A stretch of 64,000 nucleotides of DNA, from assembly GCA_963781585.1 (NCBI GenBank), contig CAWAGQ010000010.1:96001-160000 (forward strand). The letters run 5' to 3'. Below, one piece after another: positions 1-64,000 of the stretch. Below the pieces are notes generated by a model that had not been told where the DNA came from, searched no databases, and saw only the letters and a list, made by a program, of their open reading frames with translations. The stretch comes from an uncultured Gemmatimonadaceae bacterium (lineage in GTDB: Bacteria; Gemmatimonadota; Gemmatimonadetes; Gemmatimonadales; Gemmatimonadaceae). Position 1 is the first letter of the stretch, and each line of letters starts with the position of its first letter. A program made the position numbers and the translations under genes.

Positions 1-2271
1 GCTGGCGTGTCGCGGAACAACCTGATGATGTACTGGGGGAAGTACGTGCAGCACGACAACAACCGCGACGGGATGGGGCAGTTCCTCGCACTGACGCGGA
101 ACATCGAGAAGTTCGGGCTCGAGTGGCACCCGACGATTCTGCACGATCTCCATGAGGCGCAGACCTTGCTGTACGCCTCGACCGGAACGGGCCCGTACAA
201 TGAGCAGGTCGATGCGATCACGATTGACGAATGGTGGCTGCTCGCCGAGAACGACATCATCGAGATGACGAAGCGCGGCGTACCCGGCGTGTGGACGTAC
301 GGATTCTACGACGGCTGGGTCCCGAACTACATGTTCTTCGTTGCCCATGCGCACAACGCGATCGGACGGTTCTACGAGGTCCAGGGTTACGGTCCGGATA
401 CCAGCACCGTTCGGGTCAATCAGAGCCGGGAGTGGTTCCGTCCGAACCCCACGCCGTCCACGGTGCCATGGGGCCCGCGCAACAACACGAACATCCAGGA
501 GTCCGCGATTCTCTTCGCGCTGAACCGGGTGGGGAAGGACCGCGAGCTGTTCCTCGACAACTACTGGGTCAAGAACAAGCGGGCCGTGGAGAAAGGGAAG
601 GACGGCCCCACCTATGCGTGGGTCATCCCGGCCACCCAGCGGCGCAAGGCCGATGCCGCCGACGCCGTGAACGAGCTGATCGACCAGGGGGTCGAGTTCC
701 ACACCGCGTCGTCCGCGTTCAAGGCGGGGAGCGTGGATGTGAAACCTGGCGACTACATCATTCGCGGCGACCAGCCGTATCGCACGGTGGCCGACATGTA
801 CTTCTCGGTGCAGCGCTACGCCACGGGGAATCCGTCACCGTACGACGACACGGGATGGACCTTCCAGTACCTGCGCGACGTGGTGATCGACCCGGTCGAC
901 GACAAGGCAGTTCTGCAGCAACCGATGAAGATGGTGTCCGGCCACGTCACGGCTCCGGGAGGCATCGCCGGCGCAGGCAACGTGATCGTGGTGGAGCACA
1001 GCGGTGACAACAACATCGTCACATTCCGCTACAAGCTCGCCAATGTGAAGATGGAGGCCGCCGAAGATGATTTCGATGCCAGCGGCCATCACTTCCGGGC
1101 CGGCGCCATCATCATCCCCAACGCCAACGCGGCGCAGGTGGGCCCGGTCCTCAAGAACCTGGGGCTCTCGGCGTGGGCGATGGCGTCGGCGCCTGCCGTG
1201 AAGACCCACGACCTCGACATCCCGCGCATTCTGTATCTGCACAGCTGGAGCCGGACGCAGGACGAGGGCTGGGTGCGCGCGGCGCTGGAGACCTACGGCA
1301 TTCCGTTCACGTACACGGGTGACAAGGAACTGGCGAACATGCCGGATCTGCGCTCGAAATACGACGTCGTCATCTACCCCCACACGGGTGGGAGCGCGCA
1401 GTCGGTGGTAGCCGGGGTGCCCATGGCGGGAAGCGCGCCGGTCCCGTATCGCAAGACGGCGGAGACACCGAGCTTCGGGACGCCCGATTCCACCGACGAT
1501 ATCCGCGGCGGCATGGGGATCGACGGCCTGATGAACCTCTACCGGTTCGTCGAAGCCGGCGGCACGCTCATCACCGAAGGGTCGACGTCCACGCTCTTCC
1601 CGGAATACAATCTCACGCCGGGTGTCTCGGTCGAAAGCCCGGACGGCCTTTTTGCGCGCGGCACGATCCTGCGCGGTATGGTGAGTGACGCGAAGAGCCC
1701 CCTCGCCTACGGCCTCGCCGACGCGCAGATCCCGGTCTACTTCAGCCAGGGCCCGGTGTTGAATGCAGGTGGCGGTGGAGGTGCGTTTGCCTTCGGCCGC
1801 GGAGGACGTGGAGGCAATGATTACAGTCAGAACACGCAGCCGATGGCCAACCCACCAGCGGTTTCGACGTTTCCCTCGTTAGGTGGTGCCGGAGAACCGG
1901 AGGCGGAGACCGGTGGCGGCCGCGGCGGCAGGGGAGGAGGGCGTGGATTCGGTGGTGGTGGCCGCGGATTCGGCGGGTTCGGCGGCGGCGGTGCCACCGA
2001 GGCCCCGCGCGTGGTGCTGCGCTTCCCGACCGACACCACCCAGATGCTGCTCTCCGGCGTGCTGGCGGGCGGCAGCGCGCTCTCGGGACGCGCCCAGCTG
2101 GTGGATGCGCCGGTGGGGAAGGGGCATGTGGTCAGCTTTGCCATTCGCCCCTACTGGCGTTGGCAGACGCAGGGAACCTACATCTTCGGCTTCAACGCCA
2201 TCCTGAACTGGAACGACCTCGACGCCGGGCGGCCGGCGCCGCGCCAGCCGGCCAGCGAAGGGCGGCGGTAG
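1..2271 (+). CDS. M14-family zinc carboxypeptidase-like protein with C-terminal class I GATase-like domain (5' end outside window)
   Basis: Frame open from base 1; HDNNRD and HDLHE motifs typical of M14-like enzymes; GGTLI segment in the C-terminal domain; Gly/RGG-rich inserts. Confidence 0.7.
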   Translation, partial: AGVSRNNLMMYWGKYVQHDNNRDGMGQFLALTRNIEKFGLEWHPTILHDLHEAQTLLYASTGTGPYNEQVDAITIDEWWLLAENDIIEMTKRGVPGVWTYGFYDGWVPNYMFFVAHAHNAIGRFYEVQGYGPDTSTVRVNQSREWFRPNPTPSTVPWGPRNNTNIQESAILFALNRVGKDRELFLDNYWVKNKRAVEKGKDGPTYAWVIPATQRRKADAADAVNELIDQGVEFHTASSAFKAGSVDVKPGDYIIRGDQPYRTVADMYFSVQRYATGNPSPYDDTGWTFQYLRDVVIDPVDDKAVLQQPMKMVSGHVTAPGGIAGAGNVIVVEHSGDNNIVTFRYKLANVKMEAAEDDFDASGHHFRAGAIIIPNANAAQVGPVLKNLGLSAWAMASAPAVKTHDLDIPRILYLHSWSRTQDEGWVRAALETYGIPFTYTGDKELANMPDLRSKYDVVIYPHTGGSAQSVVAGVPMAGSAPVPYRKTAETPSFGTPDSTDDIRGGMGIDGLMNLYRFVEAGGTLITEGSTSTLFPEYNLTPGVSVESPDGLFARGTILRGMVSDAKSPLAYGLADAQIPVYFSQGPVLNAGGGGGAFAFGRGGRGGNDYSQNTQPMANPPAVSTFPSLGGAGEPEAETGGGRGGRGGGRGFGGGGRGFGGFGGGGATEAPRVVLRFPTDTTQMLLSGVLAGGSALSGRAQLVDAPVGKGHVVSFAIRPYWRWQTQGTYIFGFNAILNWNDLDAGRPAPRQPASEGRR

Positions 2272-2294
2272 CAGTATCCGAGCGCGGAAGGACT

Positions 2295-2324
2295 CGAGCG
2301 GGCTCCGATTCCGGAGCCCGCTCG
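2295..2324. terminator. Perfect 13-bp hairpin between convergent genes (probable bidirectional terminator)
   Basis: cgagcgggctccg-attc-cggagcccgctcg. Confidence 0.6.
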
Positions 2325-5324
2325 TTAGGTGTTGCGGCCGTTGTGGGAGGTCGGCGCGTCGAGCGCTTCGCGTACCTTCTGCGCCAGCCCGGCAATCGTA
2401 AACGGCTTCTGCAGCAGCATGATGTCGTGCTCCAGCAGGCGGTGTTGGAGAATCACGTCATCGGTGTACCCTGACACGAACAGCACGCGCAGCTCGGGTC
2501 GCAGGTGCCGGACCCGCTCCGCGAGTTCGCGTCCTCCCATTCGTGGGAGCACCACGTCCGTCAGCAGCAGATGGATGGGGTCCCGGTGCTCCTGAAGCAA
2601 CCGGAGGGCGCTCTCACCGTCCGCGGCCTGAAGCACCGTGTGCCCGCGACTCGTGAGAGCACGCGACGCGATGGCGCGCAGAGGGGCCTCGTCTTCCACC
2701 AGGAGTATGGTCTCGGTGCCGTGCGCGTCGACCTGGGCGGCGCCGAAGGGCGCGCGTTCGCTCGTCTTCTCCATACGCGGCAAGTAGACCTTGATGGTGG
2801 TGCCGACGTCCACCTCGCTGTATACGCCGATATGACCGCCGAACTGCCTGACGATGGCGTAGCAGGTCGCGAGCCCAAGGCCCGTCCCCTTGCCGTGCTC
2901 CTTGGTGGTGAAGAATGGCTCGAACAAGTGTGACTGCACGTCGGCCGTCATGCCGCTGCCGGTGTCGCTCACCGAAAACATCAGGTATTCGCCCGGCGCG
3001 CAGTCGGCGTGGAGCCGCGTGTACTCCGCGTCGAGGGCGACGGCCGCCGTTTCGATTACCAGCAGTCCGCCGGTCGGCATGGCGTCGCGGGCATTCACCA
3101 CCAGGTTGACCACGACCTGCTCGATCTGCCCGCGATCCGCGCGGATTGCGCCGAGGGCATCGGCGAGCCGGGTCCGAAGCTCCACATCCTCGCCGATCAG
3201 ACGTCGCAACATCGTCGTCAGCCCTGCCACCACGTCGCTGAGGTCGAGATCTGCCGGGGCAACGAGCTGTCGGCGTGAGAACGACAGAAGCTGACGGGTC
3301 AGCAGCGTCGCGCGTTCCGCCGCCTTCTTGATCTCTTCCATGGATGTCCGCCAATCGTACTGCCCAGCCGGTCCGCTCATCGACATGTCGCACTCGGCGA
3401 GAATGACCGTGAGCAGGTTGTTGAAATCGTGGGCAACACCTCCGGCCAGGCGGCCAACGGCCTCGAGTTTCTGCGCCTGGCGGAACTGATCCTCGAGCTG
3501 ATGCTGCTCGGTGACGTCGAGCAGCGCGCCCACCACCTGCGCCGGCCTGCCCTGCGGGTCGGCCAGAACGCGTTGCTCATCACGAATCCAGTGCCAGGAC
3601 GCATCCTTGTGGCGGAACCGATATGCCTGAGTGGCGTCGCGCGCGAAGCGAGAAGGATCGTCGAGGAGCCGAGTCCGGTCTTCCGCGTGCAGATGCTCGG
3701 TCCACCATCCCGGCGCGAGCGCCTCGTCTGTCGAGTAGCCGAGGATCCGCGTAACGTTCTCGCTGATCCACTCGAGGCGGGCTTCTCCCGACTGCATGCG
3801 CATCTGATAGATCACGGCGCTGCTGGCGGCAATGACCTTCTGCAGGCGCTCCCGCGCGGCGCGCAGTTCGCGTTCCGCGCGTCGGCTCTCCGTCACGTCG
3901 GTGGCGAGGACCAGCCGCGCCCGGCGACCGTCGAACGTCAGTTCATGCGACGTGACCTCCACTTCGATGAGCGCGCCGTCCTTCTTCCGGTGCCGCCACA
4001 CTCCCGCATTCTCGAACTCGGGCGGCAACTGCGAGATGACGCGAAGCAGGGCCGCCACGTCCTCTTCCGGCCGGATGTCGCGGATAGACATCCCGAGCAG
4101 TTCGCCGCGGGAATATCCGTAGTGCTGGACCATCGCCTTGTTCACGTCCAGGAACGCGAGCGTGGCAACGTCAAAGACATACATCGGATTCGGGTTGTGC
4201 TCGAACAGATCCCGGTACCGCGCTTCCGAGGCCGCCAGCGCCACCACCTGATCCTGGAGCTGGCGCCGCGAGTCCGATACGCTAGTGGCCATGCCATTGA
4301 ACGCGGCGCCCAGGGCGCCCACCTCATCACGCCTGACGATGCGTACCCGGCGAGAGTAGTCCCCGGCGCTGACCGCCGCCGCAGCCTCGGCAACCTCCAG
4401 AAGCGGCCGCGCGAAGCGGCCACTGACTGTCCACGCGATGGCCGCCGCCGCGGCCAGCAAAGCCAGTCCCACGATGACCTGCCACAGAAGAATCTCGTGT
4501 GCTCGCTGCAGGACGAGCGCGCTCGGCAGCTCCGCAACCACCGACCATGGCGTGTTCGCGACCGGCGCCACCGATGCAAGCCATACGCTCCCATCGGGTC
4601 GCGCGATACGGAACACGCTGTCCGGTGTGGCGACAGTGAGCGGGGGCGCGTGAACCACACTCGCGAGGTCGGTCCAGACGTCGCCGGCGGAGTTGCCCAG
4701 CAGCAGGCGTGCCTCCGACCCCGCGAGTTCGTTCAGTTGGTCCTTCACCTGCGGGCTGAGTCCGAGGCGTCGGACTTCGATCACCCACCCGACAGGGCGC
4801 CCGGCAGGCCGCACGCGCGCCAGGACGGCGTAGAAGACGCCCGTGTCCACGGCGAACAGCGGACCCACCACCGCCGCATCATCAGCATCGCCGCGCGCGG
4901 CAATGAGTGCGCGCGCCACGCTGTCCCGCACCGCGCCTCCAGTCGACGTGGCGAGGACAACTTTACCTCCGGGGTCGCGCAACTCGATCGCGATGAGGTT
5001 CGGGCTTCGCCGCGCCACTGCCCGGAGCGTATCGAGCAGACGTCCCGATCCCGTGGTGTGGGCGGAGCCGAGTCGCGCCGCGACCGACGGGAGCGACACG
5101 ATCGCCCTGGCGTGCGCCAGGAGAGTCGCCCCGGAATTGCCCAGAACGTCGCTCATGCGCCGGGTGGCACTCTGCACGCTCTGCACCGCGCGCAACTGTT
5201 CGGCGCGCCGTTCCTCACGATACCCGGCACCGCCATAAATAACGACCACACCGAGCACGATACCGCAGATCAGCAGAGGGAGCCGGTATCGAATCGAGAG
5301 AGCGCGACTAGCTCCCATGTCCAT
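2325..5324 (-). CDS. Hybrid sensor histidine kinase (TM-HAMP-PAS-PAS-HisKA-HATPase-REC)
   Basis: AHDFNNLL H-box, NARDAM N-box, [15 protein letters not shown]-terminal receiver (LLVEDE, LTDVVLP, KPF). Confidence 0.92.
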
Positions 5325-5635
5325 CGCTCCGTCCAGCGTCTGGCCGCCGAATGTGAATGGCTGAGCCGGTCTGCGAGCCGCCGGCCGATATCAGCATGGG
5401 TGTGCGAGCGAAAAACTGCAACATGAACGCAGGATTATCCGGACCCGCAAGAATAGTTAGAATCCCTCAATGTGTGCCAGGTCTCACTTGGAGCGTGCCC
5501 TTCGCAGCGGACGCGCGCGCGCGGGCATCCGTCACGCCTGACCCAATTTGTGGACGACGAACAGGAAGCGCGTGGCTTGTCCGGCGCGGGGCCGACTGTC
5601 GCCGAGATCCCGGCCTTGATGCGTGCCCCTGAGAA

Positions 5636-5662
5636 GAACGCCGGCCCAACGGGCCGGCGTTC
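5636..5662 (-). terminator. Intrinsic terminator-like hairpin after the DsrE-like gene
   Basis: gaacgccggccc-aac-gggccggcgttc, pyrimidine-rich tail on the minus strand. Confidence 0.5.
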
Positions 5663-5691
5663 GGTCGAGCGGGTGACGAGTGAGGACGGGA

Positions 5692-6369
5692 TCAGCTGGC
5701 GCGCAAATAGATGCACCCCGCCTCCTGAGCGCGAATGGCGGCAAAGACGCCGGAAGGCTGGAGGACGACACCAGGTACCAGGTATGCCAGCGCGCGCTTC
5801 CGGGCTTCATCGTCGCTCACTCCGTCCTTCGACTTCACCGTCTGCACGCAGTCGTCGAAGGCGATGTTGCACGCCAGTGCCACGCCCCCCCGGGCGATGA
5901 ACTTGTCCAGCTGCACCGGATCGTAGTCAGCCGGTATTTCGCCGCGCGCCGATGACAGGAGCACCGGGTTGCGATCGGTCGGTTCCTGTGTGACCGGGTG
6001 CAGGACGTGCTTGGCCTTGCCGATGTCATACTTGTCCCAGTAGGACTGCTGCATGGCGAGGGCGATTCCCTCGTGGCGCATCACAACGACGGCCGAGAGG
6101 TCGCGCGCCGGGATCCCGAGAACCTGGTTGTACTGACTGGTCCACAGCGTCGCCCGCCACACACCGTACCCGCTCTCGATGCCCGGGACGTCGAACACCG
6201 CCTTGTGCGCCCCGGTCAGGCGGTCCACCCATGAGAGATCCCATTTCTCCTGGGAATGCGGCGATGCCGCGAGCGTTCGCGTGACGGCGTCGATGGACAG
6301 CGGGGCGGCGCTCAACAGCGCCGCTCCGGCGCCGATGCGCTCGATGAACTCACGTCGCGTGGTCTCCAC
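5692..6369 (-). CDS. Tat-exported DsrE/DsrF-like protein
   Basis: GTG start with AGGAGG RBS; TRREFI twin-arginine signal; HKAVFD, ALACNIAF and VLQPSGVFAAIRAQEAG resemble the DsrE fold. Confidence 0.65.
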   Translation of the reverse strand: METTRREFIERIGAGAALLSAAPLSIDAVTRTLAASPHSQEKWDLSWVDRLTGAHKAVFDVPGIESGYGVWRATLWTSQYNQVLGIPARDLSAVVVMRHEGIALAMQQSYWDKYDIGKAKHVLHPVTQEPTDRNPVLLSSARGEIPADYDPVQLDKFIARGGVALACNIAFDDCVQTVKSKDGVSDDEARKRALAYLVPGVVLQPSGVFAAIRAQEAGCIYLRAS

Positions 6370-6814
6370 GGCAGCCTCCTGAAAGGGGGTGTTTCCGCAA
6401 GCGGCAGTAGTATCGTTAGGCAGTCGGACCGGCATGGACCGAAACGCCGATGGTATTGTCTGCAACGCGATGCCCCGCTCGCCCGGCACGCGGGGAGGCG
6501 CGCCCTCGCCAGCCGCCTCCGATCCCGGCCGGGTGACCGCGGGACGGTACACGCCAACCGGTCAAATCTCGCCACGGAGAAACGGCTCCGTCCAGCCGGT
6601 GGTCCCGGCACAACTTCTTGGACAGCTCCTTGTCCATTGCCAGCGCGCGGTCACAGCAGGAGGGAGAATACGCCGGTCCAAGGTCGTGCCGGCGCTCATT
6701 ACGCGGCCGCGCAGGTCAGACCGGGAGACGGCACCATTGACACGTGGTGAAGCCGCAAACACTCTGGTCGCTTCCATTCCGGGGTGATCAGGCAGCCAGC
6801 CAGGAGCATACGCC

Positions 6815-8101
6815 ATGCGCTATAGCAAGCCGACGGTGACGCGTCGAGGCCTCCTCGCCGGCGCGGCAGGCGCTCTGGGAAGCGCGGTTCTCGCAGGCCT
6901 TCCGGCGGCGGCACGGTCGTCAGGGGAGGGAGTCGCGGGAAACGGGCAGGTCGCCGCGGGCGCCGACCACGGCCCCGGCGTGGCGGATCCAACCTCTGCG
7001 CCCGGCGTGCCCACCAGCGCAATCGGGTCGCGCTCGCCGTTCGCCGAACCGACTCCTCGAGCGCCGATTGGTCAGATCGTCGGCAGCTCCTTCACGCCGC
7101 TCCAAAGTCTGAGCGGCACCATCACACCCTCCGATCTCCATTTCGAACGGCATCACGCCGGGGTACCACGGATCGATCCGCAACACCATCGTCTGCTCAT
7201 CCACGGACTGGTGCAGCGGCCGTTGATGCTGACCGTGGATGAGGTGAAGCGCTTCCCCTCGGTCACGCGCCTTCATTTCGTGGAGTGTTCGGGAAACGGG
7301 CGCAGCGCGTGGGTGGCTCCGAAACCGGAGATGTCGCCGCAGCAGGTGGACGGACTCACCAGCAACTCCGAATGGACGGGTGTGCCACTCGCGGTCCTCC
7401 TCGAGGAAGCCGGGGCGGCGCCGGACGCCACGTGGTTTCTCGCCGAGGGCGGCGACGCGTGCAAGCTCGCCCGGAGCATCCCGATCGAGAAGGCGCGCGA
7501 CGACGCGTTGGTGGTCTGGGGCCAGAACGGCGAGCCGCTTCGGCCGGAGCAGGGCTTCCCGTTGCGCCTCCTGCTGCCCGGCTACGAGGGAAACACCAAC
7601 GTCAAATGGCTGCGCCGGATCGAACTTGGAAGGCAACCGTGGATGACCCGGTGGGAGACGTCGACGTACACCGATCCGCTGCCTGACGGGACCGCCCGGC
7701 AGTTCAGTTTCGCGATGGACGCGAAGTCGGTCATCACATCGCCAGCGTACCCCGGCAGGCTGCCGGCGCCGGGATGGTATCCGGTCTCCGGGGTGGCGTG
7801 GTCGGGCCGCGGGCGCATCACGCGTGTGGAAGTTAGCACCGACGCCGGCCGTACCTGGTCGGATGCCGTGCTGGACGGTCCAGCGCCGGCGCGCGCGCAC
7901 ACGCGCTTCTCGCTCATGTGGGAATGGCGTGCGGAAGAAACGACTTTGCTGAGCCGGGCTACCGACGATACCGGCTACGTGCAGCCCACCCGGCAGGCGC
8001 TGCTGGCAGTGCGGGGCATCGGCACGAGCTACCATTTCAACTGCATCCGCGGGTGGCGGGTGCAGCGCGACGGCCGCGTGTTCTTTCACGGGGAGACCTG
8101 A
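6815..8101 (+). CDS. soxC: Molybdopterin sulfite/sulfane dehydrogenase, SoxC-like, Tat-exported
   Basis: TRRGLL Tat motif; HFERHH; ECSGNGR Mo-ligand Cys; GFPLRLLLPGYEGNTNVKWL; C-terminal dimerisation domain. Confidence 0.85.
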   Translation: MRYSKPTVTRRGLLAGAAGALGSAVLAGLPAAARSSGEGVAGNGQVAAGADHGPGVADPTSAPGVPTSAIGSRSPFAEPTPRAPIGQIVGSSFTPLQSLSGTITPSDLHFERHHAGVPRIDPQHHRLLIHGLVQRPLMLTVDEVKRFPSVTRLHFVECSGNGRSAWVAPKPEMSPQQVDGLTSNSEWTGVPLAVLLEEAGAAPDATWFLAEGGDACKLARSIPIEKARDDALVVWGQNGEPLRPEQGFPLRLLLPGYEGNTNVKWLRRIELGRQPWMTRWETSTYTDPLPDGTARQFSFAMDAKSVITSPAYPGRLPAPGWYPVSGVAWSGRGRITRVEVSTDAGRTWSDAVLDGPAPARAHTRFSLMWEWRAEETTLLSRATDDTGYVQPTRQALLAVRGIGTSYHFNCIRGWRVQRDGRVFFHGET

Positions 8102-8712
8102 TGCGGATCGGGCGCGTCGTCGCTGCCGTCGCGGCGTGGGGAGCCTTGTCGTCGTGTGGAGCGCGGGAGCAACACGCCGGAGGCGATTCCGGGCAGACGC
8201 AGGCACCGGCTCCGGCGGCGCCGCGCTACGGCCTGGGGACGGTCGCGACGCCCGCCGAAATCTCGGCGCTCGACATCGACGTGTCGCCGTCGGGCGAAGG
8301 CCTGCCACCGGGGCGTGGCGACGTGGCGTCCGGCGAGCGGCTCTATCGCGCCCAATGCGCGGTGTGTCACGGTGCCAGTGGCGAAGGGATCGCGCCCAAC
8401 CCGCCGCTCATCGGACGCGATCCGCGCTCCGGGTTTCCGTTCGCGACCAATGCCGCGCTGAAGCACACCATCGGTAACTACTGGCCGTACGCCACATCGC
8501 TTTTCGACTACGTCCGGCGGACCATGCCGCTGCTGACGCCGGGGACGCTGTCGAACGACGAGACTTACAGCCTCACCGCATTTCTGCTTGCGGCCAATGG
8601 CATCCTCGCTGCCGGCACCACGCTCGACTCGGCCTCCCTGGTCGCGGTGCGGATGCCGGCGCACGACCGCTTCGTCCCAGACAACCGGCGCGGCGGCCGC
8701 GAGATTCGTTAG
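8101..8712 (+). CDS. soxD: Monoheme cytochrome c, SoxD-like lipoprotein
   Basis: TGATG overlap with soxC; LSSC lipobox; CAVCH; TIGNYWPYATSLFDYVRRTMP. Confidence 0.78.
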   Translation: MRIGRVVAAVAAWGALSSCGAREQHAGGDSGQTQAPAPAAPRYGLGTVATPAEISALDIDVSPSGEGLPPGRGDVASGERLYRAQCAVCHGASGEGIAPNPPLIGRDPRSGFPFATNAALKHTIGNYWPYATSLFDYVRRTMPLLTPGTLSNDETYSLTAFLLAANGILAAGTTLDSASLVAVRMPAHDRFVPDNRRGGREIR

Positions 8713-8717
8713 GCGAG

Positions 8718-9725
8718 ATGCGGTTTCTCAACGTAGCACGCGACCGCGCCGGCTTCCTCATCCTGGTACTGGCGGCCGGCATCCTCTACCTCGTGGCGCC
8801 GTTCATCATGGGGCTGCTGGGTGCGGGCGTCCTGTACGCAGTGTGCGTCGGACCGTACCGCGTCATGCGCCGGCACCTGCATCCGGACCTGGCGGCTTCC
8901 CTCACGCTGATCGGCGCGGTCATCGGCATTGCGCTGCCGCTGGCCTGGCTGGTCAGCCTGGTCGTGGCCCAGGCGCCCGATATCCTGCGCGGCGCGCAGC
9001 AGAGCGATTTTCTGTCGCGGGTGTCGGCGCTGCGCGTCGGGGGACTGCACATCGGCGATCAGATCGCTCGTGCCAGCGGCACCGCGGCCGGATGGGTGTC
9101 ACGCCAGGCATTCAGCGTGTTGGGCAGTGCGACGCAGGCCGTCATCAATCTCTTCATCGCCTTTTTCGGGTTGTACTACCTCCTCCGCTCAGGCGATGAG
9201 CTGTGGACGTCGGTCCGTTCCTACATTCCTTTCTCCGCCGCGACGGCCGATGCGCTGCGGGTGCACTTCTTCAGCATCACCAGAGCCACTCTGCTCGGGA
9301 CGGCCGTCACGGCGCTGCTCCAGGGCAGCATCGTCGGCGCGGGATTCTGGATCGTCGGCCTGCCGCATCCCCTGTTCTGGGGAACGATGACCGGCTTCGC
9401 CTCGGTCCTGCCCGTGCTGGGCAGCGGACTCATCTGGCTCCCTGGAGTGCTGGTGCTTCTCGCAGACGCGCGCTTTGGCCGTGCCATCGTGCTGCTCGCC
9501 ATCGGGGGCGTGCTCGCCAGCAACATCGACAACTTCATCCGTCCGCTCGTCTACAAGCGCGTGTCAGGCATTCATCCGATGATCACGCTGCTCGGCGCGT
9601 TCGCCGGCGTGAAGTACTTCGGCCTGCCCGGTGTGTTGCTCGGGCCGCTGGCGATCACGTATCTGTTCGAGCTGATCGAGTTCTACCGCAAGGAGTACGG
9701 GGCCGCGACCGAAGCGGACGCTTGA
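8718..9725 (+). CDS. AI-2E (PerM) family transporter
   Basis: Multi-TM; IDNFIRP and GVLLGP family motifs. Confidence 0.85.
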   Translation: MRFLNVARDRAGFLILVLAAGILYLVAPFIMGLLGAGVLYAVCVGPYRVMRRHLHPDLAASLTLIGAVIGIALPLAWLVSLVVAQAPDILRGAQQSDFLSRVSALRVGGLHIGDQIARASGTAAGWVSRQAFSVLGSATQAVINLFIAFFGLYYLLRSGDELWTSVRSYIPFSAATADALRVHFFSITRATLLGTAVTALLQGSIVGAGFWIVGLPHPLFWGTMTGFASVLPVLGSGLIWLPGVLVLLADARFGRAIVLLAIGGVLASNIDNFIRPLVYKRVSGIHPMITLLGAFAGVKYFGLPGVLLGPLAITYLFELIEFYRKEYGAATEADA

Positions 9726-9757
9726 CGCACGACGGCCAGGCGGTGTGCCGGCAGTCG

Positions 9758-11761
9758 TCAGTCGCGACGCAGAAGCTGGAGAAAGTTCTCGGCCGAAACT
9801 GGCTCGGAGAACAGCGTGCCCTGTCCGTACTCGCACTTGAACCGGAGCAGCTCGGCAAGCTGATCCTCGCGTTCGATACCCTCAGCGACAGTGCGCAGCT
9901 GTTTCAGCCTGCCGAGCGCGATGATGGCGCGGGTCGCCGCGTGGTCCTCGGGCCGGCGCGTCACCTGGCTGATGAACGTGCGGTCGATCTTGAGGATGTC
10001 CACTGGAATGTCCGTCGGATCGCCGATGGTGGCGCTGCGCGAACCGTAGTCGTCGATCGCGAATCGGACGCCCATGGCGCGTACCTCGCGCAACCGTGCC
10101 AGCGCGTCGGTGACCGAGCGCGCCAGAGCGCTTTCGGTGATTTCCAGGACCAGACGATGCGCAGCGATCCCGGACTCGCGGACCGCGGTGGCCACGTCGG
10201 TGCTGAAGTCGGCGTGGAGCAGCTGGCGCGCCGTGATGTTGACGGTCACTGTGAGACTCCGCTCGGTCCCGATGACCTCCTGCCAGCTCCGCAGCTGCCG
10301 ACAGGCCTCGGTCAGGATCCACCGTCCCAGGGGGATGATCAGGCCCGTCTCTTCCGCCACCGGGATGAATGCCGCAGCCGGGATGAGACCGCGCTCGCGG
10401 TGATGCCAGCGTACCAGAGCCTCAACGCCGGCGATCCGTCGGCTGCGGAGCACGACGATCGGTTGATAGACCAGCGAGAAGTCACCCTGCTCGATGGCCC
10501 GTCGCAACTCATCCTCCAGGTGCCGGTGGCCAAGAGCCGCCGGGTGTACCTGCGGGTCGTAGAGTTCGCACGCGCCGCGTCCCCGGCGTTTGGCCGATCG
10601 CAGGGCGACATCGGCATTGCGCAGCAGGTCTTCGGGTCCCTCTTCAGGAATGGCGCTGGCAATGCCCATCGACGCGCTGGGCGTGAAGTCCTTTCCCCGC
10701 ACGGAGAGCGGTGCGGCAAAGAGCGACACGAGGCGCTGCGCGACCTGGACGAAGTTCCGTTCGTCCGACATGTCCTCGAGGAGAACCGCGAAGCGGGTGC
10801 CCTCGAGCCGCGCGGCGGAATCGGACGCTCGCAGGAATGTGCGCAACCGCGCGGCGGCGGCGGCGATCAGTTCCTCGAGTTCCTCATAGGTGGCGCGCAG
10901 GCCCCCCGATCGAAAGTCATCGAACTCCAGGAGTACCACCGCCAATGGCAGCTGATGCCGATGCGCGCGGGTGAGCGCGTGTTGCACCCGGTCGCTGAGC
11001 AGGGCGCGAGTACCGAGCCCGGTGAGCGCGTCGCGCAAGTCGGCCTCGTTCGGGATCTCGGCCAGGGACGGTCGCGTGAGCACCTCGCAGAGCGCGACGG
11101 CCATCCCCTGGATGCCCGGCTCATCGAGCAGGTTCGTGGCGTGGGCATCCACGGTCTTCCACCGGCCGTCGGCACAGCGCACGCGCCATCTCGGCCATGG
11201 GTGGGTCTCGCCACCGGCGGCGAGGTCAGTCAGGAACTCCTTCGCGCCCGCTATGTCGTCTTCGTGCAGAAGGGCCGTCAGGTATCTCCCCGTGAGCCGG
11301 GACGGCGCATGCCCCAGCACCCGCTCGGTCGAAGCGCTGGCCCGCGTGACCAGGCCGCCCTCATCCAGCAGCAGGACAGGATCCGAGAGCCGCTCGAACA
11401 GCGGCACTTCCATCGGCGGTGGGGTGGCCGGAGGTGGCGCAGGGGCCATTGGGACTGCGTCGAGCATCAGCGCTCGAGCGGAAATATCGGCCAGGGGCGG
11501 CACCGAGTGCGCCTCGGAAACAGTCTTGCGTGCCAGGATGACTGCGATCAGTGCTCCGGACAGCAGCAGTACGCCCGTGACAGCCAGCCGCGGGCGACCC
11601 AGGAACGCCGCCGACACAGCCAGGACGGCGCCGAGCATAAGGAGCACGGCGCCCGCGAGCGAGAACGGCCTGCGTTCGTTCGCTGGATTCAAGAGCGAGA
11701 GGAGGCTGGGCGCAGCACCTGGCGCCGCGCGGATGCGATCACGGGCGATCGAGACTATCAT
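9758..11761 (-). CDS. Membrane-anchored PAS-GGDEF(degenerate)-EAL protein
   Basis: DALTGL, RLEGTRF in place of RLGGDEF; YQP, EALVRW, LEITE, LKIDR, AEGIE. Confidence 0.88.
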   Translation of the reverse strand: MIVSIARDRIRAAPGAAPSLLSLLNPANERRPFSLAGAVLLMLGAVLAVSAAFLGRPRLAVTGVLLLSGALIAVILARKTVSEAHSVPPLADISARALMLDAVPMAPAPPPATPPPMEVPLFERLSDPVLLLDEGGLVTRASASTERVLGHAPSRLTGRYLTALLHEDDIAGAKEFLTDLAAGGETHPWPRWRVRCADGRWKTVDAHATNLLDEPGIQGMAVALCEVLTRPSLAEIPNEADLRDALTGLGTRALLSDRVQHALTRAHRHQLPLAVVLLEFDDFRSGGLRATYEELEELIAAAAARLRTFLRASDSAARLEGTRFAVLLEDMSDERNFVQVAQRLVSLFAAPLSVRGKDFTPSASMGIASAIPEEGPEDLLRNADVALRSAKRRGRGACELYDPQVHPAALGHRHLEDELRRAIEQGDFSLVYQPIVVLRSRRIAGVEALVRWHHRERGLIPAAAFIPVAEETGLIIPLGRWILTEACRQLRSWQEVIGTERSLTVTVNITARQLLHADFSTDVATAVRESGIAAHRLVLEITESALARSVTDALARLREVRAMGVRFAIDDYGSRSATIGDPTDIPVDILKIDRTFISQVTRRPEDHAATRAIIALGRLKQLRTVAEGIEREDQLAELLRFKCEYGQGTLFSEPVSAENFLQLLRRD

Positions 11762-11989
11762 CTAGACGCGCCAAGTGCCTGAGGGTTGCGGATTTCCGCT
11801 TCTCCGACCGGCGAGGCAGCCGCTCTCTCCGCCGTGGTGAGGCGACTGGCCAGCGCCGGGCTCCTGGGGAGGCAAGTTGTGGTATAAGGCCCGGATCAAG
11901 CAGTACGGACGGAAGCGGCTCGCCAATGGCGTGCGCCAGGCTGGCCAGCTTGCCGAGCGTGGTCCTTGTGGCGACCAGCGTCATACGGC

Positions 11990-12985
11990 ATGAGCATTAT
12001 TCGTTTCGAATTTCAGAATCCGTGGGTGCTGTTCCTCCTGGCCGCCGTTCCCGCCTGGTGGTGGTGGCGTCGGCGAGGGCGAGGGGGGGCGCACGCGATC
12101 GTCTTTTCGCGCGTTCCGGTTCTTGCCCGTGGCCCGCGGGCCGGTCGCGCTCTGGCGCGCCTGCTGGTGGCACTGCGGACGGTAGTGGTTGCCGGCTTCG
12201 TGATCGCGCTGGCGCGGCCGCGGGCGGCGGGTCGCATGGAGCAGACCAACAGCGAAGGGATCAACATCGTCATCGCATTCGATATCTCGAGCTCGATGCT
12301 GGCGGAGGATTTTCAGCCGCAGAACAGGCTCGAGGTGGCGCGGGAACGCGTCAAGCAGTTCATCACGATGCGGAGCAGCGATCGTATCGGCGTTGTGGCA
12401 TTCTCCGGAGAAGCGCTCACCCAGGTTCCGCTGACCACCGACTATCCCGTGCTGCTCGCGGCGGTGGACAATCTGCAGCCCGGACAGCTTCAGGACGGTA
12501 CGGCGATCGGCACGGCGATCGCGACGGCGGCGAATCGTCTGCGGGACGCTCCCGGCCGTTCTCGGGTCATGGTCCTCCTGACCGACGGCGTGAACAATCG
12601 CGGGTCGATCGATCCGCGCACCGCTGCGCAGGCGGCGGCGGCATTCGGCATCAAGATCTACACGATTGGCGTGGGCACCGAGGGGATGGCGCCGGTCCCG
12701 GTTTCAAGCGGGCCGTTCGGGTTGCGCTACGAGAATCGCCCGGTGGAGATCGACGATGCGTTGCTGACTGAGATCGCGCAGAAGACAGGCGGGCGGTATT
12801 TCCGGGCGCGGGATGCAGAAGCGCTGACGCGGATAACCGAGGAGATCGACCGGCTGGAGCGGACGCCGGTTCGGACGCGCGTTTATACCCGCTACGCGGA
12901 GCTGTACCGGTGGCCGCTGGCGGTAGGGCTGCTGGCCCTGCTGGCCGAACTGGGATTGGCGGCGTGGCGCGGGCCGCTCCCGTGA
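11990..12985 (+). CDS. batA: VWA-domain protein, BatA-like
   Basis: N-terminal BatA-type TM (FQNPWVL), LARP, MIDAS DISSSM, LLTDG, IYTIGVG. Confidence 0.8.
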   Translation: MSIIRFEFQNPWVLFLLAAVPAWWWWRRRGRGGAHAIVFSRVPVLARGPRAGRALARLLVALRTVVVAGFVIALARPRAAGRMEQTNSEGINIVIAFDISSSMLAEDFQPQNRLEVARERVKQFITMRSSDRIGVVAFSGEALTQVPLTTDYPVLLAAVDNLQPGQLQDGTAIGTAIATAANRLRDAPGRSRVMVLLTDGVNNRGSIDPRTAAQAAAAFGIKIYTIGVGTEGMAPVPVSSGPFGLRYENRPVEIDDALLTEIAQKTGGRYFRARDAEALTRITEEIDRLERTPVRTRVYTRYAELYRWPLAVGLLALLAELGLAAWRGPLP

Positions 12986-13005
12986 CGATCCGCGATCCCC
13001 GCGCC

Positions 13006-14046
13006 CTACAGCATCCCCCCCCGTCGCAGAAACCAGAGCAGCCCGATGCCTAACGCGAGCTGCACCACCAGCATGATCTCGAATCCGATCGGGTTCTGGG
13101 ACAGCGGAATGCGGGTGAAGTTCATCCCCCACATGCCGCTCACGACCACGAACGGGACCGACAGCGTTGCCACCACGGTCAGTCCCTTGGTCACCAGCCC
13201 CAGCCGGTTCGACACCTGGGACAGATAGCTCTCGAGCGTGCTGCTGAGGAGTTCGCGAAAGGTGTCGAGCGAGTCGTTGATCCTCAGCACATGATCGTAG
13301 ATGTCGCGAAAATAGAGCTGGACGTCCTGGGTGAGGTACTGTGACGGCCGATTGGCGAGCACGTTGAAAATCTCTCGCTCCGGCGCAAGGTACCGGCGCA
13401 ACGACAACACCATGCGCTTCACCGAGAAGATATCGCGGAGCGCCGCCTCGTCGAAGCTCCGGAACACGCGATCCTCCAGGCTGTCGGTGAACTCATCGAG
13501 CCGGTCCAGAATCGGGAAGTACGCGTCCACCGCGTCGTCCATGACCTGATGGGCGAGCCGGGCGTGGCCGCGCGCCAGCACGTCCGGATTGCGCGTTGCC
13601 AGGTCCACCACCGTCTCGACATGGGGGCTGCGGCCGCTGTGCACGGTGACCAGGTAGTTGGCACCAAGGAAGAAGTAGAGGTTGCGCGTCTCGAGGTCGT
13701 AGGGATCGTCGGTCGTCGTGTCGAGACTCAATACGCGCAGGATGATGAACAGGTAGCCATCGTACTCCTCCACCTTGGCGCGGCTGTTCGGGTGCAGCAC
13801 GTCCTCGATGGCCAGCGGATGGAACCCGAACACCTTTTCGAGCAACGCGCCCTGTTGTCGTACCGAACTGTCGATGTCCACCCAGAGCTTGCCCGCGCCG
13901 CCTCGCACGCACTCCATCAGGTCCTTGAGCGAGAGATCGCGGGCCAGCGTGCCCTCGCCGCCGGCGGGGATGAAGAACGAGCGCGGCAGCTTAATCGCTG
14001 CCGCGGGCGGCGAGGCGCCCGGTTCCGGAGGAGTCGGCGTGGTCAC
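13006..14046 (-). CDS. corA: CorA-family Mg2+/Co2+ transporter
   Basis: FHPLAIED, GMN motif between two C-terminal TM helices. Confidence 0.9.
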   Translation of the reverse strand: MTTPTPPEPGASPPAAAIKLPRSFFIPAGGEGTLARDLSLKDLMECVRGGAGKLWVDIDSSVRQQGALLEKVFGFHPLAIEDVLHPNSRAKVEEYDGYLFIILRVLSLDTTTDDPYDLETRNLYFFLGANYLVTVHSGRSPHVETVVDLATRNPDVLARGHARLAHQVMDDAVDAYFPILDRLDEFTDSLEDRVFRSFDEAALRDIFSVKRMVLSLRRYLAPEREIFNVLANRPSQYLTQDVQLYFRDIYDHVLRINDSLDTFRELLSSTLESYLSQVSNRLGLVTKGLTVVATLSVPFVVVSGMWGMNFTRIPLSQNPIGFEIMLVVQLALGIGLLWFLRRGGML

Positions 14047-14162
14047 GAATCAGCGCATTGGAGTGCGTCCGCCATCTGCCCATTCTCCTCCTGTCGGATG
14101 CTTGACGTCGACGTCGCGGCTCGCGGACCCGCCGCCGCCGAGTGCGACGAACCCGATCCAGA

Positions 14163-15378
14163 CTAGAATCGAAACGCCACCTTCACGCTCCGCTCCGACC
14201 CCTTGGCGCGCGCCGTCTTCGAGCGCGCGCCGGTGGTCGGCGAGCGGGAAGGTGTGCGTGACCAGCGACCCGACCGGGGCACGGCCACTCGCGATGAGAT
14301 CCGCCGCTTCGACGAAGGCATGTCCGGCCGCACCACCGTGTCCCTGTACACCATAGGCGAGCGTACCGCGAATCGTCAGTTCCTTCAACCACAACGGCGT
14401 CCAGTCGAGCCCCCGGAGCGTGCTGGCGTTTCCGATCAGTACGATCGTGCCGCCGGCGCGCGTGCAGCGCAATGCATCCTCCATCGCGCGCACGCTGCTG
14501 ACGCACACATACGTGGCATCGAATCCGCCCACCCCGGCGGGCCGTCCGATGATTGCCGGGAGGAGGCGCGTACCGGCCAGCTCGGCCAGCGCGCCCAGGT
14601 AGTCCCCGCGTGCGACGAACGTACGATGCGCGCCGAGGCGCGAGGCCAGTTCGGCCTGGAAGGGATGGCGAGCCACCACCGTCACCTCGGCGCGAGCGAG
14701 CTGCGCCAGAGCGTACGTGAGCAGGAGGCCCATCGAGCCAGCCCCGATCACCGCTACGCGGGACGGGTCGTCGGTGCCGGCGGCCCGCATCGCGTGGATA
14801 CAGCAGGCCAGCGGTTCGACCAGGACCGCTTCTTCATCGCTGATGCTGTCGGGCACCGGTACCAGCTGCGACACGTGCGCCACGAACTCCTCGCCCCAGC
14901 TTCCGCCAAGCGACCGCGTCGTACCGATGAACAGTCCCGGCGGCAGCACACCGTCCGTGAAGTGGATGCACCGCGAGTGCATTCCGGCAGCGCAGGCATC
15001 GCAGACGGGGCGGATGGCGCGCGGCTCGCAGCAGAGCAGGGGGTTTACGACGACCCGTTGGCCCTCGGCGGTCCCGCGGACGGCGCGACCGGTTTCCACG
15101 ATCGTTCCGACGTTCTCGTGCCCCAGTACGAAGGGGAACGACGAGAACGGTGACGACGACGGGCTGGCCTCGAGCGCGACGATGCCCAGGTCGCTCCCGC
15201 AGATGCCGCCAAGCCGGGTTCGAATTCGCACCCAGTCGTCCCCGGGCAGTGCCGGCGATTCCATCTCGGCATATCGGGTGCAGGCGTGCGGCCCGACCGT
15301 CAGGGCTGGCGAGAGACGCCCGGCAGCCAGGGTAACCAGGTAGGTGGGAATCGGCGCTGCAAAGCGGATCGCCTTCAC
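14163..15378 (-). CDS. Zn-dependent medium-chain dehydrogenase/reductase with apparent +1 frameshift near 14220
   Basis: GICGSD, GHE, four-Cys structural Zn cluster, GAGSMG; GTGA overlap with the kinase gene; typical ...SVKVAFRF* tail lies in the adjacent frame. Confidence 0.8.
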
Positions 15379-16313
15379 GGCCCGGCAACCGGCGACTTGC
15401 CCTGCACCGGGCCGGCGCCGTTCCCTTCGGGCACTACCACCCGGAGCGCCTGACGGAGACACCCCAGCAGCAACTCGGCTGATTGGGCGCGCCGATACTC
15501 GCCGTCGGTCTCGTAGGCCGGCGGCGCGGCGAACCGGAGCGAGAAGGTGCGGGATCGTTCGATGGAGACCTCGGGGTATCCGGCGTGCGTGCCGCGTGTC
15601 GCGGCCACGAATAACCTCAGGCGCTGCAGCGGGCGCGCGTCGAGAAACGAGACGGCGTCGAGCGCGCCGTCGGTGATCGACGCGTCCGGGGCGATCCGGA
15701 ATGAACCGCCGAAGTTGCGTGCGTTGGCCACCACCAGCATCAGGTGGGGCTTCGGACCGCGCCACGCCGGTGATCCGATATCGATGTCGGTGGCGCGATA
15801 GCGCGCGATCTGGCGGAGCGCGGAGTAGATGTAGAGCGCGTCCCCGCGCAGCCAGCCGATGCGGGTGACGTCTTCCAGGACCGCGACGTCGAGGCCGAAG
15901 CCAGCGATGTTGAGAAAGTAGCGATCCTCGATGGTGCCGACGTCCACCCGCCGGTCGGGGCCCTCGACGGCGAGGCGGGCGCTGCGGGCGACGTCGTGGG
16001 CCGGCGCCCCAGCGGTCTTCGCGAAGTCGTTCCCGGTCCCGCTGGCGATGAGCGCCAGTCGGCAGTCGGCGCCAGCGCGGAGCACCGCGTTGGCGACATT
16101 GCTCCAAGTGCCGTCGCCGCCGACCGCCACCAGCGTCGTGCAGCCCTCGCCGATCGCCCGGCGCGCCACGGCTTCTTCCCGGAGCGCCGGCGTGGTGACC
16201 CGCAGATCATCGACGCCTAAAGCGGCGAAAGCCTCGCGCACCCGTGGCAACGCCCGCGCCCCGCTGCCCCGGCCCGACGCCGGGTTCACGATGACGCAGA
16301 TCCGCTCCGGCAT
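15375..16313 (-). CDS. Diacylglycerol/sphingosine/ceramide kinase family protein (YegS/DgkB-like)
   Basis: NPASG, GGDGT, GTGNDFA, GFGLD, ETDGE motifs. Confidence 0.9.
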   Translation of the reverse strand: MPERICVIVNPASGRGSGARALPRVREAFAALGVDDLRVTTPALREEAVARRAIGEGCTTLVAVGGDGTWSNVANAVLRAGADCRLALIASGTGNDFAKTAGAPAHDVARSARLAVEGPDRRVDVGTIEDRYFLNIAGFGLDVAVLEDVTRIGWLRGDALYIYSALRQIARYRATDIDIGSPAWRGPKPHLMLVVANARNFGGSFRIAPDASITDGALDAVSFLDARPLQRLRLFVAATRGTHAGYPEVSIERSRTFSLRFAAPPAYETDGEYRRAQSAELLLGCLRQALRVVVPEGNGAGPVQGKSPVAGP

Positions 16314-17008
16314 CAGGCCGAGGCCGGGACCAGCGTCTCGAGGGGGTAAAACGTCTGCAGCCCGTCGCGCATCCAGAGTTCACGAAACGGTGTGGTGTTG
16401 AGGCCGTCGGGTTCGATGGCCGCGGTGAACCGGTGCCCGTGCAGCTCGATCGCGCCCCGCTCCTCCTCATTCTCGCTGAACGGCGCCGCCATGATGATGG
16501 TCGCCATGTACGCGCCGGAATCATCCCGCATGAACGACTGGTATCGGTGCTCGACGTTCTCCCAGCTGTAGTCGGTGATCCGCATGTCGAGGATCGGCGA
16601 CCCCTCGTGCGATGCCGAGATGCCGATCTGATGGTCGCCGCGGTCGAGGGCGAGATCGATGTCGTTCATGAAATGCGGGAGGTGCCACCGTTCGATCGCG
16701 TGTTCCCGCGAGGCGCTGGTAGTGGTGCCCAGGAGAAACGGGTAGAACGCCGCGCGGGGGAGGGGCGAGCCGCGCCCGACGCGGGGCGCCACGTGCACCG
16801 AGAGAATCAACTCGCCGTATTCTCCCACCGGCGAGTCGTGAAAGTCGAACGCCATCACCGAGAGCACGCTCTGTCCATGATGTGGTTCCACCGGATACAG
16901 AAACCGGGGGAGAATCTGCACGGCATTGGCGGTGGGGAACTCGAAAAAGCCGCCGATGGCGTGGCGGAAGTGGTACTGCACCACGCCGTTGTCCGTCCTG
17001 GTGCTCAC
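16313..17008 (-). CDS. Acetoacetate-decarboxylase-fold protein lacking any lysine
   Basis: DSPVGEYGELIL resembles the ADC-family G-x-Y-x-E segment; translationally coupled to both neighbours. Confidence 0.55.
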   Translation of the reverse strand: MSTRTDNGVVQYHFRHAIGGFFEFPTANAVQILPRFLYPVEPHHGQSVLSVMAFDFHDSPVGEYGELILSVHVAPRVGRGSPLPRAAFYPFLLGTTTSASREHAIERWHLPHFMNDIDLALDRGDHQIGISASHEGSPILDMRITDYSWENVEHRYQSFMRDDSGAYMATIIMAAPFSENEEERGAIELHGHRFTAAIEPDGLNTTPFRELWMRDGLQTFYPLETLVPASA

Positions 17009-18318
17009 AGGACGCCCTCGGCGCGCAGGACCTCGACCAGGATGGCGGCCCCTTCCTCGAGATCAGCCTCCGAGTGAGTGGCGGAGATCGAGATACGGAA
17101 GCGCGACTTGTGCTTCGCCACTGCCGGGTAGATGATCGGCTGCAGGTACAGGCCGGCGCGCTGCAGCGCCTGCGCGATGCAGAAGATCTTCCGGTCGTTG
17201 CGAATCATCACCGGGATAATCTGGGACGTGGACTCGCCCACGTCGACGCCGGCACTGGCGAGCAGGCGCCGCATGTACGACACGTTCGACCACAGCCGCT
17301 CGCGCAACGCGGGCTCGCGCTGCGCAATCCGCAGGGCCTCGAGTACACCGGCCGTGACCGCCGGCGACAGGGCGCACGAAAAGACGCGCGAGCGCGCGAA
17401 ACCCATCAGGTAGTTGTACAGACTGCGGGATCCGGCGATGCATCCCCCCATGCCGCCGAGCGCCTTGGAGAACGTGCCGATGTGGATGTCGATCTCATCC
17501 TCGAGGCCGAAGTGCTCCACGACCCCGCGCCCGTTGGCGCCGTAGACAAACGCCGAGTGCGCCTCGTCGATCATGACCCGTGCGCCGTGACGCCGGGCCA
17601 CTTCGACGATCTCGGGCAGGCGCGCCACATCGCCGTCCATGGAGTAGACCCCCTCCACGATGACCAGCCGCTTACCGCTGGTTCCCTTGAGCTTCCGGTT
17701 GAGCTCCTCGGGCTGGTTGTGCCGGAAGAACCGCGCATTCGCCTTGGACAGAATCGCGCCATCCACGATGCTGGCGTGTACGTTCTGATCCATGATGATG
17801 TGGTCTCCGGGACGCATCAGCGCCGCGATCAGCCCGACGTTGGTGCTGTAGCCGGTGGGGAAGATCATCACCGCTTCCTTGCGCTTGAACCGGGCGAGTT
17901 CCTGCTCGAGCGCCAGGTGAATGTCCATGGTCCCGCTCAGGATCGGCGACCCGGCCGCTCCCAGGCCATACTGGTCCAGGGCACCCTTCGCGGCCGCAAT
18001 CACTTCCGGACGGTAGGACAGGCCGAGGTAGTTGTAGGACGCGAGATTCAGCAGGCGGAGGCGCTGGTGGCGCAGTTGCTCCTCCAGCTGGATGCTCGGC
18101 GCCGGCGGCGTTGACATCGGCTGGGAGAACAGATAGTAGCCGTTGCCTCGCGCGTGACCGTACCACCACTCATCGTATGGATCGAAGATCGCGAAAAGAT
18201 CTTCGCTGGATGAGTAGTAGAAATTGCTGTAGTCGTAGTCGGCAAGGGCGCCGTTCGACTTCGTGGTCGCATATCGTTCCGCCTCGTCTGTTTTCAGCGG
18301 CCCGACTCGTGTGGCCAT
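17005..18318 (-). CDS. PLP-dependent alpha-oxoamine synthase, serine palmitoyltransferase-like
   Basis: SYNYLGL, HASIVDG, FRHN, EGVYSMDGD, DEAHS, GTFSKALG (PLP Lys); lipid-gene context, no bio genes adjacent. Confidence 0.8.
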   Translation of the reverse strand: MATRVGPLKTDEAERYATTKSNGALADYDYSNFYYSSSEDLFAIFDPYDEWWYGHARGNGYYLFSQPMSTPPAPSIQLEEQLRHQRLRLLNLASYNYLGLSYRPEVIAAAKGALDQYGLGAAGSPILSGTMDIHLALEQELARFKRKEAVMIFPTGYSTNVGLIAALMRPGDHIIMDQNVHASIVDGAILSKANARFFRHNQPEELNRKLKGTSGKRLVIVEGVYSMDGDVARLPEIVEVARRHGARVMIDEAHSAFVYGANGRGVVEHFGLEDEIDIHIGTFSKALGGMGGCIAGSRSLYNYLMGFARSRVFSCALSPAVTAGVLEALRIAQREPALRERLWSNVSYMRRLLASAGVDVGESTSQIIPVMIRNDRKIFCIAQALQRAGLYLQPIIYPAVAKHKSRFRISISATHSEADLEEGAAILVEVLRAEGVL

Positions 18319-18331
18319 GAGGAGTCTCCCT

Positions 18332-19213
18332 GTGAATTCTCGCTACTCGACTGGCATCGGCTCGACCGCAGCCCCCCCGACTCCGGGGTGGCTCAGTGCG
18401 TTCCGTGCCGTTCGCGGCGCGGTATTCCTGCTCGTCTTCTTCCTGTATCTGCTGGTCGGACTTGGACTGCCGCAGCGTGTGATCGTGTTCCCATTCCTCT
18501 GGATTTTTCCGAAACGCCGGGACCGGGTACTGGGACCCTGGATTCGGGCCCATGCGCGCATTACCCGCGCCCTGGCGCGATTCCCGGGCGGCGTACGTCT
18601 GGACATCCGGGGTACGTTGCCGCCCGAGTGCGGGATCGCGGTCATGAACCACCAGTCGGTGCTGGACGCCATGATCGCGCTGTGCGTGGCACGCGGTCCG
18701 CTTCCGTTGATCCCGGTGCGGACGCGATATCGGTGGGGAATGCCCGGCATTTCGCCTTTCCTGCGGGCGGCGCGATTCCCGTTCATCAGGCAGCAGCGCG
18801 CCACCGCCGACGCGGACCTGGCGGCCATCGAGGCCGAAGCCGAACGCGCCGCGCGTGGAGAGGCGATGATCTTCATTTTTCCGGAGGGCCACCGCACCCG
18901 GACCGGCGACATCGGGCCGTTCATGCCACGCGGGCTCCGGAGCTCGCTGAGGCGCGTCCACCGCCCCGTGTACTGCGTGGTCGGCGACGGAATGTGGCGC
19001 GTGCGGACGCTGGCCGATGTGTTCACGAAGCTCGCCGGAACGCGCGTCACGGTCCGGATCATCGGACCGTTCACCGCGCCGCAGGATGAGCAGGACATTC
19101 CCGGTTTCATCGCGTCGCTCCGGGACCGGATGGTGGCGACGCTGCGGGAATCGCGCGACAGGCCCACTTCGTCGACGCAAACAGATGCGGACTGGCAGCA
19201 GGCCGCCGGCTGA
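18332..19213 (+). CDS. PlsC-like lysophospholipid acyltransferase
   Basis: NHQSVLD (HX4D) and FPEGHR motifs; N-terminal TM; start is either GTG 18332 (AGGAG RBS) or ATG 18317. Confidence 0.85.
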   Translation: MNSRYSTGIGSTAAPPTPGWLSAFRAVRGAVFLLVFFLYLLVGLGLPQRVIVFPFLWIFPKRRDRVLGPWIRAHARITRALARFPGGVRLDIRGTLPPECGIAVMNHQSVLDAMIALCVARGPLPLIPVRTRYRWGMPGISPFLRAARFPFIRQQRATADADLAAIEAEAERAARGEAMIFIFPEGHRTRTGDIGPFMPRGLRSSLRRVHRPVYCVVGDGMWRVRTLADVFTKLAGTRVTVRIIGPFTAPQDEQDIPGFIASLRDRMVATLRESRDRPTSSTQTDADWQQAAG

Positions 19214-20183
19214 CGGGGCTGTGCGTGCGGCGCTGGCGCTGGGCCTCGATCGCCCCCCGGGAGCCGAGGCATGCGCGCTGGCTGCGCAGCTGGCGTCGGC
19301 CTTCGGAGACGCGACCATGGCAGTGGTACACTACGGGTCGCGGGCCCAAGGGCGGCCCACGCGCACCGAGAGTGCCTATGACTTCTTCGTCATCGTGCGC
19401 GAGTACGATTCGGCCTACCGGACGCTCCACCGCACCGCCGGCACCCACTACCGTCCTGGAGTCGCCGCTGCCCTGGCACGCGTGCTCCCGCCAAACGTGA
19501 TCTCGGTCGCCGACCGAAGCGGCGCCGGGCGGCGCGCCAAGTGCGCCGTGTTGTCCGAGCAGGACTTCCGCCGAGCCAGCTCCGAGCGTGCACGTGACCA
19601 TTTCGTGCGCGGCCGTCTCATGCAATACCTGACGCTGGCCTGGAGCCGCGATCCCGGAACCGCGCGCCTGGTGGCCGACGCCGTCGTCGCGGCGCGCGCC
19701 GGCACGTACGAATGGGTGCGTGCCTTTCTCCCCGAGCGCTTCGACGTCGATGAGTACTGTCGCACGCTCCTCGACGTTTCGTTCGCGCGCGAAATCCGCC
19801 CCGAGCCCCGGTCTCACGTCGTCGCGCTGTACGAGGCGCAGCGTGAGCTGATGCTCGCCATCTACGGACCGTGGCTCGAGCACCTCGCCCAGGGCGATCT
19901 CCTCGTCCGTGAAGGCGAGACGTATCGACACCGTGCGCCGCCTGACGCGCTCGACAGGGCGCGCATCCGTTTCTACTTTCGAAGCAGCAAAGCGCGCGCG
20001 ACGCTTCGCCTCCTCAAGCATGTGGTGTTGTACGAGGGATGGCTCGACTACATCCTCCATAAGGTTTCGCGCAGCACCGGGGAGCGAATCGAAGTGACCG
20101 AACGCGAGCGCCGCTGGCCGCTGATCTTCATGTGGCCGAAAATCCTTCGCTATCTGCGCTCCCGGCCGCAACGCCGCGACTGA
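19185..20183 (+). CDS. Pol-beta-type nucleotidyltransferase, Tam41/Mmp37-like (putative lipid cytidylyltransferase)
   Basis: HYGS...YDFFVIV nucleotidyltransferase signature; KCAVLS..DF...GRLMQ and LPERF...SF..EIR segments recall Tam41; start uncertain. Confidence 0.6.
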   Translation: MRTGSRPPADGAVRAALALGLDRPPGAEACALAAQLASAFGDATMAVVHYGSRAQGRPTRTESAYDFFVIVREYDSAYRTLHRTAGTHYRPGVAAALARVLPPNVISVADRSGAGRRAKCAVLSEQDFRRASSERARDHFVRGRLMQYLTLAWSRDPGTARLVADAVVAARAGTYEWVRAFLPERFDVDEYCRTLLDVSFAREIRPEPRSHVVALYEAQRELMLAIYGPWLEHLAQGDLLVREGETYRHRAPPDALDRARIRFYFRSSKARATLRLLKHVVLYEGWLDYILHKVSRSTGERIEVTERERRWPLIFMWPKILRYLRSRPQRRD

Positions 20184-20184
20184 G

Positions 20185-20940
20185 ATGAGTCCCGTCGAAA
20201 TCGCCGCCCTCGCGCTGGGCATCGCCGCGCTGGCCACAATGCCCGTCTTCGCGCTGCGCTCACGCGTGCGCTCGGTGGACGCCGACGTCGCGCGACGACC
20301 GACGACCATCTTCCTGGGCTTGTGGATACGCGACTGGTTCATGTGGATCCTGTCACCGATTGAGCGTCGTCTGGTGCACGCGCGCGTGTCGCCAGACGTC
20401 TTCAACTACCTCGGAGTCCTCTTCGGCGCCGCCGCCGGAATCGCCTTCGCGGTCCGGGAGCCATCTCTGGCCGCATGGATGATAGTGCTTGGCGGCGTTT
20501 CCGACATCCTCGACGGCAGAATTGCCAGAGCCCTCGGCGTGGCCTCCGAGTACGGCGCCTTCGTGGACTCGACGTTCGACAGATTCGCCGAGACCTTCAC
20601 GTTTCTCGGCGTGGCCTGGTTCCTGGCCCGCGTGCCATGGGGCGCGGTGGCCACCGCCTTCGCCCTCGGCGGCTCGCTGCTGGTCAGTTTTGCGCGCGCC
20701 CGCGGCGAAGCGCACGGAGTGAAGTTCACAGGCGGAATCATGCAGCGCGCCGAACGACTCGTCCTGCTCGCTCTTGCCGCATTCCTCGATCCCATGGTTA
20801 CCTCCCGCGCCGGGTGGCGGAGCGGCAGCGTGCTCGCCGCCACCGTAGGCCTGATCGGCCTCGGGGCGCTGGCAACCGCCGTGTACCGAACAGCGCGTAC
20901 TGCCCGCGAACTCTACCGTCAAGACTCACGGGTTCGGTAG
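20185..20940 (+). CDS. CDP-alcohol phosphatidyltransferase
   Basis: DILDGRIAR...SEYGAFVDSTFD signature; VSFARARGE...GIMQRAERL. Confidence 0.92.
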   Translation: MSPVEIAALALGIAALATMPVFALRSRVRSVDADVARRPTTIFLGLWIRDWFMWILSPIERRLVHARVSPDVFNYLGVLFGAAAGIAFAVREPSLAAWMIVLGGVSDILDGRIARALGVASEYGAFVDSTFDRFAETFTFLGVAWFLARVPWGAVATAFALGGSLLVSFARARGEAHGVKFTGGIMQRAERLVLLALAAFLDPMVTSRAGWRSGSVLAATVGLIGLGALATAVYRTARTARELYRQDSRVR

Positions 20941-21152
20941 GTTCGGAGCCGCGCCAACGCACGCTGGCACGCCCCGTCCGCAGGGCAGCCGGCAGAATCG
21001 TCGCCTCATCCCGTCCCGCACGCAAGACCGGGAGCCTTCCGACCGCCACGTTCCCTCAGGTAATCTCTGACAGCCTTGGGGGCGTCATCCCGACTTTACG
21101 AGTCGGCATTCGTCCCGATAGGTTCGCGCCCAACGCCCCACCAGACCGCGAG

Positions 21153-21872
21153 TTGACCCCGCCCTCCGCATCGGAAGTCCAGGAAGCCGTTCGCCTCCAC
21201 CGCATCGCCCGCCGGTTCGGCACACGATGGGCGCTGCGAGGCATTTCGATGAGCGTGGCTCCCGGCGAGGTGGTGGGGGTGATGGGGCACAACGGCAGTG
21301 GCAAGAGCACCCTGCTACGGGTGGTCTCAACGGTGCTGAAACCGAACGCAGGCGAGGGGTGGATCTACGGCCATCACCTGGTGCGGGAAGCCATGCAGGT
21401 CCGCCACCTCATCGGCTTTCTGGCGCACTCGCCGGGCCTCTACGACGATCTCAGCGCGCGGGAGAACCTGAGCTTCGCTGCCGCGATGCTGGATGTGGAC
21501 GCGGGACCGATCGACGCGACGCTGGAGCGGGTCGGCCTGTCGCGTGAGCGCGACGAGCGTGTGCGCGGGTATTCGGCCGGAATGCAGCGGCGGCTCGCGC
21601 TGGCGCGAGTCCTGCTCGGTCAGCCACGCCTGCTGCTGCTCGATGAACCATACAACAACTTCGACGCGCAGGGCATCGCGCTGGTGAACGAGGTGATACT
21701 CGAGACGCGTGATCGTGGGGGCGCGGCGCTGGTGGTGCTGCACGACCGTCGCCAGGGCGAAGTGGTGCTGGATCGGGTGATCGAGCTGACCAGGGGTGTG
21801 GTGTCCGGAGGCGAGGACCGGGAGGCGCCCGCTGTGCCGCGTCCCGCCGTCGTCGCGCAGGGAGCTCGTTAG
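21153..21872 (+). CDS. ccmA: Heme exporter ATP-binding subunit CcmA
   Basis: GHNGSGKST, YSAGMQRR, LLLDEP; first gene of ccm operon; start estimated. Confidence 0.85.
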   Translation: MTPPSASEVQEAVRLHRIARRFGTRWALRGISMSVAPGEVVGVMGHNGSGKSTLLRVVSTVLKPNAGEGWIYGHHLVREAMQVRHLIGFLAHSPGLYDDLSARENLSFAAAMLDVDAGPIDATLERVGLSRERDERVRGYSAGMQRRLALARVLLGQPRLLLLDEPYNNFDAQGIALVNEVILETRDRGGAALVVLHDRRQGEVVLDRVIELTRGVVSGGEDREAPAVPRPAVVAQGAR

Positions 21873-22559
21873 GTGGCGGTCCCGGCTGATCTGCGCCGCG
21901 TGCGCGCAATCATCTGGAAGGACCTCACCTCCGAGCGCCGGTCGAAGGCCGGCTTCAACGCCGTCACGTTTCTCGGGGTCCTGATCCTGCTCCTGTTCGG
22001 CTTCGCGCTGGGTCCCGACGCCGAGGCGCTGCGGGAGGCGGCGGCCGGCGCGCTCTGGCTCGCCATCCTGTTCGCCGGCGTCCTGGCGTTCAATCGCTCC
22101 TATCAGCTCGAGCTGGATGGAGGCGCACTGGAGCCGTTGCTCCTCTACCCGGCGCCACGATGGACCATCTTCGTCGGCAAGGTCGTCGCCAATCTCCTGT
22201 TCGTGCTACTCGTGGAGCTCATCGTGGTGCCCGTGGCCGCGATTCTCTTTCACGTCAGCGTATCGGGAGCGTGGCTCGCCCAAGCCGGGGTGTTGCTGCT
22301 CGGAAGCGTCGGGTTCGTGTCGCTCGGAACGTTCTACGCCGCAATGGCCAGCCGAAGCCGCGCCCGCGAAGTGCTCCTGCCGTTGCTGTTGTTCCCGATG
22401 CTGGTGCCCGTATTGCTGGCGGCGGCGGAGGCCTCGAAGGCCATGCTCTCGGGCGATCCCATGAACGAGGCCGGGGCCTGGATACGACTTCTGGCGGCAT
22501 TTGACGTAATCTTCGTGGTGGCATCGGTCTTTGCCTTCGATTCCGTGATCGAGGTCTGA
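21873..22559 (+). CDS. ccmB: Heme exporter permease CcmB
   Basis: WKDL..E.R, LLPLLLFP, six TM segments. Confidence 0.9.
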   Translation: MAVPADLRRVRAIIWKDLTSERRSKAGFNAVTFLGVLILLLFGFALGPDAEALREAAAGALWLAILFAGVLAFNRSYQLELDGGALEPLLLYPAPRWTIFVGKVVANLLFVLLVELIVVPVAAILFHVSVSGAWLAQAGVLLLGSVGFVSLGTFYAAMASRSRAREVLLPLLLFPMLVPVLLAAAEASKAMLSGDPMNEAGAWIRLLAAFDVIFVVASVFAFDSVIEV

Positions 22560-22560
22560 C

Positions 22561-23298
22561 ATGCGTGATGCGGTTCTTCTCCAGCCCGTGATTCCGGCGA
22601 CCACCTCGTCGCCGCGGCGCGGGACCTACGAGTGGCTCGGCGCCCTCGCGCTGGTGTCGTTGGTCGGCGCCCAACTCCTCGGCATCCTGACCAGTCCGCC
22701 GGACCGGGACATGGGCGACCTGCAGAAGATCATGTACGTCCACGTCCCGGCGGCGTGGAACGCCTTCATCGCCTACTTCGTCGTGGCGATCTCCAGCCTC
22801 CTCTATTTATGGAAGGGGCAAGAGCGACACGACCTGCTCGCTGCGTCAGCCGCCGAGGTCGGAGCGGTCCTGACGGGGCTCACGCTCGTGCTCGGTTCCA
22901 TCTGGGGCCGCCCCACCTGGGGCATCTGGTGGACCTGGGACGCGCGCCTGACGTCGACCGCCGTGCTGCTCCTGATCTTCGTGGGGTATCTGGCGCTGCG
23001 ATCGTTCGTGGATGACGCCGATCGCCGCGCTCAATGGAGCGCGGCGGTGGGCCTGCTTGGTGCGCTCAACGTCCCCATTGTGTACATGTCGGTACGCTGG
23101 TGGCGGACCATTCACCAGATTCAGTCGTCGCCGAACACGGTCGATCCCCGGTACGTGCGGGGTCTGCGGGCGAACGCGATCGCGTTCCTGCTGGTGCTCG
23201 TTTACTTCATATTGAAGCGGTATCGCGCCGCACAGCTCGAGCGGGCGGCGGAGCATCTGGCCGAGCGCGCGGCGCTTGGCCCGGAGGGGGCAGCATGA
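22561..23298 (+). CDS. ccmC: Heme exporter CcmC
   Basis: YVHVP; WWD motif WGRPTWGIWWTWDARLT; WWRTIHQ. Confidence 0.93.
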   Translation: MRDAVLLQPVIPATTSSPRRGTYEWLGALALVSLVGAQLLGILTSPPDRDMGDLQKIMYVHVPAAWNAFIAYFVVAISSLLYLWKGQERHDLLAASAAEVGAVLTGLTLVLGSIWGRPTWGIWWTWDARLTSTAVLLLIFVGYLALRSFVDDADRRAQWSAAVGLLGALNVPIVYMSVRWWRTIHQIQSSPNTVDPRYVRGLRANAIAFLLVLVYFILKRYRAAQLERAAEHLAERAALGPEGAA

Positions 23299-23450
23299 TT
23301 GACAACAGTCGGTTCATCATCGCCGCGTACACCGTGACCTGGGTCTGCTTCGTCGCGTACGCGGTGCGGCTCCACGTGGTCGCTCGCCGGGCTCGCGCGC
23401 AGTACGATGAAGCGGCGCGCGCGAGCGGTGAAACCGGGAGGGGAGAATGA
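23295..23450 (+). CDS. ccmD: CcmD small membrane protein
   Basis: 51 aa, FIIAAY TM then basic tail, ATGA overlaps with ccmC and ccmE. Confidence 0.7.
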   Translation: MIDNSRFIIAAYTVTWVCFVAYAVRLHVVARRARAQYDEAARASGETGRGE

Positions 23451-23905
23451 GCAACACGCGCGGACGACGCCGTGCCGCCATCGCGGTGGCGGTGGTGCTG
23501 GTGCTGGGGACGTTCGGCTTTCTGATCTGGGGCGGCATCGACCAGAACGTGGTGTTCTTCCTCACGCCGAAGGAGTTGGTGGCGCGCGGCAACGCAGCCT
23601 ATGATGTGCCGGTGCGTCTGGGGGGCCAGGTCGAACCCGGGTCGGTGAAGTGGGACGCGCAGCGGCTCGATCTCCGGTTCGTGCTCACCGACGGCACGGA
23701 TACGGTAGGCGTGCATTCCACCGGCGCGCCGCCGCAGATGTTCCGCGACGGCATGGGGGTCGTGGTGGAAGGCAAATACCGCCGTGACGGCGTGTTCGAG
23801 TCGACCAACCTGATGGTGAAGCACTCGAACGAATACCACCCTCCCAAGCCGGGTCAGATGCCAGAGGAGATGTACAAGTCTCTCATCCGGGAGAACAAGT
23901 CGTGA
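23447..23905 (+). CDS. ccmE: Heme chaperone CcmE
   Basis: VRLGG, VVVEG, KHSNEY (HxxxY). Confidence 0.93.
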   Translation: MSNTRGRRRAAIAVAVVLVLGTFGFLIWGGIDQNVVFFLTPKELVARGNAAYDVPVRLGGQVEPGSVKWDAQRLDLRFVLTDGTDTVGVHSTGAPPQMFRDGMGVVVEGKYRRDGVFESTNLMVKHSNEYHPPKPGQMPEEMYKSLIRENKS

Positions 23906-25926
23906 CGCGCCTGCTCGGATACGACGCGCTGGTGGTGGCGCTGGGGACCGTGGTCGTGGGCGCCATCGCCCTGCTGCTGGGCGCCTGGCGCCGCCGCGAC
24001 CAGTGGATGCAGGTGGGATACACCGCCGTCTTCGTCGCCTTCGGGCTGATCACCGTGTCAGTCCTCGCGATGGTTTACGCGCTGGTCTCGCACGACTTCA
24101 GCGTGAGCTACGTGGCGCAGGTCGGCAGTCGTGAGACGCCCCTCTTCTACACGGTCATTTCGTTGTGGGGAGCTCTCGAGGGATCGATCCTGCTCTGGGT
24201 GTGGGTGCTGTCGATGTACGCGGCGCTGGTGATCTATCAGCTGCGGGGCCGGCCAGGCCGGCTGGTGCCGTTTGCCGGCGGGACGCTGATGGTGATCGCG
24301 ACCTTCTTCCTGGTGCTGCTGGTCGGTCCGGCCAATCCCTTCGGTCTGGTGACGCCGGTGCTGGCGAACGGTCCGGGGCCGAATCCGCTGCTGCAGAATC
24401 ACATCCTGATGGCGGTGCACCCTCCGCTGCTGTACCTCGGCTACGTCGGGATGTCGGTGCCGTTTTCATTCGCCATGGGGGCGATGCTGTCCGGCGAGGT
24501 CGCGGACGACGGTTGGATTCGCCTGACGCGACGGTGGACGCTGGTGGCGTGGAGCTTTCTCTCGGCAGCGATCATCGCCGGGATGTGGTGGTCGTACGAG
24601 GTTCTGGGCTGGGGTGGGTACTGGGCGTGGGATCCGGTGGAAAACGCCTCGTTCATCCCCTGGCTGACGGCCACCGCCTACCTGCACTCGGTGATGGTGC
24701 AGGAGCGCCGGGGACTGCTCAAGTTATGGAACCTGAACCTGATCGTTGCCACGTTCGTGCTCACAATCCTCGGCACGTTCCTCACGCGCAGTGGCATTCT
24801 CTCATCGGTCCACGCGTTCACCCAGGGCACGATCGGTTACTACTTCCTCGGCTTCATCGCGCTGGCGCTGCTGACCTCGTTCGCGCTGGTGGCTGGCAAC
24901 TCCGACCGGCTGCAGGGCACTGGTTCACTCGACGCGGCGGTATCGCGCGAATCGGTGTTCCTGCTGAACAACCTGTTCCTCACCGCGTTCACCGTGACGG
25001 TGCTGGTGGGAACGCTCTACCCGCTGGTGGCGGAGGCGGCGCGAGGCGTGAAGGTCAGTGTCGGGGAGCCGTTCTTCAACAAGATGACACTGCCGATCTG
25101 CGCCGCGCTTCTCTTTCTGATGGGAGTGGGTCCGGCGCTGCCTTGGCGCCGTGCCTCGCGCGATGTGATCCGGCGGCAGCTCACGCCTCCCGCGATCGCG
25201 GCCGTCGCCGGGGCCCTGGTCGCCTTCGCGGTCGGTGCCCGGTCGGCGTACGCGCTCGCCGCCTACGGCTTCGCGGCGTTCGCGCTGACCGCCAACGTGC
25301 GCGAGTTCGTCTCGGGGACCATGGCGCGGCGCCGGGCGCATGGCGAGGCGCCATGGACGGCGCTGTTGCGTCTGGTCGGCGGGAATCGGCGGCGCCACGG
25401 CGGATACATCGCCCATCTTGGCATCATCTGTGTCACGTTAGGCATCGCGACATCGGCGACGTTCCGCAGCGATCGGGAAGCGACGCTCACGAAGGGACAG
25501 TCACTGACGCTGCGCGGCTACACGATCCGGCTCAACGACGTCTACGGGCGGGAGGAGCCCCAGCGCCAGGTGATCGCGGCCGGAGTGTCCGTGCTGCGCG
25601 GCAGCCAGGAGGTCGGACGCCTCGAACCGCGCATGAACTTCTATCCCACCTCGGAGCAACCGGTGCCCTCGCCGGCGGTGCGCAGCCGACCGTCGGGCGA
25701 CGTCTACGTGAACCTCATGGCGTTTGCGCAGGACGGCAGCAACGCCACGCTGCGCGTGATCGTGGAGCCTCTGGTTCCGTGGATCTGGTCGGGAGGGCTG
25801 ATCATCGTGCTCGGCGCACTGGTGTCGATGGGCGGGGCGAAGGAGCGCGTGCCCGCGCCGGTCGGAAGGCTGGCGTGGCGCCAGGTCCCGCCGGCCGTCG
25901 CCGAGCCGTTCGGGGGCGCGCCGTGA
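23902..25926 (+). CDS. ccmF: Cytochrome c heme lyase CcmF
   Basis: HPPLLYLGY; WSYEVLGWGGYWAWDPVENAS; SVHAF. Confidence 0.95.
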   Translation: MTRLLGYDALVVALGTVVVGAIALLLGAWRRRDQWMQVGYTAVFVAFGLITVSVLAMVYALVSHDFSVSYVAQVGSRETPLFYTVISLWGALEGSILLWVWVLSMYAALVIYQLRGRPGRLVPFAGGTLMVIATFFLVLLVGPANPFGLVTPVLANGPGPNPLLQNHILMAVHPPLLYLGYVGMSVPFSFAMGAMLSGEVADDGWIRLTRRWTLVAWSFLSAAIIAGMWWSYEVLGWGGYWAWDPVENASFIPWLTATAYLHSVMVQERRGLLKLWNLNLIVATFVLTILGTFLTRSGILSSVHAFTQGTIGYYFLGFIALALLTSFALVAGNSDRLQGTGSLDAAVSRESVFLLNNLFLTAFTVTVLVGTLYPLVAEAARGVKVSVGEPFFNKMTLPICAALLFLMGVGPALPWRRASRDVIRRQLTPPAIAAVAGALVAFAVGARSAYALAAYGFAAFALTANVREFVSGTMARRRAHGEAPWTALLRLVGGNRRRHGGYIAHLGIICVTLGIATSATFRSDREATLTKGQSLTLRGYTIRLNDVYGREEPQRQVIAAGVSVLRGSQEVGRLEPRMNFYPTSEQPVPSPAVRSRPSGDVYVNLMAFAQDGSNATLRVIVEPLVPWIWSGGLIIVLGALVSMGGAKERVPAPVGRLAWRQVPPAVAEPFGGAP

Positions 25927-26492
25927 ACTGGCGGCGCGCCTTCGCCGCGGTGGCCGTCGCGCTTCCCCTGGTCGCGCTGCTCGGGTACGGGCTGACGCAG
26001 GATCCGCACGAGATCCCGTCGCCGCTGCCGGGCAAGCCTGCACCGACGTTCGCGCTGTCGGTCTTCTCGCCGGGACAGGGAGCGACCGCCATGCCCGTGG
26101 GCGACACCGTGCGTCTTTCGGCATACCGGGGACAGGTCGTGGTGCTGAACTTCTTTGCTTCGTGGTGTCTGGAATGCCGCGTCGAACATCAACTCCTCTC
26201 GGCAGTGGCGTCGTCGTATGCGGGTCGAGGCGCCCACTTCTTCGGCGTGCTGTACGACGACGTGCCCACCAACGGACTGCAGTGGATCGCCGACATGGGC
26301 GGCCAGCAGTATCCGGCGCTGGTCGACCCACACGAACGAACCGCGATCGACTACGGTCTGTATGGCGTGCCGGAAACGTTCTTCATCACGCGCGACGGTC
26401 GGGTCGCGTACAAGCAGATCGGACCGATTCCCGAGAGCGTGCTGTTGCAGAAGCTCGACTCGCTGCTCCAGGCGCCGGCACTGCCGGAATGA
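25923..26492 (+). CDS. ccmG: Thiol-disulfide oxidoreductase CcmG/DsbE
   Basis: NFFASWCLEC; YGVPETF; GTGA overlap with ccmF. Confidence 0.88.
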   Translation: MNWRRAFAAVAVALPLVALLGYGLTQDPHEIPSPLPGKPAPTFALSVFSPGQGATAMPVGDTVRLSAYRGQVVVLNFFASWCLECRVEHQLLSAVASSYAGRGAHFFGVLYDDVPTNGLQWIADMGGQQYPALVDPHERTAIDYGLYGVPETFFITRDGRVAYKQIGPIPESVLLQKLDSLLQAPALPE

Positions 26493-26938
26493 CGAAGGGC
26501 CTCGCGACTCGAGTCCTGGCGACGGCGGTGTTCGTTCTGGTGGCCGCTCCGGTCTGGGCACAGGGAGCGCCCTCCGACTCCGCCGTCGACGCGATGACGC
26601 GGACGCTGGCGAGCGAACTGCGGTGCCCCGTGTGTCAGGGGCTGTCGATTCAGGACTCGCCTTCGGAGCTCGCGCAGGGCATGCGCGGAGTGATTCGCGA
26701 CCAGCTCAAGAGCGGTCGCACGCCCGACGAAGTGCGACAGTACTTCGTGGCGAAGTACGGCGAGTGGATTCTGCTCGAACCGAAACCGGTGGGGGTGAAT
26801 CTGCTGGTGTACCTGCTTCCCATCCTGGCGGTCCTTGGAGGGTTCGCGATCATCTGGCGCTCGGTGAAGCGCTGGGTGGCTGTGGGCCCCGGCCCCGACG
26901 GAGTCGACGCACCGCAGCGCGACGTGAGGCGCCCTTAG
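26489..26938 (+). CDS. ccmH: Cytochrome c biogenesis protein CcmH
   Basis: LRCPVCQG; YFVAKYGEWILLEP. Confidence 0.9.
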   Translation: MTKGLATRVLATAVFVLVAAPVWAQGAPSDSAVDAMTRTLASELRCPVCQGLSIQDSPSELAQGMRGVIRDQLKSGRTPDEVRQYFVAKYGEWILLEPKPVGVNLLVYLLPILAVLGGFAIIWRSVKRWVAVGPGPDGVDAPQRDVRRP

Positions 26939-27134
26939 TCCCGGCGCCGGGGGGCGGCATGACTCCAGGCGGGTCGCGTGCCCAAACGGATATTGGGATG
27001 CCGCTCTCTGTCGAGACCGCGTACGGCCCAACTCAGCGTATTGCAGCGAGTTCCGCGTTCGTCACAGGTCGACTGTGATGAGTCCAGGGGGACTGCAAAC
27101 AGAGGACATTCCGCGTTGCTGATCCCGTCCAATA

Positions 27135-27152
27135 CGTAGGGGATTGCCTGAT
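27135..27152. promoter_or_regulatory. Candidate NarL/LuxR-type operator upstream of the multiheme genes
   Basis: cgtaggggattgcctgat; its reverse complement matches the site at 43696-43713 at 13 of 18 positions. Confidence 0.3.
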
Positions 27153-27290
27153 GGATGCGCATAGTACGGAGGCCGAGCTTCATCTCCAAGGATCATGCGG
27201 GGTTGGGGCGGGTCGCAGACGGCGTTTTTCCGGCCGTCGCGTCGTTCGCCCGCCCCGAGTCACCTGCGAGGACGAGGGAGGGATTGATCT

Positions 27291-28748
27291 ATGAGACGCC
27301 AACAGCTGCGGTGGATGGTGTACGCCGGATCGTCCATCGCGTTGGTGTTCACGTTAGGCTCCTGTGTCGACGAGAAGATCGTCTACCGCAACGGTCCGAA
27401 CTTTGTCGCACCACCCGCGGCCGCTGCCAGCTTCCTCGGCTACGCGGACCAGCCGACGAAGCAGACGGTGTGCGGAAGCTGCCACTCGACGCAGCAGGGC
27501 AGGTGGGTCAGCACCAAGCACGCCGACGCGTTCGCAACGCTCGAGAACAGCGGCCATATGTCGGGCACCTGTCAGGCATGCCACACCGTCAACGACCAGG
27601 GGAACGCGGTCACCGACACGTCGGCCGGGTGGAAGACGACGCACGACACCCGGTACCACGATGTACAGTGCGAGAGCTGCCATGGACCGGGACAGCAGCA
27701 CGTCAGCTCGCCGACACGCGGTCAGATGCTTGCATCGATCCTCGCCGACACGGGGAGCGCAGTCACCAACGGGTGCGCGGAGTGCCACACTGGAACGCAC
27801 CATCCGTTCGTGGAAGAGTGGAGAAAGTCGGGACATGGAGCGCAGGCCAGTCCGACCATCCCGTCGCCGACCAACGCCCGCGCCGAATGTCAATCCTGTC
27901 ACAATACGCTGGGCGTTCTGTCCGCCTGGGGCGTCAACACCAATTACATCGAGAAGAACTCCTCGACCTACGTGCAGGCCGGCGTGACCTGCGTGGTCTG
28001 TCACGATCCGCACGGCTCATCGAACGAGCACCAGCTCCGTTTCCCGATCGATGCACGGAGCCCCGACGAAAACCTCTGCATGAAGTGCCATCAGCGGCGC
28101 GCGGTGCCCGATCCGGCGTCGAATTCCGGGCCGCACTCCGAGCAGGGGCCGTTGCTGCTGGGCGATGCCGGCTGGTGGCCGCCCAATCTCGACCTCGGGA
28201 CGGGGATCCAGGCCACCCACGGCAGCGAGAGCAATCCGCGACTCTGCGCGACCTGCCACGTGCTGGGCTACACGGTCAACGACAAGGCGACGGGTGCCTT
28301 CTCGTTCCAGGTCACCGGGCACCGCTTCCTGGCGATTCCCTGCGTGGATGCCAACGGGGCGCCGACCGACGATCAGAACTGCCAGATCACCTCGCGGTCG
28401 TTCAAGGCGTGCACGGATGCTCCGTGTCACGTTCACGGGTCGGAGACGGCCGCGCGATCGGCCTACACGACGGCCCAGGGGCGCATCGCCTCGATCAACG
28501 TCGAGCTTCGCCGGTTGCTGGCGCTCGTACCGGCCAGCGCGTTCACGATCGGGCCCATCTACACCACGGCGCGCGGGGCGAAATTCAACGCCGACCTCGC
28601 CGATCAACCCGGATCGTTCGTGCACAACCCGTTCCTGGTTGAGCAACTGCTCCGGGCCAGCATCTCCCAGGTGGCGAAGGACTACAATCTGACGCCGTCG
28701 CCGGGCTATTCCCTCTCGCCGCGGTACACCAGGAAGGCGGCGAACTAG
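27291..28748 (+). CDS. Multiheme c-type cytochrome lipoprotein (8 CxxCH plus 1 CX4CH)
   Basis: LGSC lipobox; CGSCH, CQACH, CESCH, CAECH, CQSCH, CVVCH, CMKCH, CATCH, CTDAPCH; helical C-terminus with VHNP. Confidence 0.9.
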   Translation: MRRQQLRWMVYAGSSIALVFTLGSCVDEKIVYRNGPNFVAPPAAAASFLGYADQPTKQTVCGSCHSTQQGRWVSTKHADAFATLENSGHMSGTCQACHTVNDQGNAVTDTSAGWKTTHDTRYHDVQCESCHGPGQQHVSSPTRGQMLASILADTGSAVTNGCAECHTGTHHPFVEEWRKSGHGAQASPTIPSPTNARAECQSCHNTLGVLSAWGVNTNYIEKNSSTYVQAGVTCVVCHDPHGSSNEHQLRFPIDARSPDENLCMKCHQRRAVPDPASNSGPHSEQGPLLLGDAGWWPPNLDLGTGIQATHGSESNPRLCATCHVLGYTVNDKATGAFSFQVTGHRFLAIPCVDANGAPTDDQNCQITSRSFKACTDAPCHVHGSETAARSAYTTAQGRIASINVELRRLLALVPASAFTIGPIYTTARGAKFNADLADQPGSFVHNPFLVEQLLRASISQVAKDYNLTPSPGYSLSPRYTRKAAN

Positions 28749-28774
28749 GACGCTGCGTCGTGTGATGGCACCGC

Positions 28775-28815
28775 ACGGAGCGGGTGAGACCGGAAGGTCT
28801 CGCTCGCTCCGTTTT
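28775..28815 (+). terminator. Intrinsic terminator after the lipoprotein cytochrome
   Basis: 17-bp stem (two G-U pairs), GGAA tetraloop, TTTT. Confidence 0.75.
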
Positions 28816-29120
28816 GGTTCTCCCCGGCGTTATCTTCGGCCGGTCAATTGATTCGCCGGACCCGCGCGGATGATGCCTCTCCCCGGACCAGATGTGTTGA
28901 TCGCGCTCCAGGACCCCGAGCAGACGAGCCACCACAGATTGGCTCCAGCTTTCTCAGCGAGGAGCGAGGGACGCACCGGACGCGAGTGCGCGACCTGCCA
29001 TCTGACCACCTGGCAACCGGTCAACGCGGGCGGAGCGCCGTGAACGCGGGCGCCTTCTTTCGCGCCGGCCGCGACGTGTTGGACGGATCCGCTCGTGACG
29101 CGCCTCGACCGTTGCAGCAG

Positions 29121-30638
29121 GTGAGCGGGGCTGGCGGGTTTCGGCGTCGACGCCTTGTGCCGCTGCTGGCGCTTCTTGTGGCTGGTGGTGGCCGCGTGGC
29201 GACGGCGCAGTCGGTGCGGGTGACCGGTACGACTTCGGTGCAGACGGTGGACCTGCGGCCGCTTGTGGACGACAGCGTGCTTGCCACCGAAGCCGAGGGG
29301 ACAGGTCCGTATCGGCAGCTCGCCGACGGCCGGCTGGTGCGATGCGTCGATCCTGAGCCCTATTGCCGGTTCCGTCGCTCGGGTGACCGGGTGACCGCAA
29401 TGCCGCTCGTGCAGGACCTGCAGGGGACGGCGTGGGGATTCGGTGAGGGCATCAGCCTGCATGCGCACGTCCGCGCGCGCGCATCGCTTTCCGGCAACGA
29501 GTTCCTGTGGCCGCGTGCGGACGATCACTTCGATGCGCTGGAGGCGTATCTGCAGGTCGACCGGGAGCACTGGCGAGCGAAACTGGGGCGGCAGTGGGCA
29601 GCCAACGGGCTCGGTCTCTATAACTTCGACGGCGGCGCGGTCCAGGTGCGTCGTGGGCGTGCGTCGCTGGAGGCATTCGGTGGGCTGAGTCTGGTGCAGG
29701 GACTCAACGAAGCACCCACGGGGGGCACGCTCGGCGACATCAACGATCTTCCGCCGGACCAGCGCGGCTACCTCCTTGGCGTCCGTGGCGCTGCGAAGCT
29801 GGGCTATGGCTCCCTCGCCGGCGTGTACCAGCGGGTGATTCGCGCCGATCGCGGAGGATTGTACTCGGAGCGATTCTCGCTCGACGGGTCACTGCGGGCC
29901 CTGGGCACCGCGTTCGATGGGTCGTTTGTGTACGACATGGTCGCCGCCCGCGTCAACGAGGCGCGAGTGCGGGCCACGCGGCAGCTGCCCCAGGCGATAT
30001 CGGCGTCCGTCGACGTCTGGCGGCATCGGCCGTTCTTCGAGACCTGGACGATCTGGGGTGCGTTCTCACCGGTTGGGTTCGACGAGGCTCGGGCCACCCT
30101 CGGCTGGCACAGCGCGACCGGCCGCCTGCTGGTTGACGCCAGCGGCGCGTGGCGGCGATACGAGGATCCCTCCACCGGACTCGAGTCCGTGCCGTTGAAG
30201 AACGACGGCTGGCGCACCGGGGTGGCCGGGCAGTGGACGCCGAGGCGGACCTGGACGGTGCATGCCGACTACGACATCGACATCGGATTCGGCGCCTCCA
30301 TCAGCGATGCCTCGGCCGGCGTGCGCTGGACGCCTAACGAGCGCGTATTCGTCGGCGGCGTGCTCAGCGCCCTCCAGAACATCTACGAGTTCCGCGTGGG
30401 TACCGGGCGCATCCTGGGAATCGGCGCCGAGGCCGGTGCGACGGTGGGGCGCGACACGCGGATTCTCGCCGATGCGGCCTTCTACGGGCAGCGCGGCACC
30501 AACGGCGCGCCCTTCACCGACTGGGGCCAGCGACGGGTGTCGGTCCGCCTTGAGTGGACGCTTGGCCGGGATGCCGGCGAGGATGCGTTGCCTCCATCCA
30601 GCGCGCCGAACGGCGCGCGGAAGGGAACAGCACCATGA
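29121..30638 (+). CDS. Putative outer-membrane beta-barrel (porin) of a cytochrome cluster
   Basis: Sec signal (RRRR, hydrophobic core, ATA); alternating amphipathic strands rich in aromatic residues; KLGRQW...FDG segment; ATGA overlap with next cytochrome; start estimated. Confidence 0.7.
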   Translation: MSGAGGFRRRRLVPLLALLVAGGGRVATAQSVRVTGTTSVQTVDLRPLVDDSVLATEAEGTGPYRQLADGRLVRCVDPEPYCRFRRSGDRVTAMPLVQDLQGTAWGFGEGISLHAHVRARASLSGNEFLWPRADDHFDALEAYLQVDREHWRAKLGRQWAANGLGLYNFDGGAVQVRRGRASLEAFGGLSLVQGLNEAPTGGTLGDINDLPPDQRGYLLGVRGAAKLGYGSLAGVYQRVIRADRGGLYSERFSLDGSLRALGTAFDGSFVYDMVAARVNEARVRATRQLPQAISASVDVWRHRPFFETWTIWGAFSPVGFDEARATLGWHSATGRLLVDASGAWRRYEDPSTGLESVPLKNDGWRTGVAGQWTPRRTWTVHADYDIDIGFGASISDASAGVRWTPNERVFVGGVLSALQNIYEFRVGTGRILGIGAEAGATVGRDTRILADAAFYGQRGTNGAPFTDWGQRRVSVRLEWTLGRDAGEDALPPSSAPNGARKGTAP

Positions 30639-32134
30639 CCCGCTGGCGCCTGCCGACGCTGGTACTGGTCGCATGGACGGTGCTGGTTCCCGCCGCTCTG
30701 GGGGCCCAGCGTGGCGCGGCGTTTCCGCACCGGCAGCATAGAAGTCTCTTTCCGACCTGCACCGGATGCCATGCCGGGATTGCGACCGGCAATACCGCGA
30801 CGTCGTTCCCCACGCCGGATCAGTGTCGCCAATGCCACAACGGCACCGATGTGCGCGCCGTGACCTGGTCCCCGCCAACGCCGTCCGCCGGGATGCTCAA
30901 GTTCTCGCATCCGGTGCACGCGCGCAGCGCCGATTCGGCTGCGCGCGCGTGCGCAACCTGCCATTCTCCAGGCGACACGGCGTGGATGAACGTCTCGAGG
31001 CCGGTCCCCGCGACCTGTCTCTCCTGTCACACGCACGCCGCGAGCGGACATCTCGCCGACGACAACGCCTGCGCCACCTGTCACATCCCCCTGACCCAGG
31101 CGCGCGCGCTGACCCGGGAACGAATCGCTGCCTTCCCCCAACCCCCGTCGCACGAGCAACCGGACTTCGTGAGTCATCACGCCCCCGCCGCGGGCGACGT
31201 GTCGCACTGCGCCATCTGCCACGCCCGCGAGTCGTGCGCGCGCTGCCATGTGAACGCCTCCACACTGCCGGCCATCGCCGCACTGGATCGGGATGCGCGT
31301 GTCGCGGCGCTGGTTGCCGGGAAGGCGCCGGTCTACCCCACGCCGGTCGACCACCGGAGCAGCGAGTTCGCCTGGAGCCACGGGACCGTCGCGCGCACCG
31401 CGCGCGATCGCTGCGCGACCTGTCATGCGCGGGCGAGCTGCGAGGCGTGCCACACGCGTGAGACCGCCAATCCGGTCGTGCGCGGGATGCCCCGTGCCGC
31501 GGGCGGTGCGGCGGGCGTACAACTCGTGCATCCACCGATGCCCATCCGTGCCCCGGCTGCCGCCAGCATGCCATCGCTGGTCGCCGTCGCCGAGACCATT
31601 CCCTCCGGCAGCGCGCCCGCGCCGCGGATGGTTCGCGTGCACGATCCCGGATTCCGCACTGCGCACGGAGGTGAGGCAGCGTCGGGCGCGCTGACCTGCA
31701 CCGGCTGTCACGCGCAGCGATTCTGCGCCGACTGCCATGGCGGCGAGGGGAAGCGGCGCTTTCACCCCGCCGACTACGTGTCGCGACACGCGGCCAATGC
31801 CTGGGGCAGGGAGACCGAATGCAGCTCCTGCCACAACGCCGAGGCGTTCTGCAAGGGGTGTCACCAACAGGCGGGACTCGCCTCGAAAGGCCGGCTCGAC
31901 GTGGCCTATCACTCGGCGCAGCCGCAGTGGCTGCTCCAGCACGGTCGCGCGGCCCGCCAGGGCCTGGCCAACTGCACGACCTGTCACACGCAGCGCGACT
32001 GCCTAACGTGTCACTCGACCGTGGGGTGGGGCATCAATCCCCACGGCCCCGGATTCGACGCGGCGCGGATGGCGAAGGTCGCCGCGCCCATGTGTCTCGC
32101 CTGTCACCTGCAGGTGCCGGGTCGTTCACCGTAG
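30635..32134 (+). CDS. Periplasmic 16-heme c-type cytochrome
   Basis: Sec signal; 16 CxxCH counted; N-terminal c3/c7-like FxHxxH units followed by five paired CxxCH modules. Confidence 0.9.
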   Translation: MTRWRLPTLVLVAWTVLVPAALGAQRGAAFPHRQHRSLFPTCTGCHAGIATGNTATSFPTPDQCRQCHNGTDVRAVTWSPPTPSAGMLKFSHPVHARSADSAARACATCHSPGDTAWMNVSRPVPATCLSCHTHAASGHLADDNACATCHIPLTQARALTRERIAAFPQPPSHEQPDFVSHHAPAAGDVSHCAICHARESCARCHVNASTLPAIAALDRDARVAALVAGKAPVYPTPVDHRSSEFAWSHGTVARTARDRCATCHARASCEACHTRETANPVVRGMPRAAGGAAGVQLVHPPMPIRAPAAASMPSLVAVAETIPSGSAPAPRMVRVHDPGFRTAHGGEAASGALTCTGCHAQRFCADCHGGEGKRRFHPADYVSRHAANAWGRETECSSCHNAEAFCKGCHQQAGLASKGRLDVAYHSAQPQWLLQHGRAARQGLANCTTCHTQRDCLTCHSTVGWGINPHGPGFDAARMAKVAAPMCLACHLQVPGRSP

Positions 32135-32284
32135 CCGTGGATTGACGGCGCCTTCGGGGTGGTGCCCGCTGGTCGCAGCGGGCATTTCCCTTACGTCGTG
32201 CCGGATTCTTGCGGACTGACCGAGGACAAGTCGACAACCAGACTGGGGCGCATGTCCCGGACCCGTCCGCAAACGGAGGCGCCC

Positions 32285-32851
32285 ATGATTCGAGTGCGCG
32301 ACATCATGACCCCGCACGTCGTCACGCTCGCGGCTGATGCCACACTGCGTGACGCGGTCGACACGCTGGTGACGTGCCGCATAGGCGGAGCGCCGGTACT
32401 GGAACGCGGGAAGGTCGTGGGCGTGCTCTCGGCGCCTGACGTGCTGGAGTTCGAGTCCGTGAATCCGATCGAGGAAATGCGTGACGAGGAGGAGGACGAC
32501 AGCAGTTTCAGTCCAGCGTCGGAATGGGACGAGGGGGCCGAGGCTCCGTCCGCATTCTTCACCGATCTGTGGACCGACGATGGGTCTCCGGTCTCCGAGC
32601 GGTTCCAGTCCACCCGTGGCCCTGAATGGGACTTCCTGGCGGACCATAGCGTCGGCGAAGCGATGACGCGCTCCGTCTGCACGGTCCCGGGCGCCCTCGA
32701 AGTGTCCCTGGCGGCTCAGCGGATGCTTGCCGCTGGCGTGCAGCGGGCCCTCGTTACCTCCCACGGCAAGCTCGTCGGCATCCTGACCACAACCGACATC
32801 TTGCGCGCGGTCGCCGAGCGCCGCCTGAGCGAGGGCGCTCCAGTCGGCTGA
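32285..32851 (+). CDS. CBS-pair protein with acidic insertion
   Basis: VRDIMT...VVGVLS..D and VGEAMT...LVGILT..D; GGAGG RBS. Confidence 0.85.
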   Translation: MIRVRDIMTPHVVTLAADATLRDAVDTLVTCRIGGAPVLERGKVVGVLSAPDVLEFESVNPIEEMRDEEEDDSSFSPASEWDEGAEAPSAFFTDLWTDDGSPVSERFQSTRGPEWDFLADHSVGEAMTRSVCTVPGALEVSLAAQRMLAAGVQRALVTSHGKLVGILTTTDILRAVAERRLSEGAPVG

Positions 32852-32912
32852 GTGGACGGCGGCTGGTTGACGTACAGGACCGCCGATCCCCGGGACCACG
32901 CATCGAGCCGAT

Positions 32913-33422
32913 CTACGGAGACGCGACGATCCTGGTGCGTGTCGCCCACCACGTTCCCTTCTGCGGTGGGGTGTGGTGCTCGCTGTGCCGGATGACAAAG
33001 TCGCCTTCGATGCGGTCTCCAAGCAGGTCGCCGCGAAAGGTCGTGAGCAGCTCGCAGCCACAATCGGGCGATTTGTACGGTCTGATGGTGCCGAAGATCG
33101 TCGTGCCACTCACCCGCACAAAAGAGATGGTCAGTACCTGCGGATGCTGCCGCACCGGCGGCGTCGGCATTGCGGTCTCCGGTGCCGACGGCATCTGCTC
33201 TCGGGGAATCATGACCACGTCTCCGTAGGCGGTGTCCCGTCCAGTGGAGAGCTTGAAGGTGATCGAGCCGGTGCGCCCCGTCTCGTTGCTGCGGTATTCG
33301 CCGTTCCATTCACCTGCCAGTTCACGCAGATCGCCCGCGGCCCCGATGACCGGCACGGGATTCGGATGAATCGCGCATCCTGCGCCCAGAATCGCGATCG
33401 CCAACGCGGAGCAGATTCGCAT
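32913..33422 (-). CDS. Hypothetical lipoprotein
   Basis: LGAGC lipobox; LAGEWNGEY beta-rich domain; GGGAGG RBS. Confidence 0.65.
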   Translation of the reverse strand: MRICSALAIAILGAGCAIHPNPVPVIGAAGDLRELAGEWNGEYRSNETGRTGSITFKLSTGRDTAYGDVVMIPREQMPSAPETAMPTPPVRQHPQVLTISFVRVSGTTIFGTIRPYKSPDCGCELLTTFRGDLLGDRIEGDFVIRHSEHHTPPQKGTWWATRTRIVASP

Positions 33423-33661
33423 CGGTCCCTCCCAGTCGTTGATCCTGCTTCCCCCGGTCCGTCACTCCTGTACTCCCACGATGATCCTCCTTCGAGCGCC
33501 GGGGAGTCGGGAAGACCTGAACAGCGGGTAAGAGTATCTTGCCCATACGAATGGCGTTGAAGGGTCCGGAGCGGAGGCCCGGCACGGGCGTCTTCCCTGA
33601 CGCGTCGAAGGAGTTCCGCCGACATTACGGGGCGGGGTCTCCAGTGGAACGTTCACCAGAG

Positions 33662-35551
33662 GTGCCTACGCCAGATCACGCTTCGCAGCGCGCCCTGCGC
33701 GCGGCGGTCATACCAGCCGCGGCCGTCGTGTTCGCGATGGCCGGTGCCGCGCTGCGCCTCACGAGCGCGAACCCGCGCTGGGGCGATGCCACCTGGATGG
33801 CGGGTCTTGTCATTGCCGGCGCGCCCGTCGTATGGCGCACGATCGGGCGCATTGCCATCGGGCACTTCGCGACCGACATCGTCGCGATGCTGGCGATCGT
33901 TACCGCGGTGGCCCTGCGCCAGCCGCTGGCGGGCCTGATCGTCGTCCTGATGCAGACGGGCGGTGAGGCACTGGAACGATTTGCCGAGGGCCGGGCGTCG
34001 CAGGCCGTTCGGCGGCTCGAGGAAGACGCACCGCGCGTAGCGCACCGGATGACAACTCGCGGCACGGAGGATTGCGCCGTAGACGAGATCGCGGTGGGCG
34101 ACAGTCTGCTGGTGCGCCCCGGCGAGATGGTGCCCTGTGATGGCCAGGTGCGCGAGGGAAAATCGCATGTGGACACCTCCCGCCTCACGGGAGAGCCCCT
34201 CCCGCTCACGGCGTCGGCGGGAACGAAGCTCCTGAGCGGAATGCTCAATGGAGAAGGTCCGCTCGTGATGCGCGCCACCGCCCTGTCGCGGGAAAGCCAG
34301 TACGCGCGCATCGTCGAGCTGGTGCGGTCCGCGGAGGCGAGCAAGTCGCCGCTGCAGCGCCTGGCGGATCGGTACGCGATCTGGTTCACCCCCATCACGC
34401 TGGTGGTGTGCGGCGCGAGCTGGCTGTTGTCCGGCGATGCGACCCGGGCGCTGGCGGTGCTGGTGGTCGCCACGCCGTGCCCGCTCATCCTGGCCACGCC
34501 GATCGCCATCATTGGCGGCATCAACCGGGCGGCAGCGCGACAGATCATCATGCGAACTGGCGGAGCGATGGAGCGCCTCGACCGCGTGCGCGTCGCGATC
34601 TTCGACAAGACCGGGACCATCACCATCGGCCGACCGGACGTCTCACGCGTGCGTGTTGTCCCGCCACATGACGAGCGCGAGGTGCTGCGCCTCGCCGGCG
34701 CGCTGGAGCAGCAGTCCGGACATCTGCTGGCGCGCAGCGTCGTGGAAGCCGCCGAACGACTCGGCGGGATTCTGCCCTCGGCGACGGATGCGCGGGAGTC
34801 TGCGGGGCGCGGGATCACCGGCACCGTCGAGGGCCGGCGGGTCAGCGTGGGCGCGCTGGGCTTCATCCGGGAGTCCCTCGATGGCGGGTCCGTCCCCGAA
34901 GCGCTGGACGTCGACGGGACCGGACTGCGGGCCTACGTCGCCATCGACGGCGCCGTGGTCGGCGCGCTCGACTACGCGGATCGCATCCGCCCGGGAGCCA
35001 GCGAATTGCTGGTCCGTCTCAAGGGCCTTGGGGTTCGACGCACGCTACTGCTCTCGGGAGACAGCGAGACGAACGCGCGCGCCGTCGCCCGGTCGGTGGG
35101 CATTCATGAAGTCCGGGGCGATCTCCTGCCCGCCGACAAGGTGGCGCAGGTGGCGGAACTCGCGGCGCGCGAGGGACACGTCCTGATGGTGGGCGACGGA
35201 ACCAACGACGCGCCGGCGTTGAGCCGGGCGGACGTGGGCATGGCGCTCGCCGGCCACGGGGGTGGGATCACCGCGGAAGCAGCGGACGTGGTCATCCTCA
35301 TAGACGATCTGGCGCGGGTCGGCGACGCCATTGCCATCAGTCGGCGAACGATGCGGATTGCGCGACAGAGCATCTGGGTTGGCCTCGCCCTGAGCGGCAC
35401 GGCGATGATCTTCGCTGCCGTCGGTACGATCGCACCGGTGCAGGGGGCCTTGCTGCAGGAGGTCATCGATGTGGCGGTGATCGTGAACGCACTGCGCGCC
35501 AGCTTCGGGGCGCGGCCGGTGGGCGGACGCACGCTGCCGGAAACGCGATAG
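33662..35551 (+). CDS. Heavy-metal P1B-type ATPase, P1B-5 subclass
   Basis: LTGE, TPCP, DKTGT, GDGTNDAPAL, QEVID; start estimated. Confidence 0.88.
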   Translation: MPTPDHASQRALRAAVIPAAAVVFAMAGAALRLTSANPRWGDATWMAGLVIAGAPVVWRTIGRIAIGHFATDIVAMLAIVTAVALRQPLAGLIVVLMQTGGEALERFAEGRASQAVRRLEEDAPRVAHRMTTRGTEDCAVDEIAVGDSLLVRPGEMVPCDGQVREGKSHVDTSRLTGEPLPLTASAGTKLLSGMLNGEGPLVMRATALSRESQYARIVELVRSAEASKSPLQRLADRYAIWFTPITLVVCGASWLLSGDATRALAVLVVATPCPLILATPIAIIGGINRAAARQIIMRTGGAMERLDRVRVAIFDKTGTITIGRPDVSRVRVVPPHDEREVLRLAGALEQQSGHLLARSVVEAAERLGGILPSATDARESAGRGITGTVEGRRVSVGALGFIRESLDGGSVPEALDVDGTGLRAYVAIDGAVVGALDYADRIRPGASELLVRLKGLGVRRTLLLSGDSETNARAVARSVGIHEVRGDLLPADKVAQVAELAAREGHVLMVGDGTNDAPALSRADVGMALAGHGGGITAEAADVVILIDDLARVGDAIAISRRTMRIARQSIWVGLALSGTAMIFAAVGTIAPVQGALLQEVIDVAVIVNALRASFGARPVGGRTLPETR

Positions 35552-35562
35552 GGCTGGCAGCC

Positions 35563-35602
35563 TTGTCAGCGCGCGGTAGCCGCGCCGTCAGAGTGCTGTC
35601 AG
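35563..35602 (+). promoter_or_regulatory. Four direct repeats at 11-bp period (OmpR/PhoB-type binding array)
   Basis: TTGTCAG-cgcg-CGGTAGC-cgcg-CCGTCAG-agtg-CTGTCAG, about 80 bp upstream of the kinase/OmpR-family pair. Confidence 0.5.
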
Positions 35603-35683
35603 CGGGCCCGATTCTGCTGAAGGCTCGTCCTTACGAGGGTCCCTCGGTCTTTCGTCGGCCCGTCTGACACCGTAGCGTGGACC

Positions 35684-37429
35684 ATGCGCCCGGACGGATC
35701 GACCTCATCGATCTCACGCGTCACGCTGCTGGCGGGACTGCTTGGCGCAACGGTGTTTCTTGCCGGCATGCTCGCCTACGAGGCGCACGACGCCGCGCGT
35801 TCGGAGCGTACGACGGCCGAGCACGCGCTGCAGGACTACGCGTCGGTGGCGGCCTGGGAGCTGCAGACGGCCGCCCGCAAACGGCTGGACGCGGCGGCGA
35901 CGCGAGCCCTGGGGCCGCTCGCCGGCCGGGTGGCGGTCACTCCATATGAGGTACTGCCGTCGCTTGCGGCCGTGCGCGCTGCGGCGTCGCAGGAGCTTCC
36001 CTGCGATGACGCGGGCGCCGATGCCGGGCGCCTGTACTTTCGCCTCGACCTGCGGAATGCCGGGTTGGCCACCGCACCCCTGGACGCCGCGCCACGAGGG
36101 GAGCGGGAGGTGCGCCCGCTCGCCCTGCACTTCGTCCGCGACATCGCCAAACCCGAGCAGCCCCTCGGCGTAGTGACGGCGGCGCCACCTGATTCCACGG
36201 ATCTGGTTGTGTTAGGCGCTCGGTATACGCTGCTCCGCGCTCCGGTTGCGGTCTATGGCTTCACGATCTGCCGTTCCGCTCTCGGCGCGTCGTTCTTCCG
36301 AAACGTCCTTCGCGACCATCCGCTTCTCCCTTCGACTGCCGGATCGAGAGTGCCGAACGATTCCCTGTTCGTCGTGGCGGTGGTGCGCACCGATGGCGAC
36401 ACCGTGTTCTCCAGCGGTGGGCCCGACCCGACACCTTTTGCTGCGGAGGCGGCCCTCGGATGGGGCGGACTGCGTACACAGGTGGCGATCCGGCGCGTTG
36501 CGATCGTGCAACTCCTCGTCCGCCCGCCGGTCCGTTCCCGCCTTGCGGTGCTGCTGGGTCTCCTGGTATTGACGGCGTCGCTGGCCGCCGTGGCCGTGCT
36601 GCAGATCCGGCGCGAGCACGAGCTTGCGAGACTGCGCGCCGACTTCATATCGAGCGTGTCGCACGAGCTGCGTACACCGCTTGCACAGATCCTCCTGTTC
36701 GGGGAGACGTTGAGCCTGGGGCGTGCGCGGAGCGAACCGGAGCGGCGCCTGGCCGCCCGCACCATCGTCCAGGAGGCGAGGCGCCTGATTCACATGGTGG
36801 AGAACATCCTGTCCTTCTCGCGACAGCGGAGCGGTGATCAAGCGCTCACGGTGCGCCCGGTTGCCATTGGCCCGCTGATCGACACGATTGTCGCACAGTT
36901 CGCGCCGCTGGCCGCGGCCGCGGGCGTGACGTTGGAGGCGCGTGCCGACCCCGGCGTCTTCGTCATGGCCGACGCGGGCGCCGTGCGGCAGATCATCCTG
37001 AATCTGCTGGATAATGCGGTGAAGTACGGGCCCGCGGGGCAGACCGTTCGGGTCTCGGGGGCCTGCCACGGGGACGGGGTGCGCGTGGCGGTGGAGGATC
37101 AGGGGCGCGGTGTGGAGCCGTCGGACCGCGAGCGTATCTGGAGCCCGTATGTGCGACTTCGGCGCGTTGCGTCGGATGGGATTGGTGGTAGCGGCCTCGG
37201 TCTGTCGGTGGTGCGTGAGCTGGTGGAGGCACTGGGCGGGCGGGTGACGATCGAGGACGGCGTCGCAGGCGGGGCGCGATTCGTGGTGGATCTGATGCGG
37301 GCGGACGGCTGGGCGCCGGGCCCCCCCCCCGAATCAAATATATCCGCGCTGGCCCGATCACACCGTCATCAATCGGTTGCCGCGCGAAGCACGCCGCCGC
37401 GATCGCCACAGCAGGGTGACACGCTGTGA
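35684..37429 (+). CDS. Membrane sensor histidine kinase
   Basis: Two TM segments; SHELRTPL; NLLDNAVKY; GSGLGL. Confidence 0.92.
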   Translation: MRPDGSTSSISRVTLLAGLLGATVFLAGMLAYEAHDAARSERTTAEHALQDYASVAAWELQTAARKRLDAAATRALGPLAGRVAVTPYEVLPSLAAVRAAASQELPCDDAGADAGRLYFRLDLRNAGLATAPLDAAPRGEREVRPLALHFVRDIAKPEQPLGVVTAAPPDSTDLVVLGARYTLLRAPVAVYGFTICRSALGASFFRNVLRDHPLLPSTAGSRVPNDSLFVVAVVRTDGDTVFSSGGPDPTPFAAEAALGWGGLRTQVAIRRVAIVQLLVRPPVRSRLAVLLGLLVLTASLAAVAVLQIRREHELARLRADFISSVSHELRTPLAQILLFGETLSLGRARSEPERRLAARTIVQEARRLIHMVENILSFSRQRSGDQALTVRPVAIGPLIDTIVAQFAPLAAAAGVTLEARADPGVFVMADAGAVRQIILNLLDNAVKYGPAGQTVRVSGACHGDGVRVAVEDQGRGVEPSDRERIWSPYVRLRRVASDGIGGSGLGLSVVRELVEALGGRVTIEDGVAGGARFVVDLMRADGWAPGPPPESNISALARSHRHQSVAARSTPPRSPQQGDTL

Positions 37430-38124
37430 CCGGCATCCTCATCGTGGAAGACAACGAGACCCTCGCACTGGGCCTCCGTGGAAACCTCGCGTTCGAGGGA
37501 TACGACGTCCTCGTGGCGCACGACGCGACCGCCGGGCTGCGCCAAGTCCGCGAGCACCGCCCCGATCTCATCATCCTCGACCTGATGCTCCCCGACCGGG
37601 ACGGCTATCGGGTGCTCCGCGAGTTGCGGGAGGCCGGTGATGCGACCCCCATTCTGGTCCTCACTGCGTTAGGCAGCGAGGCCGACAAGGTGCGCGCGTT
37701 CCGGTTTGGGGCGGACGATTACGTGACGAAGCCGTTTGGCATCATGGAGCTGCTCGCACGCGTCGACGCGCTGCTGCGCCGAGCGACAAACGGACGCGGG
37801 TCCCGCGCATCGGCGTCTCCCGCCATCGCGTTCGGCGACGTGCGCATTGACCCGGCCACGCGCACGGCGACGCGCGGGGGCGCGGACGTGGCGCTGCGAC
37901 CGCGGGAGTTCGACCTGCTGCTCGCCCTCGCACGGCGACAAGGACGCGTGGCCGGACGCGCCGAACTGCTGCGCGAAGTCTGGGGATACGACGATTCGGT
38001 CCTGAGCCGGACAGTGGACACCCACATCTCGGAGCTCCGGCGGAAGCTCGAGCGTGATCCGGCCGATCCCCGGCACATTCTCACCGTGCTCAAATCCGGA
38101 TACCGCCTGCGGCTCGATCCATGA
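37426..38124 (+). CDS. OmpR-family response regulator
   Basis: LDLMLP, GADDYVTKPF, RTVDTHISELRRKLE. Confidence 0.95.
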   Translation: MTGILIVEDNETLALGLRGNLAFEGYDVLVAHDATAGLRQVREHRPDLIILDLMLPDRDGYRVLRELREAGDATPILVLTALGSEADKVRAFRFGADDYVTKPFGIMELLARVDALLRRATNGRGSRASASPAIAFGDVRIDPATRTATRGGADVALRPREFDLLLALARRQGRVAGRAELLREVWGYDDSVLSRTVDTHISELRRKLERDPADPRHILTVLKSGYRLRLDP

Positions 38125-38298
38125 TGCTGCTGTCGAAGCGCTGACAGAGCCCGGACCTGGCCCGGACCGACGAAACGGCCCGCCGGTGCGAATATGGTAT
38201 CGGTCGCCGCGTGATCAGCACGCGGCATTCAGCTCTCAGCAGTCCGCTGGCGGCGGCTGACCTGTGACGCTTGCCCCCGTGACCTTGGCCCGGGCCTC

Positions 38299-39759
38299 AT
38301 GACCCTGTTCACGAAACGATCGGTCGCCGAGCTGCAGGTGGAAGCGGACCGTGGCATCCTCCGCCGGTCGCTTGGCCCGATGCACCTCACGGCCCTCGGC
38401 ATCGGGTCCATCATCGGCACGGGCATCTTCGTGCTCACCGGAACCGCCGCGTCGCAGAACGCAGGTCCGGCCCTCGTGATATCGATGGTCATCGCCGCCA
38501 TCGGCTGTGCGTTCGCAGGCCTCTGCTACGCCGAGCTCGCGTCGATGATCCCGGTCGCGGGCAGCGCCTACACCTATGCCTACGCGACGATCGGTGAGCT
38601 GTTCGCGTGGATCATCGGATGGGACCTCATCCTTGAATACGCCCTCAGCGGCTCCACGGTGGCGGTGGGCTGGTCTGGTTACCTCGTGAGCTTTCTCCAC
38701 GGCCTGGGCGTCGACATGCCCGCCGCGTTGACCGCGGCGCCCGGCAGTCCGGTCGTCACGTCCGCCGGCACGGTGACCGCGGTCTTCAATCTCCCGGCAG
38801 CCGTCATCATCGTGCTCGTGTCGTCCCTGCTCACGATCGGGATTCGCGAGTCGGCCGGCACCAACACGGTTCTGGTGGTGATCAAGAGCAGCGTGCTGGT
38901 GCTGTTCGTGGCGGTGGGCGCGGCGTTCGTGCGACGCGAGAATCTCACGCCGTTCGTGCCGCCCAACACCGGGACGTTCGGCGAGTTCGGTCCGAGCGGC
39001 ATCCTCCGCGGCGCGGCGGTCATGTTCTTCGCCTACATCGGATTCGACGCCGTTTCCACCGCGGCGCAGGAGGCGCGCGATCCGCAGCGCGACATGCCCA
39101 TCGGCATCCTCGCGTCCCTGGCCATCTGCACGGTCCTCTACATCGCCGTGGCAATCGTCGTCATCGGCATCGTGCCATATCGGGAACTGAACGTGCCCGA
39201 TCCGCTCGCCGTCGGCATCGACCGCACCGGACTCCTCTGGTTGAGCCCCATCATCAAGGTCAGCGCGCTGTTCGGGTTGTTCAGCACCATCCTGGTCGTG
39301 CTGCTCGGACAATCGCGCATCTTCTATTCCATGAGTCGGGATGGGTTCCTGCCCGACCTGTTCGCCCGCGTCCATCCCCGCTTCCGCACCCCCCATCTCA
39401 GCACCATGGTCACCGGTACGGTCGTCGCGTTAGGCGCGGGACTGCTGCCGCTCAAGCTGCTGAGCCAGCTGGTGAGCATGGGCACGCTGCTGGCGTTCGT
39501 TCTGGTGTGCATCGGCATCGTGGTCCTCCGGAGAACGGCGCCCGCCCTGCCTCGTCCCTTCCGGACGCCAGCCGTCCCATGGATCCCCGCGCTCGGCGCC
39601 CTGATCTGCTTCGTACAGATGCTGGGGCTGCCCTGGGCCACCTGGGAGCGGCTCATCGTCTGGCTGATCGCCGGCCTCGTGCTCTACACGACCTACGGAC
39701 GCCGCCGCGTTGCCGCCCGCCGCACCCCGCGGGAATCGGTCGGCGTCCAGTCTGCCTGA
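38299..39759 (+). CDS. APC-family amino acid permease
   Basis: IIGTGIF, YAELAS, GSAYTY, FAYIGFD. Confidence 0.92.
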   Translation: MTLFTKRSVAELQVEADRGILRRSLGPMHLTALGIGSIIGTGIFVLTGTAASQNAGPALVISMVIAAIGCAFAGLCYAELASMIPVAGSAYTYAYATIGELFAWIIGWDLILEYALSGSTVAVGWSGYLVSFLHGLGVDMPAALTAAPGSPVVTSAGTVTAVFNLPAAVIIVLVSSLLTIGIRESAGTNTVLVVIKSSVLVLFVAVGAAFVRRENLTPFVPPNTGTFGEFGPSGILRGAAVMFFAYIGFDAVSTAAQEARDPQRDMPIGILASLAICTVLYIAVAIVVIGIVPYRELNVPDPLAVGIDRTGLLWLSPIIKVSALFGLFSTILVVLLGQSRIFYSMSRDGFLPDLFARVHPRFRTPHLSTMVTGTVVALGAGLLPLKLLSQLVSMGTLLAFVLVCIGIVVLRRTAPALPRPFRTPAVPWIPALGALICFVQMLGLPWATWERLIVWLIAGLVLYTTYGRRRVAARRTPRESVGVQSA

Positions 39760-39913
39760 CGAGGCGTCCGACAAATCCTCACACCGGAACGTCCCGAGTC
39801 CCCACAGCCGCTCAGTGGGGAGCGGACAGACCACCCGCACTGCGGCGGGCATCTTGCCGCGGGAACAACGGCGCGCCAGCCGGTGTCCGGACTGGGCAAA
39901 CGCGGAGGAGACC

Positions 39914-41203
39914 ATGTCGAGCGCGGCTGTCATGAAGAAGGAGGACCTGGACCGGTCCTACGACCCCGTGACGGCGGTCGGACCGATCCTCGTGGCAACG
40001 GACGGAACCGAATCGAGTGAGGCGGCGCTCAAGGCCACGGCGCAGCTCGCCTCACGAGCGGACTCCAGCGTCACCGTGGTCACCGTGCTCGAGTTGCTGC
40101 CCCTGGTGGCAGCCGACTACGGCCTCCTGCTGCCCCCCCGGGATGTGAGCCTGACGCGTCGCAACGCGCTGCTCGACCGGGTGCGCGGTCAGGTCGCCGG
40201 GATCGTGGGGAAGCGCACCGACTGGCGGGTCGAGCTGCGGGAGGGTGATCCGGCCACGGCCATCGCCCACGCCGCGCGAGAGATGGGCGCACGACTTATC
40301 GTGGCCGGGATAGGGCACCACGACCTGCTGGACCGGCTGTTCGGCGGAGAAACCGCGCTACACACGTTGCGGCTCGCCAGAACGCCGGTACTCGCAGTTT
40401 CGCCCAAGTACGATCATCTCCCGCGACGAGCGGTCGTCGCGACCGACTTCAGCGTGGCCAGCGTCCGAGCGGCCCGCACCGGACTTGCGCTCTTCGACTC
40501 CCTCTCGATGGTCTATATCGCGCACGTGGCGCCGCGGCTCGAGCTGCAACCCGAGGCCTTCGCCGCCTGGATGTCCCTGTATGGGGAAGGCGTGGGTCCG
40601 GCATTCGAGCGGGTGAAGGCCGAACTGGGCATACCGTCCGACATCACGGTCGAGACGATCACCCTGCAGGGAAAGGCATCGCGGGAACTGCTGGAGTTCG
40701 CGCGATCGGCCAATGTCGATCTCGTCATCACGGGGAGCCGGGGCGCCGGTCTCATCGACCGGATCCTGGTGGGAAGTACGGCTACCGGACTGATTCGAGG
40801 GGCACAGTGCTCGGTTCTGGCCGTGCCCACACCCAGTCTGGCCGAGCGGCGATTCGAGATCCCCGAGGGCGATAAGGTCACGATCCCAAGGGAGCAGTGG
40901 GCGCGGGAGCTGGAGGCGTTCACGAGGCGCAATGCAGGCCGCCGCGCAGCGCTCGAGGTGGACGATCCCGAATTCGGCGCGCAGGCGCAGGAGCACGACT
41001 ACCCCTTCCAGGGTATCGCCTACGATCACAACGATGCCCGTGTCGAGATCATGCTCGGTGACTTCGTGGGCACGCTGCGGCACCTGGCGCGCGGCATCGC
41101 CAACGTGCACGAGATCGACCTGCTGCGCGACGAGCGGGGCCGTGACTGGATCGTGCGTCTGGCGCACGGAGATGGTCAGACGATCCTGACACTCGCGCGG
41201 TAG
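39914..41203 (+). CDS. Tandem universal stress protein with C-terminal DUF5335-like domain
   Basis: ILVATDG and VVATDFS USP domains, GSRG...VGSTA; tail IPREQW...LEV...GAQ...FQGIAYD; GGAGGAG RBS. Confidence 0.82.
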   Translation: MSSAAVMKKEDLDRSYDPVTAVGPILVATDGTESSEAALKATAQLASRADSSVTVVTVLELLPLVAADYGLLLPPRDVSLTRRNALLDRVRGQVAGIVGKRTDWRVELREGDPATAIAHAAREMGARLIVAGIGHHDLLDRLFGGETALHTLRLARTPVLAVSPKYDHLPRRAVVATDFSVASVRAARTGLALFDSLSMVYIAHVAPRLELQPEAFAAWMSLYGEGVGPAFERVKAELGIPSDITVETITLQGKASRELLEFARSANVDLVITGSRGAGLIDRILVGSTATGLIRGAQCSVLAVPTPSLAERRFEIPEGDKVTIPREQWARELEAFTRRNAGRRAALEVDDPEFGAQAQEHDYPFQGIAYDHNDARVEIMLGDFVGTLRHLARGIANVHEIDLLRDERGRDWIVRLAHGDGQTILTLAR

Positions 41204-41211
41204 TGCGCTCA

Positions 41212-41255
41212 CCGGACAACGGGGTCCCGTGTGGTTCGCGGGACCCGTCGTCCGG
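41212..41255. terminator. Long imperfect hairpin between convergent genes
   Basis: ccggacaacggggtcccg...cgggacccgtcgtccgg. Confidence 0.55.
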
Positions 41256-41256
41256 C

Positions 41257-42519
41257 TCACCAGAAGACTGTCAGCGACACCGCTGCAACCGCCAACTGAA
41301 TCGCCAGCCCTACGCCGGCCAGACGCTTGAATGGCGACCTGCCGAGAACCTGCGTGAGGACGAGCTTCAGCACGGAGTTAGCGATCACGCCGATGGCAAT
41401 AGCGCGCGCAGCCAGCGGAACGAGGTCGGCTGACGATCCCAGTCGGTTCATCGAAAGCGTCAGGGCGTCCATGTCGGTGAGTCCGAGCACTGCCGCCGAC
41501 GCCAGCACTCCCGCGGCGCCCAGGCGCTGGCGCACCGCGCTGAGCACCATCAGGGAGACCTGAAAAGCAACCGCCATCTTGATGGCCGACCACAGGCGGA
41601 GCGGACTCGACGCATGGTGCTCGGGGGCATCGCGTTTCGTCGGCTCCCATTGGCGCAGGAACGCGTACGCAACCATGGCCACTCCGGCGATCAGGGGCGC
41701 CAGGAAGAACGGAAGGAGCGCGAGGGCGACCCGGTACGACAGGACGCCGCTCAGGACGAGCACGCGCGGGAGCAACACGGTGCAGGCGCCGACCACCCCC
41801 ACCGCCAGACCTTCCGGGGACTGCTCCGCATCATGGCTGGCGCGCGAAAACTGGAAGGCGACCGCGGTCGACGAGATGAGTCCGCCCAGCATGCCCGCCA
41901 CTCCGTACCCTCGTTCCTCCCCCACCGCCTTCCGAGCGAGATAGCCGGCAAAGTTCAGCCCCGAGAACAGCAGGACCACCATCCACAGGGCGCGCAATTG
42001 CACGCCGCCGAACGGGCCGTAGGTGGTGTCGGGGAGGAGCGGCAGCACCACCAGCGCGAGCACGGCGAACTGTGCCGTGGCGCGCATCTCGTGTTCGCCG
42101 ATGCGCGTCGCCGCTGCGCGCACGCGCGCCTTCTCGCTCAGGGCCAGTACCATAACCGCCGTGGCGCCGCCGGCAATCTCGAGGTAGCCGAGCCCGGCCG
42201 CCGCGCCTAACGCGATGACCAGGACCGCGGCCACTTCGGTGGTGGCCTCCACCGCGACGCCGCCGGGTCGTGCGGCGGCCAGGTACGCCGCGACCACCAG
42301 CGTCAGCTCGCCGGCGATGAGCGTGACCCCCAACGCACCCGAACCGGCGGCGACGAGCCACCCGGCCACGCCGGCCGTCCCGCCGAGGAGGAGGAAGGTA
42401 CGGATCCCGGCGAACCGACGATGTGGTCCCGTCGCGTGGCCCGATCGCTCGCGCTCGAGGCCGACCGCGAGTCCGCTCAGCGCGGCGACGGATAGGCGCA
42501 CCACGACCGGATCGATCAC
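41257..42519 (-). CDS. MgtC/SapB-family protein with DUF4010
   Basis: GLERE, AGIRTF, TTEVAA, GGLISSTA, GLTDMDA. Confidence 0.85.
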   Translation of the reverse strand: MIDPVVVRLSVAALSGLAVGLERERSGHATGPHRRFAGIRTFLLLGGTAGVAGWLVAAGSGALGVTLIAGELTLVVAAYLAAARPGGVAVEATTEVAAVLVIALGAAAGLGYLEIAGGATAVMVLALSEKARVRAAATRIGEHEMRATAQFAVLALVVLPLLPDTTYGPFGGVQLRALWMVVLLFSGLNFAGYLARKAVGEERGYGVAGMLGGLISSTAVAFQFSRASHDAEQSPEGLAVGVVGACTVLLPRVLVLSGVLSYRVALALLPFFLAPLIAGVAMVAYAFLRQWEPTKRDAPEHHASSPLRLWSAIKMAVAFQVSLMVLSAVRQRLGAAGVLASAAVLGLTDMDALTLSMNRLGSSADLVPLAARAIAIGVIANSVLKLVLTQVLGRSPFKRLAGVGLAIQLAVAAVSLTVFW

Positions 42520-42576
42520 CGTGGTGTTGCCGGCGGTGAAGCGGCGACGGTCAGCCAGCGCTGGCCGGCTGACCCT

Positions 42577-43557
42577 TCAGCTCTTGCGGGTGCCCAGTTC
42601 CTGGAAGGCGCCGAGGGAGATCCCGGCCAGGTCGAACTCGAGACGCGCCACGATCTGTGGCTCGCCGGGCGCGGCGAGGATTCCTCGAATGGCATCGCGA
42701 AGAGGGGATTGCTCCAGCGGCGCGGGGAAGAAGGTCGTGGCAAGCCCCTGAACGGACGCATGGAGCAGGAACCGCTGCAAGGCCTGCCCGGCCACCAGCC
42801 AATCCAGCGGCAAATCACCTGATGTTCCAACGATCGCCAGAACGGGCGCGGTGGCCAGAGGATCCCGGAGCGCGTCGGGCCGCTGCCGACAGTCCGCGAC
42901 GTCGGTGCGAACCGTGGCGCCAAGGCCTCCGAGGAGGTCGCCCAGCGACAACCCGTGAACGCGCGCGGCGCGTTGGGTGTCGGCGCCCGGGGGACCGTGC
43001 TGCCCGTCGCCGTTCGCGCCGTTCAGGAGACTGCAGAGCGCCTCTCGGCGGGCGTCGTCAACCACGCACTCCACCCACGCCCCTTCAGAGCGCACAGCGT
43101 GACGGAGAAGGGCGAGCAGTGCAGGCGAGACGACCCCGCGCCCTCGTCCAAGGCCGCGGAGAAGAAGGCGACCGCGCAGGATCGCGAAGAGCGCCTCGTC
43201 TTCTGCCGACCGGGTCGATGTCCGACCGGGCCGCACGGCTGCGACAAGCGTCCCGTCTTCCGGATCGGGCAGGAGCTGAATCGCCGCGCGCAATCCGTAA
43301 TGACTGAGTGCCAGTCGAACGTTCTGGAGCGCCGCTCCGCATGCGACGAGCACCTCCGAGTCTGCGCGCCCCACCCGATCAACCGGCTCCTGAAGCCGGA
43401 GAGCCAGCCCGGATCGCTCGACCTCGAATCGCCACGGCTGTCGCCAGCACGCGGGAAGTGATCCAAAGGCCACGACACTGCCCAGCGATGGCTGGCTGCC
43501 TGCTCCACCTCCGACGGAGGTTCCGGGACCGAACGGCGTTCGCACAGAGTCGATCAT
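42577..43557 (-). CDS. Acg-family nitroreductase-like protein (divergent)
   Basis: QPWRF, CGAALQN, DWLVAGQALQR, PQIVARL; start at ATG with GAGG RBS. Confidence 0.7.
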   Translation of the reverse strand: MIDSVRTPFGPGTSVGGGAGSQPSLGSVVAFGSLPACWRQPWRFEVERSGLALRLQEPVDRVGRADSEVLVACGAALQNVRLALSHYGLRAAIQLLPDPEDGTLVAAVRPGRTSTRSAEDEALFAILRGRLLLRGLGRGRGVVSPALLALLRHAVRSEGAWVECVVDDARREALCSLLNGANGDGQHGPPGADTQRAARVHGLSLGDLLGGLGATVRTDVADCRQRPDALRDPLATAPVLAIVGTSGDLPLDWLVAGQALQRFLLHASVQGLATTFFPAPLEQSPLRDAIRGILAAPGEPQIVARLEFDLAGISLGAFQELGTRKS

Positions 43558-43694
43558 GCCTGTCCTCACTTCAGCCGGTTGGGGACCGTTACTGAGCGAA
43601 ATTCGCTCGCCGTATCGACTCCGTCTGTAGGGCACCCGGTGTTGCGGTGTGGTGGTGAAGGGGGGTCACCCGGTTCGAATCCCGGACAGAGGCC

Positions 43695-43713
43695 TGTCGG
43701 GAAAACCCCTACA
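43695..43713. promoter_or_regulatory. Imperfect palindrome in divergent promoter region, candidate NarL-family operator
   Basis: TGTCGGG-AAAAC-CCCTACA between the acg-like gene and the HisKA_3/NarL pair. Confidence 0.4.
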
Positions 43714-43845
43714 CTCGGGGTGGGAATCCCTCTGGCTTCGGCACTGAGGCATGAGGGATAGGCTTACGGCGGACAGTTCCCGTGACCAACCGCGACCGGC
43801 TATCCGTCGGTTCGATCGTTTGGACCGCATGGGACATCGAGAGAC

Positions 43846-45009
43846 GTGACCGCAACGACGACGCTGGCCGTGGAAGAATCTGGCAGTCCTGCCATGAGCG
43901 GACCTGAACCTACGTCCGACGGTCGCTTCACCACAGCGAACCGTGCGGGGAACGATGGGAAGATGGGGATTCAACGCCCCGGTCCGCCGCGGTGGGTTCA
44001 GGCGTTTTTGAGGGTCCCTCTGGTCGGGAAGATCGCCGGGGCCAATGTCGTCATCGTAGTCGGCGCACTCGTGGCGGCGATGGCCAGCGAGCGCGGGACC
44101 CAGGCGGATACCCAGCTCCTGGTGATCCTGGCGTCGGCGCTCGGCGGCACGCTGATCGTCAATGTGATCCTGGTGCTCATCGCGCTGCGGCCTTTGCAGG
44201 ATTTGCACGACACGGCGTACCGGATCTGGCGAGGGGACCTGGACGCGCGGGTCCCTCGTTCGGTGCTGGCGGATTCGGAAATGCAGCGTGTGGGCAGCGC
44301 GTTGAATGCGCTGCTCGACAGCCTCTCGCAGGAACGCACGCGAATTCGGGCACTGGCGTCGCAGGTGATCCATGCCGGCGATCGCGAGCGCGCGCATATC
44401 GCGCGCGAGCTGCACGATTCCACTGCGCAGACGCTCGCTGCGCTGCTGCTCGAACTCAGCGTGCTGGCAGGGGAGAACCGGGACCCCCTGCTGGGAGCGC
44501 GACTGGAGCGGGTGCGGAGCATCGCCAGCAACGTGCTGGACGAGGTGAAGCTGCTGGCGCACACCGTGCATCCACGGGTCCTGGACGATCTCGGACTGGT
44601 TGCAGCGCTTCAGCTACTGGCGCGCGAGGCGCAGGACCGGGGCCCGGCGTCGGTGCAGGTCGAGTCGGACGGTGCAGTGGATGACATTCCGGTGGCCGTC
44701 ACATCGGTGATGTACCGGGTGGCGCAGGAAGCGATGAACAACGCGATGCGGCACGGCAGGCCGACGCAGATCGTGCTGCGCATGCACCGGCGGGACGGAA
44801 CGGCGCTGCTCGAGGTCGAGGACAACGGCGCGGGATTCAATGTGGCTGACGCCGAGCGACGGCGGCCCGGGATGGGGTTGTTCACGATGCGCGAGCGCGC
44901 GGCGCTGGTCGGGGGGGCGGTGGAAGTCACGAGCCAGAGTGGGCACGGAACCCGGGTCGCGGCCACCATTCCGTTGCCGCCGGCTCCGGCCACGGACGCC
45001 CGCGGTTGA
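43846..45009 (+). CDS. HisKA_3 (NarX/UhpB-type) sensor kinase with HAMP domain
   Basis: IARELHD, LDDLGL, QEAMNNAMRH, DNGAGF, GMGLFTMRERA; start may be further downstream. Confidence 0.9.
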   Translation: MTATTTLAVEESGSPAMSGPEPTSDGRFTTANRAGNDGKMGIQRPGPPRWVQAFLRVPLVGKIAGANVVIVVGALVAAMASERGTQADTQLLVILASALGGTLIVNVILVLIALRPLQDLHDTAYRIWRGDLDARVPRSVLADSEMQRVGSALNALLDSLSQERTRIRALASQVIHAGDRERAHIARELHDSTAQTLAALLLELSVLAGENRDPLLGARLERVRSIASNVLDEVKLLAHTVHPRVLDDLGLVAALQLLAREAQDRGPASVQVESDGAVDDIPVAVTSVMYRVAQEAMNNAMRHGRPTQIVLRMHRRDGTALLEVEDNGAGFNVADAERRRPGMGLFTMRERAALVGGAVEVTSQSGHGTRVAATIPLPPAPATDARG

Positions 45010-45046
45010 ACTGCATGCCTAACGAATTCGTACCATCGAGGAGACC

Positions 45047-45709
45047 ATGGCTGGCGATCTGATTCGCGTCGTGCTGGCGGACGACCACACGGTGGTGCGT
45101 GCCGGACTCAAGGCGGTCCTGGGCACGGCCAAGGACATCGACGTGGTAGGGGAGGCGAAGAACGGCGAGGAGGCTGTCGCGCTGGTGGATCGCTTTCACC
45201 CGGATGTCGTCGTCATGGATCTGTCCATGAACGGCATGGACGGGGTCGCGGCGACCAAGGCCATCGTGGCGAAGGGAGGAGAGACCCGGGTGCTGGTCCT
45301 CACGATGCACCCGGAGGAGGACTATCTCGTTCCGCTGCTCGAAGCCGGCGCCGCCGGATATCTGGTGAAGAGCGCGGCCGACCGCGAACTGGTGGATGCG
45401 GTGCGCGCGGTAGCCAAGGGCGACGTCTACGTGCGGCCGACCGCGGCGCGTGTGCTGGCCAAGGGTCTCACCCGGAAAGATCCGCAGCAGGCCGACCGGG
45501 AGCGCTTCGAGAAGCTGACCGAACGGGAGCGGGACGTGCTTCGACTCACGGCGCAGGGATACTCGGCCCCGGAGATTGGCGAGCGTCTGTTCATCAGTCC
45601 CAAGACCGTGGACACCTACAAGCAGCGAATCAACGAGAAGCTCGGGCTCTCGCATCGCGCGGACTACGTACAGTTCGCCCTCCGGCTGGGCTTGTTGACG
45701 CAGGAGTAG
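45047..45709 (+). CDS. NarL/LuxR-family response regulator
   Basis: ADDH, MDLSM, LTERERDVL, ISPKTVDTY. Confidence 0.95.
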   Translation: MAGDLIRVVLADDHTVVRAGLKAVLGTAKDIDVVGEAKNGEEAVALVDRFHPDVVVMDLSMNGMDGVAATKAIVAKGGETRVLVLTMHPEEDYLVPLLEAGAAGYLVKSAADRELVDAVRAVAKGDVYVRPTAARVLAKGLTRKDPQQADRERFEKLTERERDVLRLTAQGYSAPEIGERLFISPKTVDTYKQRINEKLGLSHRADYVQFALRLGLLTQE

Positions 45710-45718
45710 CCGCGCCGC

Positions 45719-46534
45719 GTGCCGCGGCGCATCATCCCCGGCATGTTCGCGTACGACGCCGTCGCCTCACTCGGTCGGTGGGGCCGGGAGCGGGTCGAAG
45801 GGCTGGGCCGCACGGGTCGGTTTGTCGGCATGACGTTGCGTGCCGGCGGCAACCCGGGCACGTGGCTGCCGCGGGTCACGCTGCACGCCACGACGCTCGG
45901 CGTCCAGTCGCTGCCGATCGCGCTGTACATCGCGGTCTTCACCGGTATCGTGCTGTCGCTGCTGGCCAGCTACTCGTTCACCGGCGCGGTGCCGCTGTAC
46001 TTCGTCGGCACGCTGGTGGAGAAAACGGTGACACTGGAGCTCGCCCCCGTGCTCACCGGCCTCGCGCTGGCCGGGCGGGTGGGCGCGAACATCGCGGCCG
46101 AGCTGGGGACCATGCGCGTGACCGAGCAGATCGACGCCCTGGAGACTCTCGCGTATGATCCCTTCGCGTATCTTGTAGTGCCGCGCGTCATCGCGGGGAC
46201 GGTCATGTTCCCGGTGATCGTCGGCCTGGCGATGGTGGTCGGTGTTGCGGCGGGGTGGATCACCTCGACCCTGTTGCTCGACCTGACGTCGGCCGATTTC
46301 GTCAAGGGACTGCGGCTCTTCTTCTCGGAGTTCGACGTGCGCTATGGGCTCGTCAAGTCGGCCAGTTTCGGCACCGTCGTCACGTGGGTCGGGAGCATGC
46401 AGGGAATGCAGGCCCGGGGAGGGGCGGAGGGCGTCGGGCGCGCGGCGACCACGGCGGTCGTGTATTCGGCGGTCCTGATCCTGGTGCTCGACGCGTTCTG
46501 GGCCGTGGTCTGGCTGCTCGGACGGCACCAATGA
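45719..46534 (+). CDS. mlaE: MlaE-family lipid ABC permease
   Basis: ELAPVL, AGRVG, AELGTMRVTEQIDALE. Confidence 0.9.
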   Translation: MPRRIIPGMFAYDAVASLGRWGRERVEGLGRTGRFVGMTLRAGGNPGTWLPRVTLHATTLGVQSLPIALYIAVFTGIVLSLLASYSFTGAVPLYFVGTLVEKTVTLELAPVLTGLALAGRVGANIAAELGTMRVTEQIDALETLAYDPFAYLVVPRVIAGTVMFPVIVGLAMVVGVAAGWITSTLLLDLTSADFVKGLRLFFSEFDVRYGLVKSASFGTVVTWVGSMQGMQARGGAEGVGRAATTAVVYSAVLILVLDAFWAVVWLLGRHQ

Positions 46535-47535
46535 GCCGGCGCAACGACTTCACGGTCGGGCTGACCATTCTCGGCGGAATCGTGATCGTGGTGGCCGCGA
46601 TTCTCTGGGTGAAGGAAGTGAACCTCGGCCCCCGACCGACGCAGGTCACGGCCCGGTTCCGGGACGTCGGCAACGTTCGCATCGGGACGCCGGTGGTGGT
46701 GAGAGGTGTGCGCGCCGGCAAGGTTGAGGCGATGGAGCTGGCGCCGACCGGATTCGTGCTGGTGCGTCTTTCGGTCGGTCCCGGGGTGGTCCTCCCGCGG
46801 AACCCGGTGGTGCTGCTGAACGAGTCGAGTCTGTTCGGGGAGTGGCAGGCCACGATTACCAGCCGTGATGCGGTCGGGAATGACGAGGATGTGAATCAGC
46901 AGCTTGCCGAAGCCTCGCGCGGCGACAATGTCCTGCCCGGTGCCACCCTGCCGGATATCGCGAAGCTGACGGCCGTGGCCGGACGGATTGCGGGCGACGT
47001 CGCATCGGTGGCCGAGCGGGTGCGGGTCGCGTTCGACGAGCAGGCGGCGCGCGAACTCCGCGCGTCGATACGGAATTTTTCCGACATGTCCACACAGCTG
47101 GCGAAGACGGTTCGGGAGCAGTCCGCCAATCTGACGACGATGTCGGCCGATGTGCGCGGCGGTGTGGCGTCATTGACGAAGTCGGCGCAACTGCTGCAGG
47201 CGGTGTCGGAACGCGTCGACTCGTCCACCTCCAAGGGCGAGGTGCGGCAGATCGTGGACGATGCCGCCGAGGCGGCGCGGCAGATGCGGGACGCGAGTCG
47301 GCGGCTGCTCACCATCTCCGATCAGCTCCGGAGCTCGCAGGGTCGCCTCGAGTCGTTCCTGTCGCGAAGCGACTCGGTGGCCGAGAAGATCAACAGCGGC
47401 CACGGATCGTTAGGCATGATGGTGAACGATCCTTCCTTGTACCATCACGCCGACTCGCTGATGATCCAGTTGCAGGCGCTGCTCGAGGATATCCGGAAGA
47501 ATCCGCGGCGGTACGTGAACGTGCGGATCTTCTGA
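46531..47535 (+). CDS. mlaD: MCE/MlaD-family protein
   Basis: N-terminal TM; GTPVVVRGVRAGKV; SLFGE; helical tail GSLG...NDPSLY, NPRRY. Confidence 0.85.
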   Translation: MSRRNDFTVGLTILGGIVIVVAAILWVKEVNLGPRPTQVTARFRDVGNVRIGTPVVVRGVRAGKVEAMELAPTGFVLVRLSVGPGVVLPRNPVVLLNESSLFGEWQATITSRDAVGNDEDVNQQLAEASRGDNVLPGATLPDIAKLTAVAGRIAGDVASVAERVRVAFDEQAARELRASIRNFSDMSTQLAKTVREQSANLTTMSADVRGGVASLTKSAQLLQAVSERVDSSTSKGEVRQIVDDAAEAARQMRDASRRLLTISDQLRSSQGRLESFLSRSDSVAEKINSGHGSLGMMVNDPSLYHHADSLMIQLQALLEDIRKNPRRYVNVRIF

Positions 47536-47537
47536 CC

Positions 47538-49460
47538 GTGTCCGGGGACCCCGAGGCGATGCCCGTGCCGACGCCCGATCGCCGCGACTTCTCGTCCCGT
47601 CGCAGTCTGCTGGTGGCGCTGGTCATCCTGGGGGCCGGCTGTGTGCTGTCGATCGTCGCCGTCACGTCGCACAAGGCGGCGGGCGCGCCGACGCTGCTGG
47701 AGCTGGCCGCTGTGGGCCTGAGTGGAGCCGGCCTGGTGGCGGCCGTCCTCGGCTTCCGCGCGGTGGGACGGGAAGCCCGAACCCGGGCCGCGATCGACCA
47801 GGAGCGCGACGCGTCCGAGCAGAAGTACGCCGGCATTCTCTCGATCGCGGCCGATGCCATCATTACGATCGACGAGGCGCAACGGGTGGTCCACTTCAAT
47901 CGTGGCGCCGAGGAGATCTTCGGCTGGCGAGAATCGGAGATGCTGGGCCAGCCGCTCGACCGGCTGATTCCCGCCAGATTCCGGTCCAGGCACCGCGGCC
48001 ACATCGGATCGTTCCGCGACGCCCGGGAAGTCGCCAGACGGATGGGGGAGCGGCAGGAGATCTTCGGCGTCCGGCGCTCGGGCGAGGAGTTTCCCGCCGA
48101 AGCGTCCATCTCGCGCCTCGAGCTTGGGGGCCGGTGTCTGTTCACCGTGGTGTTGCGCGACATCACCGAACGGAAGCGACAGCAGGACGACCAGCACTTT
48201 CTCGTCGGCGCCGGCGCCACACTCAGTGCGTCGCTGGACTACGAGTCGACCCTGCGCAGCGTGGTCCACCTCGCCATACCGTACCTCGCCGACTGCTGTA
48301 TCCTCGACGTGGGCGACGCGGCGCGGGGCCTGCGACGCGTGGCCAGCGTGCATGATGATCCGGCGATTACCAGGCATCTGCGCGCGCTCGAGACCCGCCG
48401 GGTCGCCGACCCGGCCTGGCCGCTGCCCGTGGCGACGGCTCTCGAGACGGGTGAGCCGGTCGTCCGCGACCCCCTTCCCGCGGACTGGTGGCGCACCGAC
48501 CGCGCCGACCTGGCGGCGCAAGAGGAGATTGGGTCGTTAGGCATCACCGGGATCATGACGGTGCCTTTGGTGGCGCGTAATCGAACACTCGGGACGCTCA
48601 CCCTGCTGGCGACCGGCACCGGGGGGCGCTACGGCCCGGACCAGCGCGCGCTGGTGGAGGCGCTGGTGAGACTCGGGGCGCTGGCGATCGACAATGCCTT
48701 TCTGTATCAGTCGGCGCAACGCGCCGCGGCCGCGCGCGACGAAATCCTCGCGGTGGTCTCCCACGATCTGCGCAATCCGCTGAGCGCGATCGCCATGTGC
48801 GCACGGGTACTGGTCAACGCGCCGCCCGGCGAGGCCGCCGATCAGCGGGAGCTGGTCACCGCGATCCTCGAGTCGACCGACCTGATGCATCGCCTGATCC
48901 AGGACCTGCTGGACGTCTCGATGATCGAATCGGGTCATCTCGCGATCCAGCGCCAGCCCGAGGCGCTCCCGGAACTGGTGGAGCGTGTCCTGGCCATGAT
49001 GCGGGACGCGGCGCGGGAGCGGAATGTCGTGCTGCGTACCGCCCTGGCATCGGCGCTCCCGCGCGTGAACGTGGATGCCGGACGGGTGGTGCAGGTGCTG
49101 GCGAACCTGGTTGCCAACGCGGTGAAGTTCACCGAGAGCGGCGGCGTGATCACCGTGTCGGCCGCCGTCGGAACACTGGAGGTCGTGGTGGACGTCCGCG
49201 ACACCGGTATCGGGATCCCGCCCGAGGATCTCCCGCACATCTTCGACCGGTACTGGCACGCGCGACGGTCCGCGCGGACTGCGGGGACCGGGCTGGGTCT
49301 TGCGATCTCGCGCGGGATCGTGGAAGCGCACGGCGGCCGCCTGTGGGTGGAGAGCACGGAGGGGCAGGGAAGTACATTTCATTTCAGCGTACCGGTCGTC
49401 CCGATCTCGCCGTCACGCGCGATGACGCTCGAGCCGGCACGCGACGCCACCCCATTGTAG
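47538..49460 (+). CDS. TM-PAS-GAF-HisKA-HATPase sensor kinase
   Basis: FixL-like PAS (LIPARFRSRH); GAF; SHDLRNPL; NAVKFT; GTGLGL. Confidence 0.9.
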   Translation: MSGDPEAMPVPTPDRRDFSSRRSLLVALVILGAGCVLSIVAVTSHKAAGAPTLLELAAVGLSGAGLVAAVLGFRAVGREARTRAAIDQERDASEQKYAGILSIAADAIITIDEAQRVVHFNRGAEEIFGWRESEMLGQPLDRLIPARFRSRHRGHIGSFRDAREVARRMGERQEIFGVRRSGEEFPAEASISRLELGGRCLFTVVLRDITERKRQQDDQHFLVGAGATLSASLDYESTLRSVVHLAIPYLADCCILDVGDAARGLRRVASVHDDPAITRHLRALETRRVADPAWPLPVATALETGEPVVRDPLPADWWRTDRADLAAQEEIGSLGITGIMTVPLVARNRTLGTLTLLATGTGGRYGPDQRALVEALVRLGALAIDNAFLYQSAQRAAAARDEILAVVSHDLRNPLSAIAMCARVLVNAPPGEAADQRELVTAILESTDLMHRLIQDLLDVSMIESGHLAIQRQPEALPELVERVLAMMRDAARERNVVLRTALASALPRVNVDAGRVVQVLANLVANAVKFTESGGVITVSAAVGTLEVVVDVRDTGIGIPPEDLPHIFDRYWHARRSARTAGTGLGLAISRGIVEAHGGRLWVESTEGQGSTFHFSVPVVPISPSRAMTLEPARDATPL

Positions 49461-49478
49461 CCGAGGAGCCTCGCCCGC

Positions 49479-49934
49479 ATGTCCTCCGTCGCAATTGCCT
49501 TTCGCGACCTCGAGTTCAACGAGATCGAAGCGATGCTGCAGGCCCATCAGTTCGGCCGCCTCGCGTTCACCTTCCGTGACCGGGTCGACATCGAGCCGAT
49601 CAGCTACGTGTACGAGGATCACTGGCTGTACGGCCGCACCGAGCCCGGCACGAAACTGACGGTGCTGGCGCACCATCCGTGGGTGGCGTTCGAGATCGAC
49701 GATGTCCGCGGACCGTTCGACTGGCGGAGCGTGGTGCTGAAGGGGACGGTGTATTTCGTGGAGCGTGACGGCTCGGACGGATTGGACGAGATCTTCGAGC
49801 GCACGGTACGCGCGCTGCGCCGGCTCACGCCAGCGGCCCTGACCGACCAGGACCCGACGCCGGGGCGGTTGGTGCTGTTCCGGATGCACATCGACGAGAT
49901 GCACGGCCGCGCCGCGATGACCGCGCACGGCTGA
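49479..49934 (+). CDS. Pyridoxamine 5'-phosphate oxidase-like flavin-binding protein
   Basis: GRLAF, PISYVY, GTKL, VAFEID, WRSVV. Confidence 0.82.
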   Translation: MSSVAIAFRDLEFNEIEAMLQAHQFGRLAFTFRDRVDIEPISYVYEDHWLYGRTEPGTKLTVLAHHPWVAFEIDDVRGPFDWRSVVLKGTVYFVERDGSDGLDEIFERTVRALRRLTPAALTDQDPTPGRLVLFRMHIDEMHGRAAMTAHG

Positions 49935-49958
49935 GCCTCGCCTCCCGCGCGCCGCGGG

Positions 49959-50798
49959 CTACTCGCGCGTCGCGAGATGCATCACGATTCCGCCGCCGAG
50001 CCACCGCCGCTCCTCAACGACCCGGAACGCCGCCTCGGCCAGCCCCTCCGCAAACACGGTCCCGGTGACGTGATGCGCGATGGAGCGCGCAATGTACCCG
50101 TAGGCCACCGGCTCGCGATGCCAGAGCCACCCATATACCCAGCCGGCGGCCGCCAGGTAGCGCAGAAAGAGAAACCGCCAGATCGGCGGTTCCGGGCGGT
50201 AGAAGTCGAGGGTGAACAGCAGTCCGCCGGGCCGGGCCACGCGCGCCAGCTCACCTAACGACGTCCGCCAGGACGGCGTGTTCCGCAGGGCATACCCGGC
50301 GGTGATCGCGTCCGCGGACGCGGCAGGGGCGCCGAGCCGGGCCAGGTCGCCGGCGACAAACGTCACGTTAGGCAGTGCCGCCCGTGCGCGTCGCCCCTCG
50401 GCCAGTTCCAGCATCCGCGCCGACGCATCGATGCCGGTCACCGATACGTCGGGCCGCGCGCGCGCCAGGGCAAGCGCCAGGTCCCCGGTTCCGCACCCGA
50501 CGTCGAGGCAGCGGCCACCGTCCGGAATCTCCCGCGCCGCGCGTGACACCAGCGCCCGCTTCCACCCCGCATCCATTCCGAAGGAGAACCGCCGCGTGAA
50601 GTCGTCGTAGCGCGGTGCGATCAGATCGAACATCGGCGTCACGAACGCCTGCTTGATGACCGGATCGCGCAGGTGCGCTTCGACATCCAGGTGGCGCAAT
50701 CGCGAACCGGCGTGACTCGCACCCGGCTCGGAACGGCGAGGGACCATGGGTGGTGCTGAGAGGAGTAGTACCGCGCGCCCGGCCCGCGACCCGGTCAC
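49959..50798 (-). CDS. UbiE/MenG-like SAM-dependent methyltransferase
   Basis: MFDLIAPRYD, LDVGCGTG, YALRN, RVARPGG; start uncertain. Confidence 0.8.
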   Translation of the reverse strand: MTGSRAGRAVLLLSAPPMVPRRSEPGASHAGSRLRHLDVEAHLRDPVIKQAFVTPMFDLIAPRYDDFTRRFSFGMDAGWKRALVSRAAREIPDGGRCLDVGCGTGDLALALARARPDVSVTGIDASARMLELAEGRRARAALPNVTFVAGDLARLGAPAASADAITAGYALRNTPSWRTSLGELARVARPGGLLFTLDFYRPEPPIWRFLFLRYLAAAGWVYGWLWHREPVAYGYIARSIAHHVTGTVFAEGLAEAAFRVVEERRWLGGGIVMHLATRE

Positions 50799-50924
50799 GT
50801 ACTGGCGAGGGAGACCGCCGGTGGGTGTAGTTTACTGTCGTTCCCGACGGACATCGTTCCCCCTTCGCTTCCGGTTCGCCGCCATGGTTCGCCACCGCAC
50901 TGTTCGGGCGCACCCGACCGTCGC

Positions 50925-52091
50925 GTGACCGCTCCGGGATTCTCCTCCGGCGCGAGTGCCCTCGACGCACTGCCGCGCGCGCAGGGCGAGCGGCCCGACC
51001 AGCGGGCCGCCGACGCCGCCCTCTGGGCGGTGGTCCTGGCCGGCGGCATCGGCTCCCGCTTCTGGCCGCTCTCTTCGCAGCATCGTCCCAAACAGCTGCT
51101 CGCCCTCGTCAGCGATCGCCCGCTCATTGCCGAAACGGTCGCACGGCTGCATCCCCTCGTGCCACCCGAGCGGGTCCTGGTGCTCACCAGTGCCGACATC
51201 GCCGACGCGATCCGCGCCGCCATTCCCGAGGTCCCGCCAACGAACATGCTGGTGGAGCCGCGCCCGGCCGGGACCGCCGCCGCATTGGCCTGGGCCGCGC
51301 GGGAACTGACCCGGCGCGCCGGGCCGCAGACGATCTTCTGCACGCTGCACGCCGACCTCGCCATTGCGTTTCCCGATGCGTTCCGCGATGTGTTGCGCGA
51401 GGCCTCACGCGCGGCCGCGCTGGACGACGTGCTCGTCACCGTTGGCGTCCCGGCGTCCCGTCCCGAGACGGGATTTGGCTACATCGTTCCGGGCGAGCCC
51501 CTGTCGAGCGACGCTCCGATCGAACGAGGAGGTGCCTGCGCGGTACGCGCCTACGTGGAGAAGCCGGGGCGGGCGCGCGCCGAAGAGCTGTTGCGCATGG
51601 GCGCCCTCTGGAACAGCGGAATCTTTGCGTGGCGCGCCCGCGTGGTCCTTGAGGCGCTGGAGCGCCACGCCCACGAGCTCGGACGCGGCCTGTCGATGCT
51701 CGACGCGCCCGAGGAGGTGCGATACCGGGAGCCGCTGCGAACCGTGTCGATCGAGCGCGGACTGCTGGAGCGCAGCGACCGCGTCGTGGTCGTGCCCGGC
51801 GACTTCGGATGGGACGACGTCGGCACCTGGGCCTCGCTCCGACGGGCGCGGGAGCTGGACGACACGGGAAACGGCGCGTACGGACTGGTTCACTTCGCCG
51901 ACGCATCGGGAAACGTCGTGCACTCGGAAAGTGGCAAGGTGGTGCTGTATGGCGTGAACGGGCTGCTGGTGGTATCGCTGCCCGGACTCACCTTCGTCAC
52001 CACGCTCGATCGCGCCGCGGATCTGCGGCCGCTCCTGGATTCCCTTCCGCCGTCGATGCGCGCGGGGCGCACGCCCCCGGCTGGACCGTGA
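50925..52091 (+). CDS. manC: Mannose-1-phosphate guanylyltransferase (no isomerase domain)
   Basis: LAGGIGSRFWPLS...PKQ, PETGFGYI, VEKP, WNSGIF, WDDVGTW. Confidence 0.85.
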   Translation: MTAPGFSSGASALDALPRAQGERPDQRAADAALWAVVLAGGIGSRFWPLSSQHRPKQLLALVSDRPLIAETVARLHPLVPPERVLVLTSADIADAIRAAIPEVPPTNMLVEPRPAGTAAALAWAARELTRRAGPQTIFCTLHADLAIAFPDAFRDVLREASRAAALDDVLVTVGVPASRPETGFGYIVPGEPLSSDAPIERGGACAVRAYVEKPGRARAEELLRMGALWNSGIFAWRARVVLEALERHAHELGRGLSMLDAPEEVRYREPLRTVSIERGLLERSDRVVVVPGDFGWDDVGTWASLRRARELDDTGNGAYGLVHFADASGNVVHSESGKVVLYGVNGLLVVSLPGLTFVTTLDRAADLRPLLDSLPPSMRAGRTPPAGP

Positions 52092-52167
52092 TCGCGTCGC
52101 GCGCTCCCGCCCGGGATCGCGTGGCGATCCTGAAACGGGGGGGCGCGTGCGCCGTATTGATCGCAAC

Positions 52168-52923
52168 ATGGCGAACGTCCCCATGAAGGAAGTGCGCGCG
52201 ACCTACTGGCATGTGAGTCGGGCGCCGCGGTACAGCCTTTCCCTCGCGCTCCCGCTTCTCGCGCTCTACGAGTTGATGGCGGCGCTGGTGAATCGCGGCG
52301 AGAGCGGGGTCCGCAACGGGGCGGACGTGCTGCTCAAGAGCCTGTTCATCCGGGTGGCCGGACCACGAGGTCCGGTACTGTTCGCGATATTGCTGACCGG
52401 GACGATGGTGGCGCTCATCGTGCGGGATCTGCGCCGCAACCCGGGACGATTGCGGGCCACCATCTTCGCGCGGATGCTGCTCGAATCTGCGGCGCTGGCC
52501 GTGGTGTTCGGTGTGGTGGTGGGCCTGATCACCACCCAACTGATCGGTGCCATGCACCGATTGGCGATCGGGCCGCTCGATTCCATGGGCTGGCCCACGG
52601 CGCTGATGGTCTCGTTAGGTGCCGGCCTCTACGAGGAACTGCTGTTCCGCGTGGTTCTCGTCTCGCTCCTTCTGCTCGCCGCCCGACACGTCTTCGGCCT
52701 CGGGCCAGCCGGTGCCGGTACCTTTGCCGTGCTCGGCGGCGCGATCACGTTTTCGGCGTTCCACTACGTGGGTCCGTACGCCGACCAATTGACCGTCGGC
52801 TCCTTCGTCTTTCGCGCGGTGGCCGGCCTTGCCTTCAGCGGGCTGTACGTCACGCGCGGATTCGGAATCACGGCCTGGACGCACGCGCTGTACGACATAT
52901 TTCTCCTGATTGCGCGAGGATGA
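52168..52923 (+). CDS. CPBP/Abi-family intramembrane metalloprotease
   Basis: EELLFR, FSAFH, HALYD; start uncertain. Confidence 0.82.
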   Translation: MANVPMKEVRATYWHVSRAPRYSLSLALPLLALYELMAALVNRGESGVRNGADVLLKSLFIRVAGPRGPVLFAILLTGTMVALIVRDLRRNPGRLRATIFARMLLESAALAVVFGVVVGLITTQLIGAMHRLAIGPLDSMGWPTALMVSLGAGLYEELLFRVVLVSLLLLAARHVFGLGPAGAGTFAVLGGAITFSAFHYVGPYADQLTVGSFVFRAVAGLAFSGLYVTRGFGITAWTHALYDIFLLIARG

Positions 52924-53113
52924 TCGCCCTGCGTTTGATGCCGACGCGACCGATCCTCGATCAACGCCGGCCTGATCGTGCACGGAATCGGCCCGGATGC
53001 CGGACGTCGCCCCGGAACCGGGCGATGCCTCCGGTCGATGGCCGGACGGCACGTCCCGCGCCGGCGAGGGAGCAGGCGGCATGAAGCATTCCAGCCCTGA
53101 GGACGGTACTCGC

Positions 53114-54214
53114 ATGACTTGCACGCAGACCTTGCGCGGGTGGGCGAAGGCGGCGCCTCCGGCGCCGAGGGCGAACCCGGCGCGGTGGGCGACCCTGGCG
53201 CTGGTGCTGACCACCGGCATCGCGGCCGCGTGCGCGCATCCGCGCACGGCGCCGGTCGCTCCGGCTGCGGCGACCGCGTCGCGGACGCGGGCGCTTCTGT
53301 CGGCGCTCGCCGACGATTCCATGGAAGGGCGCGGGACCGGCACGCCCGGCTCGATGCGCGCCGCACGCTTCATCGCGGCGACGATGCGGCAGGCGGGACT
53401 CGAGCCGGCAGGCGACAGTGGCTACTTCCAGCGCGTTCCCATGGCCCTGGTGACCAACGCGAGGACCGGCCGAACCCGGCCGATCATGTTTCCTTCGTTC
53501 GACGCGCTCGATACCGTTCCCGCCAGCCGGCGTCTGACGGGAGGCAACGTGGTTGGGGTCCTCCGGGGCAGCGATCCGACGCTGTCAGGTGAGGTGATCC
53601 TCGTCGATGCACACTACGATCATCTCGGTATCGGACAGCCGGTGAACGGCGATTCGATCTACAACGGCGCCGACGACGATGCCTCCGGGACGGTGACCGT
53701 GCTGGAAGTCGCGCGGCTCATGGCAGGGGGCCCACGGCCGAGGCGCACGATCGTCTTTCTGACCACGACCGGCGAAGAGGTCGGTCTGCTCGGCACCAAC
53801 TGGTTCGCCTCACATCCCGTCGGGTCCCTCGATCAGTACGTGGCCAACCTCGAGATCGAGATGATCGGACGCCCGGATTCCCTGGCTGGCGGCCCCGGCC
53901 GCGGCTGGCTGACGGGCTACGAGCGATCCACCATGGGCGACGAATTCGCGGCGGCGGGCCTTCCCATCGAGCCGGACAAGCGACCGAATGAACGCTTCTT
54001 CTCGCGCAGCGACAACATCGGCTTCGCGCGACGGGGGATCGTCGCGCAAACGCTCTCATCATTCAACCTGCACCGCGAATATCACACCCCAGCAGACGAA
54101 GTCGGATTGGTGGATTTCGATCACGTGGCGGCGCTGATCAACGTCGCGGCGCGTGCGGTGCGCATTCTGGCCGACGGCCCGCGGGTGGAGTGGAAGGAGG
54201 GGGGAAAGCCGTAG
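53114..54214 (+). CDS. M28-family peptidase, probable lipoprotein
   Basis: AHYDH, NGADDDASG, GEEVGLLG, RSDN, YHTPAD; start estimated. Confidence 0.9.
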   Translation: MTCTQTLRGWAKAAPPAPRANPARWATLALVLTTGIAAACAHPRTAPVAPAAATASRTRALLSALADDSMEGRGTGTPGSMRAARFIAATMRQAGLEPAGDSGYFQRVPMALVTNARTGRTRPIMFPSFDALDTVPASRRLTGGNVVGVLRGSDPTLSGEVILVDAHYDHLGIGQPVNGDSIYNGADDDASGTVTVLEVARLMAGGPRPRRTIVFLTTTGEEVGLLGTNWFASHPVGSLDQYVANLEIEMIGRPDSLAGGPGRGWLTGYERSTMGDEFAAAGLPIEPDKRPNERFFSRSDNIGFARRGIVAQTLSSFNLHREYHTPADEVGLVDFDHVAALINVAARAVRILADGPRVEWKEGGKP

Positions 54215-54266
54215 GCGCCCGATAGCGGGCCGCCGATCGCCCACAACTGACAACCGTCCCACACCC

Positions 54267-55388
54267 ATGCATCTCGAGACCCTCGCCGTTCACGCCGGAC
54301 AGGCGCCCGATGCGGTCACCGGCGCCATCGCGCCATCGATTCAGCTCTCGACGACGTTCGAGCGCGATCCGGATGGCGAGTTCCGTCGCGGCTTCACCTA
54401 CACGCGTGACGCCAACCCGACTCGGCTCGCGCTCGAGCACGCGCTGGCAGCGATCGAAGGCGGCGCCGCGGCGCTCGCATTCTCGTCCGGACAGGCCGCG
54501 ACCCACGCGATCTTCCATTCGCTGAAGCCCGGCGACCACGTCGTGCTGCCGGACTTCGTATACCACGGTACGCCGAAGATGGTGCGTGAGATCTTCGTGC
54601 CGTGGGGCCTCAGGCTCACGCAGGTGGACATGGGTGATCTGGAGGCTGTTGAACGAGCCCTCGCCCAGCCGACCGCCGTGGTCTGGGTGGAGACGCCGTC
54701 GAATCCTCTGCTCACCATCACCGATATCTCGGCGGTGTGCGAGCGCGCGCACGCCGCTGGGGCGCGGGTGGTGGTCGACAGCACGTGGGCGACACCGGTC
54801 TCCCAGCGACCCCTTGAGTTGGGCGCGGACATCGTGATGCACGCCACCACCAAGTACCTCGGTGGTCATTCCGACGTGCTGGGTGGTGCGCTGATCGCGC
54901 GGCAGGCGGACGATTCGTTGTTCGAGCGCGCGAGGATTATACAGCGCACGGGTGGAGCGGTGTCGTCACCGTTCGACGCCTGGCTCATTCTGCGCGGGCT
55001 CAAGACGCTGGCCTGGCGCGTGCGCGCACACACCCAGAACGCGGAAGCCGTCACGAGATATCTGGCTGCGCATCCAAGGGTGGAGGCGGTGCACTATCCC
55101 GGCCTGGCAACGCACCCGGGGCGTGATGTCGCCGCACGGCAGATGCGGCTGGCCGGAGGGATGGCATCGTTCCAGGTGCGTGGAGCGCGCGCCGAGGCCA
55201 TGGTGGTGGCGGCAAAGGTCAGGGTGTTCGCCCGTGCCACCAGTCTTGGAGGCCCGGAGAGCCTGATCGAGCACCGGGCGTCGATCGAAGGGCCAGCGAC
55301 ACGGTCTCCGGAGAACCTGCTGCGCATCTCCGTTGGTCTCGAGCATCCCGACGACCTGATCGAGGACCTGGAACAGGCCATCGGCTGA
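54267..55388 (+). CDS. Cys/Met metabolism PLP enzyme (cystathionine gamma-synthase/lyase)
   Basis: YTRDANPT, ETPSNP, HATTKYLGGHSD, SLGGPESL, LRISVGLE. Confidence 0.9.
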   Translation: MHLETLAVHAGQAPDAVTGAIAPSIQLSTTFERDPDGEFRRGFTYTRDANPTRLALEHALAAIEGGAAALAFSSGQAATHAIFHSLKPGDHVVLPDFVYHGTPKMVREIFVPWGLRLTQVDMGDLEAVERALAQPTAVVWVETPSNPLLTITDISAVCERAHAAGARVVVDSTWATPVSQRPLELGADIVMHATTKYLGGHSDVLGGALIARQADDSLFERARIIQRTGGAVSSPFDAWLILRGLKTLAWRVRAHTQNAEAVTRYLAAHPRVEAVHYPGLATHPGRDVAARQMRLAGGMASFQVRGARAEAMVVAAKVRVFARATSLGGPESLIEHRASIEGPATRSPENLLRISVGLEHPDDLIEDLEQAIG

Positions 55389-55575
55389 GGCGCATCGGAC
55401 GGGCTCCGCCGCGGCGTCGAGCGCGCCAGGCGTTTGCGCCGGAGCGTCGCATCGTCACACCGTGCGCGCGGGAACAGGCGCGATCAAGCGCGGGGTGCCA
55501 TCTCCGTAGCACTGCGGACTGGTTGCGCGACCATGCCGGCGCCTAACTTGTGCCGTCTTCAGACCGGCGGAGCGC

Positions 55576-56415
55576 ATGAAGCACACGTTGTCGAGTGTGG
55601 GGGCATTGATGGTGCTTGCCGCAGCGTCGCAGGCGCAGTGCAGGGTGGGGAAGGAAACGAATGAGGCGAAGCTGCTCGCCTACTATGCGGTACCCCTCGC
55701 ATTCTCGCCGGCGGGGCGCCTCGAGCGAATGCGGCCCGGGAGTGTGCGAGCGGCGTTCGAGCTCACGTACATCCCGAAACCCGCCGACGAACTCCGCCAC
55801 ACGAGCATCTGCTTCAAGCCCAAGCGGGAGAATTCGCAGCTCTCCCCAGTGGTGCCGCGCCCGCGGCTCGCGGTCGGACTGCCTGGCGGGTTCTTCGTGG
55901 AGGGCACGTACCTGCCGCCGATCACGGTCGCCGATGCCACGCCCAACATGGCGAGCCTCGCGGTGGGCGTCGTTAGGCGTCTGGGGAGCGCGATCGGGCT
56001 GGCACTGCGCGCGCACACCACCGTTGGCAACGTGAAGGGACCGATCACCTGCCCGAAGCACGCGCTGCAGCTGTCCGATCCCGACGGAGCCTGCTACGGC
56101 ACCGCACACTCCCGCGACACCTATCGACCCAACATCCTGGGGGTAGAGGCGGCCCTGACCTGGATCACGGAAGGGCGCTTCGCGGGCTACGCCGGGGCCG
56201 GATACGCGCGCCTGCAGCCGCGTTTCCAGGTCGGCTTCCAGCCGTCCAACGCGCCGTTCGACTCGACCCGGGTGATCGTCAATCTCACCCGGGTATCAGC
56301 CATGCTCGGCGGGCGCCTCAGTCTTTCGCGTGCGTTGGATATCACGGGGGAGGTCTACTCCGTGCCCAAGGATCTGACCACCGTCCGGCTGGGCGCCGCG
56401 CTGCGAATTCGGTGA
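55576..56415 (+). CDS. Exported hypothetical protein, possible beta-barrel
   Basis: Sec signal; amphipathic strands; ends in TVRLGAALRIR; four Cys. Confidence 0.6.
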   Translation: MKHTLSSVGALMVLAAASQAQCRVGKETNEAKLLAYYAVPLAFSPAGRLERMRPGSVRAAFELTYIPKPADELRHTSICFKPKRENSQLSPVVPRPRLAVGLPGGFFVEGTYLPPITVADATPNMASLAVGVVRRLGSAIGLALRAHTTVGNVKGPITCPKHALQLSDPDGACYGTAHSRDTYRPNILGVEAALTWITEGRFAGYAGAGYARLQPRFQVGFQPSNAPFDSTRVIVNLTRVSAMLGGRLSLSRALDITGEVYSVPKDLTTVRLGAALRIR

Positions 56416-56657
56416 ACCGCCAGGGGCGTTGAGGCCCGGGCTGCCGCCGGCCCCCGCACGGCCTCGGAGCTGGACGTCGCGCGCGGTCTCCTCGTCCAGC
56501 TCCGGAACGCACCCGGACCGGTCGCGCCGACGTCGTTGGCCGGAGGAACGTCGGGTAGGAGTTGGTGTCGGGTGTCGGTGATTCGGTGTGGCGCGACTAG
56601 ATTCTACCTGCGCGCGTCCCTCGCTCGATTCACCCGTTCACAGCAGGATTCCGCCGC

Positions 56658-58631
56658 GTGAAGAAGTCCCTCCTCCTCGCCACGCTGGTCGTGGTCGCGT
56701 GCGACCGGACGCCGACCGGAACCGCGCCGCCGGAAGCCAAGAGCCTGATCGTGATCACACCGCAGTCGGTGCTGGTCGTGAACGGGTCAGTGCAGCTCGC
56801 CGCTCGGGTCTTCGATCAGGACGCGAAGGCGATTCCGGGTGTGGCGGTCACCTGGGAGAGCCTGCAGCCGTCGGTGGCTACCGTCACCACATCCGGTCTG
56901 GCGACCGGTGTGTCGGTCGGGATGGTGACGGTCCGGGCGACAACGGCAGGGGGCATTTCCGGACAGGCAACCCTGACCGTGGATCCGGATCCCTGTACTA
57001 CGCCGCTCGACCTCCAGGTGGGGGAGGTACGGCAACTCAGCGGTCCGGCAGCTGTCGCGTGCATCACCCTGGCCCCCACCACTGCCTCGACCGACTTCCT
57101 GTTCGTGACGGCCAACGCGGATCAGGGGATGGATCAACTGGCATTCTACTCGGTGAATCTGGCACAGCAGGCCGGGGCCGTCGCGTCAGCGGGATCGGCA
57201 TCACTGGATGCATCCGATCCCCAGGCGATTCTCCAGTCACCGGGCTCGGACTACCCACGCATCATGGACGGACGCATCCGTGCGCAGGAGCGCGCGGCCT
57301 TTCCACGTCTGCGCGGGATCCGCACCGAGGTCGCGCCTTCCTATGGCGCGAACGCGGACCTGCTCGTTGCGCCGCCGTCGGCAGGCGACACGCTCATGTA
57401 CCGCGTCCCCGACATCCACGCTGCCGATCTCTGCGCCACCTACACGACCGTTCGCGGCGTCGTGAAGTACGTGAGCCAGCACGGGGTCTTCGTGCAGGAC
57501 GCAAACGCGCCCACTGGCGGCTTTGCCGCCCAGGACTACACGGACATCGCGACGGAATGGGAGAGCCTCATCTTCCCGACTGACACGATGTACTTCGGTG
57601 CTCCCACCGACCGGAATCAGGACGGGCACATCACGATTCTCTATACGCCGGTGGTGAACAAGGCCACACCGCAGGGAAAGCCAGGCGGCTACATCGCCGG
57701 CTTCTTCTGGGGCGGAGACCTGGTAAAGAAGACCGAGTATCAGCAGATCAACCAGTCGTGTCCGCAGACGAACGAGCAGGAGATCTTCTACATGCTCGTT
57801 CCTGATCCGAGCGGCACGGTGAACAGCAACGTGTTCACCGTGGAGACCGTGAAGCAGAACACGCGCGGGACGGTGGCGCACGAGTTCCAGCACATGATCA
57901 ACCAGGGGCTCCGTCTGCTCAATCCGGCGGTCGACAGCAGCGAGACGATCTGGCTCAACGAGGGGCTCTCGCACTTCGCCGAGGAAATCGTGGGCCGCGC
58001 CTTCCGCGGGTTCGGTGACTTCCAGAACCTCTCCTTCCATGACGTGAATCCCAACCCGAGTTCGCAGAACGACTACCTGGCCTTCTTCCGCGAGAACCTC
58101 CTCCGGCTCCGTCCCTGGATGGCGCGCCCCGACACCTCATCTCCGATATCGGTCAAAGCGCGCGATCAGCTCGCGCCGCGGGGCGCGGCCTGGATGCTCC
58201 TGCGATACCTCACCGATCACGTCAGCAATGGCAACGCGAAGGCCTTCCTTCGGCACATCGTAGCGGGTCCGGACATCGGAGTGCGGAATCTGGTGCAGTG
58301 GTCGAACGGTGCGCAGTTCGACGACATGCTGCGGGGCTTCCTCGTCAGCATGTACACCGACGAGACGGGCGTGCCCGGTCTGTCGGCGCAGTACGCGGTG
58401 CCCAGCTGGAACATCCGCGACGTCATGCAGTCGGTGAACAGCGGCATTTTCCCGTTGCTGGTGACCTCACTGCCCAGCGCCATCAGCACCCAGTCGCTTT
58501 CAGGGTCCGGGAACTACTTTCGTCTCACGCGGCAGAGCGCGTCGCCCCAGGCGACGTTTCGCATGACCGCCGCTGGCGGCGCGCCCGTGACGTTCGCCGG
58601 AGCGCGGGTGTATGTCGTGCGCCTGAACTGA
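56658..58631 (+). CDS. Lipoprotein with Ig-like (Big_2) domain and gluzincin metallopeptidase domain
   Basis: VVAC lipobox; VTWES..PSVATV...G; HEFQH followed by WLNEGLS. Confidence 0.8.
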   Translation: MKKSLLLATLVVVACDRTPTGTAPPEAKSLIVITPQSVLVVNGSVQLAARVFDQDAKAIPGVAVTWESLQPSVATVTTSGLATGVSVGMVTVRATTAGGISGQATLTVDPDPCTTPLDLQVGEVRQLSGPAAVACITLAPTTASTDFLFVTANADQGMDQLAFYSVNLAQQAGAVASAGSASLDASDPQAILQSPGSDYPRIMDGRIRAQERAAFPRLRGIRTEVAPSYGANADLLVAPPSAGDTLMYRVPDIHAADLCATYTTVRGVVKYVSQHGVFVQDANAPTGGFAAQDYTDIATEWESLIFPTDTMYFGAPTDRNQDGHITILYTPVVNKATPQGKPGGYIAGFFWGGDLVKKTEYQQINQSCPQTNEQEIFYMLVPDPSGTVNSNVFTVETVKQNTRGTVAHEFQHMINQGLRLLNPAVDSSETIWLNEGLSHFAEEIVGRAFRGFGDFQNLSFHDVNPNPSSQNDYLAFFRENLLRLRPWMARPDTSSPISVKARDQLAPRGAAWMLLRYLTDHVSNGNAKAFLRHIVAGPDIGVRNLVQWSNGAQFDDMLRGFLVSMYTDETGVPGLSAQYAVPSWNIRDVMQSVNSGIFPLLVTSLPSAISTQSLSGSGNYFRLTRQSASPQATFRMTAAGGAPVTFAGARVYVVRLN

Positions 58632-58653
58632 CGGTGGTTGGTGACCCGGCCGA

Positions 58654-58717
58654 TGGCCTTTGACCTTTGGTCTTTGGGCCCATGCCCTTTGGCGTCTGAC
58701 CCTTGGCCTTTGGCCTG
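58654..58717. repeat. Degenerate heptamer tandem repeat, consensus TGGCCTT, about 9 units
   Basis: tggcctt tgacctt tggtctt tgggccc (a) tgccctt tggcgtc tgaccct tggcctt tggcctg. Confidence 0.7.
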
Positions 58718-58723
58718 ACTCTT

Positions 58724-61292
58724 CTAGACCTCCCTCAACGCCGCCATCGGCGTTTCGCGGAACACGTCACGCCCCGCCAGCAGCCCGATCGTGACCGTCA
58801 GCGTCAGGAGGGCCCCGGCGATCACCAGCGCCGGGAGCGTTGCCGGGTGGAACGGGCGCTCGAAGACGTAGCGCATCAGCAGCCACGCGCCGCCAAATGA
58901 CAGCAGCATGCCGGCCAGGCTGCCGAGAATGCCGAGCAGCGCGTACTCACTGAAGAGAATGCGCGAGATCTGCCGCCGCGTCGCGCCAAGCGTCTTGAGC
59001 AGAACTCCCTCGCGGACGCGCTCGCGTCGCGTGGCCGATACGGCGCTGAACAGCACCGGAACCGCCATCGCCAGGCTGAAGATGGCGAGAAAGCGAATGG
59101 CGAGTGTGGCCCGACCGGAGATCTGCGAAATGGTCCGCCGCACGAGCGACAGATCGACGCTCGCCACGTTCGGGTAGCGCCGGACGATATCGCGCTGCAG
59201 CACGCCAACGGTGGTATCGTTCACCGTGCGCACGAGCACCGCGAACATCTTGGGCGCCTGCTCCAGCGCGGCCGGCTCGAATACCGCGAAGAAGTTGGGC
59301 TCGAAGCGCTGCCAGTTCACCTCGCGCAGACTGGTCACGACGGTGGGCACCATCACGCCCTGCACGTTCCAGGTGACGGTGTCCCCGGGGGCCACGTGGA
59401 GTGAAGTCGCGACGTCGCGATCGAGGGAAACCTCGTACGGCGGCTGCCGCCTGCCCGCCGCAGGGGCCGGGAACCACCTCCCCGCGACCAGAGTCTCGGT
59501 TGACGTGAGGTTGTCGCGATAGGTCGAGCGGTACTCGCGGCGATACGCCCACGAGTCGCGCCGACGCCCCGAGTCGCCGATGATATCGGCGGTCATGCGT
59601 CCGTTGATCGACGCGATGCGCATGGTGACGATCGGTACGCGTTCGATTTCATCACTTGCGGTGCCGGCGATGATCGAATCGACCCCCGCTACCTGATCGT
59701 CCTGCACGTCGAAGAAGACCAGATTGCCACGCGCCTCGAACTCCAGCTGCCGGAACTGCGACAGCAGATTTCCCTGGACGAGGAACAGCGTGGTGACGAG
59801 AAAGGCGCCGAACCCCAGCGAGAGCACGACGCTCCGGGTCTGGTTCCCGGGCCGATAGAGATTGGCGACGCCCTGCCGGACTACATAGGGCCAGCCGCCG
59901 CGCAGCGCCCTCCGGGCCACGAGGGCAAGCACATAGGCGCTCACCGCCAACAGCATCAGGGCGCCGGCAATAGCCGCGCTGAAGCCGAGGGTCTCCAGCG
60001 CCGAACGTGATCGGGTGGCGGCAAGCCCGAATACCGACGCGGCGATGATGAGATTCACCGCCAGCCGGGGTGAATCGCGCCAGGCCTGACGAAACGGGGC
60101 CGGATCCTCGTTGCGCCGCAGCGCCTGCAGCGGCGAAACGCGTCGCAGTGCAATCAGCGGGCGCAGCGCGAACGCGAGCGCGATCCAGACACCCAACAGC
60201 ACACCCATCCCGATGGCCCGGGGTTCCGGCCGCACCACCACGTCGACCGGGAGCAGACCGCGGACCAGCCCGGGTAGCAGAAACTGCACCCCCACTCCCA
60301 GGGCCGCGCCCATCGCCGCGCCGAAGAGGCCCATCACGGCGGCCTGCGAGATGTAGATGATCATGCACCTGGCGGGTGGTCGCGCCCAGGCAGCGGAATA
60401 CCGCCACCGTGTCGATCTTGCGCATGACCCAGGCGTGCACGCCGCTCGCCACGCCCACCCCGCCGAGCAGGAGCGCCACGATGCCCACCAGCCCGAGGAA
60501 ATTTGACAGCAGCTCGATCCCGGACGTCAGGTTCGATTCCATCCGCGACAGCGTACTCGCCCGGATGCGCTCGCGTTCGAGCATTGGCCGCAGCGATTGC
60601 ACGAGTTTCGTCGGGTCGCCGGACGACACACGGGCGTACATCTCGAAGTCGGCGCGGCTTCCCGTGACCAGGAGGCGGGTGTCCGCGAGATAGCGCTCGG
60701 GGATATAGATGGTGGGGCCGAGCACGGTGGTAAATCCCTGGCGCACGGGCGCATTCTCCACGGCGGCAAGGAGCTCGAACTTCACGTAGCCGATGGCGAC
60801 CGAGTCGCCCGGCACGGCATCGAGGGCGGTGAACAATGCCGGTTCGGCGATGGCATGGCGCCCCTGCTGGAGCTGGGCCCAGCGTCCGGGCGGCGCGGTG
60901 GTGATGTCGCCGTAGAGCGGATACCCCTCGCCGACGGCGCGGACCTGCGCCAGACGGGTGCGGCCCGTGCGCGACGCGAGGGCCATCGACACGAATGTCG
61001 TGGCGCGGGTGACGGTCACGCCCTGCGCCGTGAGCGTCCGGCGCAGGGTGTCGGTGACCGGGCTCCAGCCCTGCCGGGCATCGAAGACGATGTCGCCGCC
61101 GAACAGCGAGCGCGACTGCTCGCGGACCGAGCGGATGATGTTGGCGGCGAACGAGTCGATCGCGACCAGCGCCGCGACGCCTAACGAGATCGACGACATG
61201 TACAGCAGCAGCCGGCGCCGCGCGGTGCGCGATTCGCGCCAGGCCAGCGACAGCAGCGGCGGACGCCGCCCGGATTGTGCGGGCGCGGTCAC
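58724..61292 (-). CDS. YbbP-like ABC transporter permease split by apparent +1 frameshift near 60365
   Basis: N-half LAWRESR...FRCLGATTRQV and C-half MIIYISQ...LKTLGA form one FtsX-type permease; junction reads GTG C ATG ATC. Confidence 0.8.
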
Positions 61293-62029
61293 CGACCGCG
61301 ATCCCCACCGGACGTCGCGGTGAGGGTCTCGTCCGCCGGCGAGCCGGCCGCCAGCGCACCGTTCGCCCGGTCCTCCACCACCGCGCCATCGGCCAGCCGC
61401 AGCAGGCGCGTCGCCCGCTCGGCCAGCATCAGATCATGGGTCACCAGCACCACCGTGGATCCCGACTCGCGATTCAGATCGACGAGCAGTGCGACGATGC
61501 GGGCGCCGGTCGCCCCATCGAGGTTGCCGGTCGGCTCGTCGGCGAACAGGATCTTCGGCCGGTTGGCGAACGCGCGGGCGATCGCCACCCGCTGCTGCTC
61601 CCCGCCGGACAACTGGGCCGGGAAGTGATGGAGGCGGTCCTGCAATCCCACCCGTTCGAGTACCTCGCGGGCACGGGCCGGCGCGCCCGCCTCTCCGCGC
61701 AGCTCCAGGGGCACCTGCACATTCTCCAGGCCCGTGAGCGTTGGGATAAGTTGAAAGGTCTGAAAGACAAACCCGACCTTCTCCCCGCGCAGGCGGGCAC
61801 GGTCGTCCTCGCTCAGGACCGTGAGGTCGGCACCGTCGAGCATCACGCGGCCGCGCGTGGGAGAATCGAGTCCTGCCAGGAGCCCGAGAAGTGTGGTCTT
61901 GCCGCTGCCAGACGGTCCGACGATCGCCACGAATTCCCCCTGCGGAACTGCGAAGCTCACGCTGCGTACGACGGTCAGGCGGTTCGATCCGCTGTCGAAT
62001 TCCTTGGTCAGATTCTCTGCAACCAACAT
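61289..62029 (-). CDS. ABC transporter ATP-binding protein, YbbA/LolD-like
   Basis: GPSGSGKT, LSGGEQQRV, ADEPTGNLD, VTHD. Confidence 0.92.
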   Translation of the reverse strand: MLVAENLTKEFDSGSNRLTVVRSVSFAVPQGEFVAIVGPSGSGKTTLLGLLAGLDSPTRGRVMLDGADLTVLSEDDRARLRGEKVGFVFQTFQLIPTLTGLENVQVPLELRGEAGAPARAREVLERVGLQDRLHHFPAQLSGGEQQRVAIARAFANRPKILFADEPTGNLDGATGARIVALLVDLNRESGSTVVLVTHDLMLAERATRLLRLADGAVVEDRANGALAAGSPADETLTATSGGDRGR

Positions 62030-62867
62030 GAGTCGTCGCGTAGCCGTGGCTGTGGCCGTGGTGGTCGTCCCGCTCCTTGTCGCTTGTGCCGGACGTGGGT
62101 CCAACAAAGATACCTCGAAGAGCGGGTCAGAGGCCGGAGGCCAGAGTCCGGAAGGCCAGGGAGCAGGAGGCCAAACGCCGCAGGGGCAGTCCTCCGCAGT
62201 GGGAGATTCGGCACGCGTGGCGCGCCTCACGCCGCATCCGACGCCCGTCCCCCGCATGCCCGACTCGCTCGACGCGGCCGTCGGTGCCGCCGCCGATACG
62301 TCGCGACCCGTCGCGCTCATCGTCGGTACCTCGCTCACCGCGGGGCTGGGGCTCGATCCCGATCAGGCCTATCCGGAAATGCTGCAACGCAAGGCGGATT
62401 CGTCAGGTTTCAACGTGCGTATCGTGAACGCCGGATTGAGCGGAGAGACGTCGGCGGGCGCCCTGCGCCGCATCGACTGGTTGCTTCAGCAGCGCGCCGA
62501 CCTCGTGATGATCGAGACCGGAGCCAACGACGGTCTGCGAGGCGTCAACGTCGATTCGAGCCGCGCGAACCTGCTCGCGATCGTGCGCAAGGTGCACGCG
62601 GCGAAGCCGTCGGCACTCGTCTTCGTGGCGCAGATGGAGGCGCCACCGAACCTCGGTGCGGACTACACGTCGCGGTTCCATGAGACGTTTCCGACCGTGG
62701 CGCGCGAGGGTGGGGCCGCACTGGTGCCGTTCCTGCTCGACGGCGTAGCCGGCGTGCCGAGCCTCAACCAGGGTGACGGCATTCACCCGAATCTCGAGGG
62801 CGAACGCATCGTGGCAGACAACGTCTGGCGGGCCCTCGCCCCGGCGCTCGCCCGCCTGGGTCGGTAG
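62028..62867 (+). CDS. tesA: TesA-like SGNH arylesterase/acyl-CoA thioesterase, lipoprotein
   Basis: LVAC lipobox; GTSLTAG, NAGLSGETS, GANDGLRG, DGIHPN; divergent from ybbA-like gene. Confidence 0.82.
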   Translation: MSRRVAVAVAVVVVPLLVACAGRGSNKDTSKSGSEAGGQSPEGQGAGGQTPQGQSSAVGDSARVARLTPHPTPVPRMPDSLDAAVGAAADTSRPVALIVGTSLTAGLGLDPDQAYPEMLQRKADSSGFNVRIVNAGLSGETSAGALRRIDWLLQQRADLVMIETGANDGLRGVNVDSSRANLLAIVRKVHAAKPSALVFVAQMEAPPNLGADYTSRFHETFPTVAREGGAALVPFLLDGVAGVPSLNQGDGIHPNLEGERIVADNVWRALAPALARLGR

Positions 62868-63035
62868 CGCGGGCTGCTGGCCACCGATGCCTGGTGCGCC
62901 GTGACGACTCGTCGCGTGCGTTGGGTTCTGAGAGTCTTGGCCAGCCGGAGGACTTGAATTCGAATTGCAAAGCACGTAAGCTTAACGGCTGTTTCGACTT
63001 AGGCCGCTTTTCAACCACAATCAGGATTTTGCAGG

Positions 63036-63602
63036 ATGGCAATTCCAGCTACCCAGATTCGTCGTGGGATGGTGCTCGTCTTCGACGGAGATCCATGCCG
63101 CATCGTCGAGTTTCGTCACCACACGCCCGGCAACCTGCGCGCGATGGTGCAGGCCAAGCTCAAGAACCTCCGGACCGGATCCAATTTCGAGCATCGGTTT
63201 CGCGCTGACGACTCCGTCGAAAAGGCGTCCATGGAGACGCACGAGCTGGAATTCCTGTACCAGTCGGGCGAGCTGTACCACTTCATGAACACGGAGAACT
63301 ACGACCAGCTCGAGATGGACACGGAGACGCTGGGAGACTACGCCCAGTGGATGGTGCCGAACATGCGGATCATGGCCGAGTTCTATGACGGGCGACCGAT
63401 CGGCATCACGCTTCCGGGCGCGCTCACCTTCGAGATCGTGGATACGTCGCCGGTGATGAAGACGGCCACGAAGACGGCATCGTTCAAGCCGGCGACGCTG
63501 GAGAACGGTGTCACGATCAACGTGCCGGAGTTCGTGCCCGCCGGCGTGCGGGTGCGGGTCAACCCGAATACCGGGGAGTACCTCGATCGCGCGAAGGACT
63601 GA
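63036..63602 (+). CDS. efp: Elongation factor P
   Basis: KOW-OB-OB pattern; FLY...YHFMNTENYDQ; KPATLENG...VPEF...NTGEYL. Confidence 0.95.
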   Translation: MAIPATQIRRGMVLVFDGDPCRIVEFRHHTPGNLRAMVQAKLKNLRTGSNFEHRFRADDSVEKASMETHELEFLYQSGELYHFMNTENYDQLEMDTETLGDYAQWMVPNMRIMAEFYDGRPIGITLPGALTFEIVDTSPVMKTATKTASFKPATLENGVTINVPEFVPAGVRVRVNPNTGEYLDRAKD

Positions 63603-63661
63603 CGAGCTCGCGCGCCTGGCGAACGCTCGGCGCGCGACCGGGGAGTGGCTGGACACGCTGG

Positions 63662-63690
63662 TTGATAACGGGATTTTGCACGTATAGGTT
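63662..63690 (+). promoter_or_regulatory. Possible sigma70 promoter for the tRNA genes
   Basis: TTGATA-17 nt-TAGGTT. Confidence 0.3.
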
Positions 63691-63781
63691 GCGTGGCTTC
63701 GCGCGCGGAGGGATGCGCCACGGTGCGCGCGGACAACGACCTGGATGGCGGCGCCGGGTACGCCAGGCCGTGGTTGTTCAT

Positions 63782-63856
63782 GGTGACTGTAGCTCAATCG
63801 GTTAGAGCACCGGACTGTGGCTCCGGGGGTTGCGGGTTCGATTCCCGTCAGTCACC
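63782..63856 (+). tRNA. tRNA-His (GUG)
   Basis: G-1 plus GTGACTG/CAGTCAC acceptor stem, C discriminator; CCGGA-CT-GTG-GC-TCCGG arm; GTTCGATT T-loop; CCA not encoded. Confidence 0.95.
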
Positions 63857-63947
63857 CTGGGGAGTCGAGGGGTAGCGGTGGTGGGAGCAGGAATGCGCGA
63901 TGGCGTCTGCGCGCCTGGGTGTCATTCCGCGCATCCGGAGCGACGAT

Positions 63948-64000
63948 AGGTCGGTAGCTCAACTGGTAGAGCACTGGTCTCCAAAACCAGCGGTTGGGGG
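63948..64000 (+). tRNA. tRNA-Trp (CCA), truncated by the window end
   Basis: AGGTCGG-TAGCTCAACTGGTAGAGC; CTGGT-CT-CCA-AA-ACCAG anticodon arm. Confidence 0.9.

Follow-up and report, generated by a model that had tools for sequence, protein, structure and literature searches.

A seven-gene cluster in a Gemmatimonadaceae genome that probably makes a sphingolipid-like membrane lipid

Introduction

The genes for ceramide phosphoglycerate in Caulobacter are spt together with cpgA (CC_1159), cpgB (CC_1160) and cpgC (CC_1161). PMC9393093 gives the order cpgA-cpgB-cpgC as a CDP-alcohol transferase, a DAGK-family kinase and an unannotated protein, and PMC11324152 states that CC_1161 bears a CDP-DAG-synthase InterPro domain and might make NDP-activated ceramide. 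A plasmid-borne spt locus of Roseomonas mucosa has the gene order so described for Caulobacter. Bacteroides makes inositol phosphoceramide by another route, in which the AUR1-like BT_1522 (PAP2-type) moves phosphoinositol from PI to ceramide (PMC9246714). The bacterial PIPS pathway is represented by PgsA1 of M. tuberculosis, PIPS of Renibacterium, and BT_1523 of Bacteroides with its MIPS, BT_1526. A literature search returned no paper on the sphingolipids of the phylum considered here.

The window that we analysed is a stretch of 64,000 nucleotides from an uncultured member of the Gemmatimonadaceae. It contains a seven-gene cluster which probably makes a sphingolipid-like membrane lipid, using several enzymes that are foreign to the known bacterial sphingolipid pathways. 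The cluster has in common with the Caulobacter and Roseomonas loci an SPT gene linked to a DAGK-family kinase and a CDP-alcohol phosphotransferase, and also a protein of no annotated family, which is required after ceramide phosphate. It differs in its additional ADC-fold, PlsC-type and Zn-dehydrogenase genes and in the phylum of its host. Sequence comparisons were made with the Roseomonas locus, and the comparison with Caulobacter draws on published descriptions.

Gene organization

The cluster occupies positions 14050-20940 and consists of two tightly packed, divergent operons with the following features.

14050..15378, minus strand: Zn-dependent medium-chain dehydrogenase (Zn-MDR), 442 aa; ADH_N 76.0 bits, ADH_zinc_N 65.5 bits
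15375..16313, minus strand: YegS/DgkB/BmrU-family lipid kinase, 312 aa; DAGK_cat 88.9 bits, YegS_C 80.6 bits
16313..17008, minus strand: ADC-fold protein, 231 aa; fold from AlphaFold model and Foldseek
17005..18318, minus strand: SPT-like alpha-oxoamine synthase, 437 aa; PF00155, 188.5 bits
18319..18331, no strand: gap between the divergent start codons, 13 nt, read from the sequence
18332 (or 18317)..19213, plus strand: PlsC/LPLAT-type acyltransferase, 293 aa; PF01553, 48.1 bits (cut-off 23)
19185..20183, plus strand: Tam41-fold cytidylyltransferase-like protein, 332 aa; Foldseek on model
20185..20940, plus strand: PIPS-type CDP-alcohol phosphotransferase, 251 aa; PF01066, 48.8 bits

The leftward operon runs from the synthase through the ADC-fold protein and the YegS/DgkB-type kinase to the dehydrogenase, and the rightward operon from the acyltransferase through the Tam41-fold protein, which belongs to no annotated family, to the CDP-alcohol phosphotransferase. 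All seven genes are thus present in the order and orientation given by the first-pass annotation, and each of its family assignments was right. Its description of the operons as tightly coupled is also confirmed: the ADC-fold gene is translationally coupled on both sides, overlapping the synthase by 4 nt and the kinase by 1 nt, and a 4-nt overlap joins the kinase stop to the verified GTG start of the dehydrogenase. The divergent start codons lie at most 13 nt apart. An AGGAG precedes the acyltransferase GTG at 18332 by 7 nt; a start at the alternative ATG (18317), which forms a CATG overlap with the synthase ATG, would reduce the gap to 0. No consensus promoter was found in a scan of 13900-21300. 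The span had been put at 14163..20940, of which the right end stands and the left does not, the dehydrogenase frame reaching 14050. Homologues of the dehydrogenase align only as far as 14194, leaving the last ~48 aa without a counterpart.

Conservation of the cluster

Synteny was surveyed in 80 related loci, with linkage counted over loci with room. The full set of seven occurs in 45 of the 80, in identical order and orientation in every one (45/45), so the arrangement is not due to chance. The operons stand head-to-head in two families of the phylum as well as in MAGs of Vicinamibacterales, and the genes flanking the cluster vary from lineage to lineage. The invariant core comprises the synthase, the ADC-fold protein and the kinase, which lie next to one another wherever a related locus has room; the ADC-fold gene is flanked by the synthase in 78/78 such loci and by the kinase in 77/77. 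The PlsC-type gene is found in 55/67 loci with room, and the rightward trio is absent beside the core in 12. A Tam41-like profile was not found anywhere in the genomes tested from these 12 (5/5). The absence of the trio and of a Tam41-like protein from some carriers indicates that the core is able to work without CDP activation.

The dehydrogenase is linked in 62/70 loci with room. It is missing from the cluster in the other 8, and in a second family of the phylum it is unlinked or absent; the earlier suggestion that it serves as an obligatory keto-reductase is therefore not upheld.

The genome also carries cdsA and a canonical PIPS adjoining MIPS, and of 251 genomes sampled from the phylum, only 25 carry the ADC-fold marker of the cluster. 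On these grounds the role of the cluster is counted as specialised rather than housekeeping. In one variant locus (L011) a PAP2 gene adjoins the core.

The synthase and the ADC-fold protein

The synthase has an aromatic-rich N-terminal extension of ~65 aa. Its best PDB match is the SPT of Sphingobacterium multivorum (1e-87, 297.9 bits; the next reaches 244 bits), and the PLP lysine and catalytic residues align. In a small tree with long branches (22 rows, only 8 of them references), its clade (100/99) is sister to the SPTs of Prevotella and Roseomonas (95/90) and is parted from Kbl, BioF and HemA (94/90), a placement in line with the pathway first outlined. The clade sits on a long stem of its own (1.68), and the protein is about equidistant (38-43%) from many AOS subfamilies. 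It falls below every NCBIfam equivalog cut-off, the SPT models giving 361 against 640, 334 against 500 and 275.5 against 670.

The ADC-fold copy in the window has no Pfam match, although PF06314 is precomputed on many of its homologues. Its AlphaFold model (pLDDT 89.3) retrieves Sbi00515, MppR and acetoacetate decarboxylase as top Foldseek matches (E about 1e-10, TM 0.57-0.67), and shares the double-barrel fold of that superfamily. No sequence-level match to solved superfamily members was found. A threshold of E<=0.001 retains 264 representatives of the family out of 1.84 billion, and the family differs from the superfamily in other ways as well. Its gene is fixed beside an SPT-like gene, and it has no conserved counterpart of the catalytic Schiff-base lysine, there being no invariant Lys among 21 close relatives or among 18 close and distant ones. 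A Schiff-base decarboxylase mechanism is consequently not available to it. A literature search gave no paper containing both "acetoacetate decarboxylase" and "oxoamine synthase". Although one of the three invariant core genes, this protein played no part in the pathway first outlined.

Structure prediction hints weakly that the synthase and the ADC-fold protein may bind each other. The predicted complex scored 0.50, with 0.00 for the best of three controls. Among 157 solved complexes 116 pass the mark, as against 2 among 215 mismatches; passing scores of 0.60 or less include only 18 of the 157 solved complexes and both passing mismatches. At least 87% of the contacts recur between runs, with a partner pLDDT of at least 88.

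The constant pairing of these two genes raises the question of whether the product is serine-derived. The synthase might instead take glycine, alanine, threonine or cysteate, or release a beta-keto acid that the ADC-fold protein would decarboxylate or otherwise process before reduction, phosphorylation and head-group transfer. Kbl-type enzymes release a 2-amino-3-keto acid, and the failure of the synthase at every SPT cut-off, together with its long stem, fits such an origin. In crystals (PMC10196870), SPT accepts Gly, Ala, Thr and homoserine. We consider this amino-lipid unlikely. Schiff-base decarboxylation is closed to a family lacking the lysine, an SPT is the closest solved relative of the synthase and SPTs form its sister group, and where the dehydrogenase is missing the kinase would still need a hydroxyl, which only a serine- or threonine-type side chain would give directly.

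Proposed lipid activation and head group

The Tam41-fold protein has no Pfam or NCBIfam match, no Pfam domain appears among the 120 homologues listed, and no match was obtained to Pfam models, including that of Tam41 itself, at E up to 5, or by profile to PDB sequences. On its model (pLDDT 87.5), it folds like the mitochondrial CDP-diacylglycerol synthase Tam41, a likeness newly recognised here. All of the top five Foldseek matches are Tam41/TAMM41 structures (6ig4, 6ig2 and the bacterial 7ecd; E 2.6e-8 to 1e-6, TM up to 0.58/0.70), matching over the whole chain (about 280 residues); the next fold has a TM of only 0.27. Close to the N-terminus the two also share an NTase-type G-S...D motif, and the arginine-rich C-terminal helix region resembles the membrane-binding helix reported in Tam41. 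They differ in that identity is just 12-14% and the substrate proposed here is a sphingoid lipid phosphate, not phosphatidate. "Nucleotidyltransferase", as this gene was first called, was thus an apt reading.

Judged by profile comparison, the same protein is homologous to the CpgC-position protein of the alphaproteobacterial sphingolipid locus, which is also new here (hhalign probability 99.0, E 3.5e-18, 271 columns with the Roseomonas protein), and a search of the genome with the latter gave it as the sole match. The NDP-activated ceramide put forward for Caulobacter (PMC11324152) is the same mechanism as that proposed here. No homologue of the GNAT protein of the Roseomonas locus, which we take to be its bCerS, was found in the genome, nor one of a CerR-type SDR, a dedicated ACP or an acyl-AMP ligase, in agreement with the first-pass annotation, which saw no bCerS, CerR or ACP in the window. 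The kinases of the two loci are barely similar (E 2e-5 over about 100 residues), and the transferases are of different types, PIPS in the window and a 364-aa type in Roseomonas, alike only in the motif region (E 4e-4).

The window transferase is, by its sequence, a divergent paralogue of phosphatidylinositol-phosphate synthase, an assignment new here. Its best NCBIfam models are archaetidylinositol-phosphate synthase (127.1, cut-off 180) and PIPS (99.4, cut-off 170), and the closest PDB entry is PgsA1 of M. tuberculosis (6h53, 8.8e-17). In common with the bacterial PIPS enzymes, it has the DX2DGX2AR...G...D...D motif intact and retains counterparts of PgsA1 R94 and R137, and MIPS is present in the genome. 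Unlike them, it lies under the curated cut-offs, is distinct from the copy next to MIPS (32% identity between the two), carries Y133F and P153A, and would use CDP-ceramide rather than CDP-DAG as donor. Published PIPS work reports that P153V lowers inositol-phosphate affinity. Given the PIPS-like transferase and the MIPS, our best guess narrows the head group to inositol phosphate; MIPS is too widespread to discriminate, being present in 235 of the 251 genomes sampled from the phylum. The likely end product would be of the same class as Bacteroides inositol phosphoceramide, an inositol-phosphate sphingolipid in a bacterium, whereas the route differs: the present cluster encodes a kinase, a cytidylyltransferase and a CDP-alcohol transferase, and has no PAP2 gene.

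The rightward operon could also be read as a paralogous glycerolipid route, from lysophosphatidate through phosphatidate and CDP-DAG to PIP, that supplies a special phosphatidylinositol pool, with the leftward operon making an unrelated amino-lipid or long-chain base phosphate. PlsC, Tam41 and PIPS all have known activity on glycerolipids (PMC7018664), the best solved relative of the kinase is a diacylglycerol kinase (DgkB 2qv7, 1.4e-25), and the core does occur without the trio, as described above. We nevertheless judge two separate functions somewhat less likely again than an amino-lipid of other origin. A cdsA and, adjoining MIPS, a more canonical PIPS are already present in the genome, the operons keep their head-to-head arrangement in all the full loci and across lineages, and the one sequence relative recognised for the Tam41-like protein belongs to a sphingolipid locus, where its neighbours are a DAGK-family kinase and a CDP-alcohol transferase.

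Proposed pathway

Taking the computed families, folds, linkage and Roseomonas-protein homology as a basis, we infer the substrates, the order of steps and the product, as well as the roles of the ADC-fold protein, dehydrogenase and acyltransferase. The reading we favour, which we rate a little above an even chance, is a phosphosphingolipid route from long-chain base or ceramide phosphate through a CDP-lipid to an inositol-phosphate head group. By analogy it would parallel the CpgABC route of Caulobacter without bCerS, CerR or ACP. The seven genes would constitute one self-contained pathway to a phospholipid with a long-chain amino-alcohol base, not glycerol, as its backbone.

In this pathway, the SPT-like PLP enzyme would join an amino acid, most likely serine, to a fatty acyl thioester, giving a 3-keto long-chain base. 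The lysine-less ADC-fold protein would act with the synthase or on its product, perhaps as a partner subunit or as a processing or N-acylating enzyme. The kinase (TIGR00147: 128.9 bits, cut-off 118.65) would phosphorylate the C1 hydroxyl of the base or ceramide. The dehydrogenase, which falls in the polyol/threonine-dehydrogenase branch, is most likely a 3-keto reductase; alternatively it may modify a polyol head group. Among PDB entries it is closest to ketose reductase 1e3j (1.5e-26) and xylitol dehydrogenase, and among NCBIfam models to IolM (114 bits, far under the cut-off of 450). The PlsC-type enzyme has an N-terminal hydrophobic helix and HX4D (NHQSVLD) and FPEGHRT motifs, and it matches the NCBIfam models for OlsA and AGP acyltransferase weakly. 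It would add an acyl chain and, by analogy with the conversion of lysophosphatidate to phosphatidate, may act on the phosphorylated base. With CTP, the Tam41-fold enzyme would convert the lipid phosphate to a CDP-lipid ("CDP-ceramide"), from which the PIPS-like transferase would place the lipid phosphate on inositol phosphate supplied by the MIPS of the genome. The result would be an inositol-phosphate-bearing phosphosphingolipid, to be trimmed by a phosphatase. The original logic of condensation, phosphorylation, CDP activation and head-group transfer is strengthened by the Tam41 fold, the Roseomonas homology, the SPT grouping, the separate tdh-kbl pair with no bioB, and the failure to find a homologue of the Roseomonas GNAT protein. 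It gives way in its obligatory use of the dehydrogenase, and N-acylation by the PlsC-like enzyme stands as a candidate step.

A small signalling molecule or secondary metabolite, such as an autoinducer (alpha-hydroxyketone or amino-ketone) from a CqsA-like synthase and the dehydrogenase, is very improbable. CqsA-type and RedN/PigH-type enzymes do belong to the same superfamily, and a prodiginine-cluster AOS domain is among the plasmid matches. The synthase, however, reaches just 206 with the CqsA model, whose cut-off is 428, the cluster has no regulator, receptor or PKS/NRPS gene linked to it, and five of the seven genes encode lipid-handling enzymes, the acyltransferase and the transferase having membrane-spanning segments. 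That the synthase is a housekeeping BioF or Kbl lying by chance among lipid genes is close to refuted: bioF is its highest-scoring NCBIfam model (368.8), but this is under the cut-off of 426.45, no bioB was found above cut-off in the genome, the tree sets the clade apart, the linkage to the ADC-fold gene and kinase is invariant, and a true Kbl (490 bits, cut-off 460) lies elsewhere in the genome beside a Zn-ADH, as a tdh-kbl pair.

Gene organization

The window (C10:96001-160000, with a G+C content of 65-71%) belongs to a 5.7-Mb genome in 17 contigs that is 93.5% complete. Seven genes spanning 6.9 kb are arranged in two divergent operons, as the first-pass annotation had described; gene families, order and orientation all agree with that description. 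Neighbouring genes on the minus strand overlap by 4, 1 and 4 nt, and the divergent start codons are separated by at most 13 nt.

Genes of the cluster (coordinates in the window)
14050-15378, minus strand: Zn-dependent medium-chain dehydrogenase (GTG start checked)
15375-16313, minus strand: YegS/DgkB-type lipid kinase
16313-17008, minus strand: 231-aa protein with ADC fold
17005-18318, minus strand: alpha-oxoamine synthase
18332 (or 18317)-19213, plus strand: PlsC-type acyltransferase
19185-20183, plus strand: 332-aa protein, no Pfam or NCBIfam family
20185-20940, plus strand: CDP-alcohol phosphotransferase

The flanks are ordinary, with CorA and a BatA/VWA protein on the left (11966-14046) and ccmA, B, C, E and F on the right (21200-25926). 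The left end of the cluster, which had been put at 14163, needs correction: the dehydrogenase frame extends to 14050, and the alignment with homologues ends at 14194. The intervening tail (14050-14193) runs about 48 codons past the ends of the homologues, is glycine-rich and reaches to 4 nt from the CorA start; a lost stop codon or an assembly indel may account for it. In the uppS-cdsA-dxr region of the same genome (contig C4, 777368-780691; L093) cdsA is broken over three frames and uppS over two, and because these genes are normally essential we take the breaks to be local assembly indel errors, not pseudogenes. Errors of this type call for caution over the unusual 3′ terminus of the dehydrogenase frame. 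A consensus promoter scan of 13900-21300 returned no sites (0.8 expected), and six terminator-like sites were found (3.0 expected), none of them at the relevant gene ends.

Conservation, distribution and variants

Among the best 120 of 1395 matches, identity to the 231-aa protein is 62-97%, and the few named sources are Gemmatimonadaceae and Acidobacteria MAGs. A scan of one genome per species revealed 277 stretches encoding a relative of this protein, the best 80 of which come from Gemmatimonadaceae/Gemmatimonadales, from Vicinamibacterales/"Solibacteraceae" and from three MAGs labelled Acidimicrobiia.

Genes linked to the ADC-fold gene in the best 80 of 277 loci, counting only those whose sequence extends far enough on the side concerned
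Synthase: 78 of 78
Kinase: 77 of 77
Dehydrogenase: 62 of 70
Acyltransferase: 55 of 67
332-aa protein: 52 of 64
Transferase: 51 of 63

The complete seven-gene set is present in 45 of these 80 loci, with the same order and orientation in all 45, an arrangement not due to chance. The genes outside the cluster vary between lineages (aconitase, a class I Glu/Gln-type tRNA synthetase, methylmalonyl-CoA mutase and others), so that the conserved unit consists of the six or seven genes.

Among 251 sampled Gemmatimonadota genomes the marker, the 231-aa protein, is found in 25, comprising the window genome, 8 of 52 in its own family and 16 of 37 in a second family of the same class; it is absent from all 161 sampled genomes of ten other families. 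The cluster of the second family consists of six genes, without the dehydrogenase, and a dehydrogenase 37-40% identical to that of the window lies elsewhere in these genomes in unrelated context. Genes of the suf and xanthine-dehydrogenase type surround this unlinked homologue and are uninformative. Several second-family carriers are genomes in a single contig, and the core is also present in a MAG labelled Gemmatimonas aurantiaca (L080).

The core of synthase, ADC-fold protein and kinase occurs without the rightward trio beside it in 12 loci with room for the latter (variant clusters of this kind are those of L005, L008, L010, L011 and L020), and in all five trio-less genomes tested, MAGs of unestablished completeness, the profile of the 332-aa protein had no match anywhere. 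Some of the variant neighbours are of sugar-nucleotide type (DegT, two UDP-sugar dehydrogenases, an epimerase, a GFO/IDH/MocA oxidoreductase and a hexapeptide acyltransferase); others are a PAP2 phosphatase with a GT4 glycosyltransferase, and a hydroxylase of the fatty-acid/sphingolipid type. The variant loci suggest different head groups on one common lipid core, and fit a modular design in which the invariant core would make a lipid phosphate and interchangeable modules would complete the head group.

The synthase

The closest solved relative of the alpha-oxoamine synthase is the serine palmitoyltransferase (SPT) of Sphingobacterium multivorum (1e-87, 297.9 bits), followed by Sphingomonas-type SPTs and the Thermus BioF/Kbl at about 244 bits; Kbl is at 219 bits and E. 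coli BioF at 187 bits. The protein exceeds no curated NCBIfam cut-off, those of the SPT equivalogs included (361.1 against 640 for NF047600, 334.2 against 500 for NF047599 and 275.5 against 670 for NF047603), whereas the reference SPTs of Prevotella (659.7) and Roseomonas (613.2) both pass in the SPT scoring. It is also 38-43% identical to many alpha-oxoamine synthase subfamilies encoded on plasmids.

In the alignment with the Sphingobacterium enzyme, N52 and M271 of the latter are replaced by Tyr and Val; other SPTs typically have the first motif in its SYNYLG form. Identical counterparts are present for H138, D210, H213, T241, S243, K244, the A79-G80-S81 loop and the C-terminal Arg (residue list from PMC10196870). 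The aligned residues include the PLP lysine, the catalytic His, Asp and His, and the Thr-x-Ser-Lys segment. The Ala-Gly-Ser loop is described in that paper as holding the substrate carboxylate through a water molecule (PMC10196870).

A tree of 22 rows was computed from 14 of the 19 rows of the synthase alignment (L026, L027, L042, L055 and L081 were left out, and L075 had been removed earlier for its aberrant frame) and eight references, namely the Prevotella and Roseomonas SPTs, three Kbl, one BioF and one HemA, all labelled by the NCBIfam cut-offs, and an added RedN-like domain. The cluster synthases form a single clade (100/99) on a long stem. In agreement with the first-pass reading, this clade is sister to the two labelled SPTs (95/90) and is split from Kbl, BioF and HemA (94/90), a support that we regard as moderate because the references are few and the branches long. 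We therefore propose, on sequence grounds, that the enzyme is SPT-like, with serine and an acyl thioester as its probable substrates. Within the tree, the Gemmatimonadota clade also encloses (99/98) the synthases of L013, L025 and L044, whose MAGs bear the labels Vicinamibacterales, Acidobacteria or Solibacteraceae; this suggests that the cluster has been transferred between the two phyla.

The ADC-fold protein

The predicted model of the 231-aa protein (pLDDT 89.3) was assigned by Foldseek to the ADC fold already named in the first-pass annotation, with E about 1e-10 and TM 0.57-0.67 to Sbi00515, MppR and ADC. The protein atlas labels it only as "ADC family", and profile searches gave no useful sequence-level match of the family to solved structures. 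Neither an alignment of 21 close relatives nor one of 18 sequences including the most distant full-length members contains an invariant or near-invariant Lys, as judged within these family alignments; the distant relatives were drawn from 1.84 billion representatives (264 matches at E ≤ 0.001). Since the family lacks a conserved Lys, the Schiff-base chemistry of the known ADC members is unlikely. His- and Glu-rich motifs are conserved, of which one Glu and one His alone stay near-invariant once the distant relatives are added.

The predicted complex of the synthase with the ADC-fold protein scored 0.50, and the best of three controls 0.00. Of 157 solved complexes, 116 reach the mark for such scores, as do 2 of 215 mismatched pairs; just 18 of the 157, plus both passing mismatches, reach it at 0.60 or below. 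Contact agreement between runs was at least 87% and partner pLDDT at least 88. These predictions hint that the two proteins may bind each other.

Fused forms were considered as evidence and set aside. Seven long ADC-fold proteins exist, five with an aminotransferase domain and three of those five also with a DAGK domain; all are single-member clusters and possibly read-through gene calls, because the second-family genes share a frame with one stop between them. Away from the cluster, second-family genomes also have one or two further copies of the ADC-fold gene (L098 at G249:C1:1447560-1448225; further matches in G113, G117, G159 and G224). The L098 copy is flanked by an ECF-type sigma factor gene and a large family-less ORF, then a methyltransferase gene, which is uninformative.

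The 332-aa protein and its relation to the Cpg genes

None of the 120 homologues listed for the 332-aa protein has a Pfam domain. A Pfam search at E up to 5 gave two weak matches to other families (DUF2267 and Polbeta) and none to the Tam41 model, and a profile search of the PDB at E up to 10 matched no sequence. The structural model, built from 25 sequences (pLDDT 87.5), has Tam41 proteins, one of them bacterial, as its five best Foldseek matches (E 2.6e-8 to 1e-6; TM up to 0.58/0.70 over about 280 columns); the next fold, an aminoglycoside nucleotidyltransferase, reaches TM 0.27. The protein is thus predicted to have the Tam41 fold, with nucleotidyltransferase and winged-helix domains. An H-Y-G-S...D-F-F motif is conserved near the N-terminus of the family, and the family alignment and model display a conserved Arg/Trp-rich C-terminal helix region. 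Tam41 is described as a peripheral-membrane mitochondrial CDP-diacylglycerol synthase that binds the membrane through a basic C-terminal amphipathic helix (PMC7018664).

The Roseomonas SPT used as a reference is encoded on the 358-kb R. mucosa plasmid NZ_CP147881.1. Its locus (L106, 268000-300000) has annotated genes for an ACP, the SPT, a fatty acyl-AMP ligase, an SDR, LptF/G paralogues and a 385-aa GNAT-domain protein, and an operon for a CDP-alcohol phosphatidyltransferase, a DAGK-family kinase and a 302-aa hypothetical protein. A sterol-desaturase-family gene, glycosyltransferase genes and two genes of NTP-transferase type are also present. The order in the operon is that of Caulobacter cpgA (PgsA domain), cpgB (ceramide kinase) and cpgC. 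In the published account, CpgC has "no conserved domains" and is required beyond ceramide phosphate (PMC9393093), and CC_1161 is elsewhere credited with an InterPro domain of CDP-DAG synthase and with possibly producing an NDP-activated ceramide (PMC11324152). By gene order and these descriptions, we class the Roseomonas 302-aa protein as CpgC-type.

An hhalign comparison of the 332-aa family profile with the Roseomonas protein covers 271 columns (probability 99.0, E 3.5e-18), and the reverse tblastn of the latter against the whole genome has the 332-aa gene as its sole match. On these grounds the Cpg module appears to have its counterpart in the kinase, Tam41-fold protein and transferase of the cluster. 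From Caulobacter genetics, an SPT, a lipid kinase, a CpgC-like protein and a CDP-alcohol transferase are already known as a set; what is new are the phyla, the PIPS-type transferase and the PlsC-type and ADC-fold members. The Tam41 fold assignment, made on a predicted model, is also new, and offers a concrete mechanism for the CpgC-type step.

A further novelty is that genes of bCerS, CerR and ACP type go undetected by sequence search. The first-pass annotation had recognised none of them in the window, and in tblastn with Roseomonas queries at E 1e-5 the same holds for the whole genome: the 385-aa GNAT protein, which we assume to be the bCerS of that locus, a 316-aa protein and the ACP had no match, and the SDR had only a 157-residue Rossmann match.

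The kinase, acyltransferase and transferase

The kinase passes TIGR00147 (128.9, cut-off 118.65) and has the GGDG motif, placing it in the YegS/DgkB/BmrU subfamily. The acyltransferase passes PF01553 (48.1, cut-off 23) with HX4D and FPEG-type motifs, as in PlsC/LPLAT enzymes.

The transferase is above no curated cut-off of the PIPS-type models, scoring 127.1 of 180 for archaetidylinositol-phosphate synthase (AIPS), 99.4 of 170 for PIPS and 94.4 of 350 for the BT1523 type; the pgsA and pssA models give about 21-24 bits. Alignment to its closest solved relative, Mycobacterium tuberculosis PgsA1 (6h53), reveals an intact CDP-alcohol signature (DX2DGX2AR...G...D...D), and of the inositol-phosphate-binding residues it retains R94 and R137, with Phe in place of Y133 and Ala in place of P153. 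According to the PgsA1 paper, Y133F is active and P153V lowers affinity. A second, more canonical PIPS-like gene adjoins the MIPS gene (contig C4, 949258-951447; L084 and L089), and the genome also has cdsA. Renibacterium PIPS matches the MIPS-adjacent copy at 1.7e-24 and the cluster copy at 7e-14, the two being 32% identical; the cluster gene is therefore an extra, divergent PIPS paralogue. Inositol phosphate is our best guess for its acceptor.

Co-occurrence with MIPS was tried as a test of the inositol head group and rejected. MIPS is present in all 25 marker carriers, which proves nothing because it is near-general in the sample (235 of 251 genomes, a tally that includes three flagged unpublished, G057, G182 and G157). 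Gemmatimonadota as a phylum may generally make inositol phospholipids.

Proposed pathway and alternatives

We lean slightly towards the view that the cluster as a whole encodes a phosphosphingolipid pathway; each single detail is less probable than the whole. From the computed families, folds, linkage, tree, Roseomonas homology and what other genes the genome has or lacks, we infer substrates, order of steps and product as follows. The synthase would condense serine with an acyl thioester, and the ADC-fold protein would assist it or process its product; the dehydrogenase, where present, would reduce the keto group. The kinase would then phosphorylate C1, and the PlsC-type enzyme would add the second chain, which is plausible because the phosphorylated base resembles lysophosphatidate, the normal PlsC substrate. 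Finally, the Tam41-fold enzyme would make a CDP-lipid, which the PIPS paralogue would transfer to inositol phosphate. N-acylation may fall to the PlsC-type protein, to the ADC-fold protein or to the product of a gene outside the cluster.

A bolder version, which we hold only tentatively and think less probable than not, joins two proposals: that a CDP-ceramide or CDP-long-chain-base lipid is a real intermediate, passing from the Tam41-fold enzyme through the PIPS paralogue to an inositol phosphosphingolipid, and that the lysine-less ADC-fold protein acts in sphingolipid synthesis as an enzyme of a new type, whether as the missing N-acyltransferase (a third, unrelated ceramide synthase fold) or as an obligatory partner subunit of a bacterial SPT. 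Such a CDP-ceramide route to inositol phosphoceramide would differ from the PAP2/AUR1 route that fungi and Bacteroides use.

Soils harbour abundant Gemmatimonadota and Vicinamibacterales, whose membrane lipids are, to our knowledge, poorly known; full-text literature searches turned up no article on this combination of genes or on Gemmatimonadota sphingolipids. If the phosphosphingolipid pathway is real, part of both groups makes sphingolipid-type phospholipids, and bacterial ceramide-type lipids arose with another enzyme set, without bCerS, CerR and ACP. The activation step of ceramide phosphoglycerate synthesis in Caulobacter would gain a candidate in a Tam41-fold cytidylyltransferase making CDP-ceramide, and lipid synthesis would be linked to a lysine-less branch of the ADC fold. 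Being small and self-contained, the cluster could be transferred to a heterologous host.

Among the alternatives, an amino-lipid built on an amino acid other than serine, with the ADC-fold protein handling a beta-keto acid, is unlikely, yet survives best. The scores of the synthase below the SPT cut-offs are compatible with it; serine or another hydroxy amino acid is preferred, since invariance holds for the kinase but not for the dehydrogenase, and when the keto group is left unreduced the amino-acid side chain provides the only hydroxyl. A somewhat smaller chance attaches to two independent operons, the rightward one being a glycerolipid PI route; the trio-less loci are in keeping with this, and the invariant arrangement of the 45 complete loci with a single unit. 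That a cluster with a lipid kinase and a PlsC-type acyltransferase yields a signalling metabolite is very improbable, and the remaining probability falls to explanations outside those considered here. A housekeeping BioF or Kbl, which the first-pass annotation had named as counting against its own reading, has next to nothing in its favour, as the tree separates the synthase from both, its scores fall below both cut-offs (368.8 against 426.45 for BioF, 337.7 against 460 for Kbl), no bioB exceeds its cut-off in this 93.5% complete genome, and the sole other alpha-oxoamine synthase, adjoining a Zn-ADH on contig C3, passes the Kbl cut-off at 490.2.
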